DNA from: Podarcis melisellensis
Taxonomy: Eukaryota
NCBI GenBank assembly: GCA_964234715.1
Contig: OZ174278.1
Strand: one strand, 5' to 3'
Length of the DNA: 64,000 nt
Positions 1-64,000 of this stretch are shown here, in pieces (positions within the stretch are counted from its first letter, which is position 1; each line of letters begins with the position of its first letter). The notes under the pieces were generated by a model. That model saw only the letters and a program-made list of their open reading frames with translations. It did not search any database and was not told the origin of the DNA. Made by a program: the position numbers and the translations under genes.

Positions 1-103
1 ATATTTAACAATACCCTCTTTAATGATACAACAAAAGATGCATTAAATTTATTTTGCTTCCAAATATGAACCCGTGGAGTATAACCCTTCTGTGGTCGCA
101 ACA

Positions 104-240
104 GGGATAGCTCAAGTCAATAAATCAGACTTTTAATCTCATGGTTCTGGGTTCGAGTCCCACATTGGCAAAAGATTCCAGCACTGGAGGAGGTTGGACT
201 AGATGACCCTCATGGTCCCTTCCAGCTCTACAATTCTATG
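104..240 (+). mobile_element. tRNA(Lys)-derived SINE with CR1-type 3' tail
   Basis: Head ggatagctca...atcagacttttaatct...ggttcgagtcc resembles tRNA-Lys(TTT) with a B box; tail ttggactagatgacc...gtcccttccagctctacaattctatga is a CR1 3' end. Confidence 0.85.
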
Positions 241-705
241 AACTTCTGACTATCCCTTACATATATCCAACATCTTTTAACTTACAAAGGCTCCAGTATA
301 GCCTTGTGAAACCAGCTCATTATTGCTGCTGTTTTTAAACATAGTATACTGTTGTTATGTACCAATGCTTATTATGTACCATTTCTTAGCAGAGAGATAT
401 GGAAGAAAGCATTTTTGAAAGATGCCAAATGGACTCTAAAAAGAAATTGTACTGTGTGCTGTGGCACTGCAGAGGTTTTTAGCCTTCATATTTATAATGC
501 AAGTATTTTCACTAAGAGTTGATGGCACATATGTACTCAATTTTTAAAAAAACAACTATTGATTACTTCATTACTCTTCAAGGTTGTAATCATCAAGACG
601 CTGATATTGTATAGGAAATGGAATTAATTAGCTTCAAATTAACCTTGCTCTCCTGTTGGAGAACTGCTGTATACTGGGGAATATCCAGGGATTTGACTCC
701 CTGTT

Positions 706-713
706 ATGCAAAT
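706..713 (+). promoter_or_regulatory. perfect octamer ATGCAAAT upstream of the candidate alternative first exon
   Basis: TGTTATGCAAAT, with further degenerate octamer-like sites nearby; autoregulation is inferred only. Confidence 0.4.
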
Positions 714-960
714 AACTGCATGCATGATGCAACAGGAAAAGATTCTGCATTGTTAGTGGAGCAGTAGCTGCTGAAGTAATCTTTCCTACCTGCCTACTAT
801 TTCTGAGGCTTGACTGGTGCAAATGTCTTTAAGAAATAGGATATGACAAATGGATTTCTTTTGCAGCACTTCTTAATAATACTTTCCCATCTCTACTGTT
901 ACCCTAACCTCTGGCATATGTTTTAACTCTAGCATTAGCTAAATTGTAAAGAATGCAATA

Positions 961-1030
961 ATGCATTCTTCACTGTCAAATTCCATTGTTAAATGCTTTT
1001 CTGTAAACATCAGTGATTTAGTTTCTACAG
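961..1030 (+). CDS. POU2F1: candidate alternative first coding exon of POU2F1 (Oct-1L-like), MHSSLSNSIVKCFSVNISDLVST
   Basis: ATG at 961 with A at -3, 23 open codons plus 1 nt, then donor CAG|GTGAAA. Phase 1 joins exon 3054 in frame (G|AC = D). The SDLV..DSRM end resembles recalled mammalian 1L (MLDCSDYVL-DSRM). Perfect octamer at 706-713 upstream. Confidence 0.5.
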
Positions 1031-3053
1031 GTGAAATCTGACAATCGTAAATGTTGAAGGGGGTTCTTTCTGCTATTGCTAATTATGAGCAGAGCTGGGG
1101 AAATCCTAGATTGCTTGTTACATGGGGGAATATCTAAAAATTTTAAGTACTTTCTTGCCTGGATTATGGCTATGGTGTGTTTAGAAAAGGCAACAAATTA
1201 TTTTGACTATATTAATTTAGTCAGGTTTCTGGTGCTTAACTTTCTTTCCTCTTCTTTCGCTTTTCTCTTCTAGTCCAGTCTTCTCTGGATCTGGTCGTTG
1301 CTCACAATTTTATTCTATTTTTGGGCATATTGGTTTGCTCATTCCCATGATCTGTTGCCATCTGCCATAATATATGTATTCATCTGTCTCACCACCTTTG
1401 TATTTTTGGATCTGCCAGCCTTGCTAGTGAATATTTGCTGTAGTTCTAATGTAATACCCCGTCTCCTTGTTTCTATCAATGACTGTTCTTTTAATATGGC
1501 AACTTAAATAGATTTTTTCTATAACTAGCTACTATTTAACTCGAGTTCCTTCAGTAGCCTTTTAGAAAAGTCTGGGAGAAGGTTCAAACCAGTTTAAGGT
1601 TGTGTGGTGTGAGATTTGTCATCCATTTTGATGTGAATAGTTAACTAGTGCACCAAAACTGGGAGCCATTACCTTTGTGAAAATTCATGATGTGAAAAAA
1701 CCCACATAAACTGAGTCACAATCCAAGTGAGCATCCAAATACAGTGGTTATTCCTCTGCATTACTTTCAACAGGATGTGTATATCAGTGTGATGGCATCT
1801 TTCACAACTGTGATGCCCTCTTTTTCATGCCTAACCCCCACCCCACCCCCAAATCACTCAGCAAGAGGTCAGGTGAACAATGGTTGTGAACAGGCACAGA
1901 AAATAGCTGCAAAAGAAAGGAAGGTAGTCCTTTTCATGAAACCCCCCCCCCCCCCGAAAAGGTAACTTTTACAACAAAAAATGAATTTTACAAAAATTAA
2001 TTACAGTGTTCCAAGGGAGAAAATTGGTTGAACATGTTGTGTCCTATTTTTACAAAATATTCAACAAGAGTCCACATGGGTTGTAGTAATTAAAAACTCA
2101 GAGGCTTATCCCAGTTGGAGAAGACCAAGAGTGGGTGGTATTCTGTAATGAGAATAAATCTGTTGGCATCAGCAATGGTTTTTTTTTCCAGCACCATACT
2201 AACAAGCATCAGTTTAGTTGCAAAAGGAGTTTGATACGACTATAACCAAAAGCACAGTGAATGATAGGACTAGGACCTGTCAAAATTGTTCTCAGTGGTT
2301 TAGATTATTTTGGCTGTTTATTATCAGCAGCCTTTCATCCCCCAGCCCCCATTTTTAAATCCTGTTTCAGAAGTCAGATAAGTTGCGTCTCTCCTTTTGC
2401 CAGAACTACGTCTTGTAAAGAGTTTATTGCTATTACATTGCCTTTGTATTGCCATTGCACAATAGCATCACCATGCTGTTCCTGGTCTGATACAATGAAT
2501 TATATATACCCTGAACACCATCATGCACCATCATATTCAGTTTAGCATAGTGATGTAATCACATAGTGGTAGCATGGAAGTCTCATGGCAACATGCCTGT
2601 GTACTGTTTAGAAAAGGATCTAGCAGCACCACTGGAAACACCTAAAGGGTGGGTGAGGAGAGGCAGTTCAGAGGTCTAAGCAGAACTTTGGGAAATTGTA
2701 TAAGAATTCAGACAAAAATTATTGTAATAATCCAAATGAAATTTTAATACAATCCTTCAGGTTTGGACACTATTTTTTCTAAATGTAGCAAACATAATTG
2801 GTCTGTTTTTATGAAGCACCTCAAGTACGCCTTTTTCAATTAGCCTTTTGACTATCCAATATATAGTATTTTACAGTGATACATTGCTATGTCCTAATTT
2901 CCTTTTGACATTTCAGGGTCCATACCCATCAGTTGAGTTTGGTCATTTTATAGTGCCTCCTGTTCACCAATATAAAATGTCCTGTTTTGTGCTGTAAAGA
3001 GGACGGTGTGAGTAGGATTTTTAAAACCATATTTTCTGTTGCTTCTAATGCAG

Positions 3054-3122
3054 ACTCAAGAATGAACACTCCGTCAGAAACCAGTAAACCTGTAAAAATG
3101 GAGAGTGGTGATGGGGACACAG
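3054..3122 (+). CDS. POU2F1: POU2F1 exon 2 ([23 protein letters not shown])
   Basis: ctaatgcag acceptor, gtaaga donor, ATG at 3062, Oct-1 N-terminal sequence. Confidence 0.95.
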
Positions 3123-6100
3123 GTAAGAATAAAATAATGGTGTGATTTCCTAATGAATTCATGGATTTGGAAGGGACAATTTTATTCTGGTCTGGTTTTA
3201 TAATACATTGAAGAATGGTGTTACAGTAACCTAACCCGTGTATATTCAGAAATAAGTCCTATTGAATTCACTGGGTCTTACTCCCGGGTAAGTTGGGTTA
3301 GGGTTGCATCCTTAGCAGTGTTTTCTAAGTATATGAAACAGCACTTACGTCTTAGTTCTTTACTTAGTGTTTGTTTTGTATGGGACCTATACATTGGTAC
3401 TGTGTAAATGTGGACTAGTAATTATCATAGATATTGTGTCCTGGAGCCTCCAAGCAAAGAGCTGGCCTTGGCAGTTCCCCTTTTCATATTCTTTCTTATC
3501 AAATCCCCATCTCTGAATTTTCTTCTTGCACTAGAGAGACTGTTCTGTCTAGGAAGCAGTCAGCATTCTGTGACACTGGTTAGCCACTTCCTGGCACTTT
3601 TGTGTTGCTGATAGGGATGAAAACACCACTATCTATGGAGTAGAAGCTGGGTACAAGGAGCTACTGATCTGCTGTGACTTAAGGGCTAGATATTCCCAGT
3701 ATCTTTTTTCCTAGTACAGCTACCAGGTACTCATCCTGGTGTATCTGTGTTAGAGCTCCTAATGTTTTATTTTCCTTATGGCTTCTTGATTGGCCCTTTC
3801 TTCAATATTGTAGTTGTCACAGCTCATTCATTAAGCAGGATACCTTCGTCTTCTTCCCTGGGGATCATGTAACCTTCTAAATATGAATAAATATACCCTG
3901 CCTCTTGACCCTAAATGAATTCAAGATGGTGATATGAAAATTCTTTGGCTGCTTATGACCTTAACCTGTCACAGAAGTGTTTTTGCCAGTGATAGCAGTG
4001 CATCCCAAAAATGTTTGTTGAAGACATTGGTGTCCTTTGAAATATAAAATGATTAGCTTTTACAGAAACTGACACAGTATTGAGGTGTTGTGATATGAGT
4101 TCATAAAGGGTAATATCTACTTTCTGCAATTTCCATCCATTTGGATGGGGCCCTAATTTTGTGTGCACATCTGTTACCATCGTTGAGTTTGCAGAGCCAT
4201 CTGTTCTTGTATGTCCTCTCCATGCTTCCAGTTCTTTCTCACATTGTAACTGTGTCCCCTATTTCCGTTGAGCATACGGCACACCATTTTTCTTTGGATG
4301 ACAGCCACTTTCTCATTTCATAGTAATTCCATTCCAATGTGGTTTTTGCATTTTTAATCTTTTTGTACCAATACAGGCTAGATAAGAAATATACTTTATT
4401 TTTATTTCATTAAATTTATGCACCACTTGATTGTAAAAAAAACCTGAAAGCAGTTTACAAGAAGATATAAGTATTAGTCAATCTCTTTATGATACATTTG
4501 GAAGCAGGCTTTGCAGGTAGTTGGTTCATTGAGAAAACGTTATCCATTTATAAATGAGTTTGCAGTAATTTTGTCTGTAGTTAACAACTGTGGTACTCCT
4601 TCATCTATTATCATAAACATTATTTTTCAATATTCACATCGTGAATAAAATGAACAAGAAGCCATGATTCCAGGAAAGCAGGCTCCCACCTCATGCTAAC
4701 CTGTTTGCTCACAAATATGTCTCACAATATTCTGTTGGACTTTCTTCCTGTGTGTTAGGATTACAATTTAAACATATTTATGATGAGGCCATTGGTGTGG
4801 CAGAAATACTTTTAACTGCAAGAGTGATTGAATTGGGAAATAAATGTTGATTGTTTGGAACAGATTTCCTGAAACGCGCCACCATCACCACCACCACTGG
4901 TTAGGAGAAAATTTGGTGAACATTTTTCTGGAATGATTTTAATTCAAGCAAATTGTAGTTTTGAATTCAATCTACTAATGCTCTCCTGGTTTGAGCTTCT
5001 TTTAAGTATATGCTTAAGGCAAACAAATGTACATTGGTATTTCTGCTTTTGTTATCTTGAAATATTTTGAGATTGGTTTGAGATTACAAATTGAACCTTC
5101 CCACTGGCCAGGTTAGCAATTTTATAAATATTGTGGAGAAAAGCCTTTTAAAGTATTACAAAGACTTGTAATCCATACATTCATCTGCTCCTGAATCATC
5201 CTAGGATTGGATGAACTATTGTCAACAATCACAAATGGCGTTCACTTTGCATTTGTGACATCTTTTTACATTCATTGAGAATGACATAGAAGGTGCATAC
5301 CTAGACATGACCAGCCCTAAATGTGAACTACATGAATATTTACAATCTAATTCTAGAGTTATTTTAGTGTACTCGCTATAGGGGGTTCTTTTAGGGAAGA
5401 ACTGTATGTCATAAGTGTCATGAGGCTGCTGTGCCTCCACCCCTCACAAGATATAGTACAACTTATGCCTTGCCCTCGTGTCATTATGATGTGTGTGATC
5501 TTTCTACGGATGTTAACTAACAATGTGGAGCAGGAACAGAAAAAATGCAGGGCAATAACCTCAGAACAAGAGAAGTTGTTGTATTTGTTATGCAAGGTAG
5601 GAGGGAGGATTCAACCTGGCACTGCTGTTTTGGCAGCAGCCAATTTCTCCCTTGGTGCAGCTGCCTCTGCTCTATTACAGATTATATATTTACTTCTGAA
5701 GCATTCAGTGCAGGGATGAGGAGGGGGGCCCTTCAGCTAGAGGATTGCATTCTGTTGTAGGCAGCCTTCTAGGGGCTACACGCCACTGGTGGACAGAAGG
5801 CAAAAGTGAGAAGTGCCCAGATACCACTGTTACCTTTTTGCAGTAGGCTATGTCCAAACTTTACAAAGTTGGAGGTTTGCACATAAACACAGATATTTTC
5901 CATCCAGGCATGCAAAATTCACTATCGTAGATCAAGGTCACATTCCAGACAACTTGAAAGTACTTGAGGATAGTGCAAAGTAAGGATTGGGCGGGGTCAT
6001 GGAATAAGAAATGTCCCAAGGGCCAGGTAGAGCCTGAGGGACAATATTTGGTCCCTGGGTCTGAAGTTCCTTGTCAGATATAGAAGCTGGAAGAGCTGGG

Positions 6101-9100
6101 TTTGGCTGCTGAAATCCCCCACCCCTAGTCTAGTGTAATGTAAGGCAGCCTGATTGGTCAGCAGATTATTCAGCTCTGAGAAATATATTTTCTCCTCCCT
6201 TCAGTCCTTGAAAGTATCACCACCATTGGGAACTTCCGGGTCGGCGCCATCGCCGAATGGCGGGCTCCCTCCGAGCTCCGGAGGGAGCCTGCTCGGCAGG
6301 GGCTGGGTCCTACCGCACCGGCGATGCGGGGACCCTTAAAAACCACGGCCACGGAGGCCGTGGACATGGAGACTCGGCTGGCACCGTCAGCGCCCTCTCG
6401 ATTCGTGAAGGAGCCTTTTTAAAGGCTACGGATCGGGTGCCGGGGAGGAGCGTGGTGCTTTGAGTCCTCTGCTATCCCTGCCGAGCGCAGCCGCATGCCA
6501 TCCGGCGGAGAGCGCTGACTTCTTCTATTGAAAATTTGGACCCAAAAGAAGAACCCGTGAGTAATTGGAATATGGACTAAAAAGAGGGATAAATTTTTAG
6601 AATTTGGAGCGAACGGGGGAGGTGGAAAAAAGGAAGTCAGCCCCCCCCCAAATTGTAGAAGAGCCAAAACAAAGGACTGGATAACTAAGATCGAGAGGAA
6701 CCTTATCTTGCCGAACTAGCAACTTCGCGAGGGAAATTTATAAGATTGAGCTGGAGGAGAAAAGTGGAATTCGGATTAAAAAGCAACCCCCCCGGAATCC
6801 CTGGAGCGATTCGTGAAAATGCCTGGAGAAGAATAACGGAGGTTTTGACAGCTGTCAAAGAGCTGTCAAAACGGAAAAATGAAATTGAGACTTTGTTATG
6901 AGGACTTTGCCGGTTACATTTGTTATAAATTGGAGATAAATTGTTTCAAACAAGGATTTATAAGTTATTTGGACTGGCGGATGTGATCTGGAAGGGAACT
7001 TTGTTATTGTAATCCACCTAGAGGAGCTGAGGGACATTGCATGTGTTTTCGACGGGAAACTTGAACAGTTGGATAGAACTTTTAATCTCCTGGGAAACTG
7101 CAGAAATGGAACATTATTTTGTCTACAGAGGCCTACACTTTACTGGAAACAATGGATTAATCTGTTGAAAAATGAAAGGAACATGATGTAATGTTTTGCT
7201 CCTGAATAACAAGCCTCTGTAGAGACACTAGAAGCCTTTGGAAAAAGAACATTTCTGTGAGGGAACAGGGAAGTAAAAAGGAGGAGAGTGATTGACAAGA
7301 ACAAGGAAACAACAAGAACTGGACAGAACTGGAGTGGGAACATTAGGGATATCCAGATTTGACAAGCTTATGGATATAAAATTGGAGTTTATACTCCTGG
7401 ATATAAAAATCTGGATAGAAGAAATGGGCCCCCTTTGATAGACTCCTTCTATGATTGGACATCTGTAATTTAAAAAAAAGACCGGTAAAGAACCAGAGGG
7501 ATGTGGGTTTAGTGAAATGTGGGTTCATCAGGAAGACATTAGAAGTGAGGGATAGGAGGAACGCAACAGGGAAAGAGGGGAGGGAAATTTGGAATCCAAA
7601 GGTTGTAAAATTATTGTTTGTTTTTATTCTATTTTCATCTGTATTATATTTGAAAGGGGGGAACTCGTGGAAGGGAATAGGTCGACCTTAGGGGATGGAA
7701 ATTTGGATAAATTGAGTTATTGATGATGAGTGTATTTTGGGAATAAGAATTTGTTGAATATTATTGCTTTTTTGGAAGATTTGGAACACAAGAGGGGGTG
7801 GGGAGGGGAAGTCCTAGATATTGGAAAAAGTTTATGAATTGGATTTTATTTGTTTTAATTTGGAAAACCTTAATAAAAATTATTTTAAAAAAAAAGAAAG
7901 TATCACCACCATTGATGTTACTCGTTGAGTTGAATTGTGACTGATTCATAACTTTCTACCTGGGCTCAAATAGACTGGGCTAGTAAGAGTTAAGCTGCAA
8001 AAGGGGGGGGGGGAGAGAAAAGGTGGAAACATTGCTAAGTCTTTCCTTGAAATTAGCCGTAGAAGTATTATGGGACTAGGAAATGTTATTTCCCCTCTTT
8101 CCCTTACCTGTTTACCTGTTTTTGTCCAAACTGGTACGGACACGGCTGGAAAGTTACACAATTGTTATGCATCCTTCTTTGATTTAAAGTGCCAATTGGA
8201 GTGTGAACATAGACACAATCTCTAGGACCAGTAGCAATGCCCTGATTATAAAACTCCCTCCTTTCTCATATAAGGTTGGTGCAAACTCTGTTGAGGATTT
8301 TGCATCAGCTGAAGACTCAATTCTTCACCAAATTGTTCATTCTATCTCTATGTATTTTGCACTGATTTTAATGTAATCAATACTGGGGTGGCTTTGGCAA
8401 TAAAGAACTGGTAATAGCCTGTTTTATTTAATTAAAATATTTATCTGGTAGTATTATGCGGGTTGAATTCTGCCCATGGGCCTTCAGTTACTAATCCCTA
8501 GTTCAATGGGGAAGCGAGAAGGTATACACAGGGCTTTTTTTCAGCCCAAACTGACCGGAAATCAGTTCCGGCCCCTCTCAGGTGGGCACCATTGTCATTA
8601 TAAGAGAACAAGGGAGGCGTTCATGGTGAGTTGCTCTTTTTCTAGAGAAATAACACTGGGTATACTGTAATGTTGCTTTTACAGCTGTGTACTGTGTAGG
8701 AGAGATTTCAGCCAGTTTTCTAGAGCTGTTTGATATTATTTATCAAGGTTGTAAGAGCCAAGATGGTTCAATAAATTGTAGTTCTCTTCTGGTGGCCATG
8801 ATGGAAGATTGGCATTATGTCAATTTAACTGCCTTTTAGGTTGCATCCACATGATTATGATTGCTGCTAGGAAAGCCTGGGACTGTATTCAACTAAATCA
8901 TTGCACTAGTAATGCTTCTAGCATAACCAGAAACCCCCTCCTCCACCTGCCCCTTCCCCAGATCTTCTCTGAAGAGTCAGGAGAACCCCCAAAATGGGGT
9001 GTGTGGGAGGAAACAGTAGTTAATTCTGTCAGGTAAGCAGCAATGTCCTAATTTAAATACAATCCCAAGTAGGTTATTCTTTTTATCTCCTAAAAGCAGC

Positions 9101-12100
9101 AGTCATCAATGGAGCAGGAACCCCCACATCATTGGACAACCACCACACACATGGTTTCTAACTAGCAGTCTCAGAGCCTGTGGGATTCCAGAGGGGAAGA
9201 CACTTTTTAGAACGTTGTGCAACACAAAGTTAGGTGAAAAGCTGTGGCTTAATACTTATTACTGGTCCTCCAGCTAGATCCAGTTCCCTGCCGCCTCTTT
9301 AGTGGGTCAAATTAAAATTCTATACCAGTGACTGATACATTAAACTTCTAGGGTGATACCCTTAGCCCATTGTTTTCAGTAAGTTTACTCTGTGTATGAC
9401 TTGGTTGGCTATTACCCCAGTCTTTGTTTCCATAGAATAATTCCACAGAGTTGTACTTTCTAAATCAGGGTAATTTAAAAACTGATTATTTAGCACATTA
9501 ATACCAAGCATCATTAGTATGTCCTAATTCTTTAAATCATTGCAGTTTTTTATAGGCTCTGGCCAAATGTTCCTAAGGGAAATTCCCTGCTCGTTGCTCC
9601 GATATATTGCCATATATTTGGAATGAGGAAGTGGACCTGCAACAAAATTTGTTGCATTGTTGTCTGCAGCTATTCAGCATTCCAGTTATGCCTCTTTCCA
9701 GGATACTCTGTATCTGATACCAACCACCCAATTTTCTGTTCTCCCAACATTCAGCCAGTATCCTGTGCAGTATCCTGAGCAGGGGATTTGAGTTCTCCCA
9801 AGTCTGTAAGTCGTCCTATGCATAGATGCATGAGGTCCAACACTCCGTTAATTGAGATCACTATTATAATACATTATTACAATCAGATTTTTAATTTTTA
9901 AAAATGTTATTAGTATCCTGAGTTTAAGGCATAGCAACTTACATAATATTGACTCTTCCTTTATCAAAACAAGTACAGTATGAAGCCGAATAATTCAGTG
10001 ACCAGGGTTTTTTAAAATAAACATACCTGGATGTGGACAAAGTGCATGGATTGGTCAGCATGACCGCTTGTGCTCTGGACCTTTGCCCCTCTTGGCTGAT
10101 AAAAACCAGCAGGGAGGGGACAGCTCGCTGGGCCAGCGAGGTGATTCTTGCCTCCCTTCGAGAGGGTGTGGTCCCTGCCGACTTGAGGGAGACAGTGGTA
10201 AAACCACTTCTCCAGAAACCCTTCCTGGATTCAGAAATTACTGGTAATTACTGGCCAGTTGCCACTACCCCTTCTTGGGCAAGGTTCTTGATCAGGTAGT
10301 CTTAGATCAGGTCCAGGCACTCTTGGAGGAAACTGATTTTCTAGCTCCATTTCAATTGGGGTTTCTGCCCAGTTTCAACACAGAAACAGCTTTGGTTGCC
10401 CTGTATGATGACCTATGTCAGGAGAGAGACTGGGAAATATGTCCTTGTTAATTATTCTAACCTCTCAGTGGCTTTAATAACATCGACCATGGTATCCTTC
10501 TGGAGCAGCTCTCTGAGTTTGGGGTGGATGGCACCACCGCTTTGTGGTGGTTTGGGTCCTACTAGAATGGTGTTTCCAGAAGGTAGTCCTTGCAGAGTGC
10601 CCTTTGGCCCTGTAGAGCCTTCAGTGCAGGATTGACCAGGTTTCGATTTTATTCCCCATGCTGTTTAACATCTACACAAGTTGGGTCATCAGAGTTTTGG
10701 AGTTCATTGTCAGCAATATGTTGATGACACACAGCTGTACTTCTTTACAGGTGTAGCAGTGGATGTGCTGGACCATTGTATTGGCTCAGTAATGGAGTGG
10801 ATGAGAGCCAATAAACTGAAAGTCTATCTGGATTAGACTAAGGCACTGTTAGTGGGCAATTCCATAGACTTGAGGGTGGGAGGTGACCTGCTCTTGTGTA
10901 CATCTGGATCCATTGTGTCACTTGAGGCTCAGGTGACCTTGGTGGCACAGAGTCCCTTCTATCCACTTTGGCTAGTGGCTCAGCTGTGCCCCTATTTGGA
11001 CAGGGATAGCCTAACTTCTGTCTCTGGCAACCTCTAGAATTGGAATAACAGTATTGGAACAAAACCCACCCTCCTCTTCTTTCTGAAGGCATGAGGTCGG
11101 ATTACACCAGAGCTTACATATTGTCATAGTCCATATCACTTATGTAGTGACAACATTCAATACTATTTTTGCTCCCATGCTGTCTCCATCTTACATTGTT
11201 AGACATAAGCCAACCTTTTAACTTTTCCCTGTCACATTTTGAATGACCCAGCATCGTATTGAACTTAAGCTCAGCAATGCTAAATTCTTAATCTCTTTCC
11301 ATTCCTCTTATCCTTTTCTCCCTTAACCCCAGTGGTATTTTTTATTCATGTTCTTTTCAAGCCCGTAATTTGGGTGGCCATGTTATATTTTGTTTTATCC
11401 TTTTCTTCCAATATTTATTCTCATACTAAACTTGTCATTTTCATCTTTATAACATTTCTAAATCTTTCTAATATAGCCTTAGCCCCTTTTCTCCCGCCCC
11501 CACCATAACATGTGTCTTGATTCTACATGTCTTGAGGGTACTGCCAGTTGATTGTTGAGCCCAGGGGGGCGATAAGGTGAAAAGGTGGTGACTTAGGTTT
11601 ATTGGCCCTGAATTACTGCTTTTGCTGACATGTAGATAAATTGGCAACAAAGGTGTGAATGAATCTACAGATTTTTCAGACTTGACTTTTGAGGGGAATT
11701 TTAATAGAATATATCTTTCTTTGCATCCCCAGGCACACAGACAAATGGCCTGGACTTTCAGAAACAGACTGTGCCTGCCGCGGGGGCAATATCTACAGCC
11801 CAGGCCTTCCTTGGACACCTTCATCAGGTAAATATTTGTTTCTTTTTATTCTGAAATTTGGAAGGTAATATAAAGGGTTCCTCTCTCTCTGCACTATGTT
11901 GGCAAAACCAGAAACAACAAAGTAGTGCAAGATTGGTGTCTTCTTTTGGAGGCATGCATAGAGGCTACCAAAGCTTTAGAAAGAACAGCAGTGTCTTCTA
12001 TCTCAACATAAGAAAGGATGATTTACAGGCCCTCTGAGTAGGCCCACATTGCACAGTGTCTCATATGGCCATTTTAGAGGTCTTTGTGACCTAAAACATA

Positions 12101-15100
12101 ATTTCACAGTACATGGACATTTTTTGTACAACTGGATAATAGATGGGACCAGTTGACCGTATGGGACTAGTAGGCTACTTTCAAATGGGTTTCCAAAGAA
12201 TCAAAGCTATCATTCTATGTGTCAACCTGTATGGTAGGCATATCTGGAAATAGAGCTTGTTTTCACCATTCTATGTCTGTCTTTCCATTTTCTTCTGAGA
12301 AATGTGAATATTCTTACCTAGGAGGAGCAAGAGCAGTCCATTTCTTTAGAGCTGGAGTGAGAAACGTTTTTCAGCCCAAGAGCCACGTTCCCTTAATGGG
12401 GGTTGCATGTCATTGGCAAGTAGGTCTACAGGCAGATGTGGGTAGAGACAAAGTGGGTGGAGCAATTGATGGGACTCCTACCTTCACACAGCAGGCAACT
12501 TTCCAGCCACACAAAAGCCTGTGGTTTCACATCCCACCCCACCCATTCACCAATATCATTCATTCTGGCAAACGAGAGGCATGGACAGACTTCATTATAC
12601 ATTATAGCCAGGCAAAAGCAGTTCAGGAGGCTGTACAGGTAGGTTTGGGTATTTGTGGCCTGGGCAGAGTTCTGCAGGCGGGGAGTCCTTTCCTCAGAGT
12701 ACAGTGGTACCTCTGGTTACGAACTTAATTTGTTCCGGAGGTCCATTCTTAACCTGAAACCATTCTTAACCTGAGGTACCACTTTAGCTAATGGGGCCCA
12801 CCACACCATTGCCGGGCGGTTTCTGTTCTCATCCTGAGGTAAAGTTCTTAACCCGAGGTCCTACTTCCGGATTAGTGGAGTCTGTAACCCGAAGTGTTTG
12901 TAACTCGAGGTGTTTGTAACCCGAGGTACCACTGTACTTGGAAGTATGCTTGCCTGCTGATTTCCTGACAAAACTTGAAAGCCATCTAATCTGAAAGGAC
13001 TGTGACTAATGTGTTTTCTGTCTTAGATTTTGGCTCCATAAGAGTCTTTCAAGCTTGGGGAGGGGAGAGGGAAGCAACTGAGAATCCCAGCCCTTTGTCA
13101 ACCACCTCTGCCTACTCTTTTTGTCTATCATAGCAGCTACTGAGTTGGTGGAGGCAAGTTAGGTTTCCAAGTCCTGCTGCTTCTCCTCCCTAAACAAAAC
13201 ATTGTTTCCAGGCTCTGAGAAGCAGATGAAAAATGTTTCCATTCCCCACGCATCTCAGGTGTTGCATTTGAAGTAGGGAAGAGGAGCTTAAGTAGTGCTC
13301 TGTGTTGCCTCTTTCCCTTTTGAATCTGGTGCTTTGGGTTTTTGTTTTTGTTTTAGTGATGATGAGAAACATTGGTCCACCATAACCTTGGAGTTGCCTG
13401 AAGGAGGGGCATATCATTCTTCCCATAAGTTCCTGTTGTGGGTGTAGGCAGGTTTGTTGTCCCCAAATTGGTTTATACTCTTCTTCATAGGAATGAATGG
13501 CAGCCGTTTACTTATATACCCAGGCTAGGGTAGCACATAACCACTAGGGAACATTGGACCTACTATGCCCTGAGAGAAAGCATCAGACAGGAAACTCAGG
13601 CCAAGAAGATAGTTGCATCTGCTCCCGAAGTCAGCCTGTGAATATTTTGTGCTGCTTGCTTATTTTTAATATCGTAAATTGCAAACCACCCTGGGCACCC
13701 TGGTAAAAAGGCAGTATATAAATGCAATAAATAAATACCGTAGAAAAGAAGGGTATGAACTTACGGATACCATGAAGGCGAAACACCACAGAGATAAAAA
13801 CAAGTCTCCTGCTGGTTCCAGTGTCTTAAGAGGTCAGATATGATCTCTTATTAACCGACACCGAGACTTCAGCTTATCTACCCGATTTGAAGTCAGTAGG
13901 AACCATTTGAAAGCAGATCTAGTTATGTTCTACACATGTCAGGTGTGCCTTAATCACTTTCATATTGCGTTACTTGCATTTGCCATGGGGCTGCCTTTGA
14001 AAAGTATTCAGAAATCAGTTGGTGCAAAATACCAAAGGTTTCCCCCCGCCCCAGGTAGCTTCTGCTTTATTGGCTTCCAGTTCATTTCAAAGCCCATTTT
14101 AAAAGTGCTGGTTATTGTATTAAGAGCTACTAATAAAGCCAATGCAATTTCATTGCACTTAGGTTTGAGTAGTGAAATATTTTTCTCCGCATCATTTAAA
14201 ATTTATTTGCTGTGCTGCTTGATGCTGCTGTATGAATAGTGTGCTTTATTATGTTGTTTCCATTGTTGCTGCTGCTGCTTAGCAGCCTTGGGGAATAAAA
14301 ATAAATAAAAGAAAATATTTGCTCACTCTTTCATCTTTCTATACTTGCCTTGGTTCCTATAATGTTCCTTAATGTGGAGTGTGCTTGCATTTTTTGTGTG
14401 TGCATGTGCATGTGTGTGTAGAAAGAGGAAAGTAGATAGGCTGGTGAATGGTGATGCTGACATGATGGCCATAATATGCACAAGCATGTTCAGAAGAGGG
14501 AGACCAAGAGGATAAATGGTCTGGAAGCCTAGCTTTATGAGGAACAATTGAGGGAGCTGGATATGTTTAGCCTGGTAAAGAGGAGACTAAGAACAGATAT
14601 TATAGCTATCTTCAAATATATAACGGAAGATGGAGTAAGCTAGTTAGGACCCAAACTAATGGCTTCAAGTTACAAGAAATGATATTCCAACTAAACATCA
14701 GGATAAACTTTCTGACAGTAGGAGCTGTTGGACAGTGGAACAGACTTTTTCAGGAGGTGGTTGACACTCCTGCCTTGGATATTTTTAAGCAGAAGTTGGG
14801 TGGTCACCTGTCATGTATTGTTCCTGCATCACAGGGGGTTGGAAGAGATGAACCTCAGGGTCCTTGCCAATTCTGCAGTTCTTTGATTCTGTAACACTCT
14901 TCATGCATGCCTTTCACATATCATTATCACTCATGCACAATCCAACAGTTGACCCAACGGTTTGACCCTCTCGACCAAACATCTGCCTGTCAAGAGTGTA
15001 CACCACCCTCTGCCCCTAATTCTTGCTTGCTGACTAATTTTGAAACTAAAAAGGTCGTTTGTAAACCTTCTGTACCCCTGAGCAGCTAAACCCTGAGCAG

Positions 15101-16918
15101 CGTTCATGTCAAGCAGCTGAAGCTAGTCTCCTTATGGCCAATAGCTATAGAGTTTTCAAAGGCAGCAACACATATTTACTGAAGGTTGTTCTATTTTCTC
15201 AAGCTTCTCTGATTCAGCCACTACTTTTATTTAATACTTCGTTCATCTCTTTATTAAAAAAATTCTAAAAGATAATATACAGCTGTCTTTGACTTTAGCA
15301 TGCTCTATTTCTTAAATCTCAAGTGCCAGGGTATAATGAATCTTGAACTTTGAAGTGGCTACTGTGTTTATATGTTTATCTTGAATTGGCAGTTTCCCAT
15401 GGTAAAACGAGCCAGAGTCACCTTATCATTCCATCCCTGTGCAGTATTTTTATTTTTATTTTTTTTGCAAGGCACTATTTACAGCAGAAAGTTTTTGCTT
15501 TGGAGCAACTTCAGCTCAGGCTTTGGTTAAAATGGGCTTTTAGGCCTTTGCAATCAGTACCTAAGAGGCCTTTGTTCATAAGCTTATGCTGCAAAAAGAG
15601 CTGAAAGGGCCAAAAACTGGTAGTTTATTAACCTAGCCAATTCTCTAAGACAGCTGTGCATGATGATGCTTTGGAAGCCTTTCTCTAATTAATATGGTTG
15701 CTATCTCAGAATACTACAGGGCAAAAGATTAAACTGGATGTTGGCACTGGAGATAGGAGCTTTTTTGGAGACAAATTGCCTGCTTGGTGACAGATGGCAT
15801 GTTGTAATCTTGTAGAATCCAACCCAGAAATGTAGCAACCATTTGAAGACACAGCATAACACTTCCTTGTATTGTTATTTTGCCTAGGTTATGCAAAAGG
15901 TAGTGTTGAATTAGTACTGTGTCACAGCTCATGGAGTGCAGACTAACAACATATCTGTTTTGGAATACCTTTTCATAAAAGTTGCATTCCTTTTTTCTCA
16001 CTTGACTTTGCACCTTCAAAATTTGGATAAACTGTGGCTACTCCCAAAAGTTTTCTGTTTGTAAACAACTGACATTCAAAGTTAAGATTCCACCTAAAGA
16101 TTTTAAATGGAGCAGGATAGTTCAGATAGCTTGCCAAACCATGGCTTGTCATGATGCCTGTAGCACCACCAGCCATCAATCCATGGTTTGTGAATGTCCA
16201 CTAAACCAGGATTTTTGAAAAGTTCATATACTCTGGTTTCTCTTCAGATCGTATAAATCCTTTGCCTTTTACTAAAGGATCTTTGAAGAGACCACTGTTT
16301 GAATAATATCTGGGGATTCTTGGGAAAGGCAGGAGGAGAAAGTAACCCCAAATCATTGTTCTTCTGAACCTCTGGAATGCAAATTATGATTTGGAGTACA
16401 AGCTATAGTTAGGGCAAACCATGGTCTGGCATTAGATCAGAATCAATGCATTATATTTTAAAATTCTAATTATCTCAGTGGTCTTAGGTGTTTCGAAAAC
16501 TAGAGAAACTTTCTTTTTCGGCTATTTTACTTCTCTCCAGTTTTGTGTTTTTAAAAGTACATCATTTTTATAGGTTCAGCTCCCTGGATCAAGTTTACAG
16601 GCTGCTGCCCAGTCCTTAAATGTACAGGTAAGTGCTTTTGCGTCTGCATCAACCTTTTTTTCTTTCTACTTTTCTTTTTGCAATACCAATGGGAGAGTTT
16701 GGCAGCCATTAACAAATGTTGTTCAGTACAGAAGTCCTGTTTGACATTAAAAGATGTTTAAAAAACTCCCAAGAGTTGGAGCTGAAATAAGATGGTCAGC
16801 ATGGCCTTACTGTAATCACTTCGGGTTTTCCTTTATAATAATAAAGATTTATAGTTAAAATCTGAAACTGGTTGCTCTTCTGTTCTCTGTAAGATGCAGC
16901 TGACTGCTTAAGCATAAA

Positions 16919-16970
<52 letters not shown>

Positions 16971-19900
16971 GATTGATACCCTGTGAATCTGGCTGGGTTT
17001 CCCCAGCCACTCTGGGCTGCTTCCAACAAAATATTAAAATACAGTCATCCATCATTCCACAGTGCAGATGCCACTACCGAGAAGACCCTCTGCCTGCTTC
17101 CCTGTAACTTGGCTTCTTGCAGTGAGGGAACTGTCAGAAATGTACTGGGAGCCATTGTAGGTCTTTCAAGACCGGTGTTTTGTGGTCTCGGCAGCCTCTC
17201 CCAGTCACCAGTCTAGCTGCCGCATTCTGTATTAGTTGTAGTTTCCAGGTCACCTTCAAAAGTAGCCCCACATAGAGCGCATTGCAGTAGTCCAAGCGGG
17301 AAATAACCAGAGCATGCACAACTCTGGTGAGCAGTCTGTAGGCAGATAGGGTCTCAGCCTGCGTACCAGATGGAGCTGGTAAACAGCTGCCCTGGACACA
17401 GAATTGACCCTCGCCTCCCTGGACAGCTTCAAGTCCAAAATCACTTCCAGGCTGCTCACCTGGTCCTTCAGGGGCACAGTTACCCCATTCAGGACCAGGG
17501 AGTCCTCCACACTCTCCTGCTTCCTGTCCTCCCAAAACAGTACTTCTGTCTTGTCAGGATTCAACCTCAATCTGTTAGCTACCATCCATCCTCCAACCGC
17601 CTCCAGACACTCACACAGGACCTTCACTGCCTTCACTGATTCCGATTTGAAAGACAGGTAGAGCTGGGTATCATCCGCATATTGATGAACACCCCAGACC
17701 AAACCCCCTGATGATCTCTCCCAGCGGCTGCATGTAGATGTTGAAAAGCATGGGGGAGAGGACAGAACCCTGAGGCACCCCACAAGTGAGAGCGCAGGTG
17801 TCTGAACACTCACCCCCCACCACCACTTTCTGGACACGGCCCAGGAGGAAGGAGCGGAACCACTGTATGACAGTGCCCCCAGCTCCCAGCCCCTGTAGAC
17901 GGTCCAGAAGGATGTTATGGTCGATGGTATCAAAAGCTGCTGAGAGATCCAGCAGAACTAGGAAACAGCTCTCACCTTTGTCCCTAGCTCACCAGCGCGA
18001 CCAAGGCAGTTTCAGTCCCATAATGAGGCCTGAATCCCAACTGGAAGGTGTAGGATGCCTTAAAGCGTTATAATCTACTGCTTACTGCCTTTCATTAAAA
18101 TATTCAGGCAATGCATCAAAGGGGAAGGAAAATAGTATTATTGTGAAGTGGCATCATTCTCTATGAGTGCTAAGGAACTAGGGTAGGGCATTCTTGAAAG
18201 CCCCTAGAACATGCACCTAGTTACATATGATAATTTTGAAAGGAGGCGCGATAGTGACCTTCCTCTCTAAAAGAGAGAGGCTGAAAATTGCCTTGGTTGC
18301 CATGGCAAACTTTGAGTCCCTGAGAGAGATGTTGGCAAACAGGCTATATCTCCAGTGCAGAATGTTTACAGTCCTGTGCTGTAATTATCTCTCAATGACT
18401 GGCAGAATTAATCAGAGCCTCTATGTTAATTAGCCTGCTCTGCAGTCCCCAAAACAGGTGGTGGAAAATATGCAAATCTATGCAGAATTTTAATGTTCTG
18501 CATAAGCAGTTTTAATTACCATAAACCCCCTCTCCTTGTTTTTCCTTTTCATGTGCTTTCTCACTTGCATTTTTCCCTCATGGCTACAGTAATTTCATCT
18601 TTCATAAGATGGTTTTAAATAAATGAACTGTGTTTGCCTATATAAATACCAAATTCTGTTTCTTAGAGACAAGATGTATGGTGAGTGTTTGTTTTTGTTC
18701 CTGGATGCAATTCAGCATCTAAAGTTTTTCAAGCTAATATCTTGTTTAGTTTGAAATACTATGTTTATGAATTATTATAAAATGTATAAAAGAAAAATCT
18801 ACTGCACTAATCCAAAACTTGCATGCTACTGATTACTGAGTTTCACATTGACTAGGAATTAGGCAGTTTGGTACAAGTGTGTGCAGATCTGACTGTAGTA
18901 TGGCAATGACTGGGAAACTTTAAAGGCCGTGCCTTTAAATCAAGCACTAAATAGGAAATTTTCTTGAACATATGTATATGTGTTTTGAGGGGGCCCTGTG
19001 TCTGGAGGCCCGCTCCAACTACAATCGAGCCCCTGTTTTTGTTAATGATTTGAAGTAACAGCAGCATTTTTTTCTTCCATTCTGATAACGTGAAAATATT
19101 GGCTTCCGGCTACAATACCAAATTAGCATTTCTCCCCCCCACCTGTTATCTATGAAAACAAGTTGTTGAAATAAGCAGCTTTTTATCTTATTGATAACCA
19201 CAAATCTTGTTAATATCATCCCTCTTTATATTACAATAAACTATGAAAATGGCTGTGTCTACATTGATACCCATTCTGTTCTACAAAAGCTTGTATATTT
19301 TCTTTCCTAGACTAAACCTAATGAAGAATCTGGGGACAGTCAGCAGCCAAGCCAGCCTTCCCAGCAGCCTTCAGTACAGGCGGCCATACCCCAGACCCAG
19401 CTCATGCTGGCTGGAGGACAGATCACTGGGGTAAGATGAGTCCAAGTGAATTGTAATGAGCCACCAACTCATGTTTTTGTATTAGACAGAATAGATTGTT
19501 GCTTTATCATTCCAGGTGAATGTGGCCAGAGAAAATCTCCCTATTGGTTTTATGAGTCTCTCAGTGGCACTTGATGCTTTGGATTATGGTATCCCAGTCC
19601 ATGGACCTGTTTGCTTCTAGGCCTATATTGTCTGAGTTCAGCCTATCTGGAGAAATTGCCACATCTCTTGAGATTTGCAGGAGGAGACCTTGTGCTATGT
19701 CCCCATGCCATGAGAAAAGTTGTCTTCTGGAGCAAAAGTAGAACCCTCTCTATTGTAGCTTACCTTCTTTGAACTTTCTATCTAGGGAGGCTCTGTTAAT
19801 CCTGCCACCACTATCTTTTAGAAATCGGGTTGATATATTAGAAATTAATTGATACAATTGTAGATGGGGAGTAGTTTTTAAATTCTGTAATTTTATTTTT

Positions 19901-22900
19901 GATATAGTGGTTATTGCTGTGTAATCTATCTGGAAAGCTGATATATACAATATGAAACCTACCATATCAGATGCTATTTCTCTACTTTGCTGATGAGTAT
20001 AAGGGTAATTTTTAACACAGTATGTTGATTCAAGAAGTCAACAAATTATAGCAAATTTCTTCTTTTAGATTAGTTTTTTTGGGGGGAGTGTTTGTCTTGC
20101 AACCTAAGGCCCATGGGCCAGATGTGGCCCAATCGCCTAATCAATCCGGCCCGTGCACGGTCCGGGAATCAGTGTGTTTTTACCTGAGTAGAATGTGAGC
20201 TTTTATTTAAAATGTATCTCTGGGTTATTTGTGGGGCATAGGAATTCGTTCATTCCCCCCCCAAAAAAAACATAGTCCAGCCCACCACATTGTCTGAGGG
20301 ACGGTGGACCGGCCCACGGCTGAAAAAGGTTACTGACCCCTGTCTTCCTCCATATTTGCTTTCTTCTGTGACCTCCTAGTCACAATGAAGAGGGAAAAGA
20401 AGTTAGTACTGCTGGTACAATGTCTTGGTCATATTTATGACTATTTGATCAACCATTTTACCACAGTGCTATTGTTGATATAACCACACTCTTAAGTTTG
20501 CTGAAATTTCCTTTTCCATACACAAAATGAGGTTTAAATCCACCTATTAACAGTTCTCATTGGATGGAGAACTTTTCACGTAAGCTATCAGTGTTTCTTT
20601 CAATTGCAAAAAAAAAGTATGCTACAACAACTTGGGAGACTAAAAACTGATAAATGACTTCTGCTATTTTCAAAATTTGAGACATGCAGTTAATCGGAGA
20701 CTTTTCTCCCTATATTATTTATCTCTGAAAGGTATATGTAATATGTAAATCAAATGGCACTGCTTTGAGTTTAGTTCTATTTATAGGCATACAGAAAACT
20801 GCTTTATACCAACTCAGAGCAGTGGTCTGTCTACCTTAGTATTGACTGGCAATGTTTTCTATTTATGCCAGATACTTCGCCTTAAAGCTCTACAAATGGC
20901 TGTTTTCCATATGTAGTGGGCTTTTACTGTAATCTGAATACAGTTTTTTTCATGGCTTTTACTTACAGCACTTTTATATAAGCATACAGTAAAAATTAGT
21001 CCATATACATTAAATGTCATTTTGCCTAACTGCTCTTTGCTACATTGAAACTAGATCCAGGTCTTTGAAGGTAAGGGCTCTTTCTATACAGAAACAGGGA
21101 AGAATATTCATGTATCGAAGGGAGTCTAACGCCACCTGTTTCATAGAGATAATGTGTGTTTGGAAACCTGCAGAGATGTCAACCTACCAGCTCAATCCTA
21201 TCAAAACAAAAAGGCAGACGGAAGAGGGGGGTTGACTTGGAGGGGAACAAATGGTGCACATGTTCCTCAGCTATATCTTAAGGCATAATGGAAATGATGA
21301 AACATGCCAGGGATTCATGCTAATGTGAAGCAGCTGGAGTATTATCAGTTTGTTTGGTAACCACAGCCAGTATTGCTATTTCTCATTCATCTGGCTAATC
21401 GCTTCTGCTTCTGGTGGGTGTAAATTTCCTTTCAAAGCCTGTCAGTGATGGCTTGTTCTTTTGCTTGCTATTTCCTGTCAGTGCTGTTTCTTTCCATTGC
21501 TTGCTAGCTAATTACCTTTTTCACATTAATTTTGAAGCAGTGCCACAATAATGCAGTGGCCACAATGATACAATGCTTATGCCAGTACCATTTAGATGAG
21601 GTGAAATATAGGTTGATAGATTGGTTGATTTTTATCTTACCTGGAATAAACATCTGCTCCCTGTATACGGTGGCTTGTTTGAAGGCAACTGGTCAGAAAT
21701 AAATAGTGATGGTTTGTAAAAGGGATGATGTTTCGTGCTATTAACTACTGTCCTAAAACTTGTTCCTAGCTCACGTTAACACCAGCCCAGCAGCAATTAT
21801 TGATACAACAGGCACAGGCACAGTTGCTGGCAGCTGCAGTGCAGCATTCAGCCAGTCAGCAGCACAATGCTGCAGGCGCCACCATCTCAGCTTCTGCTGC
21901 AACGCCCATGACACAAATCCCTCTATCTCAACCGATACAAATTGCACAGGTGAGCTTTGTCTTTCGAACCATTGATCATGTTGGCCTGCCCTAATATGTC
22001 TCTTTTGTTACTCTTTTGTTCGCAGTGCAACTGAATAAGGGCTCACAAGGCAGTGTTTTGAATACCTTGGCAACATAGTCTGCTTGGTCCTCTGATTTCC
22101 AAAGACCACACATCCCTGTTACAGAAAGCTACAAGTTTCCTTTTATAAAATGCAGGCATGGCAACATTCAGGTCAAATAATCTGGCTCTTATAAACAGTT
22201 TTTACATTTGAGCACTTGCTCTTTCCACTCCACTTGCTTTCCTCATTTCCTGATTTTTGCAGGCCACAATTTGGTGTGACATCCAAAGTGGGTAAATTAA
22301 AGTTTATGCAAACCATTATTTTCCCATTCTGGTTTGGAGACAACCATGGTTTGAAATGAGTTTCTAATTCTGGTTTGGTAATAAAATGTAGTATTTCAAA
22401 CCCAGAAATGAGAGGACATTGAAGGGACGTTGTGGGCACAAAGCTGTTCACAAGAACCAAACCATGATTCGGCTGTTAAATCTGAACAAGACTCACATAT
22501 GCAGTTTGGTTCTTGATCCAACTCAGGACTTCATGGCAACCATGGGGTTGTTTCAAGTGATCATTGACCTGACACACAATGCAGAACACACTCCTGATTT
22601 GGTTATTGCTCCTGGTGGTGAGGTAGGATGCCTGGAAATGAGGAGGTGTTTCTGTGCCCCTTTTGCCATCATCAGACCACTTCCTGGTGAAGCTTGAGCT
22701 GACACCAGTCCCCCCCCTGCAGGGGTGGAGGACCAGTTAGGGTAGACCACTTAGGGATTCCTGAATGCTATAGGTATTTTCTGATGGGTGAAACAGGCAA
22801 ACCTGCTAAGGTCCTCGTTTCACTGGGGAATGGTGAGATGTGGAGGGCCATAGATATGGTTTCTTCTGCGCATCCTCTCAAATGCTGTGTTAGAGCACAT

Positions 22901-23806
22901 AATCATGCCTACTTTGCACTCGTGAAAGCAGCAAGGAGGGCCTACTTCACTGTCTCCATTGCACCATTGAATAACTACATAGCAGAGTTCTTCAGAGTGG
23001 TCTGTTGGCTCTGGACCCCTGTATTAGTGAATGGAGCTCAGGAGCCCCCAGGGACTTTTGCTTTCTAGACACTTTAGAGAATGAAGTCACTCACCTCCAT
23101 AATGTGCTTGATTCCATGATTTATGCAGCTCCAAGTGAGATTTCCAGTCATCCACTAAGCCTTTTTGTGAGATCAGTTTCAGTTTTTGCAGCCTGCCGAC
23201 AAAAACAAGGTGCTTAGAAGTATGCTACTATTTGTGGGGCCAGACTACTGCCAGCATATATCTCCTTGTCTTTGGAATCTGCATTGGCTGCCAAGCTGCT
23301 TCCAGTCCAGGCAGCCAATACAGATTTGGGTACTAATGTATAAGGCCCTAAGCATCTCTGGACCAAGTTATTTGAGAGACTGCCTTACTCTCCATATGCC
23401 CAGCAAGTTACTTCTTTGCAATTGGGGCAGTTCCTGAAACCCTAAAAATATCAGAAGTTCTAGCCATGACAATATGTTGCAGGGTTTTCAGTGTGACTGT
23501 TTGTGTAACAGGATCATTGTTGAGATACAGCAGGTGCCCTCTGTTTGTAATTTCCAGAAACAATTGAAGACATTCTTGTTTCAACAAGCTTTTCCAGCTG
23601 GGTGTGAGTAGGGATGGGAACTAGGTTTCTTGCCTATCTTTAGTTGATTTGTATATTGTTTTTAAGCCATGATGGGCGTAAAGCCGAATAAACATTTTGA
23701 GATGTTTTAAGCCTATTCTTAGTGATTTTTAGTGTATGGTATGAATCACTTTGAGATGTATATGAAATCAATGTAAAGTTAAATTTCTTGGACTTGTGTT
23801 TGTATG

Positions 23807-23849
<43 letters not shown>

Positions 23850-26800
23850 ATTGCTAATGAATTTTTAATTATTTTATTTCTAGTTCCGAGTCTCCATGTG
23901 AACTCTGCTTTTGAGTGGCCTATAAGTATAGTTAATAATTCTGGTTAATAATTCATGGTCACAAGGAGCAAAAATGAAAGTTGAGAGCCAGTGTAGTATT
24001 GGAATTAAACCTGGGAGACCTGAGTTCAGTTACCTACTCATTGGGTCATTTAGGACCACTTCCTTACCTGTCACCTTAACCAACCTTATATCTGAAGTCC
24101 GTCACTTTTTCCACTGCAAATTGGAGTATATGGACTTCATCAATTGCTTACAACAGAGCACTGCTTAGCTTGTTTGGATTACTATTATAAATACATTATC
24201 CAAATAATTGTTTGTTTTTATAGCCCTGTTCTTGAATAATTGATTCACTGACCTGATCTCCGTTTCAGACACATCATTATATTTAACTGATTTTACACAC
24301 ACAACTCAAGCTGCGATCATCGCAAGAAATCTTCTGTGAGAATATGAATAAATGGAATAAATGCTAGGAGGGTTTTCCCCTAACATTTATATAGTAGTGT
24401 TTATAGTTCTCTGTGCACCTACTGGTAAGGCAGTTTACAGAGCTAATACAAATTATACCACATCCTGATAGATACAATGTACATAACAAAATACAATTTA
24501 GCATGCTGCGAGGAAATTGTTTTTCATTTTTCATAATATGTTCTTACCACTCAAGTTCTTGCTATCTTTTTTTTATCATGGTGGTACAATGGGCTAGTGT
24601 TTTGAGTTTGTTGGCTTCTTACCAGACCTACAAAAGCCATCAAGTCAGTAGGATTCCGAGAGTTAATTCTCTGATGTGTGAAACATGGCCATAGATTGAA
24701 GTTGATTACTGCCCAGACACCATATTGTTCCATGTTTACTTCCCCTCCCCCTCCCATATGATGAGCATGTCCCCACATAAACAATTGTAGGATTCACTTC
24801 TGTGGGTTGGGCAGACTAGGGCCAAGAGGAAGGAGATGGTATGTACTTTCTCTCACCACTGTTTTGTAGCTGTTGCTTGCCTGGAAGCAGATGTATGAGA
24901 AAGCAAAGGCAGATTTCCAGTAGCATCCCTCTGCTTGTATGATGCAGCTGGCATAAAATTCCAGCAGGTCTCCTTAGGAGCAGGGTTGATGAGCCTGGTG
25001 GGCTGTTGATGGCTGCACTAGTCATTTCCTACCAAAGCCCCCATCACCTGCGGAGGGCAGATACAAAAACTGAAGGAGCCTGGGGACAAGTAGAGCTCCG
25101 TGGCAGCCTAAAACTTCAACATTTGCTGATGCTAAAATTTTGTTTCTATTAGTGAAATTGATGATATGCTGAAAACCTCAAGAGGAGGACTACATCCTTA
25201 AATCAATACTTTGCTGTTGTTCCTTCGCGTTAGCAACTTTTCCCAGGTCATTCTATGATTCTATGAATTAGTATATGTTCATTTTTTTATGCGCTGTTAA
25301 ATTGAGATGCCCTCTGTTTGCAGAATAAGAATTTTGGATCACGGTTCTTTTCCTAATGGGCTTGTCTTGCTTTTGAAGGGGAGGGAGTGACTGTTTAAGT
25401 TTAAAAAACTCTTAATTTCGTTTTGCTTCTTCAAGGATTTGCAGCACCTGCAGCAGCTCCAACAACAGAATCTCAACCTGCAACAGTTTGTGTTGGTGCA
25501 TCCAACAACCAACTTGCAACCAGCACAGTTCATCATCTCACAGACGCCGCAGGGGCAGCAGGGTGAGCAAGACGTTTCCTAAAGGACTTAGGTTTTTTAT
25601 AAAGATATTTTGTTGCAGGCAAACAAGCAACCAGACGTATTTAATACTCAGGCACGTAAATTTTAGGGAAGATGTTTGTTACTATAGAGTAGGGACCATC
25701 TGCTTGAATATATCCATCACATGAGCAGAAGTCCAATAAGTATGCAGGCATGGCTTCTCTGGAATCCTTATCCTTTCCCTTCTTTAATATAGTACTCTTT
25801 TTTTCCCTTTTTTACAGTTTTGGAAATAGTCAGCATACAGGACACCTCTTTTCCCCTATATGCCTTTATTTGGGCTAAAACTTTAGGCTACAAAAATTCA
25901 TTTTTAAAAATTCTGTCCCACCTTTTCTGCAGTTGCTAGAGTGCTTCGAGTGTCATGATTGTAATGAACATAAGAAGAGTTCTTCTGGATCAGGCCAAAG
26001 ACTCATTTAATCTAGCATCCTGTTCTTACAGTGGCCAACAAGATCCCTATAGGAAGCTCCTACGCAGGACCTGAGTGCAACAGCACTCTCCCTTCCTGTG
26101 ATTCCCAGCAACTGATATTCAGAGGCATACTATCTCCAACCGTAGAGTTAGAACATAGCCATTGTGGCTAGACGCCATTGATAGCCTGATCCTCTATGAA
26201 TTTGTCGAATCCTCTTTTAAAGCCATCCAAGTTGGTGGCCATCACTACATTTGTGGGAGCGAATACTATAGTTTAAACTATACACTATGTGAAGAAGTAC
26301 TTTCTTTTGTCCTGAATCTTCCAACATTCAGCTTCATTGGCTTCCCCTGAGTTCTAGTACTATATAATAGGGAGAGTTTTCTGCCTGCCACTTTTTCCAT
26401 GCCACACCTAATCTTATGCACCGCTCTCACGTCCCCACTCCCACCACTCATCTTTCCCCCCTAAACTTAAAATCCCTTTATGTTTCCTCAGGGGAGTTCT
26501 CCAACCCCATGATCACTTTAGTTCCCTTTTTGAGGGGAGGTGACCAGAAACTGTACACAGTATTCCAAGTGTAGTCTCCCCATAGATTTGTTATAACAGC
26601 ATTGTGATTTTGGCAGTTAAATTTTCAGTCCCTTTCGTGATGATCCCTAACATGAAATTCGCCTCTTTCACAGCTGCCGCACACTGGGTCGGGTCAACAT
26701 CTTCATCGAGTTACCCTCTACAACCTCAAGGTCTCATTCCTGGTCAGTCACTGCCATTTCAGACCCCATTAGCGTATATGTTAAATGAGGGGTAAAAATT

Positions 26801-27589
26801 TGCCCCAATGTGCATCATTTTACACTTGCTTAGAATAAATTGCATTTGCCGTTTTACTGCTTTTTCACCCAGTTTGTAGAGATCCTTTTGGAGCTCAACA
26901 ATTTGGTATCGTCAGCAAACGTGGCTACCTCACTGTTCACCCCTAACTCCAGGTCATTAAAAAGTAAAAAGCAAAGGCCTCAATCCTTGTTGGCCTGCAC
27001 TTTCTTCATCCTTGCATTGGGAGAACTGTCCATTTATTCCTACTCTGCTTTCTGTTTCTTAACTAATTCCTGATCCATAAGAGGACTTCTCTTACTCCAT
27101 GATTGCTAAGTTTATTCGGGAGTCTTGGGTGAGATACTTACCTGCAGCTTTTTGAAATTATTAAGTCAAGTTTTGAAGTAGTAAGTCAGCATGTCAACTG
27201 GATCACCTCTTCCTATATGCTTGTTGATACTCAAAGAGAGAACTGTAATAACACAGGACTTGCCCTTGCAGAAACTATTCTGGTTCTGCTTCAGCAAGGC
27301 ATAACAATTCTTTCCACCAGTTTTTGTGGAACAGATGTTAAGATAATTGACCTGCAATTTCTCAGGAACCCCAACCCCACCCCAGATCCTTTTTTAAAAA
27401 TCCACTGCCAAGTCCTCAGGTATGGAGGTTAATTGACAGTTTTCATATTTTTGTTATAAGTTCAGCAATTTCACATTTCAAAACTCTTGGGTGCCATCTG
27501 GACCAGATGATTTTTCAGTTTCTAATTTGTGAAAAAGACCTAGGACTTGTCACCACCATTTGCCTCACTACTACTACTACTACTACTAC

Positions 27590-27634
<45 letters not shown>

Positions 27635-30600
27635 AAAAAAAACAACTCCATGCAAGTTTATTCAGGCACAGGTGTCTTCCCTACATCTTGCACAGTGAAG
27701 ACAAATAATTGATTCAGCTCCTCTGCAGTCTCCTTTTACTCGTTTAGCACATATTTGGCTCTTTTGTCATCCAAAGGCCTGACTACCTCCCTATGCAGTC
27801 ACCTGCTTTGAATGTAATTAAATAATTTTTGTCAGTCCTTGTTTTTATCATTTGTTGTTTTCATTGGTTTATTATTTATTGGTCTGTCTGCCTTTCTATT
27901 AGGACTAGACTTCCATTTTCTGAGGGAATCCTTCCTGCCTCTGATAGCTTCCTTGACTCTGCTCTTTACCACACCAGCATCTTAATGATCCTGGTGGTAC
28001 CTTTCCAGATCTGTGGAATATATTCTAGCTAGACTTCTATTATTGTGGTTTTGAACAACCCTGGGGATTCTGGAGAGACCTGTCCCTCTTGACTTTCAGC
28101 TTCCATTTTACCAATCACCTCATTTTGGCGAAGTTTCCTCCTTTGAAATAAAATGTGACTGTGTTGGATTTTATTGGCAATTTACATATATGTTGAATTT
28201 GATAGCACTGCGGTAATTGTTTCCAATCTGCTTAACACATCTTCCACCTGGTCCTGAGTTTCTCTTAAGTTTTAAGTCTTGGGTTGCCACCCCTCTAGTT
28301 GGTACAATGACCACCTGTTAGGAAACAGTCATTTAGGATATCTAGAAATTTTATTTCTTTTTTATTATTAGAAAATGCATGTCGCCCATTATATGCGTGG
28401 GTTACTGAAGTTTCCCATTACTATAGCATTTTCTCATTTGGATGCCTCCTTGATTTAATCCTTCATTTCAAGATTACCCTGGGCATTTTGGTCAGGGGAA
28501 TTCTCAGTGCTAAATTACTTTTGGGAGCTGGTATAATGCCCCCCCCCCATTTCTGTGAAGGAACCTGCCCCTTTTGGAGTTTCTAGCTTGTTGGACTTGT
28601 GTTCTCTCTGTTAAACAGAGCAGCCTCAGCTCTAGACCATGTATAGAGTCTGTATCCAGAGATCATCATGTCCCACTGGCACTCTCCATTCTACCAAGTT
28701 TCCATTATACCCACTGTATCTATTCTGTCATCTAACTTGGCTTGTCTTCTAGCATTATCATATAAATACTTCTACATAGTGTCTTCAGCACATGTGTTAC
28801 TCTGCAGTGCTTCAAACCTTTGAATTGCTATCATGTGCCCCTGCACTCTTAATGCCTATTTCTATCCTTCTCTCCTCTAAATACGGGTAACTTATGGACG
28901 CTTAACTTGTACGATTTCAGCTTTGCACGGTTGAAGGCTGGTCAGTTGAAATCACACAAATTAAAAGCACAGAAGGCAGGAGCTTAAAAGTTCTTTTTAC
29001 AAAGTGTTTTCCCAGTGCAGAAAGAGCTTTTGAGCTGTCAGACTTGCTTGCTGGGTTCTGGTAGATCTCGCAAGAGCTTCCCAGAGCCCAGTAAGCAGTT
29101 CAGTTCCATTTTTTTTGGGGGGGGGGGGAATGATATACTTGAAATAGATTTCCTTCAGCAGACTTCTGCATAAAATACTAAGGAGCTATATGGTCTGTGC
29201 CCATAAGTCACCATACTGCAGTAAATCAGTTTGATAATAGCATTTATGTAATTTTTAAAATTCATGTCTCCTCTCTTTCAGGTCTCCTGCAAGCGCAGAA
29301 TCTCTTAACGCAACTACCTCAGCAAAGCCAAGCCAACCTCCTGCAGTCTCAGCCAAGCATCACTTTCACCTCTCAGGTCAGTTTTCGATACATTTACTTG
29401 GTGGGGTTAGGATGAGAGAATTCAGCCATGGTGCATAGCAAAAGTTGTCCATTTTATTATTCTAGAGAGACAATGAACTGGTGGCTGCCTCTCACTTAAG
29501 AGATTGTTGACATATTCTAAAAACCTTTGCACTTGTGCTGGAAAATTTTGAGCACAGTGTATGTGTCATGCTATATTTTACGTATCAAGAAATTACTGGG
29601 AAATGTATTAACGCATCTGGAAAGCAGTGATTAGAAGTCTAGCTACTGTCAGAATAGGAATTGTGCTTAGATGCAACTTCTGAACCTGTCCTAAGTCCAT
29701 CTGATAACACTTTGTCACTTGCTAAAAAGCTTTATAGCAGAAAAGCCATAAACTCTTTCTGGAGCTGTTTTGGACTTTTGGGACTTTACTCTTCCCACTC
29801 ACCCCTTTGCTTTGTTCAGTCATTCTCTTTTTTGCATAGTGAGAATAATTGGGAGAAAGTGTACTTCATTCTTAAGCAGAAAAATTAAAGGATCAGGAGA
29901 CACCTTTGTTTTTATTGTCCTTTTAAAAGAATTTCTCTGTTGAATAAAATTCCCTTTGAGAATACTCTAGATTGCAATACCTATTTTAGTGTTGAATGTA
30001 ATTAAAATACAATGCGTATGCTAGAAAATAGTAGATACTAGCATTTACCAAGAAAAGCCATACTTTTTTTCTTAACCATTCTTTATTTCTGTATGTTTTC
30101 TGACTTCACTCTTTGCTTTCTTATATTTCTTAGCAGCCAGCAACCCCAACACGCACAATAGCAGCGACCCCTATTCAGCCACTTCCACAGAGCCAGTCAA
30201 CACCAAAGCGAATTGATACCCCCAGCTTGGAAGAGCCCAGTGATCTTGAGGAGCTTGAGCAATTTGCCAAGACTTTCAAACAAAGACGGATCAAACTTGG
30301 ATTCACTCAGGTAAAATGGAAGATTTAAGATCCCTTCACAATGGGTAAAATACCAGTGTTCAGATCTGGAAGGACAGGGTCTATATCACTTTTCCTAATT
30401 TGTCATGACTTCTTATGTGGGTTTTTATTAGTGTCTGTGGAGGATTTGTGAATTTCCAAGTGAAATGCATTTTAATTAATGTCAAGCAAACATAAGCCAC
30501 CTTATACCGAGCCAGACCATTGGTCCTTAAGTTCAGTATTGTCTGCATTGGCTACTAGCAGTTCTCCAAGGTTACAAACAGGAGAACTCCCCCGTTCTAC

Positions 30601-33600
30601 CTGTAGGTAGAAGGGATTTTGCATGCAAATCATGTGTTGTACCATTGAACTACAGAGCTGCCACTTCAGATGGGTTCTGTACAGAAACCACTTTAGTTAT
30701 CCAAATGGATTAGCTTTGCAAGGAGATCAAGGTGAGTTTGCCCCTACGATTTCTCCTGGACATTTTGGAAGCTTTTGCTGCCATCACCCACAGCATCCTT
30801 TTGGACTGCCTGGCTGGGATGAGAGTGAATGGCACAGTTGTTTTATTACTACCTGGTGGGTCCGGTTCGGAAAGTGGTTCTGCAAGACTATGGCTCCACA
30901 CCATACCATGTATGCTATGGGGTTCCATGGGCTTCTAATTTGTCCCCCTGGCTACCACTTCATCACAGGTAGGCAAACTGTTCCTCGTGCCTCCTAAAGC
31001 TGCCCCATTCCTCCATCCCATCAAAGTTCTTTCCTCCACTTCCCCCTTTTTTTCCTTGCTCACCTCCCCACGCCCACCCTTGGAGCAGAAAACTGAGAAG
31101 AAATTGGTGGGCTGCTGCCTTGTGTGCATTGTACTGAAAAGAATACCTCTATACTTATTTGAGAACACCTCCATCAAATCTAGTGAGGTTTCCTTCTAAA
31201 TAGGGCTGGAGATCAGAGTTTCAGATGTGGTGAGTCCATGGCCTTCACTTTGTACGCAGAAGTAAATCAGTGGTATGAAATTCTTTTTACAAGCTTAAGC
31301 TGGTGCACATGCTGTGATCCTCCTGGGCAAAGATAGCCTGACCACTTTTCTCTATAAGAAAAGTTATAACCAAAATGACCCATTGCAACACACTTTATGG
31401 GAGATGATATCTCATCAGATCTAAAAGAGCTCTATTGGTTCCTTATACATTTCTAGGTTTAGTGCTGAGCGTTGTAGCTATAAAGGGCTTTACAGGCTTT
31501 CTTAAGGACTGCCTACTCCTGTACAAACCTGTCCATTTCTGAGCTCACCTGGGGATGCCTTTCTTAAGGTTCCCCCACCTTTTGAGAAAAGCATGGTAGT
31601 AATTAAAGATTGGACTTTCCCTGTATTGACATAATATTTGGGGCTTATGATATTTTTAAAGTGGTCTTGTGGGTCCATACATACAGAAAAGCAATGCTAG
31701 GAAAGGATCATCATAATTTTCCCAGTAAAATTTGTTTGAGCAGACTTTAATGAGAATCAACTTATTTATGTTAAGCATATATGGATGAGCCATGCTTCTG
31801 TAGCTTTTTCAGATGTATGCACTTCAAACTCCATTGAATGTATATCCTATGTGACAACCTAATCAATCTTTCCTTAACTGAGATGGGCAAAAATTCAATT
31901 GTGGATGGAAATTCATCTCCCCCTCCCCTAAGTCAAAGGGGCACCTTGTACTTCTCTGTTTTGCAGCAAAACATTGTACCACTAGGATGCCAAACAGTAT
32001 AGTATTTACTTAACAATTATATTGCACAAGCTATATACATAATTAGTTTTTAATGATAGTGATTGCTTAATTATGTGAGAGGATAGTAATTAGAAAACTG
32101 AAGTAATAAATGTTTAATTTCTCAAAGTGTGTGTGAGAGAGAGAATTATTTGCCGGTGGTACAGTAAGTTATTTTCAGATGCTTATAGATTTATTGTTCT
32201 GTCTTTCAGACATAATTACGGAGTTCAGGTTTATATAGAAGACTAATAGACTAATTGCCTATTGCAATTCAATTCTCAAGTTAAAAAAAAATCAAAAGAA
32301 GACTTTACAATTTAAAATAAATATCTAAAGTAGGAGATTAAGTGGTATGGTCATTCGACTCCTCATTGTATCCAAAGGTGGTGGATGTCCTACATAAACA
32401 AAAAGAATTCAGTTTGTTATCCCAGTTGTTTCCCAGCTGTTGTCAATTTGATCTGTCATGAGTTGTACATGAATTAAATGAGTTTATGTACTTGACCCTG
32501 ATACTTTTTATGTGACTGTATGCAGAGGCACTCATTCATTGAGCTGACATCCCTTAACGTTGCAAGAAAATGCTTAACTTCACTTAACTGTTGGACTTGA
32601 AGGCTGTGGAAACTGATTCAGCCCTCTGTGTTGAGGCAGAATCCCTTAAGCAGTTAAACCTTGGATCCCGAACACCTCTGTTTCAGAATGTTTAAGCTCT
32701 CAGACGTTTTTCAGAAGCCGAACGTCCGACATGGCTTCCGCTGAGTGCAGGAAGTTCCTGCAACTGATTGGAAGCCGTGCCTAGGTTGTCAAACATTTTG
32801 GAAGCCAAATGGGCTTCCGGAATGGATTACGTTCGACAACTGAGGTTTGACTGTACATAACACTTCACCTGGCCTCCTCACCAAACAGGGTGCTGGTCAG
32901 ATCCTTTGACCAAGTGCTAACTTTAAAATTTAGAAACAGTTCATTGCTAACCAAAGTAATTGGCCTTTGAAGATGCAGAATTTGGTGCATTTGGTGACCT
33001 GTAGATAACATCTTTATTCCTTCTTGAGCAACACTTTTGCAAGATGGTCTATCTTACACCAATTTTAAAGCATGTGTTGGACATAAATTTATCAAAAGGA
33101 CAGTTTAATTCAGTGGGAAGCTAGCATACGTCTATCAACAAGACAGAAGAAATCTGAGTGTGTTTCCGTTGTATCTGTCAATAGCTTTGTAATGAGATTT
33201 ATTTTATTACATCTGTCCTATAGAAGTATATGTTGTTGAGCAACTTCTTTTATTCCCATCTTCTTTTCTTTCAACCGTGCAGGGTGATGTTGGGCTCGCT
33301 ATGGGTAAACTCTATGGAAATGACTTCAGTCAAACTACTATCTCTCGCTTTGAAGCCTTGAACCTCAGCTTTAAGAACATGTGCAAGTTAAAACCACTTC
33401 TGGAAAAGTGGCTCAATGATGCAGGTGAGAATTTGCTTTAAAAATTCCTGAAATACTGCAGAACAACTCTGAATTTCGTAAAGATTTTTATTCAAATGCT
33501 CTTTGTGGTGGGGTTCAATTTTGTTATACTTACAACAGAGATTTTCATTCTGTTCAGTCTGTTATGCAAGTGGAATAGATTGAAGAAGCATAAATAGCTA

Positions 33601-36600
33601 CTTACTTGAGCGGTCTTTCTGAAGCATTTGTACGGCACTGGCTCTGATGTGAAAATAATTGCACATATACAGTGTTTTTCAACCACATAATCATAAAGTT
33701 ACTCTGGCACTTTTTATTCTTAAGACCAAAAAAATGCTCAAAAATACATGAGCAAAAATATTGGCTGGTGCATATAAAAAGTTAGTGGCTAACCAATGTG
33801 GCCATGTGCAATTAGGTTTGATCAAACCTTGTCTCCTTCAGATCTTGAGAACTGACTTTCCACTGAGCTGTATAGTATGGCTTTTTAAATAGGAAGTACT
33901 GTTAGTTTCAGTATTTCTGCTACATAGGACCCATAGGCCTAGATACTAGATGTCCCTTCCACAAATTGAATGGCTCAGTCTGTTTGCAGAATGGCTTTCG
34001 ATCCACTGGTAGTGATGCAATTCATCCTGTAGCCCACCACACACCACCTCCCGCTCTCTTCTGCAAGGTGCCTCAACTCCCTTGAGCAGATTTGGAGGAG
34101 GGGAGGAACAGGGGGCTGCTGGGAGGAGGGATAATTGGTGAAACTTGATGGGAAGGTCCTATGAGTGGATTTCTGCTCAAGGCAACTTGAGATCCAAGCC
34201 ATAGAATTTTTGGATATTTGTTTGCTTGTATACTACCTTTCAGGACTATACAGTGGTTCACATTATAAAGGAAATTAAATTACAATATGAAATACACTGT
34301 GTACAATAACTGCATGAAATACACAATGTACAAAACCAGTAACCCCACATCGCATACAGCAAATGAATAAGGTCAGCAGAGGCAGGCTGCAAACCCCTTA
34401 ACTAAAGGCCTGGGATACATTTTTAACTGGTGCTAGAAACTATTTAAGGTAGGTGTCAGTCAGGTCTGTAAGGGAAGGGCATGCCACAATCATGGTACCC
34501 TTACACTCAGTTATGGGAGTGTAGTCTGGCATCAGGAGGCCCAGTGCTGGTCATTCCTAGGTTGAGGGGGGGCATTACATGAGTTAATGTGTAGTTGTTT
34601 AACCAAGTACTGTGAGTGGTACCTTTTAAAAATATATTCTTAGCACGCTTTAGTGACCTTGACTTGTGTTGACTCTTTTCAGAAAACCTCTCATCAGATT
34701 CAGCTCTCTCCAGCCCAAGTGCCCTGAATTCCCCAGGGCTGGGGATTGAGGGCTTGAACCGCAGGAGGAAGAAACGCACCAGCATAGAGACCAACATACG
34801 TGTGGCCTTAGAGAAGAGTTTCCTGGAGGTTAGTCAGTCTGTTGCCCTGCTGAGTAGTTTCAGCATAGCATGAAATGATAAAATGGTATAAGAAAAATTA
34901 AATAACATTATAAAATACTATATTACCTGACACACTATGACTATATGAATCACGTGACCTTCTGTCCTTCCCATGTAAGAAGTAGAAGAGGAATTGGTGC
35001 ATCTTCCCTGCTATGAGAGAGATATTTCAGTTGTATCTGCAACAATTATAGGTAGCTGCTGGCTTTCATTGTTGCAGCTTCCCTGTAAAATGGGAATTCA
35101 CCCAGTGTCCAAACTATAACTGAGCTCTTCTCTTCAAATTACTACTCTTTCAGAACCAAAAGCCTACCTCGGAAGAGATCACCATGATAGCTGACCAGCT
35201 GAACATGGAGAAAGAGGTGATCCGCGTTTGGTTCTGTAACCGGCGCCAGAAGGAGAAAAGGATTAACCCACCGAGTAGTGGTGGAACCAGCAGCTCGCCC
35301 ATCAAAGCAATTTTCCCTTGCCCAACTTCATTGGTAAGAATTAACTTGAGTTATACCAGACTGGAAGAAATTAAAATCACTCCTATCCTCTTGGTAATGA
35401 GGTTGACATAATGCAGATTTCAAAATCAATCTTCAGTGGTCACTGCTGTGTTCAGTACACCACCTATTGCTTCTACTTTGGTCCATATTGAAGAAGACAT
35501 CCTCCAGAGGGCTTTGAGTACTAAGCGAGACATGAATTGTTGCTGGATTGAGCTGGGTGATTCACATGGGTGTTTGCGTTATACATAGCTTAATGATTTT
35601 CTCACTACAAGTAGCACTGTAGCATAGTTCTAAGCTTCAAAGAATGAAAATCCAAAGCTATATAATAGTATGTGCTTGCTAGCTTCTATATTTGTAGGTA
35701 AGTAGTAAACATTTAAATCTGGTTTCTTTTCCTTTCTAAGAAAGCTTAGCTGTTTTGTTCTGACCTCTAGGTGGCAACCACACCAAGCCTTGTGACAAGC
35801 AGTGCAGCTACAACCCTGACTGTCAACCCTGTGCTCCCTCTAACCAGCGCGGCAGTAACTAGTTTGGCAGTCACAGGTAAGAGAATATTCAGACTTCCTC
35901 AGCGCAGAAGTACTTGCTGTTACAAAGACTAAAATTTAGTGACCTATTATGTCAGAGAATCACTGGCATCATTTGTATCCAGGGTTGTTTGTTAAGCAAC
36001 AAGTTTTAATACACTCAGATCCAAGATAAACAGTGCCTTTTGGGTTCTGTTCACAATACTGTACTAACACACAGTGTCCATTGAGTTAATCAGTCCTCTT
36101 TTTCTTACACTTTGGCACATTGCCCTTTCATTCCATTGGAATGGTGTCTTTTGTTCTCTGTCTGTCTTGTAGTTTTAGATCTCTTCCAGGAGTATTAACT
36201 ATTTTAGTCTGATTGAAACCATCATTTCAGGCACCACAGAAACCATCCCCAACAACACAGCGACTGTGATTTCTACCGCGCCCCCGGCTTCCTCAGCAGT
36301 GACATCACCCTCCCTGAGTCCCTCTCCTTCTGCCTCCGCTTCCACTTCTGAGGCATCGAGTGCCAGTGAGACCAGCACAACACAGACAACCTCCACCCCC
36401 ATGTCCTCAGCAATTGGGACCAGCCAGGTGATGGTAACTGCTTCTGGGTTGCAAACAGCAGCAGCGGCACTCCAAGGAGCTGCACAGTTGCCTGCAAATG
36501 CAAGTCTTGCTGCCATGGCAGCAGCAGCAGGACTAAATCCAGGCTTGATGGCATCCTCACAGTTTGCAGCTGGGTAGGTATCTGCCATTCTTAAAATTTG

Positions 36601-37151
36601 CTTGCCATTTTAACTATCTAGCCTTCAGGCATCAGATGTCAATACACTGCACATTTAGCACCTTTACTTAAAAATAAGTGCTGTTTGAAAATAAAGATTG
36701 CCTTAATTCTTTCTTTTAATTCAGTAGTTAAGCCCATCAGAGATTATTGGCACTTTTCAGGTATAAAAATGTTTGAATGCAAGTTTTTATGTTTCTTGCC
36801 ACTTTTAAGATAGATTTTAAAGAATGCAACCAGTCAATAATAAATCCTAGGTAGAAATGCTGCTGAAAGGATCTGCGTCCGTTTTTGTGATAAACAAATT
36901 CAAATTTGACTTTTAAATTCTAATTCTGTGTCTTAAGACTGCTCACCTGGAAAGTCGCTATGTCTTCAGTTTTTGTTTCCTGTTTTGGGATTGCAGAGGT
37001 GCCTTACTCAGTCTCAATCCAGGGACACTAGGCGGTGCTCTCAGCCCAGCTCTGATGAGTAACAGCACTCTGGCAACTATTCAAGGTCAGTGGACTTTCA
37101 CCAGTCTTCCCATGTCTGTTATGTTTGTGTTTTTCATAGGGTTCTTTCCCC

Positions 37152-37211
<60 letters not shown>

Positions 37212-39146
37212 CTGCAAATCCTAAACCTCCTTGCTTGGAAATGTCACACTGAAGAGACTTGCTTCTACATAAACATTTACCTTTATATATTTAAATCTCC
37301 ATCAACCACACATGCACACTTCACACTCATGACAATGAAGGGGTGACATATTTTATTCCAAACTCCTTTTGACATTCAGAGATAATAATTAGTCTGAGTA
37401 AAATCAGTATATGAAAACACCCTTGTGAGGATTTTCACTTAGAAGCCTCCAGGGAAATGATCAACCTTCATACACCAGGATCCTCTCAGACCTTCTTTCA
37501 GGAATGAATGTGACACAGTTGAAGGCTGTCAGTCAAACACTTGTGAGTTCCAGATACATTGGTAAGAAACCTGAAGCATCAACTGCATGATTGCTATTGC
37601 CTCTTATCACTTTATAGGAGTTCATAGTTCAGAGAGGCTGCCAACACAATTCCAGTGCCATGCTGAGACCAGAAAAACAGACTATTAAATCCTAACCTAG
37701 TCCTTGGGGATAAAATTTCACCCCAGTGTATTTTTTGAAAATCCAGTGCTGTGTAAATTCTGCAACAATGTAGTCCCATCTAAGACATTGTTGCCTGCAC
37801 AGTCATAAACAAACAAGTACATTTTATTCATAGCGATATGTAGCTCTTTTACAAAAGAAAAGTACATATATGTGCAAATGTTCTTGGTGTACAAAAATTC
37901 CTTTTATTAATATTCATAATCAAGCACTTCATTTGTTTGCATATATTTCCCTCCACCAAACCAAGCTAGCGACTGGTCAGGCTTTGCAAGTCAACAAAAA
38001 AGCCAGGCTGTAAACTGATCTACTCTTAATATGAAATGATTCTTCAAAGTGAACAGGTACTCCATGAATTAATTATCAGAGCACAGAAGGTGAATAATAC
38101 ACAATGGCTTAAGCATTCTTCAGGTGGTTGAAAGGTGACTTCATATATCTTTATGCATGAGCCTTTATAATACTTTAATGCAGGGTTTGGGGAAGTTTTT
38201 CAGCCCCAGGGCCTCATTCCCTCAAGGAGCCTTGTGAGGCCCACTTGCCACTGGCAGGTGAGGCCAGAGGCAAAAGTGGGCATAACAATGGATGTGACTT
38301 TTGCCTTTGTGCAGAGTGTGGAAAGTTCAAAAGTTTCAGTAAGTGCACACATTTAGCCATCGAATCTCTGCAACCAGGCAAACGAAAAAGGCATGTTTGC
38401 AGTTGAAGGATGAATTTCAGCTAGGCAAAAGCACTCCAGAAGGGTGTGGAGCAGGGCTGGTGAGGGATGTAGCCTGTGGGGAGGGGCATGGCACAGGGAC
38501 AGGATGTGGCCAGGGGAGAGAGCCCCAAGGGACACGTAGAAAGGCCCCAAGAACTGCATTTGGGCCCTGGGCCTGAGGTTCGCCATCCCTGCTTTAATGG
38601 GTCTTCACGGCACCTGCTTTTTCCTCTGTGGTGAAAATAGTGTATTTATCTGGATAATAAAATGGTCAGTTCTCAACCCTCAGTCACTCTAAATCCACTC
38701 CAGCTTTTCCTCCTGATGTTGAGATGCTTCGTTTACTATTTTTGGAGGGTTTGTGTGTGTGTGTGTTAGCATCCACTTCAGTGCTGCTGATGTGTGGGGC
38801 TGCGAATGCTGACATTTTCTTCTGCCCCTCTCTAGCTCTTGCATCTGGTGGCTCTCTTCCAATAACATCACTGGATGCAACTGGGAACTTGGTATTTGCC
38901 AATGCTGGAGGTACGCCGAACATCGTCACTGCCCCTCTGTTCCTGAACCCTCAGAACCTTTCACTGCTCACCAGCAACCCAGTTAGCTTGGTCTCTGCAG
39001 CTGCAGCTTCCGCAGGGGCCTCTGGACCAGTTGCCAGCCTTCATGCCACCTCCACCTCAGCAGAGTCTATCCAGAACTCTCTCTTCACCGTGGCCTCGGC
39101 CAGCGGGGCTGCCTCCACCACTACTACTGCCTCCAAGGCGCAGTGA
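3054..39146 (+). CDS. POU2F1: POU domain class 2 transcription factor 1 (Oct-1), spliced CDS join(3054-3122,11733-11827,16574-16627,19311-19430,21770-21949,25436-25562,29282-29376,30137-30310,33283-33424,34683-34828,35154-35333,35771-35876,36231-36573,36997-37085,38836-39146); ubiquitous first exon not in window
   Basis: All 15 exons have AG/GT boundaries with compatible phases (2231 nt total). The translation matches Oct-1 throughout: [13 protein letters not shown]..., [31 protein letters not shown]..., [10 protein letters not shown]..., [15 protein letters not shown], ...TTTTASKAQ*. Confidence 0.98.
6229..7895 (+). mobile_element. 1667-bp non-autonomous L1-like retroelement with target-site duplication
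   Basis: 19-bp direct repeat GAAAGTATCACCACCATTG at 6210-6228 and 7896-7914; CpG-rich 5' end; AATAAA and A-tail at the 3' end; no long ORF. Confidence 0.85.
8529..8658. mobile_element. hAT-type MITE
   Basis: CAG...CTG termini with imperfect TIRs, 8-bp TSD ggtataca/ggtatact. Confidence 0.7.
10025..11045 (+). mobile_element. degenerate L2 LINE, reverse transcriptase fragment
   Basis: [36 protein letters not shown] remnants with frameshifts and stops. Confidence 0.88.
11733..11827 (+). CDS. POU2F1: POU2F1 exon 3 ([32 protein letters not shown])
   Basis: ccccag acceptor, gtaaat donor, translation matches Oct-1. Confidence 0.96.
12349..12690. mobile_element. degenerate hAT-type MITE, related to the 38181-38591 copy
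   Basis: Shares tttttcagccc..gcc.c.ttccc and aaagtggg motifs with the 38181 element. Confidence 0.5.
12702..12934. mobile_element. Tc1/mariner (Tigger/pogo-like) MITE
   Basis: 19-bp TIRs CAGTGGTACCTC(T/G)GGTTAC, TA on both flanks. Confidence 0.92.
14440..14892 (+). mobile_element. CR1 LINE 3' fragment
   Basis: gagggagctggatatgtttagcctgg..aagaggagactaag, ctaaacatcaggataaactttctgacagt, CR1-type tail ending gattct. Confidence 0.82.
16574..16627 (+). CDS. POU2F1: POU2F1 exon 4 ([18 protein letters not shown])
   Basis: tttttatag acceptor, gtaagt donor, 54 nt, phase 0-0. Confidence 0.95.
16919..16970. repeat. (AAT)n microsatellite, tail of the L2 copy
   Basis: about 17 perfect trinucleotide units. 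Confidence 0.95.
16919..18050 (-). mobile_element. 5'-truncated L2 LINE (RT domain, 3' end and (TAT)n tail)
   Basis: [45 protein letters not shown] on -; 3' end runs into the microsatellite tail at 16919-16970. Confidence 0.93.
19311..19430 (+). CDS. POU2F1: POU2F1 exon 5 ([15 protein letters not shown]...LAGGQITG)
   Basis: tttcctag acceptor, gtaaga donor, 120 nt. Confidence 0.96.
20099..20342. mobile_element. hAT-type MITE remnant
   Basis: caacctaaggccc..gggccagatgtggccc start; aaaaaggttactgacccctg terminus. Confidence 0.7.
21770..21949 (+). CDS. POU2F1: POU2F1 exon 6 ([11 protein letters not shown]...PIQIAQ), Gln-rich region
   Basis: ttcctag acceptor, gtgagc donor, 180 nt; overlaps ORF 21800-21994. 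Confidence 0.97.
22500..23620 (+). mobile_element. highly deleted old L2 fragments
   Basis: [13 protein letters not shown] (endonuclease-region remnant), [20 protein letters not shown]...[15 protein letters not shown]. Confidence 0.7.
23810..23849. repeat. (AC)n(AT)n microsatellite
   Basis: direct reading of the sequence. Confidence 0.9.
25436..25562 (+). CDS. POU2F1: POU2F1 exon 7 ([23 protein letters not shown]...QGQQ)
   Basis: cttcaag acceptor, gtgagc donor, 127 nt. Confidence 0.96.
25965..28800 (-). mobile_element. degenerate, internally deleted CR1 LINE
   Basis: 3' end gaacataagaagag...ctggatcaggccaaag on +; RT remnant (gtcagcaaac = FADD on -) near 26910; endonuclease DTVGIMETW remnant on - near 28700. 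Confidence 0.85.
27567..27633. repeat. compound (CTA)n(CTT)n microsatellite
   Basis: direct reading of the sequence. Confidence 0.92.
29282..29376 (+). CDS. POU2F1: POU2F1 exon 8 ([32 protein letters not shown])
   Basis: ctttcag acceptor, gtcagt donor, 95 nt. Confidence 0.96.
30137..30310 (+). CDS. POU2F1: POU2F1 exon 9, start of POU-specific domain (PATPTRT...[27 protein letters not shown])
   Basis: tagcag acceptor, gtaaaa donor, 174 nt, canonical POUs motif. Confidence 0.98.
30491..30662 (-). mobile_element. tRNA-derived squamate SINE remnant (Squam3-like)
   Basis: cttataccgagccagaccattggtcc...cagtattgtct...gcatgcaaa...taccattgaactac pattern; family name from recall. Confidence 0.55.
30690..30960 (+). 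mobile_element. L2 RT fragment
   Basis: [17 protein letters not shown] resembles L2 [17 protein letters not shown]. Confidence 0.65.
32651..32853. mobile_element. Tigger/pogo-like MITE
   Basis: TIRs CAGTTAAACCT / AGGTTTGACTG with TA on the right flank. Confidence 0.75.
33283..33424 (+). CDS. POU2F1: POU2F1 exon 10, POU-specific domain ([47 protein letters not shown])
   Basis: gtgcag acceptor, gtgaga donor, 142 nt. Confidence 0.98.
34683..34828 (+). CDS. POU2F1: POU2F1 exon 11, linker and homeodomain start (ENLSSDS...[23 protein letters not shown])
   Basis: ttttcag acceptor, gttagt donor, 146 nt. Confidence 0.97.
35154..35333 (+). CDS. POU2F1: POU2F1 exon 12, POU homeodomain ([40 protein letters not shown]...)
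   Basis: ctttcag acceptor, gtaaga donor, 180 nt, [11 protein letters not shown] motif. Confidence 0.98.
35771..35876 (+). CDS. POU2F1: POU2F1 exon 13 ([35 protein letters not shown])
   Basis: ctctag acceptor, gtaaga donor, 106 nt. Confidence 0.96.
36231..36573 (+). CDS. POU2F1: POU2F1 exon 14, Ser/Thr/Ala-rich region
   Basis: atttcag acceptor, gtaggt donor, 343 nt; overlaps ORF 36266-36577. Confidence 0.97.
36997..37085 (+). CDS. POU2F1: POU2F1 exon 15 ([29 protein letters not shown])
   Basis: ttgcag acceptor, gtcagt donor, 89 nt. Confidence 0.96.
37155..37207. repeat. (GA)n microsatellite
   Basis: about 26 perfect dinucleotide units, 70 nt after the exon 15 donor. Confidence 0.95.
38181..38591. 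mobile_element. hAT-type MITE, 411 bp
   Basis: TIRs CAGGGTTTGGGGAA / TTCGCCATCCCTG; perfect 8-bp TSD CTTTAATG at 38173-38180 and 38592-38599. Confidence 0.9.
38836..39146 (+). CDS. POU2F1: POU2F1 last coding exon ([17 protein letters not shown]...TTTTASKAQ*)
   Basis: ctctctag acceptor, TGA at 39144-39146, Oct-1 C-terminus. Confidence 0.97.
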
Positions 39147-39579
39147 GTTGGACTGAGCTGTGCTTACCCATAGCCTATTTTACTCTGCAGTGAGATGGGC
39201 TGCCAGCTGGGTTTACAAACTGCAAAATGTGATTGGTTTCCTCTCACCGTGTTGCTGGGGACAAGGGAGAGAAGGAAAAATACAAAAGGAAAAAAAAAAC
39301 CAAGAAGAAGGATTTAAAACTGGGACAAACATTTGCCTAATTTTATAATAAACACTGTCTTTTCAGGATTGCTTCATTGACTGGAGAACTTTCTAACCAA
39401 AAATGTATAAAACAAAAAAGGACTACTTATCATTTCCAGCAGTATCAATGACAAGTTAAGGTGGGTTATCAACTCAAACGTAGGAATGGGATTTCTTCTT
39501 TCTTTTTGATCTAAATATCTTTTTTTAATTATCATTTATTGGTCTGTTGTACAGGCCATAATGTCATACAAGGTGTTTA

Positions 39580-39722
39580 NNNNNNNNNNNNNNNNNNNNN
39601 NNNNNNNNNNNNNNNNNNNNNNNNNNNNNNNNNNNNNNNNNNNNNNNNNNNNNNNNNNNNNNNNNNNNNNNNNNNNNNNNNNNNNNNNNNNNNNNNNNNN
39701 NNNNNNNNNNNNNNNNNNNNNN
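39580..39722. other. assembly gap (143 N)
   Basis: run of N. Confidence 1.
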
Positions 39723-42395
39723 GCTCCTGGAACAGTTTCAGTGAGCTCCCATGCCACACAGAGGGAGGAGCAAAGAGAGGGAAGCATGTGAATTGCGAAT
39801 GTTCTTTAGTTTCCTTTTCCCTGGCGGTATGTTTTTCGGGATTCTCTCAGAAGTGTTGGCGGCTAAGTGAACATACAGAGGGTAATGTGCAAAGACAGTC
39901 CATGCTTGTGAGATGGGCGTTCTGATTGGACAGCTGTTTGCTCAGCACACTTGGGCCAAATCTAGCTCTCATTTGCACGTCTTTGGCTCCTGTTGATGCC
40001 AAGGGAGGAAGGATTTGGCCCATAGGTTCTGTCTTCAGCATCTGTGCTGGCCACTGTCTTGTCTCATAATTGCATGGAAATGGCCACTTTACAACTGGGA
40101 ATATTTCTGTTATTTACTTTCTCAGGAGGCTGCCTGTATTGGTGATAATTCATATGCATTCGTTGAACCTTCCTACCAGCTGTTTGGCATAGGATTTCTG
40201 AACGCTGCATTGGTTCATCTCTAAGAACTTACTTTTTCCAGTGTCTCCAATATGATTGTACTGAAAATGTTTTCAACTTAAAACATTTCTATTCCAGAAG
40301 TAAACTAGGTCATGTGAACAAGTACTGTTTTATGCCAACACAGCAGATCGTGCTCCATTCTAAATAGTTTGTAATGTTCTTTGACACTGTTCACTGCTCT
40401 GGAAAAAGTTGGTAAGGAATTCTTGGAAAGCTGACCAGCGTGCCATGGAGAGTGTTGTCTATCTGGTGAACACTGGCATGTTGCATGCGTCTTGCAATAT
40501 TTCATGCTATTTCTGGGTGATGCTGCTGCTAGCTAGATCATTTATGGCAGTAATAAACACCTCTACTAGAGAGGGGGAAATGTTTCCAAGCAACGTAACA
40601 AGTGGTATGCGCAAACAGCTGCTGACAATGGATGAGAGAGAGACTGAAGAGACAAAGATGAACTTAAATGTTATGCTGGTCTGAATCTAAATCTTTTTGC
40701 TGAGAAGAGATTGGATGACTGCAATGTACTTGGAACTTTCCAATCTCTTTTTAAGGTGAATTGAAAAATATCTTCAAGAAGGAGGAGCTGCCCAGTTTTT
40801 CTTTTCACTAAGCCTGGGGAGAAGGGGAGTTCTAACACTCATGTAATTATATTGCATTTCATGCCAAAGGTAATTATTTAACCTCTCATCACCTGATATC
40901 CTTTTATCACCTGATATCATGATGGCAGTAACTTTATTCTCAATTCCTTCTCTGGCTGCTGATCCCAATTCAGAGAGCTGGCATTGATGCTCAACTAGCA
41001 GAAATCTTTGTCTCTTCTCGCATACCGTCATGCTGTTTGCTCTCTGTTCGTCTCTGAATTTCCAACTTCCTGTTTCACAAGCTATTTAAAAATAATGAAT
41101 TCTTCCTAAAACTTTAAAAACTTGTGAACTGTAAGCAGGGAAGTGAGCAAATGTCCGTCCACCGTCTTATGTGTGTTTGGTTTTTTTTAATGTTTTATTT
41201 TTTTAAAACTAAGCTTGAACCAAAGTCAATTTCTAGCAAGCTGCTGTACTAATGGACTAGTTTGTATAAGTGCAGTTCAGATGCAGAGAGGTGATAGATG
41301 CTACTGACAATTTCTTTTCATTTTTTATTTTATATAAAAATTGCTGCTTGTTTTAATCTTTTTTGGGGGGTGGGGGTGGTCTTTTATATATCCTTGGGGC
41401 AGACAAAATCTCAACTTGATTATTATCTAATTTCCGTGGTTTGGTGTGTAAATAGAATGGCAATGGCAGATGGTTACTAATTCAACTGTTCCCACATCCT
41501 CCTTAGCAGTTTGGCTCAATCTATATACTGTGGTGTGACTGTCTCCATGATTTCAGTCTCAGTTTAAAAATATAGGGCTATGAATAATACTGTGTGTTAA
41601 GGTTTTAAGTGGCCCATAGCAACAGCTTGGAGCAGTCAAATGTATGAAAGGATGGCAGAGGAGAGACAGGTACCCACTATGTTGGTCTCAAGGCCATAGT
41701 GTTGACTAGTTTCTACCAAAGGAAATATCAATCCCATGGATTTTTTATTTTATTTTTTTTGTCCATTGAAATTAGATCTATGTAATTGTGTTTTTTGGCG
41801 CACACACATCCATACGTATATATTTTAATAGAGGAGATGGTGATGACTTCTGAACTGTGGCATTTATTTAGCTATGAATTTCAAACATCAAGGAGGAAAT
41901 AAGCCCTTCATATTTATGTACAAAAAATAAAGAGAACACAGCCCTGTAAATTGCCCCAAAACTCTCAAGGATTAAGAGAAGCTGTTTATTCAATTGACTG
42001 GCTGCCTCTTCTTGGGTTCACTGTTTGCAGTTAGAGGACATGATGAATCTGGAACACTAATGTCGCTCAGATGATGGCCATAAAAAATTTGCTGTAGTAT
42101 TCACAGTATTCACATATTGTTGGTGTGAGCACCTTTAATCTTTATTTCTCTTAGATTCATGCCACGGCCACACTACTAGCAGATTTCACAGCAGGTTCTG
42201 GTGAAAGAAACTGGAAGCTCAAAAAACATGCAGCTAAAATGCTTTGGTTGAATTGTATTCATCCTATTTTACATATTCCATTCCTCATATAGCTCATACC
42301 TAATGCATTTATGCTTGTTCCCAGCAGCACAGAGATACCAGGATCTGAATAGCTGTCACTATTTCGTGTTGATCTTGGCTATATATTTCACATGG

Positions 42396-42396
<1 letters not shown>

Positions 42397-42428
<32 letters not shown>
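42397..42428. repeat. (CA)n microsatellite
   Basis: direct reading of the sequence. Confidence 0.92.
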
Positions 42429-42431
<3 letters not shown>

Positions 42432-45192
42432 CTCTTCCCATTCTAGAGCAGCCAGCCCCAACCTGGTGCCCTCCAGAGAACCATTCCCATCAGTCCTAGC
42501 TGTTCTGGAAGAAAGGCTGTTCTAGAGAGATGGATAATCAGCTTCTGCAATACACACTTCAACAGAAAATCAGATCCAGATAATTGGAGAATCTGCCCTG
42601 GAACCTCACAGTTATAATACATTTCTCTTACCACAAAGTTACAAGGATAATCACAAAAGTCATGAACGTTCTGGTATAGTGAAAATTTTCTGGTCACTAC
42701 CAAGTGCAATTCCTGTAATCCAAAACAATGTGTGATACCTGTGTCCCTAATACCCAGTACTAACCATTCTTCCATTACTGCATTAGTTGAACAAATTAGT
42801 CCAGCATTCCAGTGTTCTAGAGATTGTTGATTTTATTTTCATTTTTTCAGTCATGGGTTATTAGGCTGTCATTTCATTTCACACAGTTTCAGATCTGTTT
42901 TGTGGGCCAAAGTCTGAAACGTTTGCTTGCAAACTTGAGAGATTTCAGTACACCTTTCATTACCAAAAAGGAAAGGAGTAGGTTAATCCTCATACCTGCA
43001 GTTTCCACAGTTGCAGGTTATTTAAGAAAATGGCAGAGTTCAGTCCGTGTCCCTTTCAGATGAGTTGGAATGTTTCTATTGATTTTAGAGAAGCCAGAGT
43101 GCCAGAACCTTATTGGGTGCAAATACTACTTCCTTGAAAGGTGTGAAAAATGGGGATATATTGAGCAGACAAACCATTGGCAGATGAGTTAAAACATCTA
43201 AGTTGTGTGCACTTAGGGCCAGTGTGGACACTTTCTGTTGTAGGAGAGTTGTTCTTCCAGCTGAATACATAGCTTATCATACTGATGGACAAACTCACAA
43301 GGTTCATAATTTCAAAGTAAAGTTGTTCTTCCACACCTTTCTGAATCTGCCCATATATACCAATTTGCACATTACATATTTCCATGTATGAGGCTCACAC
43401 ATACAAGTAATGTCTGAGTGTGCCCTTGCTTTGCAGTTCACTGTTTTGGGGGCAGAACGTTCATGTTTTTCAGACAGCGTGTGTAGATATATTTGACCGC
43501 TTCCTTTGTAAGGTTTGTGCTTATGAAGTGTTATAAATGTAAACTATGTGTCATACTCAACTGTGCTTTACCTAGAGTAGACCCATTGAAATTAATGGAC
43601 CTAATGTAGTCGTTGTCCTTAATTTCAGTGCATCTACTCTGCATAAAAATTAGTTGAGTACCACCCTATATCTCTACATTATTTTGCCATCTTGAGAATG
43701 TATAACTGCTCCATATATCTGCATCAGGGTTGGTGGATGGGAGGTTAACCAGTAATTCTGCAGGTCCAAGCAAGTCTTCCAGGCAGTCTACCATCTCAAC
43801 CTTCACTTGAGTGATAGATTGCTGAGACTGAAGAGCAAAGGCTGAGACAACGGTTATATAAGGTAGGGTGGAGTCTTATAGGCTCTTTAGGTCACCTTAT
43901 TATGACCATTTGTAGTGCCAGAGCAGCAGAGATCAGCCCCACTGTTCACTCTTCCTGCATGCTGCCCCAGTAGCACCGGCAGTAAGATGTCTGGGCCATG
44001 AATTAGTTTACCTTGGAGTTAAGCAAGCATGCCTAATGTAGGAATTGTCATTAACCCAGCACACTCAGGAGTACCAGTGCAGTGGATTACAACATATGAC
44101 AGAAATGAGATGGAGACAATTTCTCATAAAAGGGAGGATTTGAAAAGTTTTTGCTGTTTTTCCCACCTACCACCTAAATATGCATGCCACATGAATGTGA
44201 ATGGATGGTGGTCATTTAATGTCACTTCCCCTGATGTATAGAGTTGGATCAGATGTAATACTCCCAATATCTTAACCATGACTAAGGAAGGTGGGCTGCA
44301 GGATCCCTGCGTTCATGTTAACCATGGCTCAGGTGAGTGCCGGCACAGACATTAACCGTGTTTAAGGCTGACAGAAAGAGGGTAGGGAAATGGCAGTCCT
44401 ACAACCTGCTCTGCACTAAGTCTCTTCCTGCTCAGAAACATTACAGAGTTGCTTTACAATGACATATTTATGTGAGTTACAAGAACCCTGGTGCCTGAGC
44501 CTGTGTACAAACATGGCTAGGAAAAGCTACAAATGTGATGTTATAAAAATGGGTCGCTTGGCTGTCCTGTGATGGAAAAGCAGTTGTGAATGGTGAATCC
44601 ATGCTATATTTTAAAAATAACTCCTAAGCTTCAATTGCCAAGGAAAATATCTGATAGGTTAAGTTTAGTTTTATGTTGATCGTCATCTAAGACATTTTTA
44701 CTGGATAAGTTCAACCAAAGATGTTATTGATTGAAGTTATAAAGGAAGAACACAAGTACTTATTGCTGAATTTCCGGTGCCAGAAACCAGGCTTTAAGAG
44801 TCCATTGTTGCCTTATCTCCTTCCCTTCCCTATTTCAGTTGTATATTATGTGGGGTTAGGTTGGTAATATCATGCTTTAACTGTCTTTCTAATTGCTTTT
44901 CTAAAAACCTTGAAGAATGTAGGCTGCCCATTACAAGATAAAGCCTGTATTTTATTTGCTACCACACTGATGGCTTATTTCAGTTAGTGGATGTTGGGCT
45001 ATACTGCAGCCTAAGCAAAGACTGGCTCTGATGCAGTGTTTGGCACCTGAGGTGGAGGGTTCACGTGATTTTTGCATGGGGCATTTATTTATGTTCAGGA
45101 TCTGGTAGGAACTTTGTGAGACCGCATTCAAAATGAACATATTTGCATCAAATATTACATAGGAAGTATGAGCACTGAACAGATAACACATA

Positions 45193-45249
45193 GATTGATT
45201 GATTGATTGATTGATTGATTCATTCATTCATTCATTCATTCATTCATTC
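45193..45249. repeat. compound (GATT)n(CATT)n microsatellite
   Basis: direct reading of the sequence. Confidence 0.92.
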
Positions 45250-48200
45250 TTGTAAGTGATTAGATGTGGGAAAATATCACTCAAGTCTTGCTTTATGAAC
45301 TTTTCCCCAAATTTAAATGTAATCTTGCACTGGTTCCACTGTGGGGCCATACAGTTATGCTTGGGGTTTGAGCTGCAGGGGAAGTTAGCATCACAAGGAT
45401 GCAAAATCCACTAACTGACTTGATTAGTGTTTGGTATAATTAAAGCTTTTGCTATGGCCTTGTTGCTTTTGGAGACACACAAGTGTAGCAGCTATATTTA
45501 CCATACAAGTTCCTTTATTAACCTTTCAGATGACACTTTTGTTACGTAGAATTATTTAACAATATCTTATTGATGGCTATATTTTTCAGTAACATAATTT
45601 CTTGTAATAGAAGTGCACATTTAGGCAGATACATCATTTCAACATATTCATGCTGTTAATGACCTTTTTAAAAAACAACATCCCACGTAGAAGTCTCTCT
45701 TCTGCTTTGAACATGTAATCCTTTCTCTCTGACATTAGGAGTATGTTTATGCTCGATCTGTATGTGCCTACATGCACTTTTTAGAAGATGAATTCTAAAA
45801 GGGTTCTAGAGGTTCATAAATGTATATAGGTATAAACCATTATAGAGAAAACACTACCAAAGGAGAATCTGGCTGGCTGATTATGGTTATTCATCTCTAA
45901 CCAAAACTTCTCAGGACTCGTTAGCCAATTTTTTTACAAAGTTACAATCTAATGTTTTTTAAGCAATACACTCTTTTAAGACATTCACCTGCAAAGTTCT
46001 TGCTCCATGCAGTTATTAGGCCAAGTCGATCTTGCCAATAGGGAGCTTTCTATTGGCTTAAGTGATAAAAGTTGGCTGAGATCCCTGAGCTTCTTGAATG
46101 GACTTTGATGCCAAAGTCCATGCCCTGTATGAACAGCTTCAGAAAAAAAAAAGGAATGCACCTGGAACTAGTGCCAATTTACCCACAGTCTTCTTACTTT
46201 TGTGAGTGTTGTAGGATGGCGTACTGTCCAATTTGTAAACATTCACCCTCCCCAGTGTTGGCTTCACGTTGGGAAGGGCCCTTGAACAAGAGATCTTCCA
46301 TGGGTTCCTCCACCCTCCTCGGTCCCCCAGCAAATCTCCTTTATCACTGGAGCAGAACAAGGAGACTCTTGGCAGTAGAGGGCCTTGGACAGATGCCCAG
46401 CCATGCCAGTCCTCTCTGTCTTTTTCCTGTGTGCCCGAAACATTTTCAGATTACACAAATTTAATCAAAAGGCATTTGATTAATAGTCAATGGAAAAATG
46501 AAACCTATATTTCATTTCCACTTTTCTAGGGAGACTTCCAAAAGTTTAAAATTCTTAATACAGACATCTATATAGATTGTGAAAGAAAACTTGAGATATA
46601 TTGGACCTAGCATTGATTAGTTGCCGCAGCCTATCCCTAATACATTTCTGAATCGGTTTTGCAATGTTGAGTTCAGCCTCACTATCAACAGATCACATTA
46701 GTCTTTAATCCTCCTGGGATAATATGCAGGATAAGAGGTCTGTTCCACACATTTCACTTTCCTACATACAGATATAGCATCCTTTTAGGAAATTGCATCA
46801 TAATGTGCAGTGCCTGTTGCTATTTTATGCATAGACATTCTCTGTGAAGGCAAATTACAGTGTGTGAAGTGACTCTTGAGTCACACTGGAATTAAATTAG
46901 CTTTATTCTCGAGAGAAAGAAAGGTTGTAGTCACACTGCCTGACATTGCTTTACTGCTATGACCTTTACTGACCTTTGTCCAAACATGCGGCATACATGT
47001 AGTTGGACTGAATGTTGGCATGAAGCATGCCAAATGTTTTTGACCCTAAGGAGCAAAATGAAGGCTTCTCCTCTGACATAAATTAGGAGTCTCGTTCCAC
47101 CCCTTCTTGTCTCTCTTTCTGTAAGCAGGCATTGTTACAGGGTTGTAGGAACAATGCTTTTTGGTAGCAGCTGGCTTTCTGGCACCTTTTTTTTATTAAA
47201 AAAAATACCTCAGCATAGCTTTAGTATCATTTGCAGAATGGAAAATCGGCAGAGAGAAACTTTATAAATAATGGAAGTAATTCTAGTTGTAGAGTTTAGT
47301 TTTGAAGACCCTGACTTATGCTGTATGTATTTGCAGTTCTGTATTTAGGCTACAACTTTATAGGGTATGGGGTGGGGGAGGGAAGGAGAGAGAGTTAGCT
47401 GTGCTAGAAGGCAAATGTTGCTTGCAACGTCTTTTCCTACTTTGTCATTGGCTATCGTTGTCAACACGCTACATAACAGCAGACATAACTGAGCTGCTGT
47501 ATTGCTTCCAGGGTCCTTCTAGGTGTGCATGACCTCTGCCTCCCTGCTTTCTTTCTATTGGCAAACCAAGGGCCTTGGTGGGGATGTAAATATTGAGCAA
47601 GTTTGTGTGCTTGGAGGAGGGCATACAAGGAGATGAATTAGCAACCCATTTTAGTCCACGTAGTTGCACTAGGGCTGCAGCTGGGCCAAGACTTTTACAT
47701 TTGGAAAAGGAGGAGGATATTTGGGAGAACAAAGTGAAACAGTTATTTTTATCCCTGCTTGTCTTGTTATTGAATGTAGTATGTGGTAATTAATTTAATT
47801 TTCTAATAGCAATGCTAATTCTGTCTAGACCAAAAATAGCAGAAGAGAAACCAAACTAAATGCTAACCTGCTCCTAGTACCTAAGTATAGAGTACCTGAA
47901 AGAGATAAGATTCTATGATCAGACTTGAGGAGAAAAAAGGATATATTGGATGTGGGTTTCTTTTTATGGAAGGTGAGTCATTTTTCTCTCACAGCACATG
48001 GTTCAGATTTTGGATGGCATTTTGGGGAGACTTCATCTGCTTCCATCCTGACTCTGAAGCATCTCCTTTTTCTGATTGCTGAAAAATACAGAGTGTGTGT
48101 TTGTGCGAGGAAGTATATTTCCAGGGGTGGGAGAGGAAAACCTGAGCTTCAGCTGGAGGGGGAGAATTTCCAATGTTTTGATAGGAACCAAAGGTATACT

Positions 48201-49194
48201 GCTTAGTTTTTGGCAGCTCTGCTGTTTTCAGGATGTCTTCGGCAAAAAATTATGTGGTCTTAGAGGTTTGATTTGATGACTCTTGACTTAGAGAATCTCC
48301 TCATGTGTCGGTTTTCCTACCTTCTTAATGCACAGGGTTGGTTGGATACTTTTTCTGAGGACATGCTGGAGGCAAGTTCTATTCAGTACAGCACCCAAGA
48401 TCACAAGCAACTGTTGGGTGTAGGGAAAACTTGGTTTTATTCTTAAAATATCAAAACTTCATTGTCCTCTTAAATATCAGAATTGCATTGTCCTCTGTTT
48501 CACATCATTTCAGAAATCCTGTGGGTTTTCATAGTGGAAAACCTTGGAGACGTCTTTCTTTCCTCCCCAGAATAGCTTTGGGCATTGTCACATTACATGC
48601 TGTTGGCTTGATGAATTGCATCAATCAAGCCTGACGTGTTCATGTGTGAAGCAAGGGAGAAGGTAAATATATATTAGTTGTCCAGCTATTCTTCCTCCGG
48701 AAATCAGCTGGGTGCAGAACTTCCCTGGAAAGCTTTACTAATAGACTTATTGTTCTGACATTATGTAAAGTGGTATTAATATTGTGTGACTTTTCTAAGA
48801 GCTAGGTAGATTTATAAGTAGGTAATAGGGAAATGGAAAATGACTTCTCAAAGATAAGAGCACTTGGAACAAAAGATGTGGAAAACAAGGTGTGCTTTAA
48901 AAAGAAAACAAATCTGAGGAAGGAAATGAAACAACCAGTTGGGAGATGGGCTCGTGAGAGGAAGATCCTTAGTAGTATGAGGAAGGTTGGAATGTCTCCC
49001 CTCTTCTGCCTTATTTCTCTTTACCTCACTCAGGCGAAAATATGGGTTTAATAGTTTGTTGTCGGCTCTTTCCCCAAACATTTCTAAAACTCTGATCTTT
49101 GTTCTCACCAAAAATTCTCTCTTTACTTTTTACAATGTAGAACCCATCAAAATAAAAGCCTTCCTGAAGTATTTCTAGCAGAAATGTCTTTAAC

Positions 49195-49206
49195 CCACCA
49201 GGGGGC
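49195..49206 (+). promoter_or_regulatory. CTCF-like core motif
   Basis: CCACCAGGGGGC matches the CTCF core consensus; binding unverified. Confidence 0.45.
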
Positions 49207-50662
49207 TATAAGTGTAAATGCTGAATGTTTCTGGCAAGAGTACTACAGGAATAGTGGTAAATATTAAGGAGTACAGATCTGTGTCAAATTAATATTTGCA
49301 CAATTCAAGCCACCCACCCTGGCCAACAGCCTTTGGAACAAACACCTTTGGTCAGGGCTGGGGAGAAACTGTCACTTGTCCCATCTAATCCATGTTAGCA
49401 CATTGGCATTTTCGATCCAGTTTCTGTATTTGAATTTGAGGAAGAAGCCACAGCAGATACCCATAAACTGATTGGTAAGTTACTTCCATTTATTTGAACC
49501 TCCCTATAGGAAGATATAGGCTTTTCTCTAAAATCCAGGAGATAAGAGGTCAGGTGCAAGTGCATTTGAGAGCATCACGGGACTCCGGCCGTTTTGCACT
49601 CCCCTGGTCCCACCGTGTCGCTGTTCCATTTCCTTCTTCTGTGGTAGTGTCTAAGGCTAGGTGTGAGTAAGTGTCGGGTGTTTATCCGCCACAGGTACGG
49701 GAGCTGTCGTATACCTCATTTCTAACTCATAACTGAGTAACTTGCTTTAACTTTCTCCAAACCCTACAGAGTTGCCAAGACTGCCCTCCCTCCCTTGATT
49801 AACGTGGAACTCTGGCTTATAGCACCCTGTGACCTGCAACCTGGGGGGCAACCCCCTAAAGCCTCTGAATGTCGCTGCTTAAAAGCTACTGCAAACTGAG
49901 GGCAAATTGCAATCTTCTATTTCTTTTGGTTACCAGGGGTCCACTCGTAGTCTGTGAATATCCATCTCCACTCCCAATCTGTGCATGAAACCTCCATGCT
50001 GCCTTCTCCCTCCCCCTGGTGAGATGTCAGGGCTATAATGTACTGCAGGGTCAAGGCAGGACCCTGACGGCTCCTCTCAGCCAAGTGCTGCATGCATATT
50101 GCTCGCTACTTTTTAATTTTGTTTCTCTCATGCTCCTCCCATATTTAATTTCCTTCTTTTATTATTTGACAATCTTGTTCCTCCCCATCCCCGCCTCTAG
50201 GCTAACCAGAAGCTGCATCCCTGTCCCTTCTGCCATTTTACTTTGAATGTAGTTTTCCCACCCTTTGGAAAGAGAAGCTTTTCCAGGTCACGGTGCACTG
50301 CTATATGCCGAGGGGGGCGGTTTCTTTGTTTTGTTTTGTTCTTTTAGAAATTTCCAGCCAAAACCAAAGATTTCCTAATGATTGTATAAACTCAAAACAG
50401 ACAAACAAACAAACCAAAGACAAAAGGGGCGTCTTCAGCACCAATCATATCTCTTAAGATGGCGCGGTCCCATCCTGTGCTAACTTGCTTGGGAGACCAA
50501 GTTCTGTTTGACCTCCACAAATCCAAAGGCGCACAGCCATTGGGAGGGAGAGTTCAGTGGGGAAAAGTGATGGACTCCACAGATTGGTTGTGAAGCTGAA
50601 GACATTGGTGCATGACTGGCGGCTCTGGTGGGTGCTTTTAACCCTTTGGGAGCTGGGTGATA

Positions 50663-50731
50663 TTAATACACACTGAGGTGCACTTCTGAGCTCTCCCCCC
50701 CCCCCCCCGCCACTGCTTGGAAGAGGCTGTC
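50663..50731 (-). CDS. CD247: CD3-eta-like alternative terminal exon of CD247 (DSLFQAVAGGGGESSEVHLSVY*), antisense within the POU2F1 3' UTR
   Basis: Acceptor tttttttcagagattttgcacaacag then GAC; phase 0 fits exon 7. DSLFQAV resembles recalled mouse eta DSHFQAV. A shifted frame downstream reads STHQSRQSCTNVFSFTTNLWSP, against mouse STQQSSQSCASVFSIPTLWSP. Confidence 0.6.
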   Translation of the reverse strand, partial: DSLFQAVAGGGGESSEVHLSVY

Positions 50732-52131
50732 CTGTTGTGCAAAATCTCTGAAAAAAATGTTTTGTTTTTCTTTCTCTCCTCCCCCCACTTCTTTTTTGTT
50801 CTTTAATTATTTTTGCAGCACCACTGTGCAACTATGCATTGTATTTCTCAACCTTTTGTGCTAGGTAGGTAGATGCCTATGACTTTTTAAACTTTGGGGG
50901 AGGGGGGTTGCCAATGAAGGAACTTTTTACATGGATCTTTTAAATCTCAGTTGATTAGGGGGTGTTTGGTTCTAGGGTCATACAAGCTCTATCCCAAAGC
51001 AAAATCCAAATGTTAATAATATTAGCCTGATGCAGATACCAAAGATAATTTCTTTCCTGCAGAACCTTAGACTTGTGTATTAAGTACAATTACCCAGCAC
51101 TTGCATTAGTCTAACCTCAGTAATTCCAAAGCTTAGATGTATATTTTGGTATATTTCTGGGATATTAAAAATGTCGTTTAAATTCTTGTTTGTTTCAGTG
51201 TAATGCTCTTAAAGTCATAGCATGGAGATAACTGAATTGTCTTATTCTTAGTAGTTTGAAATAATAGTATTTTTGTATGTTTTGGGTGTGTCAATGTATG
51301 TATTAACACAACAGTTTTCACTGCCTAGGTGTTCATAATTGAGAAAAAGTGTACATAATCTGTGATTTCCACCAGATTGTCGATTTAGATTGCATTTTCT
51401 CTGATTGCCATTCCCAACAGGGAGATCTTTATTCCTTTTTTTTTTAAAGAGACAGCATGCTTATAACAGTGAGATTGTACTTTTGCCCTCCCATAAAGGT
51501 CCAGTTCCCTGAAAACATCGTCCTTTAATTTTGAAAGGTGAGGCAAGACTCAAAGTGTAGCAATTGAATAACTAAAAGCACGGATATTACTATGCTAGGA
51601 ATTTATGCTTTTTGTTTTTATAGTGGGGGGGAGGCATCTTGCCAAGAAAGCTATGGTTTGTGGAAATTGATTTATAAAATCCTGAGCTCTTCCTATGGCA
51701 AAAAAGAGATTTGTGTTGATTACAGAGCTTCCCTGTCGTCAACCATCAAGTTGGCTTATTTCTTCCTCAGGCCTGCTAATGTGGTCAATTGTACAGCTTA
51801 ATTTACATGAACACTTTGTATCTAACTGTGATAAATATATTAAGATACAATGCATTCTTGCCTAACTTTAAATTTGATAACTGTAAGGCCCTAATTTGAA
51901 ACTGTGTGTGTCTCCAAAATGGAGATGAAAAGGATGCTGTCTCTTTAAATATACCTTCTATTTTTTCCCTAGTGGCTGCCTACAGGTGGCTGTGGGCATT
52001 GAGAGAGACTGTGTAGATTATAGTGAATCAGGATGAAAATGGTAGATTTTGTGTAGATGCATTTGTCTGCTGTAATTTTTATATATATAAAACTTACTGT
52101 AACTGTACAGTTCATTTCTGTTGTAAACATC

Positions 52132-52185
52132 ATTAAACCATTTTTCCAAGTGTTTTAACATGCATGCACTGGTTTGTGGTTTTTG
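52132..52185 (+). terminator. putative distal poly(A) signal of POU2F1
   Basis: ATTAAA at 52132-52137, several upstream TGTA elements, downstream GU-rich tggtttgtggtttttg. Confidence 0.65.
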
Positions 52186-52833
52186 AACAAGTGAAAGGAA
52201 ATGGCTGAAAAGAAATGGCAGAACCTTGTATTTCTGTTGTTTTAAACCTGACAATCCGGAGCTGAAGGATGTTCCTCCTTATTTTCTCCCAACTACAAAT
52301 TACAAGACATCTCAGGTTAGAAGACTCACATAATTGGACAGCAGAAACAGGTAAGCCTCTCAGTTCTGTTATTCTGCAGAAAATAAATATGCCAGATTTA
52401 TTTTAAAAGCTTACACTACTAGTAACTTACGGCTTCCATGTTGAACAGGATGTGTTAAATTCTTTCAGTTAAGTAACCACCATGTGCAGGTTGTCTAACT
52501 AGCTCAACATCGTAATGCACATTTATTTAGTATTCTCTACATTTGTGTCCTTGACAAGATAATTTGTTTATTGCTACAGGCGCATGTTTCATGCATACTA
52601 CTAGTTTGGTCCTATAATAGATATTGCTGCCCTTCTAAACTGTCCTAAAAGTCAGTGATGTGAGATCTGTGCACCCTTGTTTAGCTTTAAATCTTAAGGT
52701 TTTGTAGGACTTATTGCTCCTTTTCATTAAGCTCTTTTTCCCCTTTTACTTTCCACTGCAACATGGCGCTATGAAGTTCAAACGAATCCAGAATAAGACC
52801 AGAAGAGGGAAAAGCAGGTATATTTAAGAAGCT

Positions 52834-52839
52834 TTTATT
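52834..52839 (-). terminator. candidate poly(A) signal of CD247 (zeta isoform)
   Basis: TTTATT on + (AATAAA on -), ~1.65 kb after the stop, followed by a pyrimidine-rich tract on -; other candidates exist near 52520-52572. Confidence 0.45.
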
Positions 52840-52981
52840 TAAAAATACACAGAACACATTAGATAGAAAAGCATTTTCTTTGTTCTTTTCAACTTAATTT
52901 ATAGATTTAAAGCTCCAGAAGTGTATTTTTGAAAGATCAGATTTAGGCTGTGCACACCCCATACATTTAACCACCTCTGCC

Positions 52982-53292
52982 CAGTGCCGGATTTACATAT
53001 AAGCTAAAAAGAGCTATATAGCTTGGGGCCCTACTCTTTTGGAGGCCTCCAAAAAAATTAAAGGAAAAAACGATGTAAATTTCCAATATATAAGATGAAC
53101 TGAAATACAATTAAGATGTTTAACAATTACTTTGATAAAATGCATATTTTGTTATGTGCAAATGGCTTTAGATACCTATTAGGTCCATAAATTACCATAT
53201 AGCATATATTCAACACAAAAAAGAGTGACTATTTGTGGTTGACAAAGGACAGCTGGACATACAAAGGGCCTCATCAAACCTAAATCCAGCCC
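52982..53292. mobile_element. non-autonomous DNA transposon remnant
   Basis: inverted ends gccggattta / taaatccagc with ggggcc / gggcctc subterminal motifs. Confidence 0.65.
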
Positions 53293-54495
53293 AAGAATCC
53301 TAGGTTCTGTAGTTTAAGGGTGCTGGGAATTGCTCTGTAAGGAATAAACTACAGCCCCTGATTTCGGGAAGTGGGTGTATGCAGCCTTAGTCCGGTATGA
53401 GTTCTGACAAGCAGACTCTCACTTCCATTTTGCTGATAGAGATGTATGTGAACCCTTTTTGGATCAACCAATCTGATAAGATGGGCAGAAGGAATAAAAT
53501 TCCTCTGTGAAACTAGGTAAGGGAAATAGATTCAAGGTATAAAATTCTCTGCCTGGGGAAAAAGCATAATAGGCAGCTGTGACTTCCCACGTCCTAAGGC
53601 TAACTCTAAACACACTATGGAGTAAATCCACTGGCTATTCCTTTGTGTAAACATGCTCCCCAGCTAATTCCCCCCTTGCTCCACTGGTATTAAGCTCACT
53701 TAACCAGGACAGCAGCACCTGACAAGTTTGATCAGGATTCTGTCTTAACAGGAATTTGAAGCATCTACATTTAAAACAGGAGGTAATGTATTACTCATTT
53801 CAACCAACCATATGTCCTGTGGAAGAAGAACCTACTTCTATTCTCTTAACTATGGGAACATACTGTCTGTGCCTGCCCATACGTCTCATGCAGCATAAGT
53901 CAATTTTCATATTAAATCCCTTTAGCAGTGCATGTTTACTTAGAAGAATGCCCTACTGCACTTAGTCCAAGGTCAATGGTGGTGCATGTTTTTGTATCTT
54001 GGCAAAAGAGTGTTTAAAAAGGTCCTTCAGGGCAATGGTGATACACTGTATATCTCCTCCCCCAAACCCCAATTGCTATTTATAAATAAAAACCCAAACC
54101 TATAACAAGAGAGGGGGGCAGTTAACCTGTTGGTGCTCAGAATTATCTGATGTTTTGGAACGAAATCCTTCCACATGAGCAACATTTTTTAATGCACATT
54201 TAGCTTCAAAAAACATCTTTCTCCAGAAAAGAAAATGACTTTGAAATAGCCATCGCAACAGCTGGTCTTAAATTTTAACTGAGCAACAACATGGTGCCCA
54301 AGCTCTATAGCTATGTACACTTTGAAAGCTACAACTTGAAATTAGTTTTAAAAAGGAGCTTTGGTTTTTATGCTCATGTAAAAGTGGCATTTGTTGTAGA
54401 AGGCAACAGATTTCTGAACAGATCATCTTGAGAATGGTAATCAAGATTTCCGCTCACCATGGAATTAGTTCTCCTCTTGCTGGACTCAACTGTAG

Positions 54496-54564
54496 CTAGT
54501 AAGGAGGTGGTAGGGGCTGCATTTGAAGGACATCGTATGTATCCTTCGTTGCTTTGCTGAGACC
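54496..54564 (-). CDS. CD247: CD247 exon 8 coding part (GLSKATKDTYDVLQMQPLPPPY*)
   Basis: ctttatcag acceptor, TAG at 54498-54496, completes ITAM3. Confidence 0.96.
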   Translation of the reverse strand, partial: GLSKATKDTYDVLQMQPLPPPY

Positions 54565-57500
54565 CTGATAAAGAAAGATGAGATGACTCAAAGTTATAAC
54601 TAAATCAATATAACTGTAGTTATTAATCAGAAGTACTAAGTCCATATGCTCCTTCTAAAAATAAGTCCAACAACTCTGGCTTTCTATCCAGAGTAAATAA
54701 AGGTGACAGGCTGATACTCATAGCAAGGCAAAAGTCCTGCTTAGGAGATGAATATGACCGGTCCATTGTTTGTTGGAGGAAACAAAGTTGTATACTGCCC
54801 TTAGAAGCGCCTCTGTACTTGTTCCTTCACAGACTGCATTAACACCTCTGGGCAAGCAAAAATATTATCTTAGGTGGCTCAAAGTGAGGAACAGGGCACT
54901 TGCTCTGTTCTCCCATTGTAGAAAGGTGATCCAAATTGACAGGGTGCATGTATGCCAGAAACTAATTAAAGCAAAAGCAAACAAGATTCCTGTGTGAGCT
55001 GTTTTTGTGCAGCTTGCTTCCATAGGATTGTGACCCTGAAGTTTGTAGGGAGATAGGCTTGCTATCGCTGTGCCTTACCTGATAAACTGTTTCACTGCCT
55101 TTGCCACGTCGTCTCTGAAACAAAGAAGCCCAGCATCAATACAAAATCTCCCTGCCAAAATCTTTTTGCCCATGCAAATAATGGGAGGCTTGCTTCTGAT
55201 TGGTCTTTTAAGAAGGTGCTGCACAATCTGACTCAACTGCCCCTTAATCAGTAATAAATAAAAATTATAAAGCACAGAAGTGTCATTCAAACAATATCAA
55301 AAGGGTGAGGAGGATACTATAACTTCTGTTTTGCTTGACAGTACTGCTTTAAATAAAGGGTAGGAAAAAAGCAGGCAGAGTAGTGCCTGAAGCCACCTTG
55401 GCACCTTATGTGTAGAGCCAAATTGGCAAGAAGTGTCACTTACCTCTCCTTTCTTTCCAATTTCGCTGTATGCTTCAGCCATCTTATCCCGCTGTAGAGC
55501 CTGGCCATGGAAGATCAGAAAATGGTGTCAGCACGAATAAAATTAAAGTACTGTACTGTTTTCTGTCATACCACTCCTCTTTGTCAGAGATAAGAAACCA
55601 TGGACTCTCCCTCCAGATGTTCTTCCAGCTCACATCAACCCCAGCAAGCAATGTCCAGTGGTCAGGGACGATAAACATTGTAGTCTAGCATCATCTAGAG
55701 AGCCACCTACAGGTTCCCTATCCTTGCTACATAGATACAACAAAACAATACTTTCCCTGTGTTCATTCATGGGAGAGGAGATGTGATTGGTGGTCCAGAC
55801 TAAGGCAATGTTTCTTCCTTCACATTGCAGTTAGACTTGAAAGAAACCACTTGTTGAGTACAGTAAAAAAAACTCCTTTCAAGTCTACTTGCAGAAGTGG
55901 GGATGCTGCAGGCCAGATGGGGAGACCCTGCAGGTCAGCACTTACTCTTGCTTTATACTCTCTTTATTTGGTAATTCCCCCCCATGCCAAATAGGTCCCT
56001 GCTACTCCCATACTACAGACATGGGAGGATTTCAATGTTGCACTAATTGAGCATCCCTTGGTGGGCATAAGGAAAGGGCAGGAAGCCTTGTGGCAGGTCA
56101 CACAGCAGATTGCTGTAGTCAACAGTACTTCCTCCTGTACAACAAACTTGCACTACCACAACTGGGGCGGGTGCTGGGGAATACTATCCCACAGAACAGG
56201 TTGGGGGAAACTCTGGCCCTCCAGATGTTGCTGAACTTCTGCTCCCAACATCCCTGGCCATTGGCCATGTTTGCTGGGGCTAATGGGAGTTGGAGTCCAT
56301 CATGATATGAAGGGCCAATGGTTTTCCCATGCCTGCCATACAGTCTGTTCAATTGCACATTCTACCTTTCATTAATGGCATACAATTCATTTGAAAAGTG
56401 ATTACATGGAGCCTTATGCTTTGCTTTCCTAAAGTTCAGTGCTTGTGACTTTGGAACCAATTGCTGATACCGCAGTAGCACCTCAATGCCTGAGAAGCAG
56501 CAATTCCAGCAATAGTTTTTCTTCTCTCCCTCAAGTTACACTAAGGGAGGGATGCAGCAGCTAGATAGAAACAAGGAGTAGGAATACAGAAGATAAACCT
56601 AGCTGGGAGAAGGCAGAGAGAGGTTCGTTTACACACCTCACAAGGAAAGGAAATAAGCTATTTCATGACAGCTGTTTGCTGAAGCAGAGGAAAACAGATC
56701 ACAAACGTAGCATGCTGCTGAAATGGCATAGGAATAGACATGCACACGTGGAAAAAAAGTTTGCATGCAGGTGCAGAAAACATTAAAAAGAAAGAAAAAA
56801 TGGACTCCAGCAGAGTGAGGCTAAAATGCAACAGGAATATCAGTTTTTGTAAACCAAAGCAGACTGCTTTAGGGGTTCATTAACAGCATGAAAATAAGCT
56901 GGGTCTTGAAACACCTTCTGGGAGAGGTATTTGGCACCCATGGGCTCACAAACAGTCAAACAAATAAACTGGCAAATTGTCATATGTGTGCAAAAAGAGA
57001 TAAATTAATGAGGGTGATGCCTACATGGTAGCACAATTTACTTCCCAGTGTTGTTTCAGATGTCTTTAGGTGGGTTTTATGTGAAGGCGGCTGGTCATTT
57101 TAGAAAACTGAAAAGCAATTTAGAAAAATTCTAGACAATATGGCAAGAAACCAAAACGCTTTTCTGAAATGGTAAGTTCTTACCATGGTTTTACTTACAC
57201 TGTAAACTCTGTCCTGAGCTTGCTTTCTTCTGTGCTGAAAAGGGGAGGAAAAAACAAGCAGTTCTTGCAACTGTTCTTGCAGACAATATCAAAAAAATTA
57301 TTTGGGGATGTGCAAGGCATTGCAGAGATTCTTACATAGATGCTAGTCTTGGATTAGTCACAAAATTTCTAGCTGCATTTGACGATGCATGAAGCGTTAT
57401 CCTGAGATGCTGGTATATGTACACATGGCAGTGGGAAGGGGGCTATCAACATCTGTTGATAGAACTGACATCCTGACATATATAATGTGTGAACGATCCT

Positions 57501-60500
57501 TTGTCTCTATTCAGTCCACAGGCTATGGAGCTGAAACATTGCAATTTAGTGGCTTAATCAAACCACATGTGTGTGCTCCCACCCACCCACCCCAGTAACT
57601 CAGAGTAGCACTTCATGCACCTAAGGAAGTGGACTGTAATCCACAAACCTTATTCCATCCTTAATAATAAATCTATTAGTCTTTAAAGTGCCATCAGATT
57701 CTTTGCTGTTTTAGGAGAGGCCAGGGATGCCATGTCCCAGTGGCTGCCTAAGCTGGGCTGACATTTTCTCTGCACAGAAAAGAGGACCAGGATGAGATGA
57801 GTGAAGGTACCTGGGCTTTTCCCCCTCCTTCAATGTCAGCATCTGTCTGTTTCGCTCCCAGTGATGCATATTCATCTCTGGTTCCATGAGACAATCTCTG
57901 AAATGAAATATATAGATAGGGACATTTACAAGAATGACAGCTCATTGGTAAGTTGCAGTCCCGAGCTCCTAAGGGGCTGACCGGTACTGTGTCTTCAAAA
58001 TAGACTCAAAAACAAACAAGAGCTCAGTGAATCACATTCTGTTATGTTAAAACCATCCCATAAAATCCTGGTCCTAGACTCAAGTTGCTAACACTTTCCC
58101 CAATCCTTCCGCAGTCAAGGGATTAATTAAGAAACAGAGAGTCCATCTAGTCCAGCATTATTTTCTCTCCGTGGCCTATGCTGAGCGCAACACTCTTCTG
58201 GACCATACCTGGGTCATACCAGGTATTCAGAGGCATACTGCCCCCAATGCCAGAGGTAATACAGCCATTGTAACTAGTAGCTGTTGATGATCTCCAGGAA
58301 TTTGTCTAGACACCTTTGAAAACTCATAAGTTGGTGACCATCTGTACATCTTGGGGCTGCAAATCCCATAATTCAACTCTGTGTTGTGCCGAGAAGTACT
58401 TGCTTCCTGAATCTCCCACCATCCACCTTTCATGGGATGCCAATGCAGGCTTCCCAGTGACCTCTCATATAAACCCTTCCACTCACAAGGGCCGTCCAAT
58501 TATCCTTTTCTGCCAATTATCCTTCTCTCTACTACTGCAGGGCTGCCTCTCATTGCAGGAGAGAATAGCCATAGTCACAGTCCCATGCACAGCCCTTGTA
58601 CAACAGGCCTCTGTCTTCACCTTCCTTCTAGCATTAGAGCCGCTGACTCTTATACTAAACAGGAAACCGAGCTGGCCACACATAGAGTCTTCATGGCAGC
58701 AACATGGTGTAAGCTGCACGTGCAAGCTCATTCTTCTAGCAGGAGCCAACCAGAATCTCTTGATTCTAAACAGGAAAACAAGGTTAACCCTGCTTTCACA
58801 TAGGACACTGCTGTGAAGAACTCATGTAGGTCGCGCTCTCTCCTCCTTCAAAGCCCACAAACCATCTGTCTCTAGACTTTAGGCCAGAATAGGACCACTA
58901 TATGTGTAGCCATTTCCCCATAACTACACAAGGCTTCCCTTGCTTATTGACTGATTTAAGAATTTAGAAATTGCTCTACAGTAAAAGAATGCCTGAGTGG
59001 TGTACAAAAATAGACTGTGGGTGGCTTATCAGCTATCCTGGTCCAGAACTGTAATATGGCCCAGGAGCAAACTGGAAACTCATGCAATGCTTTCAACAGA
59101 GGTGTCATATGTTGACAGGTTGCCCCACAGTCCAACAATAGCTGCAGTTTCTGGACCAAATTCAATTTGGTCCAGTTTCTGGACCAAATTCAAGGGCAGC
59201 CCCATGTAAAGTGTGTTCCAGTAATCAAGCCTAGAGGTTACCAATGCGTGGGCCGCTTTCTCCAAGCCACCCCTGTCCAAGAATGGTTGCAACTGCCAAA
59301 CCAGCCCAAGCTGACAAAAAGCACTCTTGGACATGGAATACATCTGAGTTTCCAGTGGCAATGCCCCAATTACACAGCTACCCAGAACAGCTGATGGACC
59401 AGTTTCCTGGACCTAGGAACCACTCACCCACAGTGCCTCCAACATGATTGGCAGCTGATTGCCTGGCACAATCCCCTCTCAGCAATGGGCATACACCTGG
59501 TTGGTTGGGAGATGATTGCCTGTGGTGAGCACCTATCAGATACTTGCTACATTCCAGTTTTGGGCTATTGACATAATGGAGGAATGTGCAGAAGTAACAT
59601 GCAAAAGGTAAAGTATGGGTGGGGCAATGGAGACACTCTTGAGTATTTCTGTACATATTATCAGAGCAGAGCACTGCCATCTCTTTCATAGCAAATAGGT
59701 AAGCCAGGTAAGCCAAAGGTTGCCTTACTCTAGACTTTAATCTAGTGATTGAAAATAGAAGAATACGCTTGAGAGTGCTGCCCTATCCAGAAACTCCTTA
59801 GAAGGTATGTTTCTTTCAAATTCTTAAAGTGGGGAAGCAGCAAAGCAAAACCACTATTTTAATTAGTATGGAGAAGATCACACACTGAAAGACAAGAGTA
59901 TATTCCAAATGAAATATAGTTTAAATCTAGTTAACTGGGAGGCGATCTACTGGATGCTGTAATTTCATTTGATATAAAACTGGATCTGCATGCTCCTCAT
60001 TGTGGAGGGGCTGCCACCCACACTGTGCTTTGAAGTACCAACTATTGGGGCTTCAAAGTGCAGCAGCATCTGACATCCCTAAGACCACCTGTTTAATTTG
60101 GTCCACCAGGAGAACAGATTAAGATCTGGTCCACCAGACAGAAAAGATTCTCCACTTCTGATTTAAACCTAACTCCTGAGACCCACTACTGATACCTCTA
60201 TTGCCAGAAGATCTCACTGCCATTAACTCTCCCCCCTTGCTAAGCTGGGGGAACTTGAGAGGACTCTGAACAAAAGGGGTAATGAATTTTTAAAAATCCA
60301 TTTAGGATTTGCCCAGACTCTGGAGGAGTCCTAGTTGAATCTTGAGGGCAGATCCATGAAATCTGGTCTCATTTAATTGTCTGTCCTATTATAATTATTT
60401 TATTTTATTTGTGAAATAAAAATCATTCAATTTCAAGAAGACATAAGTTTAGTACTTACATTATATAGGTCCTCTGAATTCTGAGAAGTTTGAGGTTCAG

Positions 60501-63038
60501 GAGAGCCTTTGCCTATCTGGAAAACACAAAGCCCATTTCTATCTCTGAATGTGACTTTAACAGGATAATTTCTGCTAGTGATTTATAAATGGTGCTTTAT
60601 AAACCCACAACCCACACATTTCATGGCGATTCCAATATTCTCTTGTTCCCAAATTCAAATAATGCCAGTTATGTAAGTGTATGAAAACTGCAAATTAAAG
60701 ATGCACGTAAAAATGTAGATTCATCATAGAATTTCTAGATCTTTGGTCATCTTTTCCTAAACTCTCAGGAACTATGCATACATTGTGATATGTAGAGCAC
60801 CAAGCCGTTAAGAAGATCAAACATGTTTTAGGATATTAATAGAGTACTGAAAAGCTGCTCTGCAATGTTCTTGCAATCTTATCCTAACTTTATTTGCAGC
60901 TAAACAACCTCCTAGTGGCAATGGTAGAGATTTTACCCATTTGTTGGTAAATGGAAAAACGGTTCCAAAGTAAGTATTGTTCATCAGGCACCTTTTAATG
61001 GCAGGTATGAAATCTCAAATTTCCAAGAGGGAAAGTGTTTTGTTTTGTTGTTTTGTTTTTAATTAGTTATTACTAAAAGTTTTCTTGTGTAACAAAGAAA
61101 GTACATATAGCATCTCCGCTTTCAGTTCATAGAGTCTTTTTCACAGTTCGTTTACATTTGGTACGAAGCACCGTTGTCATAGACATTATGCGGGGGGCAT
61201 AAGTGGCAGAAAAAACTACACTCAATTAACTTCTCTCACAAAAAACATGAATAAATTCCAAATTCCTGCACCTCCCATCCTCAGAATGATGGGGAATTCC
61301 CAACACAGAACTATACTATATCACTTACGAAGTGCACCACATAATCCCATAGAAGACGGAATGAAATGAATGGGTACACATGGAAATAGATAAAACCAGA
61401 AACACCCCCACTAGAGTGTACACAAGAGAGAAAGTTGCATTGAAGGTTGGCAACAGGACTGCATCTTTCCTTCTCTCTCTTTGTACTTCTTGTCTCTGTA
61501 TACACTGCTTACCTGTGTGTGAATATGAATACAGAGTGGTAAAGGCAAAAGATTCAGTCTTTACATTGATAACTCAGCTTGCAAAGGCGTCACCTGAGGA
61601 CCACAAACAGCAGCTGCCACCATTTCAAATGTCTTTCATTAGGTTTGAAGGGATGGTTTTTGCTTTTCACTTGGCCAATATCTGGGGCTGGAAGCAAGCA
61701 GCTGGTTGTCAATTGACTTACTCCTCGATCAGAATCTCAGTGGTAAAACAGAGAAACCCTTTCACTAGGGTACTTTTATCATGCCCTCCCTAATGATCAC
61801 CATCTTGACTCGGCAATGGGCAGAAGTTTTGACTCCAGTAGTTATAAACAATGTGTATCAGGCAGTGGGAATGTAAACCAATTTCTTTACCCTCAGGCTA
61901 GCTCATGAAGGGTTTCCAATGTTAAGATCAGCTGTTTTCTGCTGGAGGCAAGCATCGCGGCCCCTTCTTGCCAATTTTGGCCACTGCCTATTTTCACTTC
62001 TTCATTTAAAGCTTTCTTCTTCTGTATTTAATGCCAGTGAGAAAAGGGACCAAGTTTTCTGTCATACTGTTGCTTCCTGCTTATAGATCAGCAGGGGGAA
62101 CTTCCAGCCCATCTGCCTCATTAGGTCAGCCACACTTCTCCATTCGGCCCGCAAGGCCATTTCGGCCAAGCCACACCCACACAGGACTGAACTCTGCACA
62201 TCAGCAGATACACAGGATATTCAGGTGTATATGGTTTCAGAGAGAAAAAAGTCTCTTGAGCCAAATGTAGAAGACTGGCAGGTGAAGTTTAGCTTGCAGG
62301 CCAGAGATTTTCCACCTGGTCCTAAGGAATCAATGAAGAGACCGCAAAGTGCCAGGCATCTCCAGTGACTTCTCAGGATACCCTCCTTCAGGAATGGGGA
62401 ACCTGTGGTCCTCCAGATGTGGCTGGATTTCAACTGTCATCACCCCAGGTGCCCAAATCAGCATGGCCAGTGGTCAGGGGTGATGGGAATTGTAGTCCAG
62501 CAAGGACACCGGTTTACCATCCTTGGACGACTTCCTTGTTCCATCTAGCAATCCCAGAAAGGGCTTGGGAGGATCTAGCAAGTTTAAAGAAACCTACTGC
62601 TGAGTGGTGAGAAGTTCCTTAGCACAAGGCATCTTTGAATTCCTGAGGTTATACATGACTGTATAACCATTCAAAACATTGTCCAGCATACCAGGTGACC
62701 AATGGAATGCTCTGTTGAAATGCTGAAGTTTCCAAACACCATGGTTTCTCAAATGAATCCAAGTGCCCAACAGCTCATCAGTACTCATCCTTATTCTCAT
62801 GTTGGAAAAAGTGGGTGGAATTGGTGCAGGAAATTGAAGACACAGAGTTTACAAATAAAAATAAAGTTTCCCAGGTCATTCCTTGTATGTTAAAGATCAA
62901 GTGTCTTCCCATTTTAAAGAGGCTTAGGACTCACCTTTAGTTTTACGAAACAGGCTGTGATGATTATAGCATAAATCAAGAGGATCCCATCCAGAATGTA
63001 GCAGAGTCTTGGATCTGTCAGGCCTAGTGCATTGGCAT
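54496..63038 (-). CDS. CD247: T-cell receptor CD3 zeta chain, spliced CDS complement(join(54496-54564,55079-55114,55444-55500,57199-57234,57811-57897,60460-60516,62935-63038)); exon 1 outside window
   Basis: Seven exons with canonical splice sites encode the TM (DPRLCYILDGILLIY) and three ITAMs (YNRL-x7-YASL, YSAL-x8-YSEI, YQGL-x7-YDVL). The tail-to-tail position next to POU2F1 matches known synteny. Confidence 0.97.
55079..55114 (-). CDS. CD247: CD247 exon 7 (RRRGKGSETVYQ)
   Basis: tgtttcag acceptor, gtaagg donor, 36 nt. Confidence 0.95.
55444..55500 (-). CDS. CD247: CD247 exon 6 (ALQRDKMAEAYSEIGKKGE)
   Basis: ggccag acceptor, gtaagt donor, 57 nt, DKMAEAYSEIG hallmark. Confidence 0.97.
56197..56355. 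mobile_element. hAT-Charlie-like MITE (related copies near 55590-55725 and 62389-62525)
   Basis: cagg..ggggaa.ct.tggccctccagatgttgctgaact...cccaacatccctggccattggccatg...gctaatgggagttggagtcca pattern recurring in the window. Confidence 0.7.
57199..57234 (-). CDS. CD247: CD247 exon 5 (HRRKQAQDRVYS)
   Basis: ccttttcag acceptor, gtaagt donor, 36 nt. Confidence 0.92.
57811..57897 (-). CDS. CD247: CD247 exon 4 (RLSHGTRDEYASLGAKQTDADIEGGGKAQ)
   Basis: catttcag acceptor, gtacct donor, 87 nt, completes ITAM1. Confidence 0.92.
58130..58450 (-). mobile_element. CR1 3' fragment
   Basis: gtccatctagtccagcat, attcagaggcatactgcc, agttggtgaccatc, cctgaatctccca; similar to the start of the 25965 element. 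Confidence 0.7.
58840..59400 (-). mobile_element. L2 fragment
   Basis: SAFCQLGLVWQLQPFLD, HALVTSRLDYWNTLYMGLPL, HMTPLLKALHEFPV on -. Confidence 0.85.
60460..60516 (-). CDS. CD247: CD247 exon 3 (IGKGSPEPQTSQNSEDLYN)
   Basis: ttttccag acceptor, gtaagt donor, 57 nt, first Tyr of ITAM1. Confidence 0.92.
62389..62525. mobile_element. hAT-Charlie-like MITE
   Basis: caggaatggggaacct...ggtttaccatccttg imperfect TIRs. Confidence 0.7.
62935..63038 (-). CDS. CD247: CD247 exon 2, ectodomain and transmembrane (DANALGLTDPRLCYILDGILLIYAIIITACFVKLK)
   Basis: ttaatgcag acceptor, gtgagt donor, 104 nt; CYxLD dimerisation motif with TM Asp. Confidence 0.97.
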
Positions 63039-63170
63039 CTGCATTAAAAAACAAACAAACCCATGTGTTGATTATGGAGAAAGTTTCCCTGTACTGAGTC
63101 CAGAGTCAAACTACTGGTTCCCCTCACTCAGTATTGTCTACATTGACTGGCAGTGGCTCTTCGTGGCTTC

Positions 63171-63365
63171 AAATAGGTACCGCTCCAGCGGGAAGGTAAA
63201 CGGTGTTTCCGTGTGCTGCTCTGGTTTGCCAGAAGCGGCTTAGTCATGACCCGGAAGCTGTCTGCGGACAAACACTGGCTCCCTCGGCCTATAGAGCGAG
63301 ATGAGCACCGCAACCCCAGAGTTGTCCGCGACTGGACCTAATAGTCAGGAGTACCTTTACCTTTA
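63171..63365 (+). mobile_element. Sauria SINE (Squam1), 5'-truncated
   Basis: aataggtaccgct...gcgggaaggtaaacgg, gagatgagcaccgcaacccc, and an (ACCTTT)n tail typical of the family. Confidence 0.85.
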
Positions 63366-64000
63366 GTGACTAGAGATCAATAATACAAATGCTAATTGGG
63401 CAAATTACCTAACAGACAAAGAGGTTGATAGGTTTCTTAGAATGACCACCTCTGGGTTTCATTAGAGATGTGATTGAACAGTTCACAAGACAGTAACATT
63501 TGCATGAATCGGTACCAATGTGCTGTCAAAGTGTAAACAATTAATGGGTGACACAAGCACTAAGGGCTGCCCCGTCCCACTTTCCTGCAGCTAAAGGACC
63601 AAACTCCACATTGTGTCAGTCATATATTTTAACAAACAAATTTTTCTGCACTTTATTTTGGAGTAAAAAAAAACACCCATCAAGCCACAATTCTGGCTCA
63701 GCAAGCTCCCTAGATTGCGAGACCATGCTGGTTTTGTTGCTAAAAAAACACCCCCTTATCTGACTGCTGGTTATCCCCCAGATGTGCTGTTTATAGTAAC
63801 AGTTGCCTAGACTGAGATGCATATCCCCATCCCTATCTAAAGACTCATCCAGCCTGCTCAATGGTTCCTAGAGAAACACTGCAAAAAAGGATGCAAGTAT
63901 ACTGTATATCCATATTCACATTTGCCTGCTCTAGAAGAAAGATTATGGTGCTGTCTTTGAAGCAGCAGAGAAAATCAGAGGTGGGGATTAGAGGAAAATT

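Follow-up and report, generated by a model that had tools for sequence, protein, structure and literature searches.

The closest described counterpart of the locus analysed here is the mouse Cd247 gene, in which the eta form uses exon 9 in place of exon 8, and eta has been reported in mouse and swine (PMC8416054). Literature searches returned no report of eta outside mammals. To judge by their titles, two mouse papers (Ohno 1994 and Koyasu 1994) reportedly deal with transcription of Oct-1 from the opposite strand of the CD3-eta locus. We take the mouse eta exon to begin ACAG/GACAGCC..., giving DS(L/H)FQAV, as in the lizard. The other pertinent class is that of long conserved vertebrate 3' UTRs, which carry distal poly(A) sites and UGUA/CFIm-type elements.

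Within a 64,000-nucleotide window from the lizard Podarcis melisellensis, the original prediction had placed an eta-like alternative terminal exon of CD247 at 50454-50760, antisense to the POU2F1 3' UTR. Our preferred reading, to which we assign a probability of about 0.8, is that this eta-like stretch is POU2F1 3' UTR conserved at the nucleotide level rather than a conserved T-cell receptor tail, and that the minus-strand ORF is a by-product. The features on the CD247 strand are as follows.

62935-63038, 60460-60516, 57811-57897, 57199-57234 and 55444-55500 (span 55444..63038), minus strand: CD247 exons 2-6, read from the sequence
55079..55114, minus strand: CD247 exon 7 (RRRGKGSETVYQ), donor CAG/gtaagg
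54496..54564, minus strand: coding part of CD247 exon 8 (GLSKATKDTYDVLQMQPLPPPY, then stop), the zeta-specific half of ITAM3 plus the stop codon
50748..50750, minus strand: competing CAG acceptor, 16 nt upstream of the proposed AG and directly 3' of a T7 tract
50732..50733, minus strand: proposed eta acceptor AG, kept in 7/7 species compared
50663..50731, minus strand: proposed 22-codon ORF plus TAA stop (TAA at 50665-50663)
50711..50731, minus strand: first 21 nt of the ORF (DSLFQAV), identical in six sauropsid sequences (three lacertids, cobra, starling)
50695..50708, minus strand: G14 homopolymer that sets the frame, from the sequence and a three-lacertid comparison
50580..50662, minus strand: conserved blocks 2-3 (PKG ... 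LWSP region), 88/83/60% identical to cobra/starling/bat
50454..50831, minus strand: mechanical 125-aa ORF in frame C, source of the lower coordinate of the prediction
50158..50163, minus strand: AATAAA about 570 nt past the acceptor, conserved in sauropsids

The residues encoded by CD247 exons 2-6 are identical to those of the Podarcis raffonei zeta isoform X4. On the minus strand, exon 7 ends in phase 0 at 55079 as ...GAAACAGTTTATCAG/gtaagg, and the candidate junction reads tttttttcagagattttgcacaacag/GAC, with the AG at 50733-50732 and the exon start at 50731; the phase-0 acceptor predicted to fit the exon 7 donor is thus present in the sequence. From it runs a phase-0 ORF of 22 codons, which lies 3.8 kb past CD247 exon 8 and 11.6 kb beyond the POU2F1 stop codon on the plus strand. 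Zeta exon 8 (ITAM3 and stop, ~54564-54496) sits between exon 7 and the candidate, which is the order known from mouse. The candidate further resembles mouse Cd247 exon 9 in its strand relation to Oct-1/Pou2f1, and splicing to it would remove ITAM3. It differs from the mouse exon in that no frame is kept past codon 7, that a stop follows after 22 codons while its relatives read other frames, and that the acceptor is weaker and faces a competing upstream AG.

Homology to the mammalian eta region, which had been anticipated, is borne out: queried with the eta-like CDS of the bat Rhinolophus ferrumequinum, the 64 kb window gives significant matches only at 50731-50712 (E 0.003) and 50637-50592 (E 1.6e-6), and the two are colinear. 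The bat CD247 model with an eta-like tail (P0058, KAF6292573.1) is built on DNA orthologous to the lizard stretch, and the match between the lizard stretch and the mammalian eta-exon region goes far beyond chance. The bat eta-like CDS ends 8.6 kb from the end of the POU2F1 CDS, and the bat eta-like ORF has 68 codons against 22 in the lizard. At the protein level, the bat tail aligns with lizard frame A over 50 residues (E 4.7e-4), only by passing through the lizard stop codon. The frame of the bat distal block presumably differs from that of the mouse eta peptide, as the latter was given in the original prediction. The window holds many ORFs of 110-166 aa, and one of 22 codons is unremarkable, as would be expected if the resemblance to eta were an accident, with a short ORF that happens to follow some AG in AT-rich sequence; that the bat CDS finds this site alone, in two colinear matches, and that synteny and flanking blocks agree in six other genomes leaves this reading next to no chance of being right. 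We consider it refuted by the bat matches and the cross-species alignment.

The opposite strand carries the 3' end of POU2F1, for which we distinguish the following features.

39144..39146, plus strand: POU2F1 stop codon; the last coding exon ends ...TTTTASKAQ, ORF 38724..39146
39147..52160, plus strand: inferred POU2F1 3' UTR of ~13 kb, with blocks colinear with cobra, starling and bat; its extent is taken from conservation and signals
50822..51339, no strand assigned: near-ultraconserved 518-bp block, 96/95/92% identical to cobra/starling/bat
52132..52137, plus strand: ATTAAA poly(A) signal, invariant in four amniotes

In blastn comparisons with starling, bat and cobra, colinear blocks extend from ~52190 down to the POU2F1 stop codon. 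One of 523 bp is 91.8% identical to bat and one of 938 bp is 87.7% identical to cobra; the CD247 coding exons give far weaker matches than these UTR blocks (53-125 bp at 70-92%). The 518-bp block is the strongest of all and lies outside the putative exon; for CD247 it would be intronic sequence that directly precedes the putative acceptor. Several UGUA motifs precede the ATTAAA at 52132 and a U/GU-rich stretch follows it, and right after it, at ~52160-52190, conservation drops off in every comparison. Poly(A) hexamers within 39147-52131 number 8 on the plus strand, where ~15 are expected, and 33 on the minus strand, where ~23 are expected. A run of N occupies 39580-39722. No Rfam family was found in 39-56 kb. 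The tail-to-tail layout of CD247 and POU2F1 is common to lacertids, cobra, starling and bat; in bat, the locus has the same layout and encodes a 765-aa POU2F1 with Pou, Homeodomain and POU2F1_C domains. The antisense placement that had been proposed therefore recurs, and comparison of these genomes indicates that the arrangement is amniote-wide.

The stretch thus lies between a stop codon and a same-strand poly(A) site, on a strand depleted of poly(A) hexamers, and keeps no reading frame while taking up indels of any length. In these respects, namely the ~13 kb from stop codon to ATTAAA, the blocky and indel-tolerant conservation, the plus-strand hexamer depletion and the UGUA motifs before the signal, it resembles the long conserved vertebrate 3' UTRs, from which it does not differ in kind; its one peculiarity is that the antisense strand is open to use by a converging immune gene. 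With 92-96% identity over amniotes, the 518-bp block also shows the conservation typical of developmental enhancers, and the blocks could accordingly be DNA elements that lie downstream of POU2F1 as a cluster of developmental enhancers or insulators and do not belong to its mRNA, the minus-strand ORF being incidental. We hold this to be very unlikely: the blocks are colinear starting at the stop codon and break off sharply where a conserved ATTAAA/UGUA/GU-rich poly(A) module stands, hexamers are depleted on the plus strand only and four-fold (8 against 33 on the minus strand), and the mouse paper titles reportedly tell of Oct-1 transcription opposite the CD3-eta locus. We infer instead that in the lizard POU2F1 transcripts reach 52.15 kb, and that it is the RNA on which the constraint acts.

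The distribution of conservation bears directly on whether the candidate is an exon. Identity to cobra/starling/bat is 0.60/0.63/0.23 over the 30 nt before the acceptor, 1.0/1.0/0.9 over the first 21 nt of the ORF (the bat value of 0.90 arises with the last base gapped by MAFFT, and bat has one clear T-to-A change, L to H), 0.71/0.73/0.46 over the remainder of the ORF, 0.44/0.28/0.35 over 50579-50454, and 0.96-0.98 over 50400-50351. The profile is not centred on the candidate exon, which is not a unit of conservation. Frame A reads DSLFQAV...SVY followed by the stop (22 codons), PKG and a stop are read in a second frame, and STHQSRQSC...LWSP in a third. The three colinear blocks in three frames are thus read as had been quoted, and PKG is additionally found in frame A (ccc aaa ggg), right behind the frame A stop. 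Tandem repeats proved irrelevant to the question.

Beyond the first 21 nt, the three lacertids use three different frames in DNA that is ~96% identical. The G14 tract has other lengths in Lacerta and Zootoca, the differences not being multiples of 3; the alignment of the eta-like stretch accommodates indels of 1, 4 and 8 nt, and blocks 2-3 are read in different frames by different species. From the same ACAG/GAC acceptor, the tail would be 22 aa in Podarcis, 29 aa in another frame in Lacerta agilis, at least 100 aa in a third frame in Zootoca, 16 aa in cobra, 29 aa in starling and 68 aa in bat; no conserved ORF for an eta-specific C-terminal tail is found among tails of 16, 22, 29, 29, 68 and at least 100 aa. 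All of these frames terminate and none restores an ITAM. Past its first seven codons the ORF is unconstrained in the lizard, and there is thus no conserved eta tail.

What the locus does share with an eta exon is a position past zeta exon 8 and antisense to POU2F1, homology to mammals, and a phase-compatible, if weak, AG. In the proposed acceptor the pyrimidine fraction is 0.47 and the AG-free zone spans 14 nt, whereas the seven real CD247 acceptors in the window have fractions of 0.65-1.0 and AG-free zones of at least 22 nt, and it is weaker than every one of them. The CAG upstream (50750-50748) would give an exon start at 50747 and bring the long frame C in frame; its TTCAG is common to lizard, cobra and starling, is used in the starling gene model and is lacking in bat. 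The 125-aa ORF of frame C has no relatives by exact look-up and homology search of the protein collection, which covered isoforms of up to 219 aa.

A genuine eta-type terminal exon would mean that lizard T cells splice exon 7 to 50731 or 50747, producing zeta without ITAM3 and with a drifting tail. Every species compared keeps the phase-0 donor and the AG, the AATAAA ~570 nt downstream is like that of a terminal exon, every frame closes without restoring an ITAM, mouse and swine are reported to make eta (PMC8416054), and the bat model uses the site. We nevertheless regard it as unlikely, as the acceptor falls below all real CD247 acceptors and competes with a CAG 16 nt upstream, the polypyrimidine/branch region is not conserved, eight minus-strand poly(A) hexamers stand between exon 8 and the site, and tail length and frame vary among confamilial lizards. 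On the plus strand the AATAAA at 50158..50163 reads as an AU-rich UTR motif.

Recorded annotations and protein collections point the same way. No isoform from the proposed acceptor is recorded for L. agilis or Zootoca, where the longest CD247 products are 167 aa and 236 aa; the eta-like products would be 174 aa and at least 245 aa, respectively. An ITAM3-less product is nevertheless annotated in Zootoca vivipara, in which isoform X1 (XP_034972267.1) arises by retention of intron 7, and its 38-codon read-through ORF is also open in the Podarcis melisellensis window. Like an eta-type product, X1 is a zeta chain that, ending after exon 7, is missing the second half of ITAM3; unlike the eta route, it needs no downstream exon and so provides an alternative, annotated path to a two-ITAM product. 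The gene models that use the region are the deposited bat P0058 and starling P0011, of which the latter looks ab initio (its exon 8 frame is odd and a donor is placed on the zeta stop codon). Searched against a collection of 5.8 billion proteins, the P0011 tail found only P0011 itself and no other protein with the sauropsid tail, and the P0058 tail found one further protein, P0073, an unspliced mammalian ORF from Logan runs. P0053 is a zeta transcript only, and P0039 and P0042, which look human or primate, did not enter the comparison. The exons were queried one at a time.

We therefore return to the POU2F1 3' UTR as the source of the signal. On this account, 50454-50760 would be a piece of the ~13 kb plus-strand UTR, a mosaic of blocks near-constant over amniotes that ends at the ATTAAA site near 52.15 kb, and the blocks presumably bind factors that control processing, stability or translation of the POU2F1 mRNA. 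Because CD247 converges tail to tail on POU2F1, the reverse complement of one such block comes to lie 3.8 kb beyond zeta exon 8, and it would simply happen to hold ...ACAG/GACAGCCTCTTCCAAGCAGT. The minus-strand AG and the short ORF would be by-products of UTR constraint, which rodents and, reportedly, pigs may have exapted as an eta exon. Some observations pull against this account: invariance of the AG and the next 21 nt in six sauropsids and near-invariance in bat, together with the sauropsid-conserved minus-strand AATAAA, would equally be seen in a terminal exon under maintenance, and the region is used in the bat P0058 and starling P0011 models. If loss of ITAM3 were all that the function needs, the tail could go unconserved, and sauropsids might use the conserved AG or the upstream TTCAG to make an ITAM3-less CD3-zeta, with selection only on the splice site and on ITAM3 loss. 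This is unlikely; if it were true, an eta-type two-ITAM subunit would date to the amniote ancestor, with its tail drifting within UTR-constrained sequence.

The original prediction had traced both the eta exon and the sense-antisense arrangement to the amniote ancestor. The arrangement, the AG and the first 21 nt (identical in sauropsids and near-identical in bat) hold up; a conserved eta protein does not. As a coding unit of that age, the exon is contradicted by a frame lost past codon 7 even among three lacertids, by a profile that is not exon-centred, by the weak acceptor and by the absence of such an isoform from the L. agilis and Zootoca records. The fallback offered with the prediction, that the conservation reflects POU2F1 3' UTR function only, is the better reading, given the frame instability, profile, acceptor and annotations.

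The POU2F1 3' UTR block behind the eta start would, from its distribution, already have been fixed in the amniote ancestor. Eta accordingly has the look of an exaptation rather than of an immune isoform of great age. This would explain the origin of the odd mouse eta exon, whose acceptor and first seven codons would be the reverse complement of a POU2F1 3' UTR block, and it cautions that peptide-level resemblance within conserved UTRs should not be mistaken for homology of coding sequence. As regards reptile immunology, a conserved two-ITAM zeta subunit made from the candidate exon loses its support from sequence, and the result points instead to the annotated ITAM3-less form made by intron 7 retention.

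The candidate eta exon is placed relative to CD247 and POU2F1 as follows (a hyphen in a motif marks the exon boundary).

Features in the window
55079, minus strand: end of CD247 exon 7 (RRRGKGSETVYQ), donor CAG-gtaagg
54564-54496, minus strand: CD247 zeta exon 8 (GLSKATKDTYDVLQMQPLPPPY, then stop)
50731, minus strand: candidate eta exon start, preceded by ...tttttttcagagattttgcacaacag
39146, plus strand: end of the last POU2F1 coding exon

The CD247 exons in the window are identical, residue by residue, to isoform X4 of Podarcis raffonei. With CD247 exon 2 as query, 72 CD247-family representatives were returned, and lacertid zeta chains fill the 90% cluster of the best match; the CD247 exons and the candidate exon were each searched separately. 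As POU2F1 coding ends at 39146, the candidate stretch lies 11.3-11.6 kb downstream of its stop codon. A simple repeat of (GA)n type at 37100-37250 (+), read as RERERE in one frame, comes after a POU2F1 coding exon.

The original prediction placed a CD3-eta-like terminal exon of CD247 at 50454-50760 on the minus strand. Its exon 7 donor at 55079 and possible exon start at 50731 are both present, and translation of the window returns its three-frame peptides exactly as quoted. Two points can be added: PKG is encoded in frame A (the 22-codon DSLFQAV frame) as well, right after the stop, and a CAG at 50750-50748 (-) sits directly behind a T7 tract, 16 nt upstream of the predicted acceptor. Use of this CAG would bring the long frame C, a mechanical 125-aa ORF at 50454-50831, in frame.

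In mice and swine, eta arises when exon 8 is replaced by exon 9 (PMC8416054), and Ohno 1994 and Koyasu 1994, judging by their titles, put Oct-1 on the strand opposite the eta locus; no account of eta from other than mammals turned up in our literature searches. The proposed eta resemblance is borne out by a CD247 model from the bat Rhinolophus ferrumequinum (P0058), which ends ...GLYQ-DSHFQAV... with an eta-like tail of 68 residues. Searched against all 64 kb, its CDS matches only at 50731-50712 (E 0.003) and 50637-50592 (E 1.6e-6), which are colinear, and the alignment of its tail with lizard frame A continues across the lizard stop (E 4.7e-4). These matches show that the stretch is a true orthologue of a mammalian eta-exon region; the observation was correct, and the homology is real. 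A 151-aa unspliced ORF from a mammal (P0073, Logan-derived) crosses the eta acceptor (...SHKQDSHFQAV...) and shares its frame with the bat tail. Two further proteins, P0039 and P0042, appear to be human or primate; the genomic comparison covered the five loci named next.

We compared the window with the loci of starling, bat, cobra, Lacerta agilis and Zootoca vivipara. Against the first three, a chain of colinear blocks spans the region between the POU2F1 stop and about 52190, with examples of 523 bp at 91.8% (bat), 938 bp at 87.7% (cobra) and 1389 bp at 80% (starling), whereas the CD247 coding exons are far weaker (53-125 bp at 70-92%).

Per-base identity to the window (cobra/starling/bat)
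50822-51339: 0.96/0.95/0.92
30 nt before the predicted acceptor: 0.60/0.63/0.23
First 21 nt of the ORF: 1.0/1.0/0.9
Remainder of the 22-codon ORF: 0.71/0.73/0.46
Blocks 2-3, 50662-50580: 0.88/0.83/0.60
50579-50454: 0.44/0.28/0.35
50400-50351: back up to 0.96-0.98

Because the better-conserved 518 bp at 50822-51339 are intron as CD247 sees it, the putative exon is one block among many, and not the best. No ORF of at least 55 aa occurs within that block on either strand, and an ATTAAA there at 51164 (+) may serve POU2F1 as a proximal poly(A) site. The 50 nt at 51101-51150 are identical in lizard, cobra, starling and bat.

All comparisons stop near 52160-52190, right after an invariant ATTAAA at 52132 (+), and conservation collapses beyond 52190 in every species compared. 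In this distal module (52040-52190, +), several UGUA motifs precede the invariant CATTAAACC and a U/GU-rich stretch follows it, the textbook pattern for a conserved poly(A) site. Between 39147 and 52131, AATAAA/ATTAAA hexamers number 8 on the plus strand (about 15 expected) and 33 on the minus strand (about 23 expected), a four-fold asymmetry. The same boundary is seen within lacertids: below about 52.49 kb their DNA identity is 96%, and higher up, in the zeta 3' flank, it falls to 86-88%. From the block chain, the poly(A) module, the hexamer asymmetry and this boundary, we infer that 39147 to about 52160 is POU2F1 3' UTR, with the candidate eta stretch inside, and that the stretch is conserved as part of this UTR. 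The early part of the UTR contains a run of 143 Ns (39580-39722), and the lacertid megablast alignments are interrupted at 52491-52727, between the POU2F1 side and the CD247 3' flank, probably by an indel or repeat between the two genes' 3' ends.

The motif ACAG-GACAGCC[T/A]CTTCCAAGCAGT is invariant in the alignments, with indels of 8, 4 and 1 nt directly after it. The tails below are read from the predicted acceptor in phase 0.

Tails
Cobra: 16 codons, read off the alignment
Starling: 29 codons, read off the alignment
Bat: 68 codons, translated
Podarcis (G14 run): DSLFQAVAGGGGESSEVHLSVY, then stop; 22 aa
Lacerta agilis: 29 aa, second frame
Zootoca vivipara: at least 100 aa, third frame

The sharpest test of coding is the comparison inside one family. 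The three lacertids are about 96% identical in DNA, yet their G-rich stretches differ by non-multiples of three, so each is in another frame; that a G14 run sets the frame argues against coding. The eta reading frame is thus not kept even among sister genera, an eta coding exon dating from the amniote ancestor is not supported, and the alignments show no coding constraint on the minus strand here.

Judged by sequence, the predicted splice site is also weak.

Acceptors (pyrimidine fraction; AG-free zone)
Genuine CD247 acceptors (seven in the window): 0.65-1.0; 22 nt or more
Predicted acceptor, 50731: 0.47; 14 nt
Upstream CAG, 50750-50748: 0.53; 22 nt

Conservation is poor where the branch point and polypyrimidine tract would lie, and eight poly(A) hexamers lie on the minus strand between exon 8 and the candidate site.

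Among sauropsid proteins, a DSLFQAV tail occurs only in a starling "hypothetical protein" (KAI1242427.1). This model splices into exon 8 at an internal AG, which shifts the frame, takes as its donor a GT that the zeta stop codon provides, and reaches the eta-like block through the TTCAG upstream of the predicted acceptor (18130-18250 and 21810-21930 of starling locus L001). Such a pattern is typical of ab initio prediction, and the model is probably a prediction artefact. The longest CD247 product on record is 167 aa in Lacerta agilis, short of the 174 aa expected for an eta-like product, and 236 aa in Zootoca, against 245 aa or more for one from the predicted acceptor; the Zootoca argument covers that acceptor, as an upstream-AG product there would be about 235 aa.

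The convergent arrangement of CD247 and POU2F1 is, as proposed, older than mammals: it is present in lacertids, cobra, starling and bat. Together with the placing of the eta-homologous block within the POU2F1 3' UTR, it extends across amniotes. That lizards make a two-ITAM subunit from the candidate exon is possible but unsupported, and we consider it very unlikely. RefSeq isoform X1 of Zootoca lacks ITAM3 through retention of intron 7, an annotated way to make such a zeta chain, and in the window the same read-through of intron 7 (54962-55078, -) gives an open 38-codon tail (VRHSDSKPISLQ...CFN, then stop).
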